NCBI GenBank assembly: GCA_012730095.1
Contig: JAAYBO010000194.1
Coordinates: 1-45,553 of the forward strand
Origin: Clostridiaceae bacterium
Lineage (GTDB): Bacteria > Bacillota > Clostridia > DSM-8532
DNA length: 45,553 nucleotides
Reading direction: 5' to 3'
The position numbers were made by a program, and so were the translations under genes. Positions 1-45,553 of this stretch are shown here, in pieces. The notes below the pieces were generated by a model, which saw only the letters and a program-made list of their open reading frames with translations, had not been told where the DNA came from and did not search any database. How positions within the stretch are numbered: position 1 is the first letter of the stretch; each line of letters begins with the position of its first letter.

Positions 1-1365
1 CAATTTAATCATACGGTTATGAATTATTACACTATAAACCGCATGAAGCTGCTTGTTGAGAATAATTATTACGCTGTGGATTCCTTCCTTAAAACTTTAG
101 AGCCGGAGCAAAAAATTCAATATCAAACAACAAAGGAAGAAATCCAAAATATGATCGAGCCGTTGTATGAAGAGTTTGATTCCCTGGAAATCTATTTTAA
201 CATCAAGGCCATTGACAACTCCACAGCCATGTATTTCGACTTTTTTGAACAAGCCATATTGGAAAGAGAGCAGGGAATCGAAAACTATTATATAAACTTT
301 TACGAAGGACGTGATATTCAGAAGTATACTGTTGGATATATTCAATCGCTTTTGAATTTAAGCTTAAGCGAGGGAATGAAATTATACAATCAGGTGGTCA
401 GAGAAGCGGAAGTCATGCGTCAACTCTCTATTATAACAATCGCGGCAATGTTTATATTTGCGATGCTGATCGGACTCTTGCTTACGAATAAGCTGGTCAA
501 TCCGATTAAGAAACTGGCACAGGTCTCTATGAGCATGGCACAGGGTAATCTGGATGTTGAGTCGGTATCTATTAGTTCGAAGGATGAGATTGGAGTTCTG
601 GCAAATTCCTTCAGCATCATGAGCGCTAATATAAGGAAGTATGTTCAGGACTTGAAGCAGAAAGTAGAGATTGAGAAGAAGCTGCGTTTAGAGGAACTGA
701 AAATTATCCGTATGGAGCAATTGGTAAAGGAAGCGCGTTTTGAAGCATTGCAATCCCAAATCAATCCTCACTTTCTATTTAATACGCTAAATACTATTTC
801 AAGGACGGCAATGTTTGAAAACGCAAATAAGACGGTTAAACTTACACGGACGCTGTCAAACCTTTTCAGGTACCGTTTGCGGCAAAAAATCTCCATTGTT
901 CCCATGTCTCAGGAACTGTACATAATCGGTGAGTATGTCTATCTGCAAAAGGTACGGTTTGGCGAGCGTCTTAATTATATTGAAGATGTAAGCGATGAAT
1001 GCAAAGATGTTCCGGTACCGGTTTTTCTATTTCAGCCTCTTATTGAAAATGCTATTATCCATGGCATCGAACCAAAAATGAGAGGCGGAAAAATCAGAAT
1101 CAAAGCCATTGCAAAAAATGACGATTCAGGACAGACACATATCATTGTGCGAATTACAGACACAGGGGTTGGAATCCCGAAAGAACAATTAAATAAAATC
1201 AGAAGATTTGATATTACCGCGGGAAACGGTATAGGCATTGCAAATGTTTATCAGCGGCTGCGAATAGCCAGCAAACAAAGCGGGCAGTTAATTATCCGAA
1301 GCCGGCCTAATGAAGGGACATGCGTAGAAATAAGGTTCGCAAAGGAGGCGTTTATGGATGCATAA
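1..1365 (+). CDS. Sensor histidine kinase, YesM/LytS-like (TM-HAMP-His_kinase-HATPase); probably 5'-partial at the window edge
   Basis: ORF 19..1365, but the frame stays open back to nt 1. Only about 135 aa precede the TM helix SIITIAAMFIFAMLIGLLL, so the extracytoplasmic sensor domain is probably cut off. H-box QINPHFLFNTLN is typical of YesM/LytS kinases. ATPase boxes PLIENAIIHG, DTGVGI and GNGIGIANV are present. Confidence 0.85.
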   Translation, partial: QFNHTVMNYYTINRMKLLVENNYYAVDSFLKTLEPEQKIQYQTTKEEIQNMIEPLYEEFDSLEIYFNIKAIDNSTAMYFDFFEQAILEREQGIENYYINFYEGRDIQKYTVGYIQSLLNLSLSEGMKLYNQVVREAEVMRQLSIITIAAMFIFAMLIGLLLTNKLVNPIKKLAQVSMSMAQGNLDVESVSISSKDEIGVLANSFSIMSANIRKYVQDLKQKVEIEKKLRLEELKIIRMEQLVKEARFEALQSQINPHFLFNTLNTISRTAMFENANKTVKLTRTLSNLFRYRLRQKISIVPMSQELYIIGEYVYLQKVRFGERLNYIEDVSDECKDVPVPVFLFQPLIENAIIHGIEPKMRGGKIRIKAIAKNDDSGQTHIIVRITDTGVGIPKEQLNKIRRFDITAGNGIGIANVYQRLRIASKQSGQLIIRSRPNEGTCVEIRFAKEAFMDA

Positions 1366-2359
1366 TTTTAAACCGGTTTACAAGTTATGGATTTTTTGTG
1401 CCCTTTTGCTTATAATATCCGGCTGTAATCAAATGCATACAAATATGAAGGAAACATACGCCTATACCTTTCGGCTCGGGGAAGCACACCCTGACAGTCA
1501 CCCCACGGCGCAGGCGGATTTGGAGTTTGCCAGGCGCGTTGAGGAGGAAACCGATGGAAGGGTTAAAATTATAGTCTATCTGGATCAATCATTGGGAACA
1601 GAACCCGAGGTTATTGCGCAGGTTCGATTTGGCGCTATTGATTTTACGAGGGTTTCGGTAGCGAACCTGGTTGAAACGGTTCCGGAATTAAATGTGCTGC
1701 AGTTTCCTTACCTGTATGAAGACCGCGATCACATGTGGCGTGTCCTTGAAAGCGATATCGGTGATGAATTGCTTGAGAGAGTTGGTGATTACGGTTTTGT
1801 TGGCCTGACATGGTTTGACGCGGGCTCCAGAAACTTCTATACGAGGGACAATCCTATAACAAAGCTTGAAGACCTGAACGGCTTGACGATACGTCTAATG
1901 GAGAATAAATTGATGATGGAAATGTCAAAAGCCATGGGGTTTACAGGAGTATTAAAGCCATACAGTGAGGTATATCCGATGATCCAGCAGGGTGAAGCTG
2001 ATGGGGCGGAAAACAATTTTTCAAGCTATCTGACACAATCCCATCACCAGGTAGCTCCGTATTTTACGATGGATGAACATTTGAGAATTCCTGAAATACT
2101 CATAGGCAGCAAGATTGCATTATCCAATCTTTCCGAGGAGGATTGGAATATTATAAAAAGAGCAGCTAAAGAAACAACGGTCTACCAGAAGAAATTGTGG
2201 TCCGAGATGGAAGAAAAAGCAAAGGAACAACTGATTAAAGAAGGTGTGCAAATTATTGAGCTAAAGGAGCGATCCGCTTTTGTTCAAGCTGTTCAACCGG
2301 TTTATGATAAATATGAGGAACAATACGGTGAATTGATCAGGAGGATTAAAGCAAAGTGA
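1358..2359 (+). CDS. DctP-family (TRAP-type) solute-binding lipoprotein located between kinase and regulator; candidate co-sensor
   Basis: The start ATG overlaps the kinase stop (ATGGATGCATAA, 8-nt overlap), with AAGGAGG 9 nt upstream. Signal peptide with lipobox LLIISGC. Length and sequence character are those of DctP-type binding proteins, and it is a clear paralog of the ORF at 4104. Confidence 0.8.
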   Translation: MHNFKPVYKLWIFCALLLIISGCNQMHTNMKETYAYTFRLGEAHPDSHPTAQADLEFARRVEEETDGRVKIIVYLDQSLGTEPEVIAQVRFGAIDFTRVSVANLVETVPELNVLQFPYLYEDRDHMWRVLESDIGDELLERVGDYGFVGLTWFDAGSRNFYTRDNPITKLEDLNGLTIRLMENKLMMEMSKAMGFTGVLKPYSEVYPMIQQGEADGAENNFSSYLTQSHHQVAPYFTMDEHLRIPEILIGSKIALSNLSEEDWNIIKRAAKETTVYQKKLWSEMEEKAKEQLIKEGVQIIELKERSAFVQAVQPVYDKYEEQYGELIRRIKAK

Positions 2360-2413
2360 AAGGGGACGTTATCCTCGTTTAATTCATTTGGCTTTAAAAG
2401 AGAGGTGTAATGG

Positions 2414-3997
2414 TTGTATAAATTACTAGTTGTTGATGATGAAGCTATTGAAAGGGAAGCTTTAAAATTCATTGTTAAAAACAGCAACCTTGAAATCTCG
2501 GAAGTGATGGAAGCAGCAAATGGACTGGAAGCACTTGCGATCGCGGAAAAATTTGATCCTGATATCGTGACATTGGATATTCTGATGCCGGGCATGAACG
2601 GAATTGAAGCAGGGCAAATTCTCAGGGAGAGAAAACCTGAGGTAAAAATTATATTTGTAACGGCTTATGACAGCTTTGAATATGCCCATGAAGCAATAAA
2701 GATAGGGGTGGAGGAATTTATTGTTAAGCCGGGTTCAGATGAACAAACCTTGGAAATTCTGCAATCCTGTATCAAACAGTTGGAAGAAGAACGAATAAAG
2801 AAACTCCGGAATGAATCTCTTGAGGTGAAAATCAATCAAATATCCGGTTATCTTGAAAGTGAGTTTGTCAATTCAGTAGTAAACGGTGAAATTGATGAAC
2901 ATCAGGCAGCGGATTACCTGAAGTTTATGTTAAATCAGTTCTCGGAGGGATTTGGCGTTGTTGTTGAAGTTGATTTTTCAGAAAACAATTCCTCTAACCA
3001 GGTCTACAGAAATATGATCAAGAAAAGGGTTGCACAGCAGCTGTCCGAAACACTTGGTAAAAATACGAAATTTATGATGCATCAGGCGAAAAACACTATC
3101 TATATGCTAATCTTTGGGTATTCACCTGATATGAGAAACCACTGTATAATGCTTATAGATGATGAACTTAAGATGATGGGTGAAGACCTTAACGAGCAAC
3201 TTTCAATAAAGCTGTATTACGGTTTTGGCACCGAATATAAGCAGATATCCCAGTTGTGGAAATCTTTTGCGCAAGCGAAAGCAGCCGCAAGGAATATGCA
3301 TTTATCTGTTATAGAAAATTCCGGCAGCGGACAACCACCTGAATACAGTCTGGAAATAACGGAAAATGAATTGTGGCTTAGCATAATAAATGGAATGGAA
3401 GAGGCTGTTATTCAAAAAGCCGATCATATTCTGGATAATATCATTTTTGCTTCAAACGATATGAATGAGGCAAAGCTGAAACTATACGAGTTTTTCATAT
3501 TAATGAGCCGGTATCTGAACAAGGAGAGTCAGCTAAAGCGAGCGGTCCCGGAAGATGTTTTTAATGATTTGAGAAGTATTGAATCCAGAGGCGAAGCCCG
3601 CAAATACATTCATGGATACCTTTTAGAAGTTTTGGAAGCATTGAAGGAGCAGAGAAGTAACAAGACCCCTGTAATTTTGGATAAAGCCATACAGTTTATA
3701 AATCAAAACTACCGTGAAAACATTACGTTGGAAAACGTCGCTTATGAGGCCGGGTTCAGCACCTATTATTTCGGTAAGCTATTTAAAAAGACTTTCGGTG
3801 TCACCTTCACGGATTACCTTACCAGTCTTCGGATTTCTCGTGCGAAGGAACTTTTAAAGGATCCGTATCTTACGGTTAAGGGCATTACATATCAGGTCGG
3901 GTTTATGGATCCAAACTATTTTACCCGGGTATTTAAAAAATCTGAGGGGCTTACGCCGACAGAATACAGAATAGAATTTTGGCGTGGATCAAAATGA
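2414..3997 (+). CDS. Response regulator with C-terminal AraC-type HTH (YesN-like)
   Basis: TTG start after AGAGAGGTG. The receiver domain has LLVVDDE, DILMPGMNG and a conserved K in VKPG. The C-terminal double HTH (ENVAYEAGFSTYYFGKLFKK ... GFMDPNYFTRVFKK) is typical of AraC/XylS. Confidence 0.9.
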   Translation: MYKLLVVDDEAIEREALKFIVKNSNLEISEVMEAANGLEALAIAEKFDPDIVTLDILMPGMNGIEAGQILRERKPEVKIIFVTAYDSFEYAHEAIKIGVEEFIVKPGSDEQTLEILQSCIKQLEEERIKKLRNESLEVKINQISGYLESEFVNSVVNGEIDEHQAADYLKFMLNQFSEGFGVVVEVDFSENNSSNQVYRNMIKKRVAQQLSETLGKNTKFMMHQAKNTIYMLIFGYSPDMRNHCIMLIDDELKMMGEDLNEQLSIKLYYGFGTEYKQISQLWKSFAQAKAAARNMHLSVIENSGSGQPPEYSLEITENELWLSIINGMEEAVIQKADHILDNIIFASNDMNEAKLKLYEFFILMSRYLNKESQLKRAVPEDVFNDLRSIESRGEARKYIHGYLLEVLEALKEQRSNKTPVILDKAIQFINQNYRENITLENVAYEAGFSTYYFGKLFKKTFGVTFTDYLTSLRISRAKELLKDPYLTVKGITYQVGFMDPNYFTRVFKKSEGLTPTEYRIEFWRGSK

Positions 3998-4050
3998 CTA
4001 AATTGTCCTATTGTACAACTTTATTATGCTACTACCTGTTTGGTCGGAAA

Positions 4051-4059
4051 TGGTATAAT
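4051..4059 (+). promoter_or_regulatory. Candidate extended -10 promoter (TGgTATAAT) for the TRAP operon
   Basis: TGGTATAAT lies 45 nt upstream of the dctP ATG in the gap after the regulator gene. There is no good -35, which would fit an activator-dependent promoter. Confidence 0.3.
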
Positions 4060-4103
4060 TACGAATGAAGTTTCAGTTCGTAATTATTATAAGGAGGGAA
4101 ACC

Positions 4104-5168
4104 ATGAAAAAGACGCTATTTACTATTCTGATCTGTCTTGTGATGATTTTCTCAATTACAGCATGCTCATTGCAATCACCGACACAACCCACAACACCTG
4201 CTAAAACAGACACACCCAAAACGACTCAACCCGATACTAAGTCTTCGCAGCCAGAAGTCACTCTTGTTTATGCGGAGGTTAATCCGTTAGATTCCATCGT
4301 TGGTAAGATGGCAGTAAAATTTAAAGAGAAAATCGAAGAGCTTTCCGGCGGGAAAATGACTCTTGACATTCAGCACAGCGGTGTTTTAGGCGCTGAGAAC
4401 GATGTACTTGACACAATGCTCGGCGGCGGTGGTACCGTCGATATGTCCCGTATTTCCGCGTTTTCACTGACAAGTTATGGCGGTGAAAAATCGAAGCTGC
4501 TTGCTCTGCCTTTTACATTTGTAAGCCGTGAGCACTTCTGGAATTTCGCGAACTCGGATCTTGCACCTGAATTTCTGCTTGAGCCCCATGAAAACGGAAG
4601 CGGAGTCAGAGGTTTGTTTTATGGCGAAGAAGGATTCCGTCACTTCTTCTCATCAAAGGATATTAACGGGATGGAAGACCTTAAGGGTATGAAAATCCGC
4701 GTATCCGTCGATCCTGTCATGACAGGAATGGTAGAAGCGCTTGGTGCTTCTCCGACCGTCGTGTCCTTCAGCGAACTATACTCCGCACTTCAGACCGGTG
4801 TTGTAGACGCGGCTGAACAGCCCATCGCAAACTATAAAGCAAACTCATTCCAGGAAGTAGCCCCAACAATGATCCTAAACGGACATACTCTTGGCGCGAT
4901 TCAGGTAATCATTACAGACGAAGCCTGGGATAAGCTGACAAAAGAGCAGCAGGATATTCTTATGGAAGCAGGGAAATACGCGTCGGAATATAACAGGCAG
5001 ATTTCCGAACAAGCAGAGAATGAAGTTCTTGAAGAGCTGAAAGCAGAAGGAATAAAGTTTGTTGAAGTGCCGGATAAAAAGCCCTGGCAGGATGCATGTA
5101 AAGACATTATTGAAGCCGAATCGGCTAAATATGCCGACCTTTATAAGAAAATTGTTGACATGCAGTGA
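4104..5168 (+). CDS. dctP: TRAP transporter substrate-binding lipoprotein, DctP family
   Basis: The track ORF starts at 4065, but the ATG at 4104 follows AAGGAGGG with 5-nt spacing. Signal peptide with lipobox FSITAC, then a Thr/Pro-rich linker. DctP-like body, followed by dctQ and dctM. Confidence 0.85.
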   Translation: MKKTLFTILICLVMIFSITACSLQSPTQPTTPAKTDTPKTTQPDTKSSQPEVTLVYAEVNPLDSIVGKMAVKFKEKIEELSGGKMTLDIQHSGVLGAENDVLDTMLGGGGTVDMSRISAFSLTSYGGEKSKLLALPFTFVSREHFWNFANSDLAPEFLLEPHENGSGVRGLFYGEEGFRHFFSSKDINGMEDLKGMKIRVSVDPVMTGMVEALGASPTVVSFSELYSALQTGVVDAAEQPIANYKANSFQEVAPTMILNGHTLGAIQVIITDEAWDKLTKEQQDILMEAGKYASEYNRQISEQAENEVLEELKAEGIKFVEVPDKKPWQDACKDIIEAESAKYADLYKKIVDMQ

Positions 5169-5248
5169 TAGAGCATCGGTACGGTTGGGATTTGCGGCCA
5201 ATATACTTATTTTATGATCCCAGGCGTTAAATTGATGAAGAGCATTGA

Positions 5249-5287
5249 CAAGGAAGATCCCCTGCCTTTTGACAGGGGACTTCCTTG
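5249..5287 (+). terminator. Intercistronic stem-loop between dctP and dctQ (partial terminator or mRNA stabiliser)
   Basis: CAAGGAAGATCCCCTG-ccttttga-CAGGGGACTTCCTTG forms a stem of about 15 bp with one bulge. No T-run follows immediately. Confidence 0.45.
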
Positions 5288-5353
5288 AATTAAAAAAACA
5301 ATTTTTTGTATTTCATCCTTATATTACCTGAGTTTATTTGTCAGGAGGGTTTT

Positions 5354-5881
5354 ATGTTAAAAATTTTTAGTGCTATTGATAAGCTTAAGCCCGCATATGA
5401 TATGATTTATAAGATTGTTCTTTTTATATGCAAGATATTATTAATTGCGGACATTGCCATTACAACTATGTCGGTTGCCGGGAGATATATTCCTTTCATT
5501 CCCGATCCTGCCTGGAGCGAGGAGATCGTATTGACGCTAATGGCCTATATGGCGGTACTTTCCGCGGCGCTTGCAATTCGGCGTAATGCCCATATCCGCA
5601 TGACCGCGTTTGATCGTTTTCTTCCGAAAAAATTAGTTGTTTTTTTGGATATTCTTGCTGATTTCGCCGTTTTCATTCTTGGGATTGTTATGATTACCGT
5701 GGGATGGAAATATGCGATGGTGTTAGGTTCGAAGGCCAGTTATGTCAGTATTCCAAGCTTATCCAAACGGTGGATGTACTTTCCGGTACCGTTAGCCGGG
5801 ATAGCGATGGTTATATTTGAATTGGAGTCTATCTATAATCACATTAAAAGTTTTTATAGAATGAAAGGTGGTACGGTATGA
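5354..5881 (+). CDS. dctQ: TRAP transporter small permease, DctQ family
   Basis: ATG at 5354 follows CAGGAGGG. About 175 aa with four hydrophobic helices. The stop overlaps the dctM start (ATGA at 5878). Confidence 0.85.
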   Translation: MLKIFSAIDKLKPAYDMIYKIVLFICKILLIADIAITTMSVAGRYIPFIPDPAWSEEIVLTLMAYMAVLSAALAIRRNAHIRMTAFDRFLPKKLVVFLDILADFAVFILGIVMITVGWKYAMVLGSKASYVSIPSLSKRWMYFPVPLAGIAMVIFELESIYNHIKSFYRMKGGTV

Positions 5882-7173
5882 GTCAAGAAGGAATTGCAAT
5901 ACTTATTTTAGTAGGAACCTTTCTGCTTATGGTAATACTCCGGTTCCAGATTTCATATGCCGTCGCGCTTGCGTCGTTTTTTACGCTCCTGTACCTTAGA
6001 CTGCCACTGACGACCATTTGTCAGCAAATGGTTAAAGGAATCAGTTCCTTCAGCCTCATGGCTGTGCCGTTTTTTATCACGATGGGGGTGCTGATGGGTT
6101 CAGGAGGTATTTCGGAAAAGCTCATTGACCTGGCAAACGCGTTGGTTGGCTGGATGCGCGGCGGACTTGCGATGGTTAACGTCGTCGATTCATTTTTCTT
6201 CGGCGGAATATCGGGATCCGCGGCGGCAGACACCGCGTCCCTCGGAAGCATTCTCATTCCGATAATGGTGAAGCAGGGTTATGATCCGGAATTTTCAACA
6301 GCCCTTACCATTGCCTCATCGGTAGAAGGGTTATTGGTTCCTCCGAGCCACAACATGGTAATATATTCAATGGCAGCCGGCGGAATATCGGTAGGAAGCC
6401 TTTTTCTGGCGGGGTACCTTCCGGGAGCGCTGCTTGCTGTATCATTGATGATTTCTGTGTATATAATCACATTGAGAAGAAAATACCCAAAAGGGGATAA
6501 ATTTAGTCTAATAAATTTGTTTAAACAGATCTTCAAATCGTTTTGGGCAATGGCTGCCGTTCTGATCGTTGTCGTAGGAGTTGTCGCCGGGGTTTTTACA
6601 GCTACCGAATCAGCTGCTATAGCGGTAATCTACAGTTTGATTGTAAGCTTATTTATTTACAGAGGCATTACATGGAAAGGCGTATGGAAGGCGCTTGAAG
6701 AATGTGTCGATACATTATCAATCGTACTCATTCTGATCGCAACTTCCAGTATTTTCGGATATTTACTCACACACCTCCATGTGCCTCAACACGCAGCTAA
6801 CGCATTGATTGGTATTTCGGACAACCCGATAGTTCTTGCGCTTCTGATAAACCTTATTTTACTGGTTCTCGGCTGTATTATGGACATGGCACCAATTATT
6901 CTGATTACAACGCCAATCCTGCTCCCGATTGCGTCTTCCATCGGCATCAGTCCTATTCAGTTCGGTATTATAGTTGTTCTTAACTGCGGCATCGGCTTAC
7001 TAACACCGCCTGTCGGAGCCGTACTTTTTATCGGATCGGCTGTCGGTAACGTTCCGATTGAACGCCTTGCGAAGGCGACCTTGCCGTTCTACCTTGCGAT
7101 GGTTGGTACACTTTTACTTGTAACGTTCATACCCGAAATCAGCATGTGGCTGCCATCTTTACTGATGAAATGA
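5878..7173 (+). CDS. dctM: TRAP transporter large permease, DctM family
   Basis: 431-aa polytopic membrane protein translationally coupled to dctQ. Size and composition are typical of DctM. Confidence 0.9.
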   Translation: MSQEGIAILILVGTFLLMVILRFQISYAVALASFFTLLYLRLPLTTICQQMVKGISSFSLMAVPFFITMGVLMGSGGISEKLIDLANALVGWMRGGLAMVNVVDSFFFGGISGSAAADTASLGSILIPIMVKQGYDPEFSTALTIASSVEGLLVPPSHNMVIYSMAAGGISVGSLFLAGYLPGALLAVSLMISVYIITLRRKYPKGDKFSLINLFKQIFKSFWAMAAVLIVVVGVVAGVFTATESAAIAVIYSLIVSLFIYRGITWKGVWKALEECVDTLSIVLILIATSSIFGYLLTHLHVPQHAANALIGISDNPIVLALLINLILLVLGCIMDMAPIILITTPILLPIASSIGISPIQFGIIVVLNCGIGLLTPPVGAVLFIGSAVGNVPIERLAKATLPFYLAMVGTLLLVTFIPEISMWLPSLLMK

Positions 7174-7181
7174 GGAAGTAT

Positions 7182-7655
7182 ATGAAATATCAGTTTACAA
7201 TTAATACAACCGCATCTGATCTCTGGCAGCTTTCGATGTATGGAATTTATGGCTCGATAGTTGGAGCCACTAACACGGCATTTACGGCTGCGATGATTTT
7301 GCTTACCGTCCGCTTTTTTTCAAATGTCCATATTATTCTTAAGTGCCTGCTTATATTAGCATGTTGTTTGTTTCCGATCATACAACCATTGCTTGTATAT
7401 ATACGGGCAAGAAAACAGGTTAAAAATGTTCCGAAAGATGTTAATTTGGGCTTCGACGATCAAGGGATACATGTTAACATCGGCGATCAGAAATCCGACA
7501 TTGACTGGAACAATGTGACAGGAATAACAAAAAAGCCGACATTGATGGTGATATATACGTCGGCACGGCATGGGTATGTTTTAACGAACAAAGTACTCGG
7601 AGATCAAAAGAAAGCTTTTTATAACTATATTTGCTCTAAATTAGAAAAGAAGTAG
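7182..7655 (+). CDS. YcxB-like membrane protein (two N-terminal TM helices plus a small C-terminal domain)
   Basis: ATG at 7182 follows GAGGAAG. Two TM helices are followed by a ~70-aa soluble domain (GIHVNIGDQKSDIDWNNV...VIYTSARHGYVL), a layout reminiscent of YcxB-type proteins. The family assignment is from memory only. Confidence 0.5.
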   Translation: MKYQFTINTTASDLWQLSMYGIYGSIVGATNTAFTAAMILLTVRFFSNVHIILKCLLILACCLFPIIQPLLVYIRARKQVKNVPKDVNLGFDDQGIHVNIGDQKSDIDWNNVTGITKKPTLMVIYTSARHGYVLTNKVLGDQKKAFYNYICSKLEKK

Positions 7656-7676
7656 TTTTGAATCAGTGAACATGTG

Positions 7677-7715
7677 ACAGGAAGCCTTTTGGAAAAATGG
7701 CTTCCTGTTATTTTA
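7677..7715 (+). terminator. Rho-independent terminator of the TRAP/ycxB-like unit
   Basis: ACAGGAAGCC-12 nt-GGCTTCCTGT followed by TATTTTA. Confidence 0.6.
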
Positions 7716-7766
7716 GTTATAATATCGAAGAAAAACAGTAACAGCTTGTTAAGTACAATTGTATTG

Positions 7767-10700
7767 TCACAGAAAGCATATCTGGTTGCTTTGATGCATA
7801 CCGTCAAGGCAGCCGTGGTTATCAAGTATTTCTATTACCGATTTGCTCACACCTGCCCTGATTTTTAAATCATCAACCGAAAGGAAAGGACCATTATCCC
7901 TTGCATCGGCAATACGGCGTGCTGCAGCTTCACCAAGACCCTGAAGCGTGTTCAGCGGCGGAAGGATTCCTTTATCCGTGATAATAAAACGTGAGGCATC
8001 CGATTTATACAAATCCACAGGTAGGCAATTGATACCGCGAGCATACATTTCATTTGCTACTTCCAAAATCGTAAGAATGTTTTTCTCCCTTTGCGTTGCT
8101 TCATTTCCCTTTCTTTCCAGTTCATCTATTGACCTTAATACCGCATCACGCCCTTTTGAAACAATATCCGCATCAAATTCATCGGCCCTGACAGTAAAAT
8201 ACGCGGAATAAAACGCATGCGGATAATACACCTTAAACCATGCTATACGAAAAGCCATCATTACATAAGCAGCAGCATGCGCTTTTGGAAACATATATTT
8301 AATCTTTTTGCAGGAATCTATATACCAATCAGGTATACCCGCTTTTTTCATAATTTCTTCGTACTCCTCAGTCAGCCCTTTTCCCTTCCTGACATCCTCC
8401 ATTATTTTAAACGCACTGAGCGGTTCAATTCCATTATTTATTAGTGATATCATAATATCATCACGAGTAGTAATAACACCCGACAGGGTTGCTATATTAT
8501 TTCTTACCAGTTCCTGGGCATTATTTGTCCATACGTCTGTTCCGTGCGATAACCCTGAAATTCTTACCAATTCCGAAAAAGTTGATGGCCTGGTTTCCAC
8601 AAGCATTTGACGTACAAATCTTGTGCCGAATTCAGGTATTCCAAAAGTCCCCACTTCACTTCCTATTTCTTCTGCCGTAACTCCCAATGGTTCTGTGCTT
8701 CTGAAAATCTCCATCGTATTTTTTTCTCCTATTGGTATCGTTTTCGGATTCACGTTAGTGATATCCTGAAGCATCCTAATCATAGTAGGATCGTCATGTC
8801 CCAGAATATCAAGCTTAAGGATTCGCCCACTAATCGCGTTATAGTCGAAATGGGTCGTGATTATATTTGAATTCACATCATCTGCAGGCCTTTGGACTGG
8901 TGAAAAATCATATATCTCCATATCATGGGGTACAATCATAACGCCTCCGGGATGCTGCCCGGTGGTACGCTTAATACCGGTACATCCTGTCACCAGACGG
9001 TTTATCTCCGCATTAGTAGCCATTATTCCCTTCTCGTCAAGGTAACCTTTCACAAAACCAAATGCCGTTTTTTCAGCTATCGTTGCTATCGTTCCGGCTC
9101 TGAACACATGCTGTTTTCCAAACAACTCTTCCGTATATTTATGAGCTTTTGATTGATACTCCCCTGAAAAATTCAGATCTATATCCGGTTCCTTATCACC
9201 GTCAAAGCCAAGGAAAGTTTCAAAAGGAATGTCATAGCCGTCTTTTGTAAGAAGCTGCCCGCATTTCGGGCATTTTTTATCCGGGAGATCAAAACCGCAT
9301 CCCGTATCAAGAAACTCGGAATAAAGGCAATTCTCACACCTGTAATGTGCCGGAAGCGAATTAACCTCGGTAATTCCTGTTAAATACGCGACAAACGAAG
9401 AGCCAACCGAACCGCGTGAGCCCACGAGATACCCGTCCTTGATTGATTTTGATACAAGCTTGCGCGCTATTATATACATAACCGAAAAGCCGTTCTTGAT
9501 AATAGAATTAAGTTCTTTGTCAAGTCTTTTTCGAACCAGTTCAGGAAGCGGGTTTCCATACAACGATGCCGCTTTCTCTTCCGAAACATTTTTTATATCC
9601 TCTTCGGCTCCGTCAATACAAGGAGGAAAAGTCCCCTCCGGTATAGGGGTGATATCGTCTATCCTGTCCGATATCATCTGCGTATTTTTTACCACGACCT
9701 CAAATGCGGTTTCTTCACCTAAATATGAGAACTCACTGAGCATTTCTTCGGTTGTCCTGAAAAAGAGCGGCGCCTGATTATCTGCGTCATCATAGCCCTG
9801 ACCGGCTTGAAGTATACGCCTGAATATTTCATCCTCAGGATCAAGAAAATGAACATCGCAGGTTGCTACAACAGGCTTGTTTATGACTCTGCCAATTTCA
9901 ACAATTTTACGGTTGTATTCTCTTAATTCTTCATACCCGGAAACCTCTCCTGAATCAACCATAAAACCGTTATTCTTGAGCGGCTGTATTTCAAGATAAT
10001 CATATAAATCGGCTGTCCTGATTATCTCTTCTTCACTTTTGCCTGCCGCAACAGCCCTGAAAACTTCACCGGATTCACACGCACTTCCTAAAATAAGACC
10101 TTCTCTGTACTTTGCAAGTACAGATTTCGGCACTCTTGGCCTCTTGTAAAAATAGTTCAGATGGCTTTCCGATATTAATCGGTATAGATTCTTAAGCCCC
10201 GTCTTGTTTTCCACAAGCAGTATCGCATGAAAGGTATCCGTATTTTTATAATCGATTTGACCGTTTTTTTCCTTTTTTTCTTCTCCAAGTAAATATATTT
10301 CAACTCCATAAATCAATTTAATTCCATGCTTTTTCGCCGCCGAGTGTGCATCCGGGAAAGCCTGAACTACACCGTGGTCGGTAATTGCGATAGCTTTATG
10401 CCCCCATTTTGCAGCCCTTTCGACAATAGCTTCAACCGGTGTTATTGCATCCATCTGGCTCATTTTTGTATGGAGATGAAGTTCTACCCTCTTTTGCCCG
10501 GCGTTGTCACTTCTTTCGGCAATACTTGTTCCCATAATGGCTTTCGCTCTAATAGTAAGCTCTTTACTAAATGTATCATACTGAGCATCTCCGTTAACCA
10601 ACAGCCAGTCTCCCGGGTGTATTCTTTCATTTAATGACACAAGCTGCCTTTCGGTTAAAAAACACTTAATTGTCAATGTATGTGTATAGTCTGTTATATC

Positions 10701-11504
10701 AAAAGAAAACAAAGTCTTTCCGTTTTTAAGGGAACGTGTTTCAATCCGGATAACCTTCCCCTTAACCGTTATCCGACCCGAATCAATTGTGACCTCGGAC
10801 ATCGGCACTGTTTCATCATTAAAAGCCTTTCCGTACATCACATTTGTATTTGAACCATTCTTTGATTTGTAAACTGATGTATTGTCCGATATTTTTTTGT
10901 TTCTATCTTTTTCGGCCTTTTCCGAATTGTATATGATTTTTTTCACCGTTTCCGCTTCTTTGATAACTTTATTCTTTATATAGCTGTTCCTGTCATTTTC
11001 ATCGAAAGGCGGATCGATAAATGATACACTAACGCTTTGGCCGAAACATGTTTTAAAAAATTTTTCCAATATTTTGTGACAATTACCCGCCTGTAAAATC
11101 ATACTGCCGTTTGTGGACAAATAAACATTTAAGTTTGTACCCTCAAGCACGAATCTCGCTTCTTCCAGAAAACAGGCATAATGTTCGGATTGTCCGGCCA
11201 TAATCCGGACAAAATCTTCTTTATAGCTATTAATAAAATCACAGTCTATCTTTTTCACTTCGAAATGCGGTATTACCAATACAGGCATATTAAAATAACT
11301 GCTGAGCGATTCTTCAAGAGTAAAAACTCTGTTAATTCGAACCACGTTTGGCAATTCGAGATGTATTTCCATCCTGCCGAATTTTTTATTGAACTTAACT
11401 TTTGAAATGAGAGCATTGTTAAAAGAATCGAAGAGTTCTTCATCAACAGTAATTTCATAAAAAACGTCCTTAAAAAGCCGCTTTTTATCTATCGTATTGT
11501 GCAT
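7767..11504 (-). CDS. polC: DNA polymerase III alpha subunit, PolC (Gram-positive) type, lacking the 3'-5' exonuclease insert
   Basis: PolC N-terminal domain and OB fold (VKGKVIRIETRSLKNGKTLFSFDITD). PHP motifs: ELHLHTKMSQMDA, ITDHG, GVEIY, FHAILL, GSACE, CDVHF. Zn finger HYRCENC...KCPKCG. Palm motifs PDIDLNFSGEYQ and LKLDILGHDDPT, plus KYMFPKAHAAAYV. Only about 20 aa sit where canonical PolC carries a ~190-aa DnaQ-like domain. Confidence 0.9.
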   Translation of the reverse strand: MHNTIDKKRLFKDVFYEITVDEELFDSFNNALISKVKFNKKFGRMEIHLELPNVVRINRVFTLEESLSSYFNMPVLVIPHFEVKKIDCDFINSYKEDFVRIMAGQSEHYACFLEEARFVLEGTNLNVYLSTNGSMILQAGNCHKILEKFFKTCFGQSVSVSFIDPPFDENDRNSYIKNKVIKEAETVKKIIYNSEKAEKDRNKKISDNTSVYKSKNGSNTNVMYGKAFNDETVPMSEVTIDSGRITVKGKVIRIETRSLKNGKTLFSFDITDYTHTLTIKCFLTERQLVSLNERIHPGDWLLVNGDAQYDTFSKELTIRAKAIMGTSIAERSDNAGQKRVELHLHTKMSQMDAITPVEAIVERAAKWGHKAIAITDHGVVQAFPDAHSAAKKHGIKLIYGVEIYLLGEEKKEKNGQIDYKNTDTFHAILLVENKTGLKNLYRLISESHLNYFYKRPRVPKSVLAKYREGLILGSACESGEVFRAVAAGKSEEEIIRTADLYDYLEIQPLKNNGFMVDSGEVSGYEELREYNRKIVEIGRVINKPVVATCDVHFLDPEDEIFRRILQAGQGYDDADNQAPLFFRTTEEMLSEFSYLGEETAFEVVVKNTQMISDRIDDITPIPEGTFPPCIDGAEEDIKNVSEEKAASLYGNPLPELVRKRLDKELNSIIKNGFSVMYIIARKLVSKSIKDGYLVGSRGSVGSSFVAYLTGITEVNSLPAHYRCENCLYSEFLDTGCGFDLPDKKCPKCGQLLTKDGYDIPFETFLGFDGDKEPDIDLNFSGEYQSKAHKYTEELFGKQHVFRAGTIATIAEKTAFGFVKGYLDEKGIMATNAEINRLVTGCTGIKRTTGQHPGGVMIVPHDMEIYDFSPVQRPADDVNSNIITTHFDYNAISGRILKLDILGHDDPTMIRMLQDITNVNPKTIPIGEKNTMEIFRSTEPLGVTAEEIGSEVGTFGIPEFGTRFVRQMLVETRPSTFSELVRISGLSHGTDVWTNNAQELVRNNIATLSGVITTRDDIMISLINNGIEPLSAFKIMEDVRKGKGLTEEYEEIMKKAGIPDWYIDSCKKIKYMFPKAHAAAYVMMAFRIAWFKVYYPHAFYSAYFTVRADEFDADIVSKGRDAVLRSIDELERKGNEATQREKNILTILEVANEMYARGINCLPVDLYKSDASRFIITDKGILPPLNTLQGLGEAAARRIADARDNGPFLSVDDLKIRAGVSKSVIEILDNHGCLDGMHQSNQICFL

Positions 11505-11622
11505 TATGTAATCCCCTTTTATTCTTTTGCAATTAAATCAAGAGTAAAAACAATCCATACCCAGTTTGTTTCTATTTTATCATAATGGCGGTTACGTGCA
11601 AGCATAATCAAACTAAATGCTA

Positions 11623-11651
11623 TTGACTCTATTACTTCTTTTATATATAAT
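11623..11651 (+). promoter_or_regulatory. Sigma-A-type promoter of marR-ABC operon (TTGACT-17-TATAAT)
   Basis: -35 TTGACT at 11623-11628, a 17-nt spacer, and -10 TATAAT at 11646-11651, about 60 nt upstream of the marR ATG. Confidence 0.5.
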
Positions 11652-11652
11652 A

Positions 11653-11679
11653 TTAAGCGTTTAATTGTTAAATGCTTAA
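11653..11679. promoter_or_regulatory. Palindromic candidate MarR operator
   Basis: TTAAGCGTTTAAtTgTTAAATGCTTAA has 11 of 13 positions symmetric. It sits immediately downstream of the -10 box, the usual place for an autoregulatory MarR site. Confidence 0.45.
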
Positions 11680-11712
11680 CTAAAGCAGTAACCGATGTAT
11701 AGGAGCAAATAA

Positions 11713-12219
11713 ATGCAGCGTAAAAAAACTGTCATATCCCTTGAAAAGCTTAATATAATCCGGCGTATACTCCGTCGTAAAGGAACAATAAACTTTCCCC
11801 TTTATCCCGGCCAGCTTCATATTCTGGAATTTGTCAAAACGTACAGCGGCTGTACACAGTCGGAGGTTGCTCAAAATTTACTTATTACACCTGCTTCCGT
11901 AGCTTTATCCACAAAGAGAATGGAAAAATCGGGCTTACTCAAAAAACAGCCGGATGATAAGAATTTGAGGTGCAAGAGGCTGTTTATAACCAAAAAGGGT
12001 GAACAATTATCATTACACTGCAGAAAAGTATTTGATGAGATAGATAATGCAATGCTTGAAGGTTTTTCGGAAGAAGAACTGGAAACTTTTAATAATTTTA
12101 TTGATAGATTTTTAGCAAACCTTACTAAAAAATACTCTTTGGATGTGGAAGATATGGACTTTTTCTCGTTATATGCCATGAGCAACATGATCAAATTCAA
12201 TAGAAAGAGGAAATCTTAA
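11713..12219 (+). CDS. MarR-family transcriptional regulator
   Basis: 168 aa. Winged-HTH region LHILEFVKTYSGCTQSEVAQNLLITPASVALSTKRMEKSGLLKKQPDDKNLRCKRLFITKKG. Abuts the ABC genes directly. Confidence 0.85.
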   Translation: MQRKKTVISLEKLNIIRRILRRKGTINFPLYPGQLHILEFVKTYSGCTQSEVAQNLLITPASVALSTKRMEKSGLLKKQPDDKNLRCKRLFITKKGEQLSLHCRKVFDEIDNAMLEGFSEEELETFNNFIDRFLANLTKKYSLDVEDMDFFSLYAMSNMIKFNRKRKS

Positions 12220-13959
12220 ATGATTAGAAAACTGTTTCCTTATATCGGAAAATATAAAATATATGCAATCCTCGCTCCCATTGCAGTTATCGTTGAAGTA
12301 TTTCTTGAAGTAAACATACCGCGTATAATGGCAAAAATAGTCGATATCGGAATAGCAAACCGTAATTTGGATTATATTCTCAAAATGGGCGCTATGATGA
12401 TTATAATGGCTCTTGCTTCACTTATCCTCGGAGCCCTTGCCGCCCGATTTGCTTCGGTTGCAAGCAGCGGTTTTGCAAAGGAAATACGAAGAAACATGTT
12501 TTACAAAATTCAGGATTATTCTTTTGCCAATATGGATAAATTTCCTACATCATCTCTGATAACAAGGCTTACGACCGACGTAACAAATACCCAAATGACT
12601 TTTATGATGATGATCCGCATGATGATTAGAGCACCTATCATGTTAATTATGGCAACATTTATGGCAGTGTCGATAAATGCAAGATTATCTTTAGTTTTTA
12701 TGTTTGCGATACCTTTTATGGCTATAGCATTGTATTTCATTGCAACAAGAGCTTACCCGAAATTCAGGGCGATGTTCAAAAAATTGGACCGGATGAATGC
12801 CGTTATTCAGGAAAACCTTATTGGGATACGTGTTGTGAAGGCTTTTGTAAGAGGCGAATATGAAGAGGAAAAATTTAAGGATATTGCCGATCAGGTACGC
12901 GAAACTCAATTGCGTGCCGAACGTACTGTGATATGGAATATGCCTATCATGCAATTTGCGATGTATGGCTGTATGCTCGCAATTTCCTGGTTCGGAGGGA
13001 ATTTAATCATATCCGGAAATATGTTAGAAGGCGAATTAATGGGGTTTATCAGTTATGTAACCCAAATACTTATGTCTCTTATGATGATTTCAATGGTTTT
13101 CGTAATGTTAGTTATTTCAAGAGCTTCTGTATCACGTATAGTCGAAGTTATGGACGAAAAACCGGACATAACGGAAAAACCGGATCCGGAGGTATTGTTA
13201 GAAGATGGGTCGATAAGATTTGAAAATGTTTCATTCGGTTATGGGGGACCTGACGGTAATAAAGTCCTTGAAAACATAAACTTAAATATAAAATCCGGCG
13301 AAGTCGCAGGCATTATCGGCGGGACAGGCTCGGCAAAAACCACCCTCGTCCAGTTAATTCCAAGGCTTTATGACGTTATTGACGGAAGGGTTTTCGTGTC
13401 TGGCCGTGATGTAAGGGATTATTCTTTAAAAACACTACGAAATGCCGTTGCGATGGTTCTGCAAAAGAACGTGCTTTTTTCCGGAACAATAAAGGAAAAT
13501 TTGAAATGGGGAAACGAAAATGCTTCGGATGAAGAGATTATAGAGGCTTGTAAAGCAGCCCAGGCTCATGATTTTATCATGTCTTTCCCGAACGGTTATG
13601 ATACGGTGCTCGGGCAGGGCGGAGTGAACGTATCCGGCGGACAAAAGCAGCGCCTTTGCATAGCGAGGGCTCTTTTGAAAAAACCGAAAATAATAATACT
13701 TGATGACAGTACAAGCGCAGTGGATACCGTTACCGATGCTAAAATCCGCGAGGCTCTGAAAAAAAACCTTGCAGGAACTACTGTAATCATTATCGCCCAA
13801 AGAATCGCATCTGTTATTGATGCGGACAAAATTATTGTAATGGACGACGGAAAGATCAATGCGATTGGGTCGCATAAAAACCTTATTGAAACAAATCCGA
13901 TTTACAGAGAAGTATATGAATCGCAGCAGGAAGGAGTTGTTGAAAATGCCGGGGCCTAA
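12220..13959 (+). CDS. ABC exporter, fused permease/ATPase (half of a heterodimeric multidrug-type exporter)
   Basis: Six-helix TMD followed by an NBD with Walker A GGTGSAKTT, signature VSGGQKQR and Walker B IIILDDSTSAVD. Confidence 0.9.
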   Translation: MIRKLFPYIGKYKIYAILAPIAVIVEVFLEVNIPRIMAKIVDIGIANRNLDYILKMGAMMIIMALASLILGALAARFASVASSGFAKEIRRNMFYKIQDYSFANMDKFPTSSLITRLTTDVTNTQMTFMMMIRMMIRAPIMLIMATFMAVSINARLSLVFMFAIPFMAIALYFIATRAYPKFRAMFKKLDRMNAVIQENLIGIRVVKAFVRGEYEEEKFKDIADQVRETQLRAERTVIWNMPIMQFAMYGCMLAISWFGGNLIISGNMLEGELMGFISYVTQILMSLMMISMVFVMLVISRASVSRIVEVMDEKPDITEKPDPEVLLEDGSIRFENVSFGYGGPDGNKVLENINLNIKSGEVAGIIGGTGSAKTTLVQLIPRLYDVIDGRVFVSGRDVRDYSLKTLRNAVAMVLQKNVLFSGTIKENLKWGNENASDEEIIEACKAAQAHDFIMSFPNGYDTVLGQGGVNVSGGQKQRLCIARALLKKPKIIILDDSTSAVDTVTDAKIREALKKNLAGTTVIIIAQRIASVIDADKIIVMDDGKINAIGSHKNLIETNPIYREVYESQQEGVVENAGA

Positions 13960-15832
13960 ACATGCAATACGAAACATCAAGCCTAAAAACGCACTTAAAA
14001 CAATAAAACGGATAATCTCATACATGAAGCCCTACCGCGCTCATCTGATACTTGTTATCGTATGTGTATTAATCAGTGTCGCATCCAATATTGCGGCGAC
14101 ATATTTTTTAAAACCATTATTCAACCGGTATATAATTCCGTTTATCGGCCAGCAAAACCCCAATTTGTCGGAGTTTATCCGAATGATTCTGATAATGGGC
14201 ACCATATATGTAATTGGAGTTCTCGCGACATACGGTTACAACCGCCTTATGGTCGCAGTAACTACAGGCACTTTATACAGAATCCGGACCGAACTTTTTT
14301 CTCATATGCAGACACTGCCGATACGCTATTTTGATACGAATACGCACGGCGAATTAATGAGCAGATATACAAATGACACCGATGCACTTCGTAATATGCT
14401 CTCCCAGAGTTTTGTCCACGTTTTTCAGTCAATGCTTACAATAAGCGGAGTTTTTACGGCAATGCTGTTATTAAGCCCGCTCCTTACAGTTATTGTCGTA
14501 TTAATGCTTTTTGTTATGATAATTATTGTTAAAAAGTTGGGTGCAAAAAGAGGTAAATATTTCAGGGAACGGCAAATGGCTGTCGGAAAGGTTAACGGAT
14601 ATATCGAGGAACTTATTGAAGGGCAGAAAGTTGTTAAGGTTTTTTGTCATGAAAATAAGGTAAAGGCAGACTTTGACAAGCTTAACGGGGAATTGTTCGA
14701 AGCTGCGAAACAAGCAAATACTTTCGCAAGCATGCTAAGGCCTATTATGGGTAATCTATCATATATACATTATTCGATTACCGCAATAGCAGGCGCGGTA
14801 ATGTCAATTACGATGGGGCTTGACATAGGTTCTCTTGCATCGTTCCTTCAATATACAAGATCATTTTCCCAGCCTGTGACAATGATGAGTGAGCAGTTTA
14901 ACTCAATACTTATGGCTTTGGCCGGTGCTGAGCGCATATTTGACATGCTTGATCAGGAACCGGAAACAGACGAAGGGTTTGTAACATTGGTAAACGCGGA
15001 AAAAAATGAAAAAGGTGAAATACGCGAATCCGCACAGAGAACGGGGCTTTGGGCGTGGAAGATCCCTGAAGGCGGTGGCGTCGTAGCATATAAAGAGGTA
15101 AAAGGTGATATTAGGTTTTCAAATGTTGTTTTCGGATATGAGAAAAACAAGACGGTGCTATCAGGGATAACACTGTATGCAAAGCCGGGACAGAAAATTG
15201 CGTTTGTCGGTTCCACCGGTGCCGGTAAAACAACAGTTACAAATCTGATAAATCGTTTTTACGATGTGCCCGACGGCGCAATACTGTATGACGGTATACC
15301 TATAAATAATATTAAAAAGCAGGATTTACGCCGCTCATTGTCGATGGTGTTGCAGGATACACATCTGTTTACCGGAACTGTAATGGAGAATATACGATAC
15401 GGAAGACTGGATGCAACCGACGAAGAAGTTATTGAAGCTGCTAAATTAGCTAATGCCGATTCATTCATAAGGCACCTGCCGCAAGGCTATAACACGCTTC
15501 TTACTGCGGATGGCATGAATTTAAGTCAGGGTCAAAGGCAGCTGCTGGCCATAGCCCGTGCGGCCGTCGCCGATCCTCCGGTCCTTATTCTTGACGAGGC
15601 AACAAGTTCGATAGACACACGAACAGAGGCTTTGATTGAAAAGGGTATGGACAAACTCATGGAAGGAAGAACGGTATTTGTTATAGCGCACCGGCTGTCA
15701 ACCGTACGCAATTCGAACGCGATAATTGTCCTTGAAAACGGCTCAATTGTTGAACGCGGTGATCATGAGAATCTTATAAGACAAGGCGGCAGGTATTATC
15801 AATTGTACACCGGCCTGCTTGAATTGGCTTAA
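13946..15832 (+). CDS. ABC exporter, fused permease/ATPase (second half of the heterodimer)
   Basis: The track ORF starts at 13859, but the ATG at 13946 (MPGPKH...) follows GAAGGAG and overlaps the upstream stop by 14 nt. Walker A GSTGAGKTT, signature LSQGQRQ, Walker B VLILDEATSSID. Confidence 0.9.
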   Translation: MPGPKHAIRNIKPKNALKTIKRIISYMKPYRAHLILVIVCVLISVASNIAATYFLKPLFNRYIIPFIGQQNPNLSEFIRMILIMGTIYVIGVLATYGYNRLMVAVTTGTLYRIRTELFSHMQTLPIRYFDTNTHGELMSRYTNDTDALRNMLSQSFVHVFQSMLTISGVFTAMLLLSPLLTVIVVLMLFVMIIIVKKLGAKRGKYFRERQMAVGKVNGYIEELIEGQKVVKVFCHENKVKADFDKLNGELFEAAKQANTFASMLRPIMGNLSYIHYSITAIAGAVMSITMGLDIGSLASFLQYTRSFSQPVTMMSEQFNSILMALAGAERIFDMLDQEPETDEGFVTLVNAEKNEKGEIRESAQRTGLWAWKIPEGGGVVAYKEVKGDIRFSNVVFGYEKNKTVLSGITLYAKPGQKIAFVGSTGAGKTTVTNLINRFYDVPDGAILYDGIPINNIKKQDLRRSLSMVLQDTHLFTGTVMENIRYGRLDATDEEVIEAAKLANADSFIRHLPQGYNTLLTADGMNLSQGQRQLLAIARAAVADPPVLILDEATSSIDTRTEALIEKGMDKLMEGRTVFVIAHRLSTVRNSNAIIVLENGSIVERGDHENLIRQGGRYYQLYTGLLELA

Positions 15833-15893
15833 AATAGTTTGCACAAGAGATTTGAAATATTTTTGTCCGGTGTCTGTGAAAGTATAGGAACTG

Positions 15894-16442
15894 CTAATTA
15901 ATTATGCCCAGTTCGCCAAACGGAAACAGCCGGAAAACAACCCTGCCTTCCACCCTGCTTGTCGAAACCGGGCCGAATGTTCTGCTGTCCTTGCTTTCAC
16001 CGGGTAATCGGTTATCCCCTAAAACATAAATATGGCCTTGAGGAACCGTCAGATCGTTATGGATGCTCGAAAACGGACCCATTGCAACCCCGCCTGTATA
16101 ATCTTCATTAAGCTTATTTCCGTTAACAAGTACATACCCGTCCTTTATCGCGATATGCTGGCCACCTGTAGCAATAATTCTTTTTATCGCATATGTTTTT
16201 TTGTCGTCAAGGTATTCCGGGATTTTTATTACCACTACATCCCCGTTTTTCAACGTTCCAAACCTCTGGGTCAGTTTCTCGATTAGCAGTATCGTGTTGT
16301 TTTTAAAAGTCGGCAGCATTGAATCGCCTTTGACGAGGGTAAACTGGGCTATATAAGTTACGACAAAAAAAGTAATTATGATGGCCGGCGCAATTTGCGC
16401 CAGCCAGCGTATTATTCCTTTTGCAACCGGACTTTTGAACAT
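15894..16442 (-). CDS. lepB: Signal peptidase I
   Basis: N-terminal TM anchor, catalytic Ser box GDSMLPT, Lys box AIKRIIA, and GDNRLPGESKDSR. The start overlaps the aspS stop (ATGA at 16441-16444). Confidence 0.9.
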   Translation of the reverse strand: MFKSPVAKGIIRWLAQIAPAIIITFFVVTYIAQFTLVKGDSMLPTFKNNTILLIEKLTQRFGTLKNGDVVVIKIPEYLDDKKTYAIKRIIATGGQHIAIKDGYVLVNGNKLNEDYTGGVAMGPFSSIHNDLTVPQGHIYVLGDNRLPGESKDSRTFGPVSTSRVEGRVVFRLFPFGELGIIN

Positions 16443-18229
16443 CAGTCTGCCTCCAGCGTTCGTATATGAAGTTCTCTCAATTGCTTAATCTCAACACTGT
16501 CCGGTGCTCCGGTCATCAGGCATGAAGCGTTTTGGACTTTCGGAAATGCGATTACATCCCTAATCGAATTCCTGTTTGCCATCAGCATTATAAGCCTGTC
16601 AAGGCCAAAAGCCAAACCGCCGTGCGGAGGCGTCCCATATTTAAACGCTTCAAGCAGAAAACCGAACCGTTTTTGGGCTTCTTCTTCAGGAAGACCGATA
16701 ATTGAAAACATTTTTTTCTGAAGCTCCTGATCATGTATCCTTATACTCCCGCCGCCAATCTCCACACCATTTAAAACTATATCGTAAGCTTTGGCTCGAA
16801 CCCTTTTAGGTTCCGAATCCAATAAACCAATGTCTTCATCCATTGGCGAAGTAAACGGATGGTGTTTTGCAACCCATCTTTTTTCCTCGTCGTCATATTC
16901 TAACAGTGGAAATTCAGTTACCCAGAGTAAATTAATTTTGCTGTCATCAATCAAATTCAATTTTGCCGCAATTTCCATGCGCAAATGGCTTAGGGCGTCA
17001 AAAACTATTTCATCGTCATCCGCTATAAAGCAGATCAGATCTCCCGGTTCGGCTTTCATACGATTTATAATCTGACTAATCTCATCTTCGCTCATAAATT
17101 TGGTTATAGCTGATTTCAAGCCGTTTTCCTCCACGGCAATCCAGGCCATTCCCTTTGCTCCGTATAATTTTGCAAATTCTATAAGCGCATCTATTTCCCT
17201 GCGCGCAAATTTGAAGCCGCAGCCTTTGGCATTGATTGCCCTCACGCTTCCGCCCTTTGATACCGCATCGGAAAATACCTTAAAGCCCGAGTTCTCAACA
17301 ATATCCGAAAGATTCACAAGCTCAAGACCAAAACGGGTGTCCGGCTTATCGGTACCAAACCTGTCCATAGCTTCTTTATATGTCAGACGCATAAACGGTG
17401 TATCCAGTTTTATTCCCAGCACCTTATCGAATGCACGTTTTAAAAAACCCTCGTTTATTGCAATGACGTCATCAACATCAACAAATGACATTTCAAGGTC
17501 TATCTGCGTAAATTCCGGCTGTCTGTCGGAACGTAAATCCTCATCCCTGAAGCATCTGGCAATCTGAAAATACCGGTCGTAACCCGAAACCATCAGGATT
17601 TGCTTGAAAATCTGAGGGGATTGGGGCAGCGCATAGAATTTACCGGGGTGTACACGGCTTGGCACAAGATAATCCCTTGCTCCTTCCGGTGTGCTTTTCA
17701 TAAGAATCGGTGTTTCTATCTCCAAAAAGCCTTGTTCATCAAAATAGTCCCTTGCTATTTTTGTTACCTTATGTCGGAGCATTAAATTCTTTTGCATATC
17801 AGGCCGGCGCAGATCAAGAAACCTGTATTTTAACCTTACCGCTTCATTGGTTTCAACATTCTCTTCAATAAGCACCGGAGGTGTTGCGGCTTTGCTTAAA
17901 ATTCTGAGTTCTTTCGCGACAAGCTCCCATTTTCCGGTTTTTATAGAGGGATTTATCGTATCTTCGGAGCGGTTCACCAAAACACCCTTTATCGCAAGGA
18001 CATATTCGCTTCGAATTTGTTCTGCCTTAGCGTGAAGCGCGCTGTCGGTTTCAACATTGAAAACAACCTGTAAAACACCGCTTCTGTCTCTTAAATCTAT
18101 AAAAATAACCCCGCCAAGATCCCTTCTTTTATGTGCCCAACCCATCACAACAACTTCCCTGCCGATATCTTCCGACGTAACCTCGGCACAGCGGTGGGTT
18201 CTTTTCATTCCTTTAATGTTTTCAGCCAT
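16442..18229 (-). CDS. aspS: Aspartate--tRNA ligase
   Basis: 595 aa. Class IIb motifs FYALPQSPQ, RCFRDEDLRSDRQPEFTQID and GGLAFGLDR. Bacterial-type insertion domain present. Confidence 0.95.
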   Translation of the reverse strand: MAENIKGMKRTHRCAEVTSEDIGREVVVMGWAHKRRDLGGVIFIDLRDRSGVLQVVFNVETDSALHAKAEQIRSEYVLAIKGVLVNRSEDTINPSIKTGKWELVAKELRILSKAATPPVLIEENVETNEAVRLKYRFLDLRRPDMQKNLMLRHKVTKIARDYFDEQGFLEIETPILMKSTPEGARDYLVPSRVHPGKFYALPQSPQIFKQILMVSGYDRYFQIARCFRDEDLRSDRQPEFTQIDLEMSFVDVDDVIAINEGFLKRAFDKVLGIKLDTPFMRLTYKEAMDRFGTDKPDTRFGLELVNLSDIVENSGFKVFSDAVSKGGSVRAINAKGCGFKFARREIDALIEFAKLYGAKGMAWIAVEENGLKSAITKFMSEDEISQIINRMKAEPGDLICFIADDDEIVFDALSHLRMEIAAKLNLIDDSKINLLWVTEFPLLEYDDEEKRWVAKHHPFTSPMDEDIGLLDSEPKRVRAKAYDIVLNGVEIGGGSIRIHDQELQKKMFSIIGLPEEEAQKRFGFLLEAFKYGTPPHGGLAFGLDRLIMLMANRNSIRDVIAFPKVQNASCLMTGAPDSVEIKQLRELHIRTLEAD

Positions 18230-18247
18230 ATACTATCTCTCCTTTTT

Positions 18248-19519
18248 TTATGAATTTACCTGCTTAAATTTTTTTAGCCTGTCTAACAGCGTATCTATGT
18301 TAATCATTCTTACTTCTCCGGAACTCATATCCTTTAGTTCAGCCTTTCCGCTTTCAACCTCGTCATCACCTATAACAACAACCAATCTTGCATTGAGCTT
18401 GTTCGCGTATTTCATCTGGGCTTTGACACTTCGACCCATTATATCCTTATGGCATGTAATCCCGTCGGAACGAAGTTTTAATGCCAGGTTTTCGGCAAAA
18501 AGGTTTGCTTTATATCCAATAACACCGATAAATATGTCGGGAGAAGACGGCAAAGGCACATCTATCCCCTGGCTGTCCATTTCAAGAAGCAGTCTTTCAA
18601 TACCAAGGGCAAAACCTATACCCGGTGTGGGACTGCCTCCGCAAGACTCAATAAGACCGTCATATCTGCCGCCGCCGCATACGGTTCCCTGCGAACCTAT
18701 GTTTTTTGAAACAAATTCAAAAACAGTACGAGTATAATAATCCAAACCGCGGACTATCTTTTTATCAATAGTAAACGGTATCCCCATTGCATACAGCTTT
18801 TCCTTTACCTTTTCAAAATGATCGGCGCAGTCACTGCAAATATAATCGAGCAAATAAGGGACATCCTTCAATTCATTTATGCATCCCTGTTCCTTACAGT
18901 CAAGAATCCTCAAAGGGTTCCTTTGATATCTGTCAATGCAGTCTTCGCAGAGCCGGTTCAGCCTCGGTTCGATAAAAGCTTTCAGCGTCTTGTTATAATC
19001 CGCTCGGCATGATGGGCAGCCTATGCTGTTCAGGTTCAGAGAAAGCTCCCTGATTCCAATCGACTCTAAAAACAGATATAAAAGGGATATCACCTCGACA
19101 TCCGCATCGGCTTCCGGAGATCCAAAAAGCTCAACTCCCAATTGGTGGAATTCACGATACCGGCCTTTTTGAACATTTTCATAACGGTATGCCGTAATAT
19201 TGTAAAAAAGCTTTACCGGCTGCGGCCATGAAGCCATTCCGTTTTCAATATAACTTCTGACAACACCCGCGGTTCCTTCAGGCCTTAAGGTAATACTCCT
19301 ACCACCTTTATCGTTAAAAGTATACATTTCTTTTTGGACAATATCCGTGGTATCACCAACCCCTCGCTGAAAAAGCTCCGTATGCTCGAAAAGCGGTATA
19401 CGGATCTCTTGGAATCCGAATCTGCTGCATATGTCACTGAATTTATCTTCCACGTAATGCCATCTGTGTATTTCATCAGGCAGAATATCCCTCGTTCCTT
19501 TAGGCGCTTTAATTAACAT
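18248..19519 (-). CDS. hisS: Histidine--tRNA ligase
   Basis: 423 aa. Starts KGTRDILP. Contains LRPEGTAGVVR, YRYENVQKGRYREFHQ, GGGRYDGL and a C-terminal anticodon-binding domain. Confidence 0.95.
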   Translation of the reverse strand: MLIKAPKGTRDILPDEIHRWHYVEDKFSDICSRFGFQEIRIPLFEHTELFQRGVGDTTDIVQKEMYTFNDKGGRSITLRPEGTAGVVRSYIENGMASWPQPVKLFYNITAYRYENVQKGRYREFHQLGVELFGSPEADADVEVISLLYLFLESIGIRELSLNLNSIGCPSCRADYNKTLKAFIEPRLNRLCEDCIDRYQRNPLRILDCKEQGCINELKDVPYLLDYICSDCADHFEKVKEKLYAMGIPFTIDKKIVRGLDYYTRTVFEFVSKNIGSQGTVCGGGRYDGLIESCGGSPTPGIGFALGIERLLLEMDSQGIDVPLPSSPDIFIGVIGYKANLFAENLALKLRSDGITCHKDIMGRSVKAQMKYANKLNARLVVVIGDDEVESGKAELKDMSSGEVRMINIDTLLDRLKKFKQVNS

Positions 19520-19576
19520 TTACATCACCCCAATTACTATTATTCGCTTCTTCATGCCGTATAATCTTTTTTAAAC

Positions 19577-19840
19577 TAAAAAAACCTCTGTCCACAACAA
19601 AGGGACGAGAGGTATTCCCGCGGTACCACCCTATTGGAAGTTAAACTTCCGCTTTTACCATTAACGCAGGTCTTTACGTGCCGGACTACAACCCTTACGC
19701 AGCATTCATCCGGCCGGCTCCGGGGTGTTCTTTCACCGACAAGCTTCCAAAAAACGCTTTCAGTCACGGCGTTTTATCCCTGTTGGGCATAACCGGCTAC
19801 TTGTCCCCTTCCTTGCCTTTTCGGTATCTAACAATTATTG
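19577..19840 (-). promoter_or_regulatory. T-box riboswitch leader of hisS-aspS-lepB
   Basis: Minus-strand AATAGGGTGGTACCGCGGG (19617-19635) is the canonical T-box sequence. Its 3' half can instead pair into the terminator ACCTCTCG...CAGAGGT followed by seven T (19577-19613). A stem-III-like hairpin GGAAGT-tta-ACTTCC lies just upstream. Specifier codon not assigned. Confidence 0.85.
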
Positions 19841-19845
19841 ATATG

Positions 19846-19874
19846 ATTATAATTAAAAAGCTTCGTATTGTCAA
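19846..19874 (-). promoter_or_regulatory. Consensus sigma-A promoter (TTGACA-17-TATAAT) driving the T-box leader
   Basis: On the minus strand, TTGACA at 19874-19869, a 17-nt spacer, and TATAAT at 19851-19846. Confidence 0.6.
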
Positions 19875-20003
19875 CTAATGGCTCAGAACTGAATTCATCC
19901 CGCTGCGTTTTTGGTATTATTTCAGCGGGCCCTGCTTTTCCTTTTTACCTTTACAATAATAGCAGGATACTTTAAGATAAAGTAAGAAATGGGCGGTGAA
20001 AAA

Positions 20004-20588
20004 ATGGTACGCGACAGATTCGAAAGGTTTTTGCGGCACCGGCAAAGCCTGTTGTATCAATATAAAATGGGTGATTTAACAAAAAACGAATTTATTGAAG
20101 AAAATTACAGAACTATTGAAAGACTAAAAATAGAACCTTTTAAGAAAGTAGACAATATAAAAAAATCCGTATATAACTACCACTATTACAATGTTCTGGC
20201 AAAGTTCCATTACAGGCTGTCTAAGGATTACCCTGCCGGAAGCAAGCAATGGCGCAGTTACATTTTGCAGTCAAATAATTATTATTATGAAAAAGATAAA
20301 GCAACGATGACAATACTTAAGCTTTTAGATTATAAGAATATTGACGCTTATTTTGTAAAAGTTAGATCCAGAAAATTGAAAAATAAACTTTTTGAAATAG
20401 TAATACGCGATCCTGATGTTCTTATGGAGATTAATACGCTCTCTTTACGATATGATGGTATGGAGTCGTACGATCTGGTTCTCCATTCCAAAAATCCGAT
20501 AATATTGAAAGGGCTCCGCAGTAATGGTGTTTTTCGCGATGAAAAAATAAAATCGCTAACGGACAGCTATATAAATCAGATATATTAG
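20004..20588 (+). CDS. Hypothetical cytoplasmic protein (about 194 aa, Tyr/Lys-rich), unknown function
   Basis: Long ORF with normal codon character. ATG at 20004 follows GGCGGTGA, and the ATG at 19989 would sit almost on the predicted TSS of a TTTACA-17-TAAGAT promoter (19950-19978). I recognise no motif. Confidence 0.6.
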   Translation: MVRDRFERFLRHRQSLLYQYKMGDLTKNEFIEENYRTIERLKIEPFKKVDNIKKSVYNYHYYNVLAKFHYRLSKDYPAGSKQWRSYILQSNNYYYEKDKATMTILKLLDYKNIDAYFVKVRSRKLKNKLFEIVIRDPDVLMEINTLSLRYDGMESYDLVLHSKNPIILKGLRSNGVFRDEKIKSLTDSYINQIY

Positions 20589-20713
20589 TATAAGTAACAT
20601 AATTTTTGAATTGATATGCAATTTTTCCCTATAATATAAACAATTAATGCATGGTATTGTTATCTCACCTGCAGGGAAAAATACAAATAAATATTAAGAA
20701 AGAGGTGAGAAAA

Positions 20714-20932
20714 TTGTCAAGACCAAAAACTCCGCTTGTTCCATCAAAGAGAGAACAGCTTACAAAGTTCAAAATCGAATGCGCAAAAGAAATTGGTGCT
20801 TTGCAATATATTAAAGAAAACAACGACCACTACAAAGGAGACCTGACTTCCTATGAAAATGGGAAACAAGGAGGACCGATAGGCGGGCAGATGGTAAAAC
20901 GAATGATTGAAATGGCTGAAAAGCAATTATGA
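20714..20932 (+). CDS. Small acid-soluble spore protein, alpha/beta type
   Basis: TTG start at 20714 follows AGAGGTGAG. The sequence KFKIECAKEIG...GGPIGGQMVKRMIEMAEKQL matches the conserved alpha/beta-SASP DNA-binding regions. The upstream TTGAAT-18-TATAAT / GAATT...CTATAATA (20605-20635) could be a forespore-type promoter. Confidence 0.85.
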   Translation: MSRPKTPLVPSKREQLTKFKIECAKEIGALQYIKENNDHYKGDLTSYENGKQGGPIGGQMVKRMIEMAEKQL

Positions 20933-20950
20933 ACAGTTGAATATGAATAA

Positions 20951-20987
20951 AACCTGCGAGGCTATACTGAAATCGCGGGTTTTTTTA
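20951..20987 (+). terminator. Rho-independent terminator after the SASP gene
   Basis: AACCTGCGA-13 nt-TCGCGGGTT followed by a T7 run. Confidence 0.7.
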
Positions 20988-21408
20988 TTTTGTTTATCAT
21001 TTCAGTAAGACCGGAAATAACCTCTGTGACTATTCCACGGAAATTTAAATTTTCCAGATTCTCTTTTTCTTATATTATCTGTCTGCTTCTGCGGTATTTA
21101 TCGCAGCATTCGATTATGTAAACTTTCTGCATGCATGTACATAAAATAAACTAAGAATAATAAAAAGGAGGTGAACCACCTCTTTCTTCCTCCAGCCGGC
21201 AAAGCTTGTTATCAAGTAATAAACCTATGATAAATTTATTCAATAGAGAAATATAATATTACTTTGATCGCCCTCATATACATGAAACATCTTTAAGCAT
21301 TGTCTGTTATTAAACATGATTCCTGGTAATATCGCCAACATAAATGTTATATTATTGTCGTGGTTTTAAATTAATTTTTTATAAACAGATTATAGAAGGG
21401 GAATTAAA

Positions 21409-21480
21409 ATGAATTGCTATATTCACAATGAAAAAGAAGCAGTCGGCACATGTATCAGGTGGAGACTAAACTCCACCTGA
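21409..21480 (+). pseudogene. 23-codon mini-ORF resembling the N-terminus of a zinc-ribbon protein; probable gene remnant
   Basis: GAAGGGG RBS, then MNCYIHNEKEAVGTCIRWRLNST*. The CxxH...GTC start is the usual beginning of B-box/zinc-ribbon membrane proteins, but the second Cys pair is missing. The frame runs into a perfect 9-bp hairpin (CAGGTGGAG-actaaa-CTCCACCTG, 21455-21478). Confidence 0.25.
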
Positions 21481-21508
21481 GCAGGGGAGATAATTAATTA
21501 CATATAAA

Positions 21509-21552
21509 ATCAGGCTGAAATAGATATATTAGTACATCCATTTCAGCCTGAT
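21509..21552 (-). terminator. 13-bp hairpin immediately 3' of tRNA-Leu (terminator)
   Basis: ATCAGGCTGAAAT-18 nt-ATTTCAGCCTGAT. On the minus strand it is followed by TTTTAT. Confidence 0.6.
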
Positions 21553-21557
21553 AATTT

Positions 21558-21643
21558 TGGTGCCGCTGGCCGGAGTCGAACCGGCACGTCCAGAGGACAC
21601 TTGATTTTGAGTCAAGCACGTCTGCCAATTCCATCACAGCGGC
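21558..21643 (-). tRNA. tRNA-Leu (anticodon CAA), CCA encoded
   Basis: Minus strand reads GCCGCTGTGATGGAATTGGCAGACGTGCTTGACTCAAAATCAAGTGTCCTCTGGACGTGCCGGTTCGACTCCGGCCAGCGGCACCA. It has a 7-bp acceptor stem, anticodon loop CTCAAAA, a long variable arm and a GGTTCGA T-loop. Confidence 0.95.
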
Positions 21644-21863
21644 AAATATTTACTTAAGCCGGCATTTCTATATAATAACTTTTCCAAAAAATCCTGTGTT
21701 AGTGTTAATTTGCCCGCTCAATATGCATCGCTTTAATATATTAACACAGACATATCTCGAAATCAAGTAGTGTAAAATCTTTCTTCCACCAAATAGCCAG
21801 CGGGTGATTCGGGTGCTTTCGGTCGCGCCGGGCAACATGCTCCAGCGTCCTGCTGCTTTACGG

Positions 21864-22000
21864 AAAATGTGGAGCGGGCAAATGAGCGACCCGGGATATG
21901 GAGACCTCTATGTGAAAATATAAAGGTTTCTGGAGCGTGTTATCGGTATGTGCTTTGTTGCCCAAGGAAACGAAACACCCGAAGCAGGACCCGCGGGAAT
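21864..22000 (+). repeat. Copy 1 of a ~135-nt GC-rich repeat (inverted partner at 36445-36576)
   Basis: By-eye alignment to the reverse complement of 36445-36576 gives roughly 80 percent identity. Long identical blocks include GTGGAGCGGG, GGGATATGGAGACC and AAGGAAACGAAACACCC. The region is GC-rich relative to its AT-rich flanks. Confidence 0.7.
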
Positions 22001-22014
22001 ATGTTCTGAAATTG

Positions 22015-22407
22015 CTATTGCCCGCCGGTAAGACTATTAATAATCTCCTGCTCATTTTCGTTTCCGCTAAACTTGTATACCCCTGGAAATATTTTGTCTT
22101 CTGCCTTTTGATTTAATACTTTAAGCTGAAACTGCATGTTTTCCTTTATAAGACCCGTATCCTGAAGCTTTTTGGCAATCTGCGCCAGAGTATCACTTTC
22201 TTCAACCTCAATGGAAATCTTACCATTAACACCAATCCGGGTAATTTCTCCAGGCTCGATCATTCCGTATTTTTTAGCAAGTGATTTAACCTTAGCTTCA
22301 TCCATTTCGGGAGTATATCCAAGAAAAAATATACACCCTAACAAAGCTGTCAAAATAACTCCCAAACCCATTCCAAGCAATACACTTTTTCCATGGATTT
22401 TTGTCAT
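22015..22407 (-). CDS. Small membrane-anchored protein with a YceG/MltG N-terminal-like domain
   Basis: One TM helix ([21 protein letters not shown]), then [28 protein letters not shown]...[24 protein letters not shown]. This resembles the LysM-like N-domain of YceG/MltG without the catalytic part. Confidence 0.6.
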
Positions 22408-22432
22408 ACAAAACCCCGCTTCGCCTCCGAAT

Positions 22433-22969
22433 CTATTTGCTCATGCGTGAAATTAATTCAATCTCACCTTTTCCCATATTCAACATTCTTGCAATCTCGG
22501 TACTGCCTACTCCCTCTTTGTACAGATTTAATACTTCACGCTTTTTGGCGTCAAATGAAATAATCTTTCCTTTCTTTAACTGAATCACTTCAGCATGATC
22601 ATCCTTGCTATTCTCTGTAATATCGGAAATTTCAGACACTGCGTCACTGCTTTTTTCTTTGAATTGATTAATATTTGAAACTTGTCCGTTAATGTTTTCA
22701 AAAAGATCGTTTTTTTCAGAGACAGCATTAATAACGGATTCAATTTCCTGCTGTTTTTCTTCCATTCTGTTAACAATATAGTCAGAAAAATTATTCAACT
22801 CGTTAATAAGCTGCTCAGCGTCTTCGAGCGCCTGCTGGAGTTCATACCTGCGCTCGTCAACTTCAAGCCGGTAATCCCGCGAATTTTTCCGCTCAATCAC
22901 AATCCAAACCATTGCTATACCGACTACCATTATCCCTATCAATATGATACAGACAAAAAAAGCCGTCAT
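22433..22969 (-). CDS. Membrane-anchored coiled-coil protein with C-terminal HTH-like motif
   Basis: ATG at 22969 follows AGAGGTG, whereas the track start at 22996 has no RBS. The protein has an N-terminal TM helix, a long charged helical segment, and the C-terminal sequence KREVLNLYKEGVGSTEIARMLNMGKGEIELISRM. Confidence 0.6.
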   Translation of the reverse strand: MTAFFVCIILIGIMVVGIAMVWIVIERKNSRDYRLEVDERRYELQQALEDAEQLINELNNFSDYIVNRMEEKQQEIESVINAVSEKNDLFENINGQVSNINQFKEKSSDAVSEISDITENSKDDHAEVIQLKKGKIISFDAKKREVLNLYKEGVGSTEIARMLNMGKGEIELISRMSK

Positions 22970-23053
22970 CTTTTGCACCTCTGTTAGTTTTATCATTAGT
23001 AAATGTTTTTTGCACCAATTCCCTGTTAAAGTTCATCTTCTGTATCGTTATAT

Positions 23054-23377
23054 TCATACTCGTATATCAATTGTTGTACCTGCTGTCTTTTTTTTATTAT
23101 CTTCGCGCTGCTGCAGTTTTCTTTCTTTGTCAGGTTTATTCTCTTTATCCTGCTGCTGCGATTGCCTTTTTTCATTTTGCTGCTTTTCGCGGATTGCCGT
23201 ATTATGTGTTTCTTCCCGGGAATTCACTTGCCGCGTATTGCTTTCAGATTGTTTCTCCGTCGTTTGAACCGCGTTCTGGTGCGACGCCTGGGTGCGCTGC
23301 TGTTCATTATTTTGTACACGCGACATTTCATTTACTCTTGGCATCATAATTTGCATGTCAATCGGCTTAATTGCCAT
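23054..23377 (-). CDS. Gln/Glu/Lys-rich low-complexity protein, unknown function
   Basis: ATG at 23377 (MAIKPIDMQIMMPRVNEMSRVQ...) follows GGGAAGTGG. The rest is a highly charged Q/E/K/R-rich tail. Confidence 0.55.
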   Translation of the reverse strand: MAIKPIDMQIMMPRVNEMSRVQNNEQQRTQASHQNAVQTTEKQSESNTRQVNSREETHNTAIREKQQNEKRQSQQQDKENKPDKERKLQQREDNKKKTAGTTIDIRV

Positions 23378-23435
23378 ATAACCACTTCCCAAAAGATTTT
23401 ACACATCAATAAAAAATTACTTTGCAATTTGTCTG

Positions 23436-25046
23436 TTACAGCGGACCAATCCGTACATCTACACCGTCTTTATAAAGAGTACAATGCTGCAGGGTTTCTT
23501 TTACATGCATATTAGCCGAGCCTATAGAAATTCTTGTTCCCGGATATAAATAATTCAAAACCTTTATACGTCCCTTTACTTCCTGCTGAAGCTTTTGCTC
23601 TAATTCCTCCAGTTCTTCTTTATACTGCGAAATACGACTGTCATAAAATATTTTTGATCGGACACTTTTATCCAGTATCTCCTTTTTTTCTTCCGTAAGC
23701 ATACCCGCCGCTTCCATTTTTCTGAGCAGTACAATAGCCTGGTTTGCTTTTTTCGAGTTTTCCTCCATTTTTATTAAATCTGTTCTTAAGAATTTATATC
23801 TTTCTCTCACATGCGGGTCAACACCTACTTCTATATTTGTGGTGGTAGCCATATAGCTTCCGATAACTTTGGCTTCAATTTCTCTGCCTACCCGTGCCAC
23901 CCCACCCACCAAAAGACCTTTGCGGCCGCCAAGTTCAAGACGATTCCCGCATTTTACATCCGAATGCATTATCGCTTCGGCTTTAATATCGTTACCAGCT
24001 TCAACACGGCTGTTTTCAATATATTTTGCAATGACATCACCGCCTGCCGAAAGAAGCCCTTTCCCGTTTCCTGTCATTCCCCTGCGTAAAATAATATTAC
24101 CTCCGGCTTTAATGGTTGCGGCTTCAACAACTCCAAAAACCTCAACATTCCCTCCTACCTCAACAACAAAACCCGAAAGAACATTCCCGCGTACCGAGAG
24201 GTTTCCTACAAAATTAATATTTCCCGTTGAATTATCTACGTCAGCAGGCACCTCATAGGTTGAAAAAACACTTAGTTTACCATCAATATACATAACCTGT
24301 CCATCGATTTCAGAATACAGGCTTAATCCGTCTTCACCACTGTAAACATTCCTTCCCCTGACCATTTTAGCAGGTTTACCGTCAATAGCCTTAAGCATCG
24401 TTCCAACAACATTTTTACCGTTAATTCCGGGGGTTGGCTGCGTTATTTCACAAAGCTTTTGTCCCTTATGGACATTCTCAATATAATCAAGATCTCTGTA
24501 ATTGACGGAGCCGTCTTCCATAATAATCGGTTTTCTGTCCTTATGTATATCTACAAGAAAGTGGATTTCTCCGTTTTTTCCGTTAATAGGCGCCATTCCT
24601 TCTGCAATAAGAATATTCTGATCATATATCGGGTTTTCAACAAGAGTATGAACAACATCCTCTTTTATTCCGAATATAATGCCGTTTTGCTTTAATTGGA
24701 AAGCAATTTCCTGAATTCCTGCAGGTTTACCCCCTCCCTCCGGAGGTTTTATTTTTATATAAGCTTTCATTTTATCCGGATTGGTTACTACTTCGACCAA
24801 TGCGTCAATTTTTTCTTCTTCCTGCTTATCTGCGATTTTAACTGGATTTCCAGTGGCTTTTTTTATAGTATCCGTTATTACGGCAGCATTAAAATTCCGG
24901 ATTTTTTTACGCCGGATTTCATTCATCACTTCCGCTTCTTCAACCGCTGCGCCAAAAATACGGTTAACGGTAAGGTAGACACCGTCGGCGCCGTAGGTTA
25001 ACTCGAAAGGTTTTTTTTCCTGTATCGTTTCATCGAAATTTTTCAT
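23436..25046 (-). CDS. FapA-family (DUF342) flagellar-assembly-associated protein
   Basis: N-terminal region with DKMKAYIKIKPPEGGGKP. Beta-helix repeats GNINFVGNLSVRGNVLSGFVVEVGGNVEVFGVVEAATIKAGGNIIL. C-terminal coiled coil. Sits directly after fliA. Confidence 0.8.
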   Translation of the reverse strand: MKNFDETIQEKKPFELTYGADGVYLTVNRIFGAAVEEAEVMNEIRRKKIRNFNAAVITDTIKKATGNPVKIADKQEEEKIDALVEVVTNPDKMKAYIKIKPPEGGGKPAGIQEIAFQLKQNGIIFGIKEDVVHTLVENPIYDQNILIAEGMAPINGKNGEIHFLVDIHKDRKPIIMEDGSVNYRDLDYIENVHKGQKLCEITQPTPGINGKNVVGTMLKAIDGKPAKMVRGRNVYSGEDGLSLYSEIDGQVMYIDGKLSVFSTYEVPADVDNSTGNINFVGNLSVRGNVLSGFVVEVGGNVEVFGVVEAATIKAGGNIILRRGMTGNGKGLLSAGGDVIAKYIENSRVEAGNDIKAEAIMHSDVKCGNRLELGGRKGLLVGGVARVGREIEAKVIGSYMATTTNIEVGVDPHVRERYKFLRTDLIKMEENSKKANQAIVLLRKMEAAGMLTEEKKEILDKSVRSKIFYDSRISQYKEELEELEQKLQQEVKGRIKVLNYLYPGTRISIGSANMHVKETLQHCTLYKDGVDVRIGPL

Positions 25047-25055
25047 TGCAACACC

Positions 25056-25832
25056 TCAGGAACCGAATAATATGTATTTATGTCGTTCAAGCCTGCCTCT
25101 CATTCGTAAAATGGCCTTTGTGTGAAGCTGCGAAATCCTGGATTCCGACACCCGCATAATTGCACTTATTTCCTTTAGCGTTAATTCTTCAAAATAGTAA
25201 AGAGTAACAACCATTCTTTCTTTTTCGGGAAGTTTGTCAATTGATTCGGCAAGGATATCCTTTATTTCAGTTGTTTCAATTCTTTTTTCCGGGATTCTGT
25301 CTTCATCATCATTGGATGTGTCAAAACCTGATTCATAGTTTTGTTCAAGATAGTCTTCCAATGATATCATCGTTGACATATTCACTTCCCGGAGGGTCTT
25401 GTTAAGTTCTTCGACAGAAATACCCAGCCTTCTTGCGACTTGTTCATCAGTAGCAGTGTGTCCGAGCTCATTTTCCAACTCCGAATAAGCCCTTTCAAGA
25501 TCTTTGCTTTTTTTACGGAGGGAGCGGGGAACCCAGTCAAGCTCACGTATACTGTCTATAATTGCTCCCCGAATTCGTAGAGACGCATAAGTTTCAAATT
25601 TAACGCCCTTATATATGTCAAACTTATCAATTGCATCAATTAAACCAAAGACACCGTAACCAACCAGATCGTCATATTCAACATTTGAACCAAAATATAT
25701 ACTAAGTCTGCCGGCAACATATTTTACCAAATCCGCATATTCAAGTATTAGCTGCTCTTTTATTGATTGATCCTTTGTCTCTTGATACTTTTTCCATAAT
25801 TCCTGCTGTCTTTGAATTCTATTAGCAGACAT
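25056..25832 (-). CDS. fliA: Flagellar RNA polymerase sigma factor (sigma-28 / SigD / FliA family)
   Basis: 258 aa. Region 2 (YADLVKYVAGRL...DDLVGYGVFGLIDAIDKFD), region 3, and a region 4 HTH (LTLKEISAIMRVSESRISQLHTKAILRMR). Located in the fla/che cluster. Confidence 0.9.
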   Translation of the reverse strand: MSANRIQRQQELWKKYQETKDQSIKEQLILEYADLVKYVAGRLSIYFGSNVEYDDLVGYGVFGLIDAIDKFDIYKGVKFETYASLRIRGAIIDSIRELDWVPRSLRKKSKDLERAYSELENELGHTATDEQVARRLGISVEELNKTLREVNMSTMISLEDYLEQNYESGFDTSNDDEDRIPEKRIETTEIKDILAESIDKLPEKERMVVTLYYFEELTLKEISAIMRVSESRISQLHTKAILRMRGRLERHKYILFGS

Positions 25833-26010
25833 ATATATCCCCCATTCCGCTTTATTCCTGACAGCCTATTGTATGGCTTATCTTTTGTATATTCTTTTAA
25901 GTAAGCAGCATTTTTACCGGCATAAAACTTGTAAATTAATCGTCTAACATGCTGATTAATAACAAACCACGGAGGGTTATCGTTATATTTTATATGCTGC
26001 TTATATCTTT

Positions 26011-26038
26011 ATTGTATCGTAGACATTCCATATGTCAA
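26011..26038 (-). promoter_or_regulatory. Candidate sigma-A promoter (TTGACA-16-TACAAT) upstream of fliA
   Basis: On the minus strand, TTGACA at 26038-26033, a 16-nt spacer, and TACAAT at 26016-26011. This lies about 180 nt upstream of the fliA ATG, inside a 310-nt gap. Confidence 0.45.
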
Positions 26039-26144
26039 CCTTTTTCAATGTTTTTATGTAATTATTAGCATTTTTTTGTCAATGAAACGTAATTAGGGGG
26101 GTAATTGAGTATATTTTTACAAGCTGAATAAGCTATAAAAAACC

Positions 26145-26510
26145 TTAATCGTCATTTTTTAACTCATTTTTTATAAATTCGCTGACAGGCAAAGGATCAA
26201 ATGAATTATCATCAGCGGTCATGTCGATATTTGTGCCGAGTATTCTTTGATTTTCATCTTCCGCCTTTTCCTGCTCCTTCCTCTTTTCCTCCTCCTCCTC
26301 TTCTCTTTGCTTTATTTTTTTCTCTATCTGTTCTACTGCGCATATTAGCGTCGAGCGGACAAATAACCCTGTAACATAAAAAATAACCATAATCAATGTC
26401 ATTTGCATGATTACTTCTTTTTGATGCATCGATTTAAAAAAACCTAAAATACCTGATATAAGCGCAGCAGCCAATGCCATCAGCAAAGGCAGCATTTGAA
26501 GATATCGCAT
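26145..26510 (-). CDS. Small membrane protein with acidic C-terminal tail, unknown function
   Basis: ATG at 26510 follows GGAGGG. Two hydrophobic helices are followed by KQREEEEEEKRKEQEKAEDEN. It occupies the position after cheD where B. subtilis has sigD-swrB. Confidence 0.55.
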   Translation of the reverse strand: MRYLQMLPLLMALAAALISGILGFFKSMHQKEVIMQMTLIMVIFYVTGLFVRSTLICAVEQIEKKIKQREEEEEEKRKEQEKAEDENQRILGTNIDMTADDNSFDPLPVSEFIKNELKNDD

Positions 26511-26561
26511 TAAACCCTCCATATCTGTAAGATGTTTTTGGGTGTTTTTTTTGAAAACAAT

Positions 26562-27056
26562 TCAGATGTATTTTATTCCATACCCTATTGTTTTTATCAT
26601 CAGGCGCCCATCTTCCGAGTAAAACTCAATAGTCCGGCCATAACTCCCACCGGTGTCTTCGGATATCACAGGGATGCGAAACTGCTGCAGGACTGCTTTG
26701 GTGGCTTCAACATTTCTCTGGCCAATCCTTATCATATCTGAGCTTCCTGAAAATGAAAACATCTGGGCGCCTCCAGCTAATTTTGCAACTATATTACTTA
26801 CAGACGCACCGTATTCGCCCATCTTTTGTAAAAGGAGCATTATTCCGGTGTCGGCAAATTTGGCCTTATTTGCATTATTCTTTGCCTGGTGCGACCAGGG
26901 AAGCATAATATGGGCAAGTCCAATCATTTTTATTTTTTTATCATAGAGCGCAATACCTACACATGAACCAAGTCCCAAAGTCACTAAAATTCCAGGATGC
27001 CTGGTATAGTTTAGGTCAGCCATCCCCACCTTTATGATATTATCCGCCATTAGCAC
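26562..27056 (-). CDS. cheD: Chemoreceptor glutamine deamidase CheD
   Basis: Contains VTLGLGSCVGIALYD and LAHIMLP motifs. 164 aa. Overlaps the end of cheC. Confidence 0.9.
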   Translation of the reverse strand: MLMADNIIKVGMADLNYTRHPGILVTLGLGSCVGIALYDKKIKMIGLAHIMLPWSHQAKNNANKAKFADTGIMLLLQKMGEYGASVSNIVAKLAGGAQMFSFSGSSDMIRIGQRNVEATKAVLQQFRIPVISEDTGGSYGRTIEFYSEDGRLMIKTIGYGIKYI

Positions 27057-27673
27057 ATTGCTCCTAATGTATCAAGCAATCGAATGTATGATTCTGTATC
27101 GGGCACAAGGAAGAAATCACCGATCACTCTATCTTTGCCTTCAATAAATTCTGTTTCTATGTACAAAACCGTATCGGTTGTTTTGCCAAATTCAATTGCA
27201 GGCACGCTTAATATCGCACCAGCCATGTCAATAGCTAATGCGGGAACATCCGGCTTAATAGTCAATCCGGTAAGAGCCGATAAAGCAGAAAGATAGGAAC
27301 TTGTCAATATATTTCCTATTTCTTTCAGGGCGGAAAGGGTTATTTCATTATATTCCATCTCTTCATCGGGTTTTTTACTCATAAGGATATTTACAAGTGT
27401 ATTGGCCGCACTTTGTTCCAAAACGAAAAGTATGTATCCGGAAATATCGCCCAAAACCGCCAACAGAATACCTACCACAGGCGTTTCCGCTCCGCCGAGC
27501 ACTTCGTTAACTTCACTGAACCCCATTATTCTTATTTGAGGAACTTTCATTTCAACCTTTTTGTTCAATAGCTTTGCCAAAGCTGTGGCAGCATTTCCTG
27601 CGCCGATATTTCCAATTTCCTTGAGCACGTCAAGATGGAAAGAGTTCAATAACGATAAATCCATTCCATTCAC
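27050..27673 (-). CDS. cheC: CheY-P phosphatase CheC
   Basis: Duplicated CheC signature: LKEIGNIGAGNAATAL and LKEIGNILTSSYLSAL. 207 aa. Confidence 0.85.
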   Translation of the reverse strand: MNGMDLSLLNSFHLDVLKEIGNIGAGNAATALAKLLNKKVEMKVPQIRIMGFSEVNEVLGGAETPVVGILLAVLGDISGYILFVLEQSAANTLVNILMSKKPDEEMEYNEITLSALKEIGNILTSSYLSALSALTGLTIKPDVPALAIDMAGAILSVPAIEFGKTTDTVLYIETEFIEGKDRVIGDFFLVPDTESYIRLLDTLGAMC

Positions 27674-27712
27674 CTTTCAAAATCAAACCGTTAAATGCCT
27701 GACAGCCGCATT

Positions 27713-28180
27713 CTATGCAGGCATCAATTCCGCTATAAGTTTTTCCAGGTTTATTATAGTAACAAGTTTTTCTTTCGCTTTTGCTACCCCGCTTATATAA
27801 TCAAGGGCTTTATCACTGATTATATTTCCAACGCCTTCTATCTGAATATCTTCAAATTGCATTACTTCAGATACCGAATCGACGATTACACCAAAAGTAA
27901 CATTATCTACATTGAATATAATTATTCTTGTGTCATCATCCTCGTCAATCTCATTAAGCCCAAGTTTAAGCCTTAAGCTCATTACGGGAATAATTTCGCC
28001 GCGGAGGTTTATAACGCCTTTAATATAAGGCGGTGTCATCGGGACTCTTGTTATGTTCATTGACCGTTCAATTATTGTTACCTTGTTTATATCCGCACCA
28101 TATTCCTCAGTATCCAGACAAAATACAACAAATTGTTTTTTTTCAGCTTCCACTATCCCAATCCTCCCTTGCCAAACCAC
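27713..28180 (-). CDS. cheW: Chemotaxis coupling protein CheW
   Basis: CheW domain: FVVFCLDTEEYGADINKV...VINLRGEIIPV...FGVIVDSVSEV. The start is uncertain; a GTG 33 nt downstream of the first ATG has a better RBS (GGGAGG). Confidence 0.9.
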   Translation of the reverse strand: MVWQGRIGIVEAEKKQFVVFCLDTEEYGADINKVTIIERSMNITRVPMTPPYIKGVINLRGEIIPVMSLRLKLGLNEIDEDDDTRIIIFNVDNVTFGVIVDSVSEVMQFEDIQIEGVGNIISDKALDYISGVAKAKEKLVTIINLEKLIAELMPA

Positions 28181-28195
28181 AATAAAAGCACAATC

Positions 28196-30247
28196 CTATG
28201 CAATGGAATTTACATCAATAATAAGCGCAACATTACCGTCACCCAAAATAGTTGCTCCGGCTACGCAGCGTATACCGGCTAAAAGCTTTCCGAGCGACTT
28301 TATTACAATCTCCTGCTGACCGATTAACGAATCAACAATAAACCCTGATAATTTATCTCCTTTTTTTACAACAACACAGGTTAGCTGTTTTTGGTCCGCT
28401 TTTTCTGGAGGCACTCCCAATATATCATGAAGCCGTATAATTGGTATTACCATGTCCCTTAGAAGTATGACCTCCTGATTCCTGACGTTTTTTATATCAT
28501 CAGGATAGATATTATTAATTTCTCTTATCGAACTTAACGGAATAGCATATTTTTCGGACCCCACCATTACAAGCAGTGCTTGAATGATAGCGAGGGTAAG
28601 AGGCAGGCGGATAATTGTTTTACTGCCCTTTCCAAATTCGGTTTCCAGTTCGATTGTTCCTCCAAGAGCTTCAATTTTTGTTTTTACAACATCAAGCCCG
28701 ACACCGCGCCCTGACAGGTCGGTTACCGTATCCGCAGTGCTGAAATTTGGCTCGAAAAGGTATCCAATAACTTCATTTGCCGTCATATTAGCCGCAGCTT
28801 CTTCTTCCTCAAAACCTCTTTCAATAATCTTCTTTCGGACCTTTTCAACATCTATTCCCATACCATCGTCTTCTACTTCGATTACAACATTATTTCCGTC
28901 CTGGTATGCCCTCAGCCATATACTCCCTGTTTTGCTTTTACCCTTCGCAGCGCGTTCCTCTGGCTTCTCGAGACCATGGTCGGCCGAATTGCGTATGATA
29001 TGTATAAGAGGCTCTCCGATCTCATCGATTACTGTTCTGTCAAGTTCTGTTTCTTCCCCGGACATATACAGAACAATATCTTTTTCCAATTCTTTGGATA
29101 TATCCCTGACCATTCTTGGAAAGCGGTTAAAGACATTTTCAACCGGCACCATCCTTACCTTCATAACCGCATCATGCAAACTTGTTGTTATGCGCTCAAG
29201 GTTTTCAAGGGCGGTAATATAATCATTTGTTTTTTCGCCTGTTCCAACATCATCAAGCCTTGTTTTTATAATTATCAATTCACTTACGAGATTCATTAAT
29301 ACATCCAATCTGTCAATATCAACACGAACCGTTTTATTGGTAAGCCTTTTAGTGGTACCGGTTCTCTGAACCTGAGCTGTTGAATCCGAAGCCGCCGTAT
29401 CAGGTTTTTCTTCCTTCAGGTACTCCTCGTCATCTTCGTCTTGTATAATGTTCTCGGTATGCTTTTCGGTAATGCTTACAACCTCAACATTCCGAACCTC
29501 GGCGACAGAATTCAGTTCCTTTTCAAAAAGGGATGCATCATGTTTTGTAATAACCATTACCGTAAATGAATTATCAAACCTTTCATCTTCAATATCCTCG
29601 ACTGAAGGCATCGATTTCATTATCTCAGAGTATTTATCAAGAGTCTGAAATATAAGAAATGCTCTTGCCGCCTTTAGAAGACATTTCTTATCAAGTTCAA
29701 CATGTATCTGGAATACATTCATTGACTCTTCAATGGCTTTAAGAATTACATTTTTGTCATATATATTTAAATTAAGCCTTAATTCTTTGTCATTTTGAGC
29801 AATACTATTGTCCTCTGTTTTCTTTTTTGCCTTCTTTTTTTTGATTTGAGTTTTTGTATTGGGAGACTTATCCAAAATATCTGTTAGAGATTTAATAATC
29901 TCCTTGTATTCCTGTTCGCCTTCTCCGCCCGTTGAGATAACTTCATTCACATATCCCTCAAGAGCGTCCAAACACTTGAATAATATGTCAACAACCGCCA
30001 TGTCTGCTTTAATTCTTTTGCTCCGCAACGCGTCAAGAACATTCTCCATATCATGTGTCAAATTGGTCATATGGGAAAAACCCATTGTTCCCGCCATTCC
30101 TTTTAATGTGTGCGCAACCCTGAATATTTCATTCAATACGGTTATATTATTCGGGTCCTTTTCCAATTCGAGCAAAGAAGTGTTCAGACTTTGCAAATGC
30201 TCTTTCGATTCTTCAACAAAAACATCAAGATACTGGTTCATGTCCAT
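28196..30247 (-). CDS. cheA: Chemotaxis histidine kinase CheA
   Basis: Hpt domain with the phospho-His context FRVAHTLKGMAG. Also a dimerisation domain, HATPase boxes (IRNSADHG, DDGMGID, GRGVGLDVV) and a C-terminal CheW-like domain. ATG at 30247 follows GGGGGTG. Confidence 0.95.
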   Translation of the reverse strand: MDMNQYLDVFVEESKEHLQSLNTSLLELEKDPNNITVLNEIFRVAHTLKGMAGTMGFSHMTNLTHDMENVLDALRSKRIKADMAVVDILFKCLDALEGYVNEVISTGGEGEQEYKEIIKSLTDILDKSPNTKTQIKKKKAKKKTEDNSIAQNDKELRLNLNIYDKNVILKAIEESMNVFQIHVELDKKCLLKAARAFLIFQTLDKYSEIMKSMPSVEDIEDERFDNSFTVMVITKHDASLFEKELNSVAEVRNVEVVSITEKHTENIIQDEDDEEYLKEEKPDTAASDSTAQVQRTGTTKRLTNKTVRVDIDRLDVLMNLVSELIIIKTRLDDVGTGEKTNDYITALENLERITTSLHDAVMKVRMVPVENVFNRFPRMVRDISKELEKDIVLYMSGEETELDRTVIDEIGEPLIHIIRNSADHGLEKPEERAAKGKSKTGSIWLRAYQDGNNVVIEVEDDGMGIDVEKVRKKIIERGFEEEEAAANMTANEVIGYLFEPNFSTADTVTDLSGRGVGLDVVKTKIEALGGTIELETEFGKGSKTIIRLPLTLAIIQALLVMVGSEKYAIPLSSIREINNIYPDDIKNVRNQEVILLRDMVIPIIRLHDILGVPPEKADQKQLTCVVVKKGDKLSGFIVDSLIGQQEIVIKSLGKLLAGIRCVAGATILGDGNVALIIDVNSIA

Positions 30248-31307
30248 TATCCCGCACCCCCATATAGTTGAGTATTGCAACAGGTATCTGCTCTAAGGGA
30301 ACTACCTTATCCACAATTCCCATTTCAATGGCTGTTCTTGGCATACCATATACAATACAGGACTGTTCATCCTGTGCAATTATCCGAATACCAGCTTTTT
30401 CTTTAAGTACTTTCAGTCCTTTTGATCCGTCCGTGCCCATTCCTGTCATAATTACGCCTACAATATTCTTCTTCCCTATCTTGCTCATTGAAAACAACGT
30501 TTTGTCAAAACTGGGGCGGTGACCCGAAACCGGGCTGGACTCATCTAATCGGAGTATTATATCATTACCGCGCTTTGTAAGTAAAAGATGCCTGTCTCCC
30601 GGAGCAATATATACAAACCCTGCTTTCATAAGCTCTTTGTCTTCAGCTTCTTTTACGGTCATTTCACTTATATCGTTCAATCTTGAGGCCAGGGAACGTG
30701 TGAACCCCTGAGGCATATGCTGCACAACAACTACTGCCGCAGGCAAATCTCCGGGCAGAAAAGGGATAACTCTTTGCAAAGCCCTTGGACCTCCCGTTGA
30801 TGTTCCAATAGCAATAATCTTTTCTATTGTTGGTGCTTTTGTGCCAATAAACTGCTTTTTCTTTATATCGGCTTTTTTTGATAAATTTATAAGCCCGGCC
30901 TCTTTTGCTATTTTAACCTTTTGGATTAGCTCTTTTCTTTTTTCTTCCGTGGAAATCTGAAATATGTTGCTGGGCTTTGTAATAAAATCTACAGCACCTA
31001 TATTAAGAGCTTCAATTGTGGCTTTAGCACCTTCCGTTGTCACAGCGCTTATCATTATTACTGCATATTCACCTTGCTTAAGTAAACGTTTCAGGCAGTC
31101 GAGCCCATTCATTACAGGCATTTCAATATCAAGCGTAATTACATCAGGCTTTACTAATGCGGCAATATCAAGCGCCTCTCTGCCATTTTTTGCAACGCCA
31201 ACCACTTTGATTTCAGGATCGGAATCAAATATGTCATGAAGCACCTTTCTTATAAAAGGAGAATCATCTACAATTAATACCCTTATAATGTTTGAGCTTT
31301 TTATCAT
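30225..31307 (-). CDS. cheB: Protein-glutamate methylesterase/deamidase CheB
   Basis: Receiver domain (RVLIVDDS, DIEMPVMNG) and a methylesterase domain (GTSTGGP, QHMP, GMGTDG). The start overlaps the pilZ-gene stop (ATGA). Confidence 0.95.
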   Translation of the reverse strand: MIKSSNIIRVLIVDDSPFIRKVLHDIFDSDPEIKVVGVAKNGREALDIAALVKPDVITLDIEMPVMNGLDCLKRLLKQGEYAVIMISAVTTEGAKATIEALNIGAVDFITKPSNIFQISTEEKRKELIQKVKIAKEAGLINLSKKADIKKKQFIGTKAPTIEKIIAIGTSTGGPRALQRVIPFLPGDLPAAVVVVQHMPQGFTRSLASRLNDISEMTVKEAEDKELMKAGFVYIAPGDRHLLLTKRGNDIILRLDESSPVSGHRPSFDKTLFSMSKIGKKNIVGVIMTGMGTDGSKGLKVLKEKAGIRIIAQDEQSCIVYGMPRTAIEMGIVDKVVPLEQIPVAILNYMGVRDNGHEPVS

Positions 31308-31987
31308 TCCTTAAACCAGCCTCTTTTCAGACGAGCACGCTGCACTTCAAATATGTAGCCAATTATTTTCTCCCGATCTCTGTTTTCAATCTTTTTATAC
31401 TCAACACCTGTTTCATACATGAGTTTACCTCTTTTTTTTATTGCATTTGAACGCACTATTTTTCCTACAAAACGGATTTCATTATCCAGTTGAATAAAGG
31501 CTTCAATATAGGATGATTTTTTCAGCTTTTCATCCGTTAGCATACAAATTCCGCCGCCGCTTATATCTTTCGTTTTTACTTCGGAAAACTCCCCTTTAAT
31601 CTCATCATCCGGGATATTTTCATCAAATATTCGGTACCTTACATTAAGGGTGCAGTCCATGCGGAAAAAGGCTCTTCGCTGTATCTTCCTTATTGGCGTT
31701 ACAGGTTTTACTTTTATCATCGCGATATTACCCTGGTTAAACCTTTGAATCGCCTCTCCTTTGAACATATATGTGTCATTTTCCTTCGAAAAGATCACAT
31801 CCATAACCATATACTGATGCACCGGATAAATATTCCCTTCATAAAACGGCGCAAGTATTTCCACAACATTACTTTCTTCGTCATATGTTTCATATTGGCT
31901 TACAAGAGCGGGATGGATCCTGTTTCCGTCTTCATCATACAATTCCAGTTCAATTTTTGTCCCCAATCCAATTTGCCGGTATTTCAT
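31304..31987 (-). CDS. PilZ-domain protein (YcgR/MotI-like flagellar brake candidate)
   Basis: An N-terminal YcgR-like barrel followed by the PilZ c-di-GMP motifs QRRAFFR and DISGGG. Confidence 0.8.
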   Translation of the reverse strand: MKYRQIGLGTKIELELYDEDGNRIHPALVSQYETYDEESNVVEILAPFYEGNIYPVHQYMVMDVIFSKENDTYMFKGEAIQRFNQGNIAMIKVKPVTPIRKIQRRAFFRMDCTLNVRYRIFDENIPDDEIKGEFSEVKTKDISGGGICMLTDEKLKKSSYIEAFIQLDNEIRFVGKIVRSNAIKKRGKLMYETGVEYKKIENRDREKIIGYIFEVQRARLKRGWFKE

Positions 31988-32011
31988 TTTGCCTCCAAGA
32001 CTATTTATTTC

Positions 32012-32905
32012 TCAATTACCACTAAAAGCACCAATCAGCCTGTTGAAAAATCCTTTTACTCCCTTGGCGGTACCTTCATTATATTCTCTCACGTTTTCCG
32101 TAAGAAGATTTCCCGCCAAATCCCAAACCTGCTTAGAAACTTGACTTTTAGGATAAATTAAACAAAACGGCCTTTGCTGCTTGACAGATTTCGGCACAAT
32201 ATCATCATATAATAGATACCCAAGTTTTTGAAGCTTGAAAGATAAAAATCTGTCGGAAACCATATATAATTTCGACAAAACATCATTTGCTTCCTGTACT
32301 GAATCGGCTTTATTTACAACAACTCTTATTATCTTATGGCGGTCTTTTCTTGAAACAAGCTTAATCAGGGCGTACGCGTCGGTAATTGCCGTAGGCTCCG
32401 GCGTTGTTATTAGGATAACTTCATCGGCTGCCATGATAAAACTCATTACATTTCCCGAAAGGCCTGCCCCAGTATCTATTAATATAACATCAAACAGCTT
32501 GTCTAACAGTGAAATGTTTGAAATAAACCTGCCAAGCTGATTCGTGCGAAGCTGAAGCAGTTCTTCCACCCCGGATCCTCCTGAAAGAAATTTTACATTA
32601 TCAGGTCCATCGGATAAAACATCAAAAATACTTTTGTTTCCGCGCATCAAATCCAGTATCGTATATTTCGTGCTCATTCCAAGCAGCACATCAATATTAG
32701 CAAGCCCGAAGTCGACATCAAGTATAACAACCCTAAGGCCCATTTTGCTAAGTGCTATGGCCAGGTTAACCGTAAGGTTCGTTTTACCCACCCCGCCCTT
32801 TCCGCTTGTAACTGTAATTACTCTTGCGGCGTTTGACGTTTTCGCTTGTTCAGGAATATTAAAATAATCGACTATCCTTCTGAGCTTTTCAGCTTGATCG
32901 CTCAT
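32012..32905 (-). CDS. flhG: Flagellar number regulator FlhG (YlxH), MinD/ParA-type ATPase
   Basis: Deviant Walker A SGKGGVGKTN, MinD-like body, position after flhF. Confidence 0.85.
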   Translation of the reverse strand: MSDQAEKLRRIVDYFNIPEQAKTSNAARVITVTSGKGGVGKTNLTVNLAIALSKMGLRVVILDVDFGLANIDVLLGMSTKYTILDLMRGNKSIFDVLSDGPDNVKFLSGGSGVEELLQLRTNQLGRFISNISLLDKLFDVILIDTGAGLSGNVMSFIMAADEVILITTPEPTAITDAYALIKLVSRKDRHKIIRVVVNKADSVQEANDVLSKLYMVSDRFLSFKLQKLGYLLYDDIVPKSVKQQRPFCLIYPKSQVSKQVWDLAGNLLTENVREYNEGTAKGVKGFFNRLIGAFSGN

Positions 32906-32967
32906 ATATAACCCCTCGTATGTACTGATTGCATCGCCTGTTTTTTGGTAAGAATTAACGGACTTTA

Positions 32968-34206
32968 TCAGCTTGTTCTTAAAATGCTTTTTACTATATT
33001 TTCAACATTTGCAACTTCAATATCATCCGGAACACATTGCCCTGCCGTTGTATACGACAATCTCTTACCCGTCGCATACCTAATATTTAGTATTATACCG
33101 GGAACCGGAGCTTCATCAAGTTTGGTAAAAAGGAGTTTATAATTTTTTAAAAAACCGTAGTGGCTTATAATCTCTTTGCAAGCCGTCCTTCCCAAATTGC
33201 AGCTTAATACGAGGAATACCTCATCGGCTTGCGCGGATGCAACGAGCATTTTAAGCTCTGCGAACTGTTCGGCGTTCTTATGGCTTCTGCCCGCGGTATC
33301 AACAAGAATCAAATCCTTGTCGGAGTAATTTAATATCGCTTCTTTTATCTCCTCGGGAGTATATATTACGGAAATAGGAATATTTAAAATCTCAGCATAC
33401 GTTTTTAACTGCTCCACAGCCGCTATCCTATATGTATCAGCAGTGATAAAACCAATCTTTTTTTCATGATTCAGCGAATAGTCTGCGGCAATTTTCGCAA
33501 GTGTCGTTGTTTTTCCCACCCCGGTTGGCCCCAAAAAAATAACAACAGTTGGTTTTCCGTCTTCCCTGAAACTAATTGTCTGCGGCTCGCCAAGTATATT
33601 AACGAGTATCTTCCGGGCCGCTCCAAAAAGATCATTGATACTGCCCGGGTTTTTCACAAGCTGCTTTATCTTCTCCAGCATTCTATCTATAATAACCGGC
33701 TCAATTTCACTTTCCGCCAATACCCTCTCAAAAGATTTATACATATCAGTGCCTGTTTGGCTTACAGTTTGCTGAACTTTTACAGCTTCGGAGCGTATAG
33801 TGTCGGCCGCACCATGAGCTTCTCTTTTTTCTTTTTGTTCCTGTGTTTTTTCTTTAACCACATCCGTATATATCTTATTAAGCATTGACTCCATCTGTTT
33901 TAACTTCGATTCAAGCAGACTAACCCTGTCGTTCTCTTCCCGGACAGAGTCCACTGTAGACTCTTGACCGTAAAAACCCGCAGTTTTCCTGATTTTGGCC
34001 GAAGGCGCCGGCTTATCATTTTTTTTATTCCCGTAATCGTCATCAATTGCCGCAAGAACCTCAGTTAATGGTTTTTTAAGAAAGCCAAAAATGCCCTTCT
34101 TCTTAATTTTCCTGGTGCTTAATATCACCGCTTCGCTTCCGAGATCCATTTTTACCTTTAACATTGCTTCCTGGGCGTCTTTACCCGTATACCGCCGAAT
34201 TCGCAT
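32968..34206 (-). CDS. flhF: Flagellar biosynthesis GTPase FlhF (SRP-type)
   Basis: ATG at 34206 follows GGAGG. G-motifs GPTGVGKTTT, DTAGR and TKLD. Confidence 0.9.
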   Translation of the reverse strand: MRIRRYTGKDAQEAMLKVKMDLGSEAVILSTRKIKKKGIFGFLKKPLTEVLAAIDDDYGNKKNDKPAPSAKIRKTAGFYGQESTVDSVREENDRVSLLESKLKQMESMLNKIYTDVVKEKTQEQKEKREAHGAADTIRSEAVKVQQTVSQTGTDMYKSFERVLAESEIEPVIIDRMLEKIKQLVKNPGSINDLFGAARKILVNILGEPQTISFREDGKPTVVIFLGPTGVGKTTTLAKIAADYSLNHEKKIGFITADTYRIAAVEQLKTYAEILNIPISVIYTPEEIKEAILNYSDKDLILVDTAGRSHKNAEQFAELKMLVASAQADEVFLVLSCNLGRTACKEIISHYGFLKNYKLLFTKLDEAPVPGIILNIRYATGKRLSYTTAGQCVPDDIEVANVENIVKSILRTS

Positions 34207-34222
34207 ATTTCCTCCATTACGC

Positions 34223-36253
34223 TTATGATACTGATACCATTCCAACCGAATTTATTTCCATGCCCGGATCCAGTTCATTGTATGATAAAACCACAAGACC
34301 TGGTATTGATTGCTCCGTAAGCCGTTTGAAATATAACCGCACAACAGGCGATGCAAGGACAACAGGCTGTTTACCCAGTTGAACAATTTTTTCAACATGC
34401 TTGACAAGATTGTTTATTATTTTATTTATAACGGATGGCTCAATAGTCAGGTATGATCCAACCTCGGTTTTTTGTACGGAATCCATTATCATTTGTTCCA
34501 ATTGAGGATCAATTGTTATAACATCGGAATTCTCCGGAGTGATAAACGCTCTTGATATGGCCCTTCCAAGTGCCTGCCTGACATATTCGGTAAGCATGTC
34601 CGTATCGCGGGTAACCGGAGCATAATCAGCAAGCGTTTCTAAAATTGTAACCATATCACGTATTGACACCCCTTCACGCAGCAGATTCGCAAGTACTTTC
34701 TGTACTTCTCCGAGAGAAAGCTGTTTGGGAACCAGTTCCTCTACAATTGCCGGGTATGAATTTTTAACATTATCCAGTAACGTTTGAACATCCTGCCGGC
34801 CAAGTAGTTCATGGGCATGTTTTTTAATAACCTCGGTCATATGCGTTGCAATAATGGAAGGCGGATCGACAACAGTGTAACCGAGCATTTCAGCTATGTC
34901 ACGCTGGCTTTCGGTAATCCAGATCGCCGGCAGCCCGAAAGCCGGTTCCGCAGTAGGTATCCCATCTATCTCTTCTTCTGCGGTACCAGGGTTCATCGCC
35001 ATAAAATGATCCATCATCAATTCACCGCTTGAAACCTCTACGCCCTTTATTTTTATCACATATTGGCTGGGGCTTAGCTGTATATTGTCACGCAGCCGGA
35101 TAATTGGAACAATCATTCCAAGCTCAAGCGCAAGCTGCCTTCTTATCATAACCACCCTGTCAAGAAGGTCACCGCCCTGGTTGACATCAGCCAAAGGAAT
35201 TATTCCATATCCGAATTCAAGCTCAATCGGGTCAACGTGCAAAAGAGATACAACATTTTCAGGCTTTCGTATTTCCTCTACCTTCATTTCTTCAGTAACA
35301 ACCTCGCCCTTCTCAAGCTCTTCCTTTTCTATCGCGCTTAACCGCGCACCGAGATATATGAGAAAAATAGCTACAACAATCATAAAAAACTGGCCAATAA
35401 TAAATGTCATTACAAAACACGCACCGGCGGCAATATACAAAACCTTCGGGTTGCTTATTAACTGGGTTACTATTTCCTGTCCAAGATCATCCTCCGAAGC
35501 CGCGCGTGTTACAATTATTCCGGTAGCAATCGATATCAACAGCGAAGGTACCTGGCTTACAAGCCCATCACCAATAGTTAGTATTGTATATTTTGTCAGT
35601 ACTTGTGCGACTGTAAGACCGGCTCCCTGTGTCATTCCCATAATAAAACCACCAATAATATTTAAAGCGGTGGCAATAAATCCAAAAATTGCATCGTTTT
35701 TAACAAATTTACTTGCACCGTCCATGGAGCCATAAAAATCCGCTTCTCTTTGGATTCTTTTCCGTCTTTCCTTTGCTTCGGATTCGTTTATCAAACCACT
35801 GTTAAGATCCGCATCGATTGCCATCTGTTTTCCGGGCATTGCGTCAAGTGTAAAGCGGGCTGCGACTTCTGAAACTCGCTCCGCGCCTTTTGTTATGACA
35901 AGGAATTGAACAATCATAATAATAAGGAATACTATCGCGCCGACTACAACATTATTGCCCCCGACAAATTCTCCAAAGCTCTGGATAACCTTTCCGGCTT
36001 CGCCCTGTCCAATGATAAGCCTTGTGGACGCAACATTCAAAGCCAGCCGGTATAAAGTTGTAAACAGTAATATCGTAGGGAAAGCCGACATCGACAAAGC
36101 ATCTTTTGCATAGATCGCATTTAGAAGGATTAATAACGCAAGGGTTAGATTAATAACCAGCAGAATGTCCAATAACAACATGGGCATAGGAACAAGGATA
36201 ACTAAAAGTATAATTACGGCCCATACCGCTATTAGAACACTTTTAATGCCCAT
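34223..36253 (-). CDS. flhA: Flagellar type III export apparatus protein FlhA
   Basis: ATG at 36253 (MGIKS...) follows ACGGAGG, while the longer track ORF has no RBS. Conserved FHIPEP-type N-terminal membrane domain (RFTLDAMPGKQMAIDADL) and a large cytoplasmic domain. Confidence 0.95.
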   Translation of the reverse strand: MGIKSVLIAVWAVIILLVILVPMPMLLLDILLVINLTLALLILLNAIYAKDALSMSAFPTILLFTTLYRLALNVASTRLIIGQGEAGKVIQSFGEFVGGNNVVVGAIVFLIIMIVQFLVITKGAERVSEVAARFTLDAMPGKQMAIDADLNSGLINESEAKERRKRIQREADFYGSMDGASKFVKNDAIFGFIATALNIIGGFIMGMTQGAGLTVAQVLTKYTILTIGDGLVSQVPSLLISIATGIIVTRAASEDDLGQEIVTQLISNPKVLYIAAGACFVMTFIIGQFFMIVVAIFLIYLGARLSAIEKEELEKGEVVTEEMKVEEIRKPENVVSLLHVDPIELEFGYGIIPLADVNQGGDLLDRVVMIRRQLALELGMIVPIIRLRDNIQLSPSQYVIKIKGVEVSSGELMMDHFMAMNPGTAEEEIDGIPTAEPAFGLPAIWITESQRDIAEMLGYTVVDPPSIIATHMTEVIKKHAHELLGRQDVQTLLDNVKNSYPAIVEELVPKQLSLGEVQKVLANLLREGVSIRDMVTILETLADYAPVTRDTDMLTEYVRQALGRAISRAFITPENSDVITIDPQLEQMIMDSVQKTEVGSYLTIEPSVINKIINNLVKHVEKIVQLGKQPVVLASPVVRLYFKRLTEQSIPGLVVLSYNELDPGMEINSVGMVSVS

Positions 36254-36381
36254 ATCTATCCTCCGTACTTTATTGATCAGGGTTGGCCAAACAAAACGCA
36301 AAGAATTCCTTGGCAAAAGCATAAGGATTTTATCTGTTCAACAAGCCCCAATCATCATTAGTAAAAACATTATCACATATT

Positions 36382-36410
36382 ATTTTACTTTATTTTTACA
36401 AAATAAACAA
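36382..36410 (-). promoter_or_regulatory. Candidate sigma-A promoter for flhA (TTGTTT-17-TAAAAT)
   Basis: On the minus strand, -35 at 36410-36405 and -10 at 36387-36382, about 125 nt upstream of the flhA ATG. The DNA is AT-rich, so this could be a chance match. Confidence 0.3.
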
Positions 36411-36444
36411 GATAGGATATTATTCGATATTTTTCTAAACAATA

Positions 36445-36576
36445 ATTCCGGGCCCTGCTTTGGGTGTTTCGTTTCCTTAAGTGACAAAGAACATACCAAT
36501 AGCACGCTTTAGGTCCTTTTTATTTCTAATGAGGGGTCTCCATATCCCAGGCCGCTCATTTACCCGCTCCACTTTT
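36445..36576 (-). repeat. Copy 2 of the ~135-nt GC-rich repeat (inverted relative to 21864-22000)
   Basis: The reverse complement aligns with 21864-22000 (see copy 1). The strand given is relative to copy 1; the functional strand is unknown. Confidence 0.7.
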
Positions 36577-36665
36577 GCGATTTATGTTAATTAAACAATT
36601 TCTTGTTCACAAAAAGACAAACTGCTCAATATGATAATAGTAGATTAACATAAGGAGGTTTGGAT

Positions 36666-36797
36666 ATGGATAATGTTGGCGTAAGAGGCTTATTCGGCAA
36701 GCGCTGTGACAGCGAAATACTTTTTTTCATAATCCTTTTCCTGCTTCTGTTCTTTGACGATAGTTGCTGCAGAAGGTCTGGCAGGTTTTTTGATTAA
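36666..36797 (+). CDS. Candidate 43-aa hydrophobic Cys-containing peptide
   Basis: AAGGAGG lies 7 nt before the ATG. Sequence MDNVGVRGLFGKRCDSEILFFIILFLLLFFDDSCCRRSGRFFD. A plus-strand terminator lies 27 nt after the stop. It is below the ORF-track cutoff, and no homology check was possible. Confidence 0.4.
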   Translation: MDNVGVRGLFGKRCDSEILFFIILFLLLFFDDSCCRRSGRFFD

Positions 36798-36823
36798 TCG
36801 CCGTTAAGCTTATGTTAACTTCG

Positions 36824-36850
36824 AAATCCTCTGCAAAGCAGGGGATTTTT
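36824..36850 (+). terminator. Rho-independent terminator (11-bp stem plus T-run)
   Basis: AAATCCTCTGC-aaa-GCAGGGGATTT followed by TT. The T-run is on the plus strand only, so it fits the small plus-strand ORF better than pstB. Confidence 0.6.
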
Positions 36851-36862
36851 CATGCACCGGAT

Positions 36863-37648
36863 TTACAAGCCCGGCATTATGCCGGATATATAATTTTTAG
36901 TCCTCTGATCCCTGGGAAATTCAAAAAATTCCTTGGCACTCCCCGCTTCAACCACTTCACCGAAGTATAAAAAAACAACATAATCGGATAATCGTCTTGC
37001 TTGCCGCAGGACATGACTTACCATTACAATAGTATAGTCCTGTCTCAAAGCAAGCAGCAGAGATTCTATTTTCTCTGATGAAATAGGATCAAGCGCCGAA
37101 GTAATCTCGTCGCAAAGAATCACTTCGGGCTCGACAGCAAGCGCTCTTGCTATGCATAACCGCTGTTGCTGGCCGATTGAAAGAGCAACCGCAGGTTCTT
37201 TAAGTCGGTCTTTTATTTCTTCCCATAAATATGTTCTCTTAAGGCAGCTTTCCACAATATCATCGAGCTCACTTTTTTTTCTTTTCCCATGGAGCCGGGG
37301 CCCGAATGCCACATTATCGTATATGTTGGCCGGCAAAGGATAAGGTCTTTGAGCTATAAGCCCCACCTTTCTCCGCAGTTCGTTTACCTGACGCCGGGTG
37401 TTGTATATATCCTCATCTCCAATAAATATTTGACCTTCAACTCTTATATTTTCCTGAATGTCATGCAAACGGTTTATTGACTTCAAAAGAGTCGTTTTTC
37501 CGCATCCTGATGGGCCAATTATGCTTGTCAGCCTGTTTTTTGGAATATCAAGGCTTACATCTTTCAATATATGTGAATATTTTTGCTTTTTGTTTATAGA
37601 GTATATGTTTAAATTTCTTATTCTTATCTCTATTTCTTTTTTAGGCAT
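36863..37648 (-). CDS. pstB: Phosphate ABC transporter ATP-binding protein PstB
   Basis: Walker A GPSGCGKTT, signature LSIGQQQRL, Walker B VILCDEITSALD. PstB-typical length of 261 aa. Confidence 0.95.
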   Translation of the reverse strand: MPKKEIEIRIRNLNIYSINKKQKYSHILKDVSLDIPKNRLTSIIGPSGCGKTTLLKSINRLHDIQENIRVEGQIFIGDEDIYNTRRQVNELRRKVGLIAQRPYPLPANIYDNVAFGPRLHGKRKKSELDDIVESCLKRTYLWEEIKDRLKEPAVALSIGQQQRLCIARALAVEPEVILCDEITSALDPISSEKIESLLLALRQDYTIVMVSHVLRQARRLSDYVVFLYFGEVVEAGSAKEFFEFPRDQRTKNYISGIMPGL

Positions 37649-38505
37649 TATCTATCACTTCCCGCAGTATACTTTTGAAAATGTTTAGAACATATTCTTG
37701 ATATTGTATTTAATATAATGATAATGATAATAAGTACAAAAGAAGCCGCATAAGCATGTTCCCTTACAGAGGGATAAAAAGAATTGGCCTGCTGGAAAAT
37801 TAACACCGGCAGCGACGATACGGATTTTGACACGCCTTTCGGCATTGAATTACCGGCTCCTGACGTGAAGATTACCGATGCCGCATCTCCCATTGCTCTG
37901 CCCATTCCAATAAGTATACCGGCAATAATGCCCGGAAGAGCATATTTTGCGGTTGTAAATGCAGTTTCCAATCTTGTGGCTCCCAACGAATACGCTGACT
38001 CCCGTATTCCATCCGGAACCGAGTTTAAAGCTTCGTCCATATACCTCACAATAACCGGCATCTGCAGAAGTGCAAGCGTAATAATCCCTGCGCCCAGGCT
38101 TCCTCTTCTATTCGTAACAATAAGGATGTTCAATATGAATATCCCGTAAATAATTGACGGGATTCCCCAAAGAACGTCAAAAACAACACGGAGCTTGTTA
38201 GAAAACCTGTTTTTTATGTAATCAACCTGTAAAAAAAGCGCTATCAAATACGAAGCTGCACAGGCAATACAGGTTGAAGGAATTACCATAAGGATACTGC
38301 CTAAAATCGCATGGAGAATACCACCTTCTCCTCCAAGAAGGTATTTAGGTCCCGGCGCGGTAAAAATAACAGCCGGCTCATTTATAAGTACAATCCCACC
38401 CTTTACTATATTAACCCCTATTATTATCACAAGGAATGCTATAACAATAAAAACCGATATGATCATAAGAACCCTAAATATTGATTCCTTTATGTATTTA
38501 TTCAT
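37648..38505 (-). CDS. pstA: Phosphate ABC transporter permease PstA
   Basis: Second of two permeases. EAA-like loop SAYSLGATRLETAFT. Coupled to both pstC and pstB by overlapping start and stop codons. Confidence 0.9.
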   Translation of the reverse strand: MNKYIKESIFRVLMIISVFIVIAFLVIIIGVNIVKGGIVLINEPAVIFTAPGPKYLLGGEGGILHAILGSILMVIPSTCIACAASYLIALFLQVDYIKNRFSNKLRVVFDVLWGIPSIIYGIFILNILIVTNRRGSLGAGIITLALLQMPVIVRYMDEALNSVPDGIRESAYSLGATRLETAFTTAKYALPGIIAGILIGMGRAMGDAASVIFTSGAGNSMPKGVSKSVSSLPVLIFQQANSFYPSVREHAYAASFVLIIIIIILNTISRICSKHFQKYTAGSDR

Positions 38506-39403
38506 ACCTCCACCTGCTCTTCAGCTTATTTTTTATTATGTTCGCAAGTATATTAAAAAATAAAACTATAATGAACAGAATAAGCGAAACAAAAATCAAT
38601 GCTGATTGATGTTCCGGCACCGACATCATCTCACTGAAACTGCCGACTATAAGCCCCGGCAGTGTTTGTCCCGGAGAAAAAACAGAAGGTATTAGTATGT
38701 TTTTGTTCCCTATTACCATTACAACAGCCATTGTTTCGCCAAAAGCTCTGCCGAACCCCAATATAATACCGGAAATTATTCCAGGGCCGGCGGCGCGGAA
38801 TAATACCGTTTCAATAAGCTGCCACTTTGTTGCTCCCAGAGAAAGGAACTGCTCCCTAAGCCCTATTGGTAGAATACTCAGTGATTCAACCGTTAACGAA
38901 ATAATAACCGGAAAAACCATTGCCGCAAGCACAAGCGCTGCAGTAAAAACACACATGCCTGTTGTATTAACCCCAAACAAAGGCCCCATTACATCACGCG
39001 TGAAAGGAACAAGTACAAGAAGTGCGCATAGACCAAAGACGACCGATGGTACTCCTGCCAACACATCAATAAAGGCTTGAAAGTATGATTTAACCGCTGA
39101 AGGCATATATTCGCTTATGTAAACTGCACTCAATATTGATATTGGAACAGCTATCATTAAAGAAAAGACCGTAACAAAAAATGTCCCCGTAACAGCAGGC
39201 AAAAAACCATATAAGCCTTTATTGGGATCCCACTCGGAAGAAAACAGCAGTTCCCATACCGGATAACGGGATAAGATTAATTGTGAGCGCTGAAGCAGCA
39301 TAATAAACAATGCGGCGAAAAATATGAAAACTGCCAAAATTATAATAACCATAATGTATTTAATTGTTTTATCAAGATTGCTTCTTGCTTTTTGTTGTTT
39401 CAT
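38498..39403 (-). CDS. pstC: Phosphate ABC transporter permease PstC
   Basis: First permease after pstS. EAA-like loop EQFLSLGATKWQLI. Confidence 0.9.
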   Translation of the reverse strand: MKQQKARSNLDKTIKYIMVIIILAVFIFFAALFIMLLQRSQLILSRYPVWELLFSSEWDPNKGLYGFLPAVTGTFFVTVFSLMIAVPISILSAVYISEYMPSAVKSYFQAFIDVLAGVPSVVFGLCALLVLVPFTRDVMGPLFGVNTTGMCVFTAALVLAAMVFPVIISLTVESLSILPIGLREQFLSLGATKWQLIETVLFRAAGPGIISGIILGFGRAFGETMAVVMVIGNKNILIPSVFSPGQTLPGLIVGSFSEMMSVPEHQSALIFVSLILFIIVLFFNILANIIKNKLKSRWRYE

Positions 39404-39413
39404 CCATATCCCC

Positions 39414-40394
39414 TTAATCTGCGTGTCTTGATCCGTTTATAAGGTATTCGAGCTCTTTTTCTCTTTCGTTTTCAACAAGCCCGACATAACCGTTTGGTTC
39501 GAGAAAATTCTGGCCGCCTTCAAGAATCCACTTGACGAAGTCCTTTACATGACCTTCAAAAGGGCCATTTCCGACAAGGTATTCCTCTCTTGTCGGGGGC
39601 GACGGATATATGCCTTCGGTTACATTTTTTAAAAATACATCCCTGTTATCATAAAATCTTTCATCATTGTCCAGAACATCATTGCCGTTAAGATCTATCG
39701 GTATGGGTCTTATGCTTTCGATATATCCTCCTGTTTCCGCATTATAAACATAATTCATATTGGAAAAACCGATGGCATTAGCATCACCCTGTACACTGTT
39801 AGCCATAGGCTGATCGCCGCTTACATTTGAGTCCGAATTGTTCTGCAGATCCGCCTCGGTATAACCGCCGAGGTAAGAAGCCCATACGCTTGCCGCGCCC
39901 GATGAATCAGCCCGCCCATACACAACTATCTCATCATCTTCAATGTTTATATTAAACAACTCGCCCCAATGAGAAACCTCTCCTAAAAAAATCCTTCTTA
40001 AGTCTTCGCGTGAAAGCCCTTTATCCATGATATCCTCATATACGGGATTGTTTTCGTTTATTATTGCGATAACCGTATCTTTTGCTACCGCCACATAAAA
40101 TGCGCCCTGTTCCAACTCTTCCTGCTTCAGCGGTCTTGAAACCATTCCTATATCGGACTGGTTGCTGAAAACATCCGAAATTCCCTTGCCTGCGCCTCCT
40201 CCCGTTACTTCGATATCAATATCATGTATTTTCATATATTCGTCAGCCCACACAACCATCATCGGGTACAAAGCCCACGCACCGGATATGCGAATAGAAG
40301 GCCGAACTGCGCTTTCAGCCGTTTTCGAGCAGCTTGCAAGAACTGAAACAAAAAAACAAAGCGTTAAAAATATGTATACTATTCTTTTTTTCAT
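39414..40394 (-). CDS. pstS: Phosphate-binding lipoprotein PstS
   Basis: Lipobox VLASC and the PstS-family motif TGGGAGKGISDVFSNQSDIGMVSRPL. Heads the pst operon. Confidence 0.85.
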   Translation of the reverse strand: MKKRIVYIFLTLCFFVSVLASCSKTAESAVRPSIRISGAWALYPMMVVWADEYMKIHDIDIEVTGGGAGKGISDVFSNQSDIGMVSRPLKQEELEQGAFYVAVAKDTVIAIINENNPVYEDIMDKGLSREDLRRIFLGEVSHWGELFNINIEDDEIVVYGRADSSGAASVWASYLGGYTEADLQNNSDSNVSGDQPMANSVQGDANAIGFSNMNYVYNAETGGYIESIRPIPIDLNGNDVLDNDERFYDNRDVFLKNVTEGIYPSPPTREEYLVGNGPFEGHVKDFVKWILEGGQNFLEPNGYVGLVENEREKELEYLINGSRHAD

Positions 40395-40427
40395 ATTAAC
40401 ATACCTTTCTATATATTGTCTATCGTT

Positions 40428-40456
40428 ATTGTAGACTTTAATATTTTCTTTGTCAA
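40428..40456 (-). promoter_or_regulatory. Consensus-like promoter of pst operon (TTGACA-17-TACAAT)
   Basis: On the minus strand, TTGACA at 40456-40451, a 17-nt spacer, and TACAAT at 40433-40428, about 30 nt upstream of the pstS ATG. Confidence 0.6.
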
Positions 40457-40502
40457 TTATTTTTTACAACGGGGAAATATAACTCGGTAACATTGATACA
40501 CC

Positions 40503-40693
40503 GGAATCCACAGGAAAACGTAATCAAACAGGTTAAGTCCGAAATGATAAACAATGCAGCAAAACACAGGGATTCATAGGAAAACAGTAAAGCAGAAATG
40601 TGACTAAACCAGATTAAGTTCGAAATGATAACTATGCAGATAAACACTCGGATCAGACTTAATGAATGTATAACTTAAGGATTACGTTTTCTA
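40503..40693. repeat. Two imperfect tandem units (about 65 and 79 nt) plus a partial inverted copy upstream of the pst promoter
   Basis: Unit 1 at 40503-40567 and unit 2 at 40569-40647 share GGAAAAC(A)GTAA...AGrTTAAGTyCGAAATGATAAC.ATGCAG.AAAACAC. The reverse complement of 40668-40693 repeats GAAAACGTAATC..TTAAGT. Confidence 0.6.
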
Positions 40694-40711
40694 AAGCAAA
40701 TGCGACGGGCA

Positions 40712-40743
40712 CTAAAAAAGAGATATGCGTTAACATATCTCTT
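40712..40743 (-). terminator. Rho-independent terminator directly after tRNA-Asn
   Basis: Minus strand: AAGAGATATG-ttaacg-CATATCTCTT followed by TTTTAG. Confidence 0.65.
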
Positions 40744-40744
40744 G

Positions 40745-40820
40745 TGGCTCCCCAAGTTGGACTCGAACCAACGACCCTGCGGTTAACAGCCGCATGCTCT
40801 ACCAGCTGAGCTATTGAGGA
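40745..40820 (-). tRNA. tRNA-Asn (anticodon GTT), CCA encoded
   Basis: Minus strand reads TCCTCAATAGCTCAGCTGGTAGAGCATGCGGCTGTTAACCGCAGGGTCGTTGGTTCGAGTCCAACTTGGGGAGCCA. It folds as a cloverleaf with anticodon loop CTGTTAA. Confidence 0.95.
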
Positions 40821-40871
40821 ATGTTAAAAATGCTGGTTCTTACGGTTTATCAACCGGATGATGGCTTAATT

Positions 40872-40901
40872 ATCTTAACATGCAGGTTTGTATTTTGTCA
40901 A
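40872..40901 (-). promoter_or_regulatory. Candidate promoter for tRNA-Asn (TTGACA-18-TAAGAT)
   Basis: On the minus strand, TTGACA at 40901-40896 and TAAGAT at 40877-40872, about 45 nt upstream of the mature tRNA 5' end. Confidence 0.45.
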
Positions 40902-40985
40902 GCGCTTAATGGCAACTGTGTATGTTGACTTTTTCATTTAATTATATTCTCTAAAACAAGCTAAAAACTGCGTTTTATATTTTGT

Positions 40986-43780
40986 TCAATCCAATAATCT
41001 GCGCAGATCGGAAACGCTTAAAAATACCTCCGGCCTGAATTCTTCCGACTGTACATATTTAAAAATACTGAACATAAACTGTTTTCCTTCCGGGTATTGA
41101 ACCAGAGCATTAAAATCGCAAGAGCATACCAGTGCCTTGCCATTTAATACTTTACACTCAAAAAGCATACCCAGTTTGTGGTTCCGTTCAAAATTATCAA
41201 TTGTCTGTATAATGGGTCTGAATTCATCCGCTGTTTCATCCATAATTACCGAACATGAATTTGAAACAATATTCCACCATTGATATGTAGAATATTCCTT
41301 GCACGGAAAATATTTAAACACCGGGTGACTGTTATTGATAAGCAGCCCCATAGTACCAACAGGCAATGGCTTATTCATGTTTTCAGATATGGAACGGAAC
41401 ATCGGATAGCACCAAAAATCAGTGCAATAGAAGCCCTTTACTTTATTCCCCAGCCTATCAATTCGAGGTACAATCAGTATATTTTGGCCTTTCTCAAGCA
41501 GCCTCAGCGCTTCACAGGAAATAGAATCAAAAATATTGACCCGTTCCGTTTCCAAAACAACGTTTTTTGGATATACCCAGAGAGGATAGGTTTTCCATAT
41601 GTTTAAGCTGTCTATTCGAAGAATAAGCGTTAACTCTTTCATTACAGATACATCAGGCATTTGAAAATTTATGCTTCCAATATTGATATAGTTGTCATCT
41701 TTGAAATCGGAAATATTCAGACATCCGCTTTTTAAAGTCTTTCGTCCCTCTTTTAACGTCCATGAAAAATCTATAGTATTTAGTGGAATATCCCTGAAAT
41801 AACAAAGTTCGATATGTGCCGAAAAGTCTTGTCCCGCGATAAAGTTATATCTATCGAATCTGGCAAGAAGAACAGCATCCGAACAAAAGGTGCGCCATTC
41901 TTCCGGCGTTATCAACCCTTTTGAATCCATAAATGAATCCAGTATCCCAACAAGGGCAGTACCCTGTCCGTTAAAATCCTGTATATCCAGTATCTGAAAT
42001 CCGGCCAGTTTTTTTGTTCGGAATGCAGCTTCCAATTCTTCCTTGTAGCAGGAAACCGCCAGTTTTCCTGAGCATTTAAAATATTTGTCTGCAAGATCAA
42101 GCAATCCTTTTTCTTCTAATCGTTTCCTGAACACTTCAAAGTTTCTGGCCTTAAGCGGGCCTTTGTATTTATCGATCTCAGCATAATTTGGAAATATGCT
42201 ATACTGTCCAATTTCATGGGATACCACCGGTATTTTGGGAATAAGTTCATCTTCCGGTGAAATACTAACCTTTTTTATTCCCATGCCATATTGAACTTCA
42301 ATTGTTTTAGAAGAATCAACACCAATTTCCTGGCTTTGTATCGGGGGCAATATGCTGTCGTCATAATCCTTTGCAGTAGAAGGCATATCTGTCTGAACGT
42401 GGCCTAAAGGCGCATCACACATTGCATATGATCCGCGGATAAGGCGTTCTTTTGAAAAGCGGACACCGCAAAAAAAATCATCGTTTTCCAATATGACAGG
42501 TGAAAACTGAAAGTTGTTTGAACCCTGAGTATACAAATGACGATTATCAAATTCCTTATACATTTTAAGAATTTGATTCAGTCTTTCTTTGCTGCCCCAC
42601 AGTTCATTCCCGAGGGACATCATTACAAAGGATGGGTGGTTTCCAAACCTTTTCAGGATTAAAAAGCCTTCGTTGACAATATACTCCTGTTCCTCTTTAT
42701 TGTGATTTTCATCACCTTCATCTGTTACTGTTCCCCAGAAAGGCAGTTCCGGTTCCATATATATTCCGACTATGTCAGCTGCTGTGAATGCCGCTTCCGG
42801 CGGGCAGCATGTATGAAATCGATAATGGTTTATACCGTAAGACTTTGCGATTTTAAACACTTTTATCCACTCACTCACAGTTGTTGGGGCATATCCGGTT
42901 TCAGGAAAAATCATACCGTCATGCTTCCCCCGCAGGAAAATCTTCCTGCTGTTAATGGTGAACTTATCCCCCTTTGCTTTAAATTCACGCAAACCAATTA
43001 TAACTTCCTTATTGTCCACCACAAAACCGTCCCTCATAAGCTCCAGTTTCAGCTTATACAGATTGGGGTGATACTCGCACCAAAGCAGAGCGTCTTCACC
43101 CAGGGGATAGTCTATCAGGATATTATTATTAGTCAGTAAAAACTGTTTCCCCGGGGCACAGTGCTTATTTTCTTTCCCAATACCTTCCGCCGACACTTTT
43201 AAAACACCGCCGTCCGCACCTTCTATTCGGGATACGATTCGAACAGATTTAGTATGTATATCCGGATATATCTGAACATCACCTAAATATACCGGGTTAT
43301 ATATCTGCAATTCTATCTTTCCCGTAATACCATTCCAGTTTGTCTGGGTATCGGGGGAGGTCATATGGCCTCCTTTTGTCGGATAATCAGTATTATCTAT
43401 AAGGATGGTAACCGTATTAGCTCCTGAATGCAGAGAGCCGGTTATATTGTAAATATGCGGGGTGCAAAGGCTGTTTTGGGAACCCTTATTTATATTATTT
43501 ATCCAGACAGTGGTTTTTCGTGTCCGTTCTAAATAAAGGAAGCATGGTTTAGACAGATATTCTTCGGGAATTTCAAATTCCCGTGAATACCAGGCATACC
43601 CTTCAAATGTATACTCTTCCGTCAAATGCGCAATTTCGTGCTTTTTGTTTTTTTCGCCTTTTTTATAATAAGAAGTTGTTCCCGGCAAATAAATAGTATC
43701 GGACAAGGGTTGTCTGAGCCCTTTTTTTCCTTATCAAGCTGGAAACGCCAAACCCCTGACAAATCAATTGATTTTAACAT
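40986..43780 (-). pseudogene. Glycoside hydrolase family 2 (beta-galactosidase/beta-mannosidase-like), reading frame broken in an A7 tract
   Basis: The main ORF 40986..43706 has GH2-like features (LPGTT...YAWYSREFEIP, TVWINN, MSLGNELWG). The expected N-terminus MLKSIDLSGVWRFQLDKEKK is encoded from the ATG at 43780 (RBS GAGGTGA) in another frame. The two frames meet at the homopolymer 43722-43728. Confidence 0.7.
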
Positions 43781-43784
43781 ATTG

Positions 43785-45416
43785 TCACCTCGTTGTGCTT
43801 TTGTGATTTACTACTCTGCGGTACTCCGCCGGTGTATAACCGGTCGATTTTTTAAATTGAAATGCAAAATAGGAAGGATTTTGGTACCCAAGCTCCTGAG
43901 CAATGTCATAGATCTTGAAGTTTACCTGCTGCAGCATTTTTTTTGCTTTATCGATCCTCACACGATTTATATACTCTGTTATTGTTTCTCCCATTTCCTT
44001 TTTAAATAGCACGCTCAAATAGCTTGGATTCATATATACGACATCAGCAAGCTCATTCACTGTAACACCATTTCTAAGGTTCTTCCCGATATAGTCAACA
44101 ATAACCTCCATAGTCTGACTCTTCTTCTTATTCTGAAATTCCTCAAGAGATATAATATATTTTACAATCACATCCTTCATCTTCTCTCGTAAATCATTGA
44201 TAGATGTAGAATTCAAAACCATCTGACACATATTAATATAAGGTACAGGCAGCGTAAAACCGGTAACCTCGGATAACTGTTGTACATTGCTTACAATTTC
44301 CAGACTAATGGACTGAACAAAGCTGACTGTCATATTTTTTTCACCTGCAAGGAAATTGAACATCATTTCGATAAGATTGTTAAGCTGTTTAGCATCTATC
44401 TGCTTGATGCATGCTGCTATGCTTTCGCGGAAAAAATCGACGTTTTCCATATCGATTTTGTTAATTTCATGAAAATCATCTGTCCAGAACGTATTCCCTT
44501 CACCGTATGTGCGTCCTTTAGTCAGAACATTAAACGCATTTCGGTATAGAAAACAGGCATGCTCCCATCTATCTGACTGTTTGCTTACGCTAATTGATAA
44601 TAGAATACCTTTATCATTATATAACGACTTGCGAAGCAGCATCAGAAGCCTGTCTATCTCGTCCCTGCCCAGGTACTCATAATTTTGCTCTTTAAGAAGC
44701 AAAACCGTCAGGTGGTTGGCATGAATTCGCAGTATGATGCAAAAAAAAGAACTGAATACCACTCTGACAGCATTAGACAGCCTTAGCATAATATCCGACG
44801 CATATACAGGATCCTTATTTTTAATGAACTCATAATTATCAAGTGAAATAATTGCAATCCGATAAATAAAATTGTCCTCCGGCAAATCAAGACACTGTAG
44901 CTGGTTTTTTATTTTTTCCGGATTAAGTTCAAATCCGGAAAGCAGTTCCTCCATGAATCTGGCCCGTGCCATAACTAAATTTTCACGAAATTTCTTCTTC
45001 ATAACTTGCTCAGATTCGATAAGTTTAAGCCTGGTCATGGTTTCATCATAAAAAACCTTCAGCCAATGCTCTACTTCGTCAATTTTTAACGGTTTGAGCA
45101 AATAAGCCTGAGCTCCCGCTTCAACTGCTCCGCGTGCAAATTCAAATTCTTCATGTCCGCTTATAATTAATACATAAATATCAGGATATATTCCACGGAT
45201 TCTATTAACCAACTCAATGCCATCTATTCCCGGCATACATACATCCGCTATAAGAACGTCAATATGCTGTTCTTTAGCAATTTGAAGCGCTTCCTGTGCA
45301 TCTTCTGCAAGCATCGGCCGTTTATAACCCAGTTTACTCCAAGAAATATGCTTGTCCAATCCTATAAGGTGATTTGGTTCATCGTCAACAATAATTGTTG
45401 TCAGCATTTTCATCAA
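43785..45416 (-). CDS. Response regulator with AraC-type HTH (YesN-like)
   Basis: Receiver domain (TIIVDDEPN, DVCMPGIDG, KP), a long middle region, and a C-terminal AraC HTH pair (VNELADVVYMNPSYLSVLFKK ... LGYQNPSYFAFQFKK). RBS AAGGAGAGAGG. Confidence 0.9.
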   Translation of the reverse strand: MMKMLTTIIVDDEPNHLIGLDKHISWSKLGYKRPMLAEDAQEALQIAKEQHIDVLIADVCMPGIDGIELVNRIRGIYPDIYVLIISGHEEFEFARGAVEAGAQAYLLKPLKIDEVEHWLKVFYDETMTRLKLIESEQVMKKKFRENLVMARARFMEELLSGFELNPEKIKNQLQCLDLPEDNFIYRIAIISLDNYEFIKNKDPVYASDIMLRLSNAVRVVFSSFFCIILRIHANHLTVLLLKEQNYEYLGRDEIDRLLMLLRKSLYNDKGILLSISVSKQSDRWEHACFLYRNAFNVLTKGRTYGEGNTFWTDDFHEINKIDMENVDFFRESIAACIKQIDAKQLNNLIEMMFNFLAGEKNMTVSFVQSISLEIVSNVQQLSEVTGFTLPVPYINMCQMVLNSTSINDLREKMKDVIVKYIISLEEFQNKKKSQTMEVIVDYIGKNLRNGVTVNELADVVYMNPSYLSVLFKKEMGETITEYINRVRIDKAKKMLQQVNFKIYDIAQELGYQNPSYFAFQFKKSTGYTPAEYRRVVNHKSTTR

Positions 45417-45553
45417 CCTCTCTCCTTATTTCCGGCCGTAGTGTCAAAAATTCTGAATGAATTTTGACCTAAACTATTTATTTCACTGGCTTACACCAGT
45501 TACTTTCGTATCCCCCCTGAAAAATGGAAAATTTCCAGGGTTTTTATATTGAA

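Follow-up and report, generated by a model that had tools for sequence, protein, structure and literature searches.

A hallmark of canonical PolC, the DNA polymerase III alpha subunit that serves as the main replicase of the Gram-positive type, is a DnaQ-like DEDDh exonuclease (Exo) domain of ~190 residues inserted in the PHP domain. In a 2014 survey, Exo was missing from 6% of PolCs, all of which occur in Clostridia or Negativicutes save one extra copy in a Thermotogae genome (Timinskas, Balvociute, Timinskas & Venclovas, NAR 2014; PMC3919608). In 12 of the 12 clostridial or negativicute genomes having it, the Exo-less protein is the sole PolC and is paired with DnaE1 (PMC3919608). The class comprises an N-terminal domain (NTD), an OB fold, PHP and Pol3 domains, and a helix-hairpin-helix (HhH) region, with no Exo insert. 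In the part of the 2014 supplement available to us, two Acidaminococcus Exo-less entries have all nine PHP metal ligands (PMC3919608). The literature searched yielded no biochemical characterization of an Exo-less PolC.

Exo has also been removed in the laboratory. Such delta-Exo constructs carry an artificial GSGSG-type linker and lack the NTD; the Staphylococcus aureus construct is a fast polymerase. Among DnaE-type enzymes, Mycobacterium tuberculosis DnaE1 and Thermus Pol III alpha have no DnaQ domain in the polypeptide and possess a nine-residue trinuclear PHP site, HHDHEH[C/H]DH. In the DnaE1 enzymes of Mycobacterium and Thermus, 3'-5' exonuclease activity resides in this metal site. In both enzymes the OB fold is C-terminal, and neither the PolC NTD nor the Zn finger is present. 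The PolC of Acetivibrio (Clostridium) thermocellus (Lanahan et al., bioRxiv 2021) keeps its DnaQ-like Exo domain. Here, we compare these systems with a polC gene in a 45,553-nucleotide stretch of DNA from a Clostridiaceae bacterium, referred to as the window.

Integrity of the polC gene

The window contains a complete polC coding sequence (Table 1) that starts with ATG and is preceded by an AAAGGGG Shine-Dalgarno sequence. The encoded 1245-residue protein exceeded the cutoffs of both curated whole-protein models of PolC, scoring 1637.8 bits against the NCBIfam equivalog NF001688 (cutoff 873) and 1460.9 bits against TIGR01405 (cutoff 1043).

The same protein, identical in sequence, was found on 97 independently assembled contigs from ENA, JGI, NCBI, and Logan, which were produced by different assemblers in SPAdes- and MEGAHIT-style pipelines. 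Six loci that were read back differed from the window polC by 1 nt in 3735. Further, the 25-residue junction at the expected position of Exo was present in three complete Thermoclostridium stercorarium genomes and in ~95 related sequences, representing ~75 distinct 90%-identity clusters with identities down to 57%. Because the identical protein occurs on 97 contigs and the junction is conserved in ~95 relatives, the gap in the PHP domain is not an assembly artefact. Deletion during assembly and pseudogene decay, neither of which has anything beyond a priori possibility in its favour, are thus of negligible probability: the frame is uninterrupted, the catalytic residues are all intact, and dN/dS was 0.075 with respect to an 87%-identical relative (L001). 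Moreover, constraint on the PHP domain in the short clade was no looser than on the remaining domains. The polC of the window is real, intact, and under purifying selection, and the view in the preliminary description that it is not a decaying pseudogene agrees with its intact domains and its retained PHP and palm residues.

Table 1. Coordinates of polC, the regions of its product, and neighbouring genes in the window.
Feature	Position	Strand	Residues	Basis or remark
marR-ABC-ABC cassette	11713-15832	(+)		Inserted between polC and hisS-aspS-lepB in the window
hisS-aspS-lepB block	15894..19519	(-)		Pfam; conserved upstream partner of short polC across the clade
Complete polC CDS	7767..11504	(-)	1245 plus stop codon	ORF; Exo-less PolC-type DNA polymerase III alpha
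PolC-specific N-terminal domain	10800..11504	(-)	1-235	Pfam DNA_pol3_a_NI 10-71, E=1.4e-8
OB fold, N-terminal to PHP as in PolC	10500..10799	(-)	236-335	Pfam tRNA_anti-codon 245-323
PHP, N-terminal part	10299..10499	(-)	336-402	Ligands H343, H345, D352, H377, E402
Loop IYLLGEEKKEKNGQIDYKNTDTF	10230..10298	(-)	403-425	At the canonical insertion point of the ~190-aa DnaQ-like Exo
PHP, C-terminal part	9645..10229	(-)	426-620	Ligands H426, C476, D550, H552
Polymerase core (palm, thumb, fingers)	8340..9644	(-)		Pfam DNA_pol3_alpha and finger
Zn finger CENC/CPKC	9261-9338	(-)	723-726/745-748	Both CxxC pairs present
Palm catalytic D774, D776, N778	9168-9188	(-)		Within polymerase core
Palm catalytic D899	8790-8813	(-)		Within polymerase core
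C-terminal region with tandem HhH DNA-binding module	7785..8339	(-)		Pfam HHH_6 1157-1239
C-terminal clamp-binding pentapeptide QICFL	7770..7784	(-)	1241-1245	Motif match

Domain organization and active-site residues

The Pfam matches followed the PolC order, with the NTD first, the OB fold before PHP (residues 341-506), the DNA_pol3_alpha and finger domains, and HhH at the C-terminus. The palm contained the PolC signature D-x-D-x-N and a third Asp, and the Zn finger had its four Cys. The Asn of this signature occupies a position at which DnaE has Asp (PMC3919608). The four palm residues (DDND) were invariant in 141/141 relatives. All nine PHP ligands were present (HHDHEHCDH), and were invariant both in 80/80 short-form relatives and, equally, in 61 full-length clostridial PolCs. 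Both the integrity of the enzyme outside Exo and the complete ligand set had been proposed from the sequence, and the Pfam and motif alignments bear this out.

The protein ends in QICFL, a predicted clamp-binding motif by its match to Q-[LIVM]-x-[LFM]-[FL]. Short and full-length relatives terminate in QVCFL, QLCFF, QLCLF, or QISLF, and the part of the 2014 supplement available to us lists QIELF, QITFF, and QLSFF at the same position of PolC, QIELF being that of an Exo-less form (PMC3919608). The suggestion that NQICFL departs from the clamp-binding motif is therefore incorrect: it is an ordinary variant common to both forms.

The architecture of the window protein is that of the class described computationally in 2014 and is not new; the protein differs from that class in nothing of kind. 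For example, Acidaminococcus fermentans PolC (YP_003399045.1), as given in the accessible part of the supplement, has the same nine ligands, the host here being clostridial. The preliminary description could not say whether such an architecture had been characterized experimentally; a computational description exists, and the literature searched yielded no biochemical one.

Absence of the exonuclease domain

The Exo hallmark was absent. Pfam detected no RNase_T/DnaQ domain (PF00929) in the 1245-residue protein even at E<=1, and an Exo HMM built from relatives had no match in the six frames of the 45-kb window (best E-value, 0.43). The NF001688 match was split into two stretches, the C-terminal one aligning residues 413-1243 with profile positions 603-1442. 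The Exo domain would fill the resulting offset of ~190 positions. The interval from E402 (GVE) to H426 (FHA) was 25 residues, as compared to 212-221 in nearly all of 69 full-length PolC loci, one frameshifted locus among them having 188.

The 25-residue loop was constant in length across the short clade and contained the conserved pattern G-x-[IL]-D-Y-[KR]. In an AF2 model, the loop was predicted at pLDDT ~90 and the PHP domain at pLDDT 91; the latter superposed on the engineered G. kaustophilus (Gka) delta-Exo structure (3F2C) at 1.9-2.0 Å, which suggests that the deletion is tolerated. The site corresponds to the loop adjoining the PHP active site in DnaE1, which is also of medium length, with 29 residues in M. 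tuberculosis and 18 in Thermus aquaticus (PMC5636811). The window protein aligned contiguously over residues 236-1243 with engineered delta-Exo Gka PolC (3F2B), from which Exo was removed at this same loop. In contrast to the laboratory constructs, the window protein has an NTD, a conserved natural loop, and Asp550. These results confirm the precise absence of Exo noted in the preliminary description, which had placed the loop at ~10230-10292; its expectation for the Pfam search held as well.

Evolution of Exo loss and orthology of the short form

In neighbour-joining (NJ) analysis, the only phylogenetic method used, short forms with the 25-residue loop were monophyletic (100/100 bootstraps) and spanned 57-100% identity to the window protein. 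They formed the sister clade of full-length Acetivibrio-type PolC, whose named Acetivibrio members are ~68-70% identical in the shared core; relatives in this sister clade, to which A. thermocellus PolC belongs, have an intact PHP site. The nearest named relatives were from Clostridiales bacterium DTU069 (87%), a Ruminiclostridium sp. MAG, and T. stercorarium (68%), which place the host among the Clostridia, as for the Exo-less class. The PolC of cultured T. stercorarium DSM 8532 (WP_015358375.1, 1243 aa) falls within the short clade and has an identical 25-residue loop and hisS-aspS-lepB linkage.

Exo was deleted independently at least four times. Among the 141 nearest 50%-identity PolC clusters, 32 were Exo-less, with loops of 12-39 residues, and in 10 others an insert was present but not recognizable as Exo. 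Some lineages have decayed inserts, as in the change from DIETTG to HIGTTG. From the tree and the loops, Exo loss in the window lineage is a single ancient deletion in a monophyletic clade, and it is independent of that in Negativicutes, whose short PolC has a 14-residue loop.

We also evaluated gene context, which had suggested a second, specialized paralog in the preliminary description. According to this explanation, the short PolC would have a separate, non-proofreading role and a canonical full-length polC would also be present at rimP-nusA-infB. An Exo-less extra copy does occur in the one Thermotogae genome of the 2014 survey (PMC3919608). However, none of the 12 genomes from Clostridia or Negativicutes with an Exo-less PolC in that survey has a further PolC, and the sister position of the short clade to Acetivibrio PolC matches the organismal relationships and is not that of a divergent outlier. 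Indeed, among the best 120 database matches, the named full-length PolCs were from Acetivibrio, Ruminiclostridium, Pseudoclostridium, and Herbivorax, and the only PolC listed for Thermoclostridium was the short form. In addition, the low dN/dS (0.075) and the invariance of the catalytic residues are in keeping with a replicase that is essential.

The nearest full-length relative (L004) has its polC in the arrangement dxr-rseP-ispG-polC-rimP-nusA-infB, from which the window gene departs; this could be taken to favour a paralog. Yet two short forms (L005 and L024) lie directly after dxr-rseP-ispG, the orthologous slot, and the hisS-aspS-lepB-polC linkage is kept across both short subclades, as in T. 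stercorarium (L088) and in L089, L090, and L091. Since rimP-nusA is also missing downstream of polC in many Clostridia with the full-length form, gene context is a weak criterion. The inference from neighbourhood to paralogy is not supported on these grounds, and, judged from the 45-kb window and its relatives, a paralog is very improbable. The Exo-less PolC is read instead as an ortholog, because a clade sister to full-length Acetivibrio PolC is what an ortholog would yield.

Proofreading potential of the PHP domain

The eighth PHP ligand is Asp (D550) in the window protein and Asn in Gka PolC and full-length Enterococcus faecium PolC, in line with the NVH motif that the preliminary description gave for B. 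subtilis PolC. Gka PolC reportedly lacks PHP exonuclease activity, which was attributed to this Asn (PMC5636811). The window protein has the nine ligands HHDHEH[C/H]DH that have been used to recognize PHP-exonuclease polymerases (PMC12926913). Based on the complete ligand set and on Asp at the eighth position, unlike in PHP-inactive Gka PolC, PHP proofreading is a reasonable hypothesis. The ligands are equally invariant in 61 full-length PolCs and are therefore neither specific to Exo loss nor proof of exonuclease activity. Such activity has been demonstrated for the two DnaE-type enzymes described above, whereas for the window protein we infer it; the literature searched held no biochemical demonstration of an exonuclease in a PolC PHP domain.

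In vivo data bear on the same site. With C669Y in C. thermocellum PolC, mutation rates rose by a factor of 30 or more (bioRxiv 10.1101/2021.07.30.454558), and position mapping showed that C669 is the Cys ligand of the PHP site and corresponds to C476. This mutator provides independent, indirect support for PHP proofreading, although the phenotype could instead reflect structural destabilization.

The other explanation considered is a functional PolC without intrinsic proofreading. In this case, PHP would be purely structural or metal-binding. Either errors would be corrected in trans, through the PHP exonuclease of DnaE1 or through a separately encoded DnaQ-like protein, or most replication would fall to DnaE1, leaving PolC an auxiliary role. 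The PHP domain of E. coli has a structural role only. Conservation of the ligands with or without Exo is compatible with this explanation, as is a stand-alone DEDD exonuclease gene ~6 kb away at Megasphaera-type short-polC loci. Moreover, PolC Exo proofreads DnaE3 in trans in B. subtilis (PMC12926913), and DnaE1 is possibly the main replicase in PolC+DnaE1 bacteria, with which Exo-less PolCs were said to be consistent (PMC3919608). Nevertheless, no DnaQ-like ORF was found in the 45-kb window or in the ±10-kb loci of close relatives. HHDHEHCDH is strictly kept, Asp at the eighth position separates active PHP exonucleases from inactive Gka PolC, and the C. thermocellum ligand mutant is a strong mutator despite an intact DnaQ domain. 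Overall, we consider the lack of intrinsic proofreading rather unlikely.

Discussion

The window polC most likely encodes the ordinary, functional PolC replicase of an uncultured clostridial lineage, as an ortholog of full-length Acetivibrio PolC. This lineage lies in the Acetivibrio/Hungateiclostridium group and has Thermoclostridium as a relative. In the clade ancestor, the DnaQ-like exonuclease was lost from the PHP loop through a single ancient deletion that kept the frame and left the length-invariant loop of 25 residues. All parts needed for clamp-bound polymerization are retained: the OB fold, Zn finger, palm D-x-D-x-N and D, fingers, HhH, and the putative clamp motif.

By analogy with DnaE1, the most probable source of proofreading would be the protein's own PHP domain, with its complete trinuclear site, although we regard this proposal as evenly balanced. 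Backup would probably come from a co-resident DnaE1 with a PHP proofreader of its own, a partner assumed from the literature on the Exo-less class. Three 'active' proofreaders are the usual complement of Clostridia (PMC12926913). With three putative proofreaders normally present where clostridial PolC and DnaE1 occur together, the DnaQ insert may be redundant and thus repeatedly deleted or decayed.

More broadly, we suggest tentatively, and with slightly less than even confidence, that clostridial PolCs with Asp at the eighth ligand are PHP proofreaders for which the DnaQ insert would be a dispensable addition. The 25-residue loop would then be no scar but would play the role of the DnaE1 loop lining the PHP substrate groove. 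If so, the at least four deletions, the 32/141 Exo-less clusters, and the decayed inserts would represent a natural series of PolCs reverting to a presumed ancestral, PHP-only mode of proofreading.

Absence of the exonuclease domain from PolC

The polC ORF encodes 1245 residues, and its ATG start codon is preceded by a good Shine-Dalgarno sequence. Analysis with Pfam identified the PolC N-terminal domain, OB fold, PHP domain (residues 341-506), Pol III alpha core, fingers and HHH_6; RNase_T/DnaQ was not among the matches even at a threshold of E ≤ 1. NF001688, the curated equivalog model for PolC, matched at 1637.8 bits (cutoff 873) in two stretches, the C-terminal of which paired query residues 413-1243 with profile positions 603-1442. 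This offset of ~190 positions corresponds to the DnaQ-like exonuclease (Exo) domain. Full-length PolC from E. faecium also aligned in two stretches, and 3F2B, the engineered ΔN ΔExo PolC of G. kaustophilus (Gka), gave a single contiguous alignment. The protein was further aligned with 78 PolC loci of reference genomes, 69 of whose proteins are full-length. The interval between the Glu of G-V-E and the His of F-H-A was 25 residues in the window PolC versus 212-221 in nearly all of the full-length proteins; one frameshifted full-length locus had 188. Searched in every frame, the 45-kb window gave no match to an Exo HMM built from relatives. Based on the Pfam, interval and HMM results, the preliminary description of a PolC with no exonuclease in its PHP domain was correct, as were its coordinates.

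The Exo-less gene is real, neither an artefact nor a pseudogene. Database records place the identical protein on 97 contigs, one of them of 3.78 Mb, in ENA, JGI, NCBI and Logan assemblies made with different assemblers, and the six loci whose nucleotide sequence was compared with the window differed from it by 1 nt in 3735. The dN/dS was 0.075 in comparison with the ortholog of MAG DTU069 (L001), which is 87% identical. The nine PHP ligands (H343, H345, D352, H377, E402, H426, C476, D550 and H552), all reported initially as present, and the palm residues D774, D776, N778 and D899 were invariant in 80 of 80 short and 61 of 61 full-length relatives. Selection acts on the polymerase machinery and the clamp-binding motif, both of which are intact. 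The C-terminal NQICFL, first taken as a departure from that motif, is an ordinary variant: short and full-length relatives end in QVCFL, QLCFF, QLCLF, QISLF or QLSLF. In a scan around polC, promoter-like sites did not exceed the shuffled-control level, and the intergenic region downstream of the stop contained no terminator-like matches.

Both structure and catalysis tolerate the removal of Exo at this PHP loop. Modelled with AlphaFold, residues 330-625 (pLDDT 91; loop ~90) superposed on 3F2C, an engineered ΔExo Gka structure, at 1.9 Å across the whole domain, and a ΔExo construct of S. aureus PolC has a kpol of 330 s−1 (PMC3656037).

A single clade with an invariant loop

The same 25-residue loop occurs in ~75 distinct 90%-identity clusters (57-100% identity), with the pattern E-x-Y-x-x-x-x-[ED]-x5-G-x-[IL]-D-Y-[KR]-N-x-x-T-[YF]-H. 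One member, WP_015358375.1 (1243 aa, 68% identity), is the PolC of Thermoclostridium stercorarium (strain DSM 8532, CP004044.1), a cultured species, and was seen in three complete genomes. The 25-loop proteins formed one clade in 100 of 100 NJ bootstraps, sister to full-length PolCs of Acetivibrio, Ruminiclostridium and Pseudoclostridium. Only four clade-fixed differences (Q566, L1029, C1160 and G1218) accompany Exo loss, and none had a consistent pattern across independent losses; convergent or clade-specific substitutions tied to the loss were thus rejected. PHP-specific relaxation was looked for in the short clade and none was seen.

Other short forms had different loops: 23 residues in L002 and L005, 21 in L003, 26 in L024 and 14 in Megasphaera-type loci. 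L002 grouped with full-length Acetivibrio-type PolC, and never with the 25-loop clade, in 200 of 200 replicates; L003 was nested inside a full-length clade equally often (200/200). In these neighbour-joining trees, short forms outside the 25-loop clade are independent in origin, with at least four Exo deletions.

A census over query residues 236-1245 covered the 141 nearest 50%-identity PolC clusters spanning both PHP halves. Exo was recognisable in 99, with Glu-to-His offsets of ~200-265 residues (>400 in two), and 32 were Exo-less, with loops of 12-39 residues. The remaining ten (representatives P0277, P0285, P0295, P0303, P0328, P0330, P0350, P0359, P0368 and P0370) carry 71-299 residues without recognisable DnaQ at the Exo insertion point. 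Pfam gave no PF00929 match at E ≤ 0.01 in the seven of these that were tested. The ExoI motif of P0330 reads HIGTTG in place of DIETTG, and DxE is absent altogether from the inserts of P0277 and P0285. These inserts look like catalytically dead, decaying Exo remnants, between the full-length and cleanly deleted forms.

Relocation of Exo to a separate gene nearby was rejected, as no split-off Exo gene was found in the window or in the ±10-kb loci of close relatives. Only Megasphaera-type Exo-less loci (L066, L068 and L069) had a stand-alone DEDD exonuclease gene, which has no nearby equivalent in the window's clade. Its ~340-aa product combines two repeats at the N-terminus (KFYAIS.GRKTGI...) with an exonuclease at the C-terminus (DIELTG) and matches the PolC Exo HMM at E ~1e-7 to 1e-8. 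The gene lies ~518 aa into the reverse-strand frame in L066; in L068 and L069 it is on the strand opposite the short polC, ~6.5 kb downstream.

Gene neighbourhood and the question of a second polC

The window is a chromosomal stretch with hisS, aspS and lepB, a cluster of flagellar and chemotaxis genes, and transporter genes (Table). In both subclades of the 25-loop clade, polC follows hisS-aspS-lepB. A marR-ABC-ABC cassette in opposite orientation separates lepB from polC in the window, L001 and L091, and is absent from T. stercorarium (L088) and the other subclade (L089 and L090); in L089, polC directly follows lepB. The nearest full-length relative, L004, has the canonical dxr-rseP-ispG-polC-rimP-nusA-infB context, so in this lineage both changes, deletion and relocation, are of ancient date and have remained stable. 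The short forms of L005 and L024 directly follow dxr-rseP-ispG, the orthologous slot.

Table. Coordinates of features in the window
Feature	Position	Strand	Remarks
Region rearranged in L081	5878-7655		TRAP-transporter side of polC
polC, short form	7767-11504	-	
marR and two ABC exporter genes	11713-15832	+	
First ABC exporter ORF	12220-13959	+	
Second ABC exporter ORF	13859-15832	+	101-nt overlap with first, as mechanically listed
T-box leader	19598-19822	-	Rfam RF00230, 111 bits; upstream of hisS-aspS-lepB block
tRNA-Leu	21558-21643		
Flagellar/chemotaxis cluster	22433-36322	-	DUF6115, FapA, FliA/SigD-type sigma factor, CheA, CheB, PilZ/YcgR-like, FlhG, FlhF, FlhA
tRNA-Asn	40745-40820		

Gene calls on identical loci make the second ABC exporter 628 aa long instead of 657, which probably puts its true start further downstream. 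In L081 (ERZ2647956), a strain-level variant whose PolC is identical, the ycxB-like gene and dctM are missing next to polC and a different small ORF is present there, a local rearrangement.

The neighbourhood had suggested that this copy is a second, specialised paralog, with a full-length polC elsewhere in the genome. However, among 'Clostridia' MAGs from gut and rumen (loci L006-L012, L015-L019, L021-L054 and others), most full-length polC genes lack rimP-nusA-infB downstream and often have rseP alone upstream. Only some members of the class thus show the textbook context, and gene context was rejected as a sign of paralogy, since it carries little weight. Moreover, Timinskas et al. found the Exo-less PolC to be the only PolC, alongside DnaE1, in all 12 clostridial and negativicute genomes having one, and an extra copy in only one Thermotogae genome (PMC3919608). 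The short clade is sister to Acetivibrio PolC, as orthology predicts, and the best 120 database matches included named full-length PolCs from several Acetivibrionales genera and none from Thermoclostridium. On this indirect evidence, a second polC is improbable. With NusA of L004 as query, the best 120 matches were all close Acetivibrio-type relatives, because NusA is too conserved.

Candidate routes of proofreading

Proofreading may be performed by the window PolC's own PHP domain, as the ligand set, Asp550 and a mutator allele suggest. The site fits HHDHEH[C/H]DH, the criterion for an active PHP exonuclease (PMC12926913). Ligand 8 is Asp550 here versus Asn in the Gka and E. faecium enzymes, and the reported lack of PHP exonuclease activity in Gka PolC was attributed to this single change (PMC5636811). 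In C. thermocellum PolC, of the sister clade, C669Y raised the mutation rate at least 30-fold with the DnaQ domain intact (bioRxiv 10.1101/2021.07.30.454558); C669 is the PHP Cys ligand, C476 here. In Mtb DnaE1, a loop at the equivalent of the Exo insertion point lines a groove to the PHP active site (PMC5636811), and the length-invariant 25-residue loop may serve likewise.

The PHP ligands are equally conserved in full-length clostridial PolCs (61/61) and are not confined to Exo-less forms; a demonstration of PHP exonuclease activity for any PolC was not found in the literature searched. Proofreading in trans, or a DnaE1-centred replisome as raised by Timinskas et al. themselves (PMC3919608), is a live alternative to PHP proofreading by PolC. 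Clostridia usually have three putative proofreaders (2026 survey, PMC12926913), which would explain repeated loss of the DnaQ insert in just these lineages.

Significance

The window PolC belongs to the documented Exo-less class, for which per-genome entries in the 2014 supplement (PMC3919608) record PHP 9/9, a clamp-binding motif at the C-terminus and PC+E1 as the set of polymerases. The architecture is already known, not a discovery, and the sequence is public and annotated as PolC. Overall, the preliminary observation was confirmed and its interpretation partly supported. The present analysis adds, incrementally, the loop's single origin and invariant length, the hisS-aspS-lepB linkage kept in the clade, lineages with apparently decayed inserts, at least four independent deletions, and the Asp-Asn contrast at ligand 8 with the engineered ΔExo enzymes.

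At stake is how bacteria with PolC and DnaE1 share out replication and proofreading between polymerases. Among such bacteria are C. difficile, C. botulinum and cellulolytic clostridia used in industry. PolCs that lack Exo by nature are test cases for asking if PHP works as an exonuclease in PolC, and if fidelity or bulk synthesis is carried by DnaE1. Such tests are feasible because T. stercorarium, a thermophile in culture, has the same enzyme, and their answer is relevant to mutator-strain engineering, after the work on C. thermocellum C669Y.

Follow-up and report, generated by a model that had tools for sequence, protein, structure and literature searches.

The two GC-rich stretches at 21864–22000 and 36445–36576 of the window (the whole stretch of DNA analysed here, 45,553 nt of contig JAAYBO010000194.1 from a Clostridiaceae bacterium) are probably copies of a family of small MITE-type elements, non-coding and non-autonomous, that had not been catalogued before. 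The family is multicopy, with inverted repeats, target-site duplications and lineage-specific subfamilies, and it is in decay at both of the window's sites. The preliminary description of this DNA leaned towards an undescribed structured RNA and gave the end of a mobile element and a gene remnant as the other options. The mobile-element option proved to be essentially right, but the two stretches come from the inside of a small non-autonomous element, its core, and not from the end of an insertion sequence (IS).

A blastn search of 21864–22000 against the window aligned 21865–21993 (+) with 36576–36449 (−) at 80.6% identity over 129 nt (E = 4e-29) and one net indel, in agreement with the initial estimate of an inverted pair that is approximately 80% identical. 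No third match was found in the window at E < 0.1. Both copies are intergenic and GC-rich, as first described, with GC contents of 49.6% (copy 1) and 47.1% (copy 2) compared with 40.2% for the whole window. Their limits needed correction: the matching stretches are real, but the original size of about 135 nt is too small for a unit of ~198 nt. Copy 1 (21799–21996, +) matches positions 1–198 of the family profile (nhmmer; E = 3.9e-59) as a complete ~198-nt core, AGCGGGTGATTCGGGTG...CAGGACCCGCGG, and can be aligned with 52 and with 102 other full copies in two alignments. Its conserved unit starts 65 nt upstream of 21864, and 21864–22000 represents the 3' two-thirds of the core. Copy 2 (36449–36578, −) matches model positions 65–195 only (E = 3.1e-31) and is without the first ~64 positions of the unit; the pair therefore consists of one complete core and one 5'-truncated copy. 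A degenerate relic of ~50 nt at ~19891–19941 (+) appears, from its sequence, to derive from the same repeat family. It was recognized by eye only as a probable third, highly eroded copy, a two-unit junction (GAATTCAT CCCGCTG, 17 nt, CAGCGGG CCCTGCTTTTCC) that gives no nhmmer match with the family profile; the orthologous spacer in locus L001 of a relative, beside the hisS T-box, holds a full unit and a partial unit. In the window, a T-box leader (Rfam RF00230, 111 bits; 19598–19822, −) lies upstream of the histidyl-tRNA synthetase gene (18248–19519, −).

Copy 1 is situated between a tRNA-Leu gene (21558–21643, −), together with the promoter of that gene, and the stop codon of a small gene with a YceG domain (22015–22407, −), the copy's edge being 18 nt past this stop codon. 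The YceG-domain gene is the last gene of a long minus-strand flagellar/chemotaxis operon, the first gene of which is flhA (34226–36253, −). Copy 2 is flanked by flhA and pstB (36863–37648, −). A σ70-like promoter (TTGTTT-N17-TAAAAT, ~36382–36410, −), nearly invariant in four relatives, is found upstream of flhA; copy 2 lies upstream of this promoter and is therefore not an flhA leader. Several other features of these surroundings were observed. The tRNA-Leu(CAA) promoter (TTGATT-N17-TAATAT, ~21738–21766, −), which adjoins copy 1, is conserved in loci L001, L004 and L005. The flagellar block starts at flhA straight after the phosphate ABC transporter operon, with no flhB upstream. The nucleotide sequence of the ~250 nt downstream of pstB (36600–36860, −), which includes a 34-codon ORF (36626–36730, MKKSISLSQRLPNKPLTPTLSISKPPYVN...) and a hairpin just past the pstB stop codon, is highly conserved in L079 and L081.

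As copy 1 lies beyond the 3' end of the operon and copy 2 upstream of flhA, the copies bracket the operon in inverted orientation. That they flank a ~14-kb operon in this way is most likely a coincidence. Inverted copies that enclose everything from flhA through the yceG-like gene could in principle serve as recombination sites for flipping a ~14.4-kb flagellar/chemotaxis block, as in a phase-variation switch, but this is scarcely credible: the identity is only 80.6%, with a longest well-matched stretch of 38 nt at 92%, and no recombinase gene lies beside either copy. The switch was rejected on account of this low identity, the truncation of copy 2 and the conservation of gene order and orientation in a relative's contig, SAHD_10004008, which carries remnants only.

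The family unit is ~198 nt in length (AGCGGGTG...CCCGCGG); this length includes a 5' module of ~65 nt, beyond the stretch first described, that nearly all copies have in common. The first loci from relatives were fetched via the YceG-like protein and carry the element together with partial copies. An exact-pattern scan located 73 loci in eight species-representative metagenome-assembled genomes (MAGs), with ~28 matches in Clostridiales bacterium DTU069, ~21 in Clostridiaceae AS02xzSISU_46, 17 in Clostridia SMAG_U7118 and small numbers in the five other MAGs. A second exact-pattern scan located at least 110 metagenome loci, and those records that have descriptive names are bioreactor metagenomes. 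Over 1.54 Mb of fetched loci, from genomes other than the window's own, nhmmer gave 264 matches, of which 116 are unique full-length copies; the median pairwise identity among full-length copies is 81%. The copies occur as dispersed singles, as tandem arrays with a ~216-nt period, as internally deleted minis and as solo ends, and the subfamilies defined by a variable hairpin are largely genome-specific. Homologues run to dozens of copies in a few related genomes. The family is restricted to a narrow group of uncultured Clostridia that are related to Thermoclostridium and apparently come from anaerobic digesters. The only copy outside the Bacillota (L037; contig JAAYYW010000428.1, 2.4 kb) was binned as Leptolinea sp., which is probably a binning error and not horizontal spread.

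Plasmid, phage and literature searches for the family gave no match. Rfam 15 was searched at the gathering score with the whole window and at E ≤ 10 with the unit (from the window and from two other subfamilies). Nothing matched the element, in line with the first impression that no known RNA family could be recognized; the matches in the whole window are the T-box leader and two tRNAs only. When ORFs of at least 120 amino acids from 78 loci were clustered, no recurrent gene families were found beside the copies except spurious repeat-spanning ORFs and ordinary paralogues (ABC ATPases, GGDEF/HD, AraC and aldo-keto reductase). No promoter or terminator consensus accompanies the unit, and the tandem arrays leave no space for either because their linkers are only 16–20 nt long.

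No conserved ORF was found within the unit across subfamilies. Both window copies have short open frames such as V/M-ERVNERPGIWRPL, which would be in keeping with protein-coding gene remnants or small-peptide genes. This is a highly improbable explanation, since the start and the frame vary by subfamily (GTGGAGCG versus ATGAGCG, one base apart), indels are frequent, stop codons fall within the variable hairpin and none of the three codon positions varies in the conserved blocks. With no frame common to the subfamilies, the gene-remnant option of the preliminary description was rejected, together with that of a small peptide.

Evidence of transposition comes from the outer ends. Several members carry 12-bp terminal inverted repeats (TIRs; GTTACTGTTCAG...CTGAACAGTAAC) located 14–48 nt outside the unit. 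Target-site duplications were assessed for four copies, all from outside the window. The duplications are perfect (8/8) in L032 (GCGCGAGA, 256-bp element) and L036 (GATTTAAG), and L047 has a 6/8 match around a 300-bp element; mismatched controls gave 0–2/8. The complete element is ~255–300 bp long, with measured examples of 256 and 300 bp. Outer TIRs with duplications are recognized in only three to four copies, and both window copies and most others are without them. In the 1.54 Mb of fetched loci, no pairs of inner or outer inverted repeats were found 0.7–5 kb apart, the spacing sought for an autonomous parent, and no transposase adjoins any copy; nor is there a RAYT or Y1 transposase next to any copy.

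The fetched loci also contain a second repeat family of ~200 nt with 18-bp inverted repeat ends (GAACTATTGTACAATAAC / GTTATTGCACAATAGTTC), for example at 3773–3985 and 4245–4460 of L064, and also in L052, L056, L077 and others. These ends have 265 matches in the fetched loci and none in the window, and in DTU069-like genomes the second family alternates with the ~198-nt unit in arrays. Since these ends are similar to the outer inverted repeats of the present family, the two may share a transposase.

The core itself is built from nested inverted repeats. The unit ends are imperfect inverted repeats of ~25–30 bp (AGCGGGTGGTTCGGGTGYTTTCGG / CGAAACACCCGAACCAGGACCCGCGG) that are present in all full cores, and a second inverted pair (GGGCGACA / TGTCGCCC) is nested inside them. 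In copy 1, the 5' arm of the closing stem (helices 1 and 2), which is the inner terminal inverted repeat, spans 21799–21827 (+, AGCGGGTGATTCGGGTGCTTTCGG...) and pairs with a 3' arm at 21970–21996 (+, ACGAAACACCCGAAGCAGGACCCGCGG) that was delimited from the alignments and covariation. The second nested repeat (helix 3) pairs 21830–21837 (+, GGGCAACA) with 21956–21963 (+, TGTTGCCC); the variants of this helix across the family are GGGCGACA/TGTCGCCC, GGGCAACA/TGTTGCCC and GAGCGGCA/TGCCGCTC. An optional hairpin module of ~50 nt (GGGTCGAGGCATTGCTGCCGCGTTCCGGTGGGTACGCGGCT) is inserted in one stem arm or the other, at an identical point but in reversed orientation (5060–5130 and 4860–4920 of L046; 5' arm in L031, L044 and L058; 3' arm in L030, L059 and L061). 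The module resembles either an even smaller site-specific insertion or a longer inverted repeat that is ancestral.

The stems were resolved with profile HMM and MAFFT alignments of 103 non-redundant copies. In this set, 95.3% of the cells are paired in the predicted structure, compared with 37–50% when the partners are slid, and there are 140 double-change cells compared with 35 in shuffles. Compensatory double changes are found in ten of the 17 pairs in the main stretch of the outer stem (helices 1 and 2) and in four of the eight in the second stem; the five interior helices have 0–1 pairs with double changes. Covariation, proposed at the outset as a check on the RNA reading, is thus present yet limited to the long closing stem and the nested inverted repeats. 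The full unit of copy 1 has a predicted folding energy of −85.2 kcal/mol (z = −4.3) and its reverse complement has a z score of −4.2, with means over 40 family members of −3.0 and −3.3 on opposite strands. The two strands fold equally well; the structure is therefore that expected of nested inverted repeats, and neither strand stands out. Copy 2 is without the 5' arms of both stems and is therefore unable to form the family closing stem; its fold is no better than those of shuffles (z = +0.66). The folds of the ~137-nt segments originally delimited (z scores from −1.7 to +0.7) are uninformative because the 5' arm is missing. The suggestion that the differences between the copies are mostly transitions that preserve pairing holds for the closing stem only, which is the stem that copy 2 cannot form. 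On the + strand, G-U exceeds A-C in the stems (57:33 and 17:9), a ratio of only about 1.8:1. No conclusion is drawn on the acting strand because the signals conflict: the thermodynamics are neutral, the G-U excess mildly favours the + strand and the orientation of the copies places the + strand mostly antisense.

These data bear directly on the possibility that the unit is a multicopy structured noncoding RNA with a regulatory, guide or scaffold function of its own, its genomic spread being secondary. Its attractions are a full unit that folds far better than shuffles, the fourfold excess of compensatory double changes, the heterogeneous conservation with near-invariant unpaired blocks, a divergence slower than that of fourfold-degenerate sites at shared positions and the G-U excess on the + strand. 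We nevertheless consider such an RNA unlikely. A curated Rfam match and strand-specific covariation beyond the inverted repeats are both absent, the reverse strand is as structured as the forward strand, and the 16–20-nt array linkers are too short for the promoter or terminator that the unit itself is without. Furthermore, the copies lie in both orientations to their neighbouring genes, antisense in most cases, and close relatives have truncated or internally deleted copies or have lost them; positional orthologues are not nearest relatives, and copy 2 in the window is without the whole 5' third.

The mobile, decaying character of the family is evident from its rearrangements and from comparison of the window's sites with those of relatives. 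Head-to-tail arrays of 3–4 units with a period of ~216 nt are found in L035 and L166, and the derivatives seen include stem-only minis and repeated right ends. At the site of copy 1, L005 has a full unit and L001 and L004 have internally deleted remnants only; at the site of copy 2, L079 (FlhA 96% identical) retains the last ~17 nt and L081 has nothing recognizable. A search for a perfectly clean empty site, which was swamped by the second repeat family, recovered none, and the sole good empty-site match (window ~19.9 kb versus L001) also holds a relic. In four of the seven cases in which species share a site, the positional orthologue occupies only ranks 61–88 among ~120 copies; for the three DTU069 queries among these four sites, the nearest copies are 90–93% identical and come from DTU069-derived records. 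In L005, the YceG-domain ORF (3001–3456) encodes 151 amino acids compared with 130 in the window (22015–22407) because it reads into a partial repeat copy, and the repeat insertion has thus altered the C-terminus of this gene.

The persistence of an element or remnant at the exact copy-1 site in four lineages could instead point to a domesticated mobile element, comparable to REP/BIME or ERIC, whose co-transcribed stem would act as an mRNA 3'-end stabilizer or a transcription barrier, with copy 1 marking the 3' end of the flagellar operon. The start of copy 1 so close to the stop codon of the last operon gene, the prediction of no intrinsic terminator before the one following tRNA-Leu and the orientation bias would fit such a role. 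Domestication is nonetheless distinctly unlikely. At the copy-1 site, nothing but short remnants is left in L001 and L004, so the full structure is dispensable there, and promoter-side and divergent spacers carry copies equally often.

MITEs are defined as small elements without a transposase that have terminal inverted repeats, a target-site duplication and a long stem-loop (PMC3184786). The present family agrees with this definition in size (a 198-nt core and elements of 256 and 300 bp, within the range of ~100–400 bp, and with no transposase gene) and in having dispersed copies whose presence differs between genomes (17–28 matches per genome in three MAGs, and remnants at both window sites in relatives). 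TIRs and target-site duplications are found in several members, although not in the window copies. Like the bacterial MITEs Correia/NEMIS of Neisseria, RUP of Streptococcus pneumoniae and ERIC/IRU of enterobacteria, which are ~200–300 bp in length, the family is non-coding, multicopy and intergenic, with TIRs, a flanking target-site duplication and a long stem-loop. It differs from these in that no parent IS was identified among the 1.54 Mb of fetched loci, in the second and third tiers of nested inverted repeats and the unusually conserved unpaired blocks of its core, in its frequent head-to-tail ~216-nt arrays and in the loss of the outer inverted repeats from most copies.

The closest counterpart in behaviour is bcr1 of the Bacillus cereus group, which has short flanking direct repeats, compensatory changes that maintain its fold and a distribution that is not conserved between relatives (PMC3184786). 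Both bcr1 (of the bcr1–bcr18 repeats) and the present family are interspersed Firmicute repeats of ~155–300 bp with such a non-conserved distribution. There is no sequence similarity between them, however, and the duplication is 8 bp in the present family compared with 5 bp in bcr1. The present family folds into one long closing stem, whereas bcr1 forms a cruciform of two independent hairpins, and transcription is known for bcr1.

Other classes of repeat agree less well with the family. REP/BIME elements, which are mobilized by RAYT, are likewise GC-rich, palindromic and intergenic, with mosaic or tandem arrangements with defined linkers, an orientation bias and possible effects at mRNA 3' ends. 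REP units are, however, palindromes of 20–40 nt accompanied by a RAYT gene, compared with a unit of ~198 nt and no RAYT/Y1 gene next to the copies here, and REPs make no target-site duplications, unlike the present family. The PATEs derived from IS200/IS605 and the ORF-less copies of ω-RNA/HEARO are also multicopy, ORF-less and structured, with an orientation bias that is possibly replication-coupled. They have no TIRs and no target duplication, PATEs having subterminal hairpins only, whereas TIRs and 8-bp duplications are present in this family. Nor do the HEARO and IS605-orfB models of Rfam match, and no tnpA, tnpB or iscB gene lies nearby.

Several properties of the family fit poorly with a plain MITE. 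The blocks TGAGCGACCCGGGATATGGAGACC and GTGCTTTGT are nearly invariant, including in nine copies that lie outside the search-pattern selection, and their conservation is much greater than would be expected for the neutrally decaying interior of a MITE. In each of the seven shared sites, similarity is higher for the element than for the fourfold-degenerate sites of the flanking genes (0.76–0.98 compared with 0.62–0.85). We attribute this excess to turnover or conversion, although selection may also contribute; in situ purifying selection as proof of function was rejected because the positional orthologues are not nearest relatives. A linker-like motif of ~17 nt (GAATAATGYNNNAAA) is present on both flanks of many single copies, which would also fit integration by site-specific recombination. 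The copies are biased in orientation: within the set of loci L006–L191, in which the counts of each test are not fully independent, 49 copies are antisense and 18 sense between co-directional genes (n = 67), and relative to local GC skew the division is 74 to 26 (n = 100), the 74 being copies whose G-rich strand coincides with the locally C-rich strand of the DNA. This bias of ~3:1 is not predicted by simple random insertion, and could result from replication-coupled insertion, from selection or from the non-independence of the counts.

A doubtful but more far-reaching explanation is that the ~198-nt core is not passive cargo but a functional nucleic-acid module needed for its own mobility, such as a structured single-stranded DNA or RNA recognized by a recombinase or an RNA-guided enzyme, with integration at the ~17-nt linker-like site. 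If true, this would account for the near-invariant unpaired blocks, the linker on both flanks and the fixed-period arrays, and also for the replacement of copies at the same site by genome-specific subfamilies and the 3:1 orientation bias.

For the MITE-type family that we favour, the following course of events would be consistent with the data. A transposase encoded elsewhere in the genome would mobilize the elements in trans, each complete element consisting of outer 12-bp TIRs, flanked by an 8-bp target-site duplication, with the ~198-nt GC-rich core inside. The nested inverted repeats at the ends of the core would let either strand fold into a long stem, and recombination between repeats after insertion would generate the ~216-nt-period arrays, the internal deletions and the solo ends. 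Copy 1 would then be a complete core from which the outer ends have gone, lodged between the tRNA-Leu promoter and the last stop codon of the flagellar/chemotaxis operon, and copy 2 would be a defunct relic, truncated at its 5' end, that lies upstream of the promoter of flhA. Any effect on neighbouring transcripts is, like the transposase acting in trans, inferred.

Taken together, the analysis explains the two GC-rich islands beside the flagellar operon as probable transposon debris and removes them as a candidate for a novel structured RNA. It also defines a new MITE-type family of uncultured Clostridia, apparently associated with digesters, by its 198-nt core, its outer inverted repeats and its 8-bp duplication. 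With the family profile, these repeats can be masked in searches for RNA motifs and in MAG assembly and binning, since they lie at the ends of contigs and a contig binned as Leptolinea carries one copy. The profile is also suited as a marker for recent genome dynamics among these Clostridia. Further, the unusual conservation of the core, the arrays of fixed period and the bias in orientation could indicate that the elements are mobilized by a less conventional mechanism.
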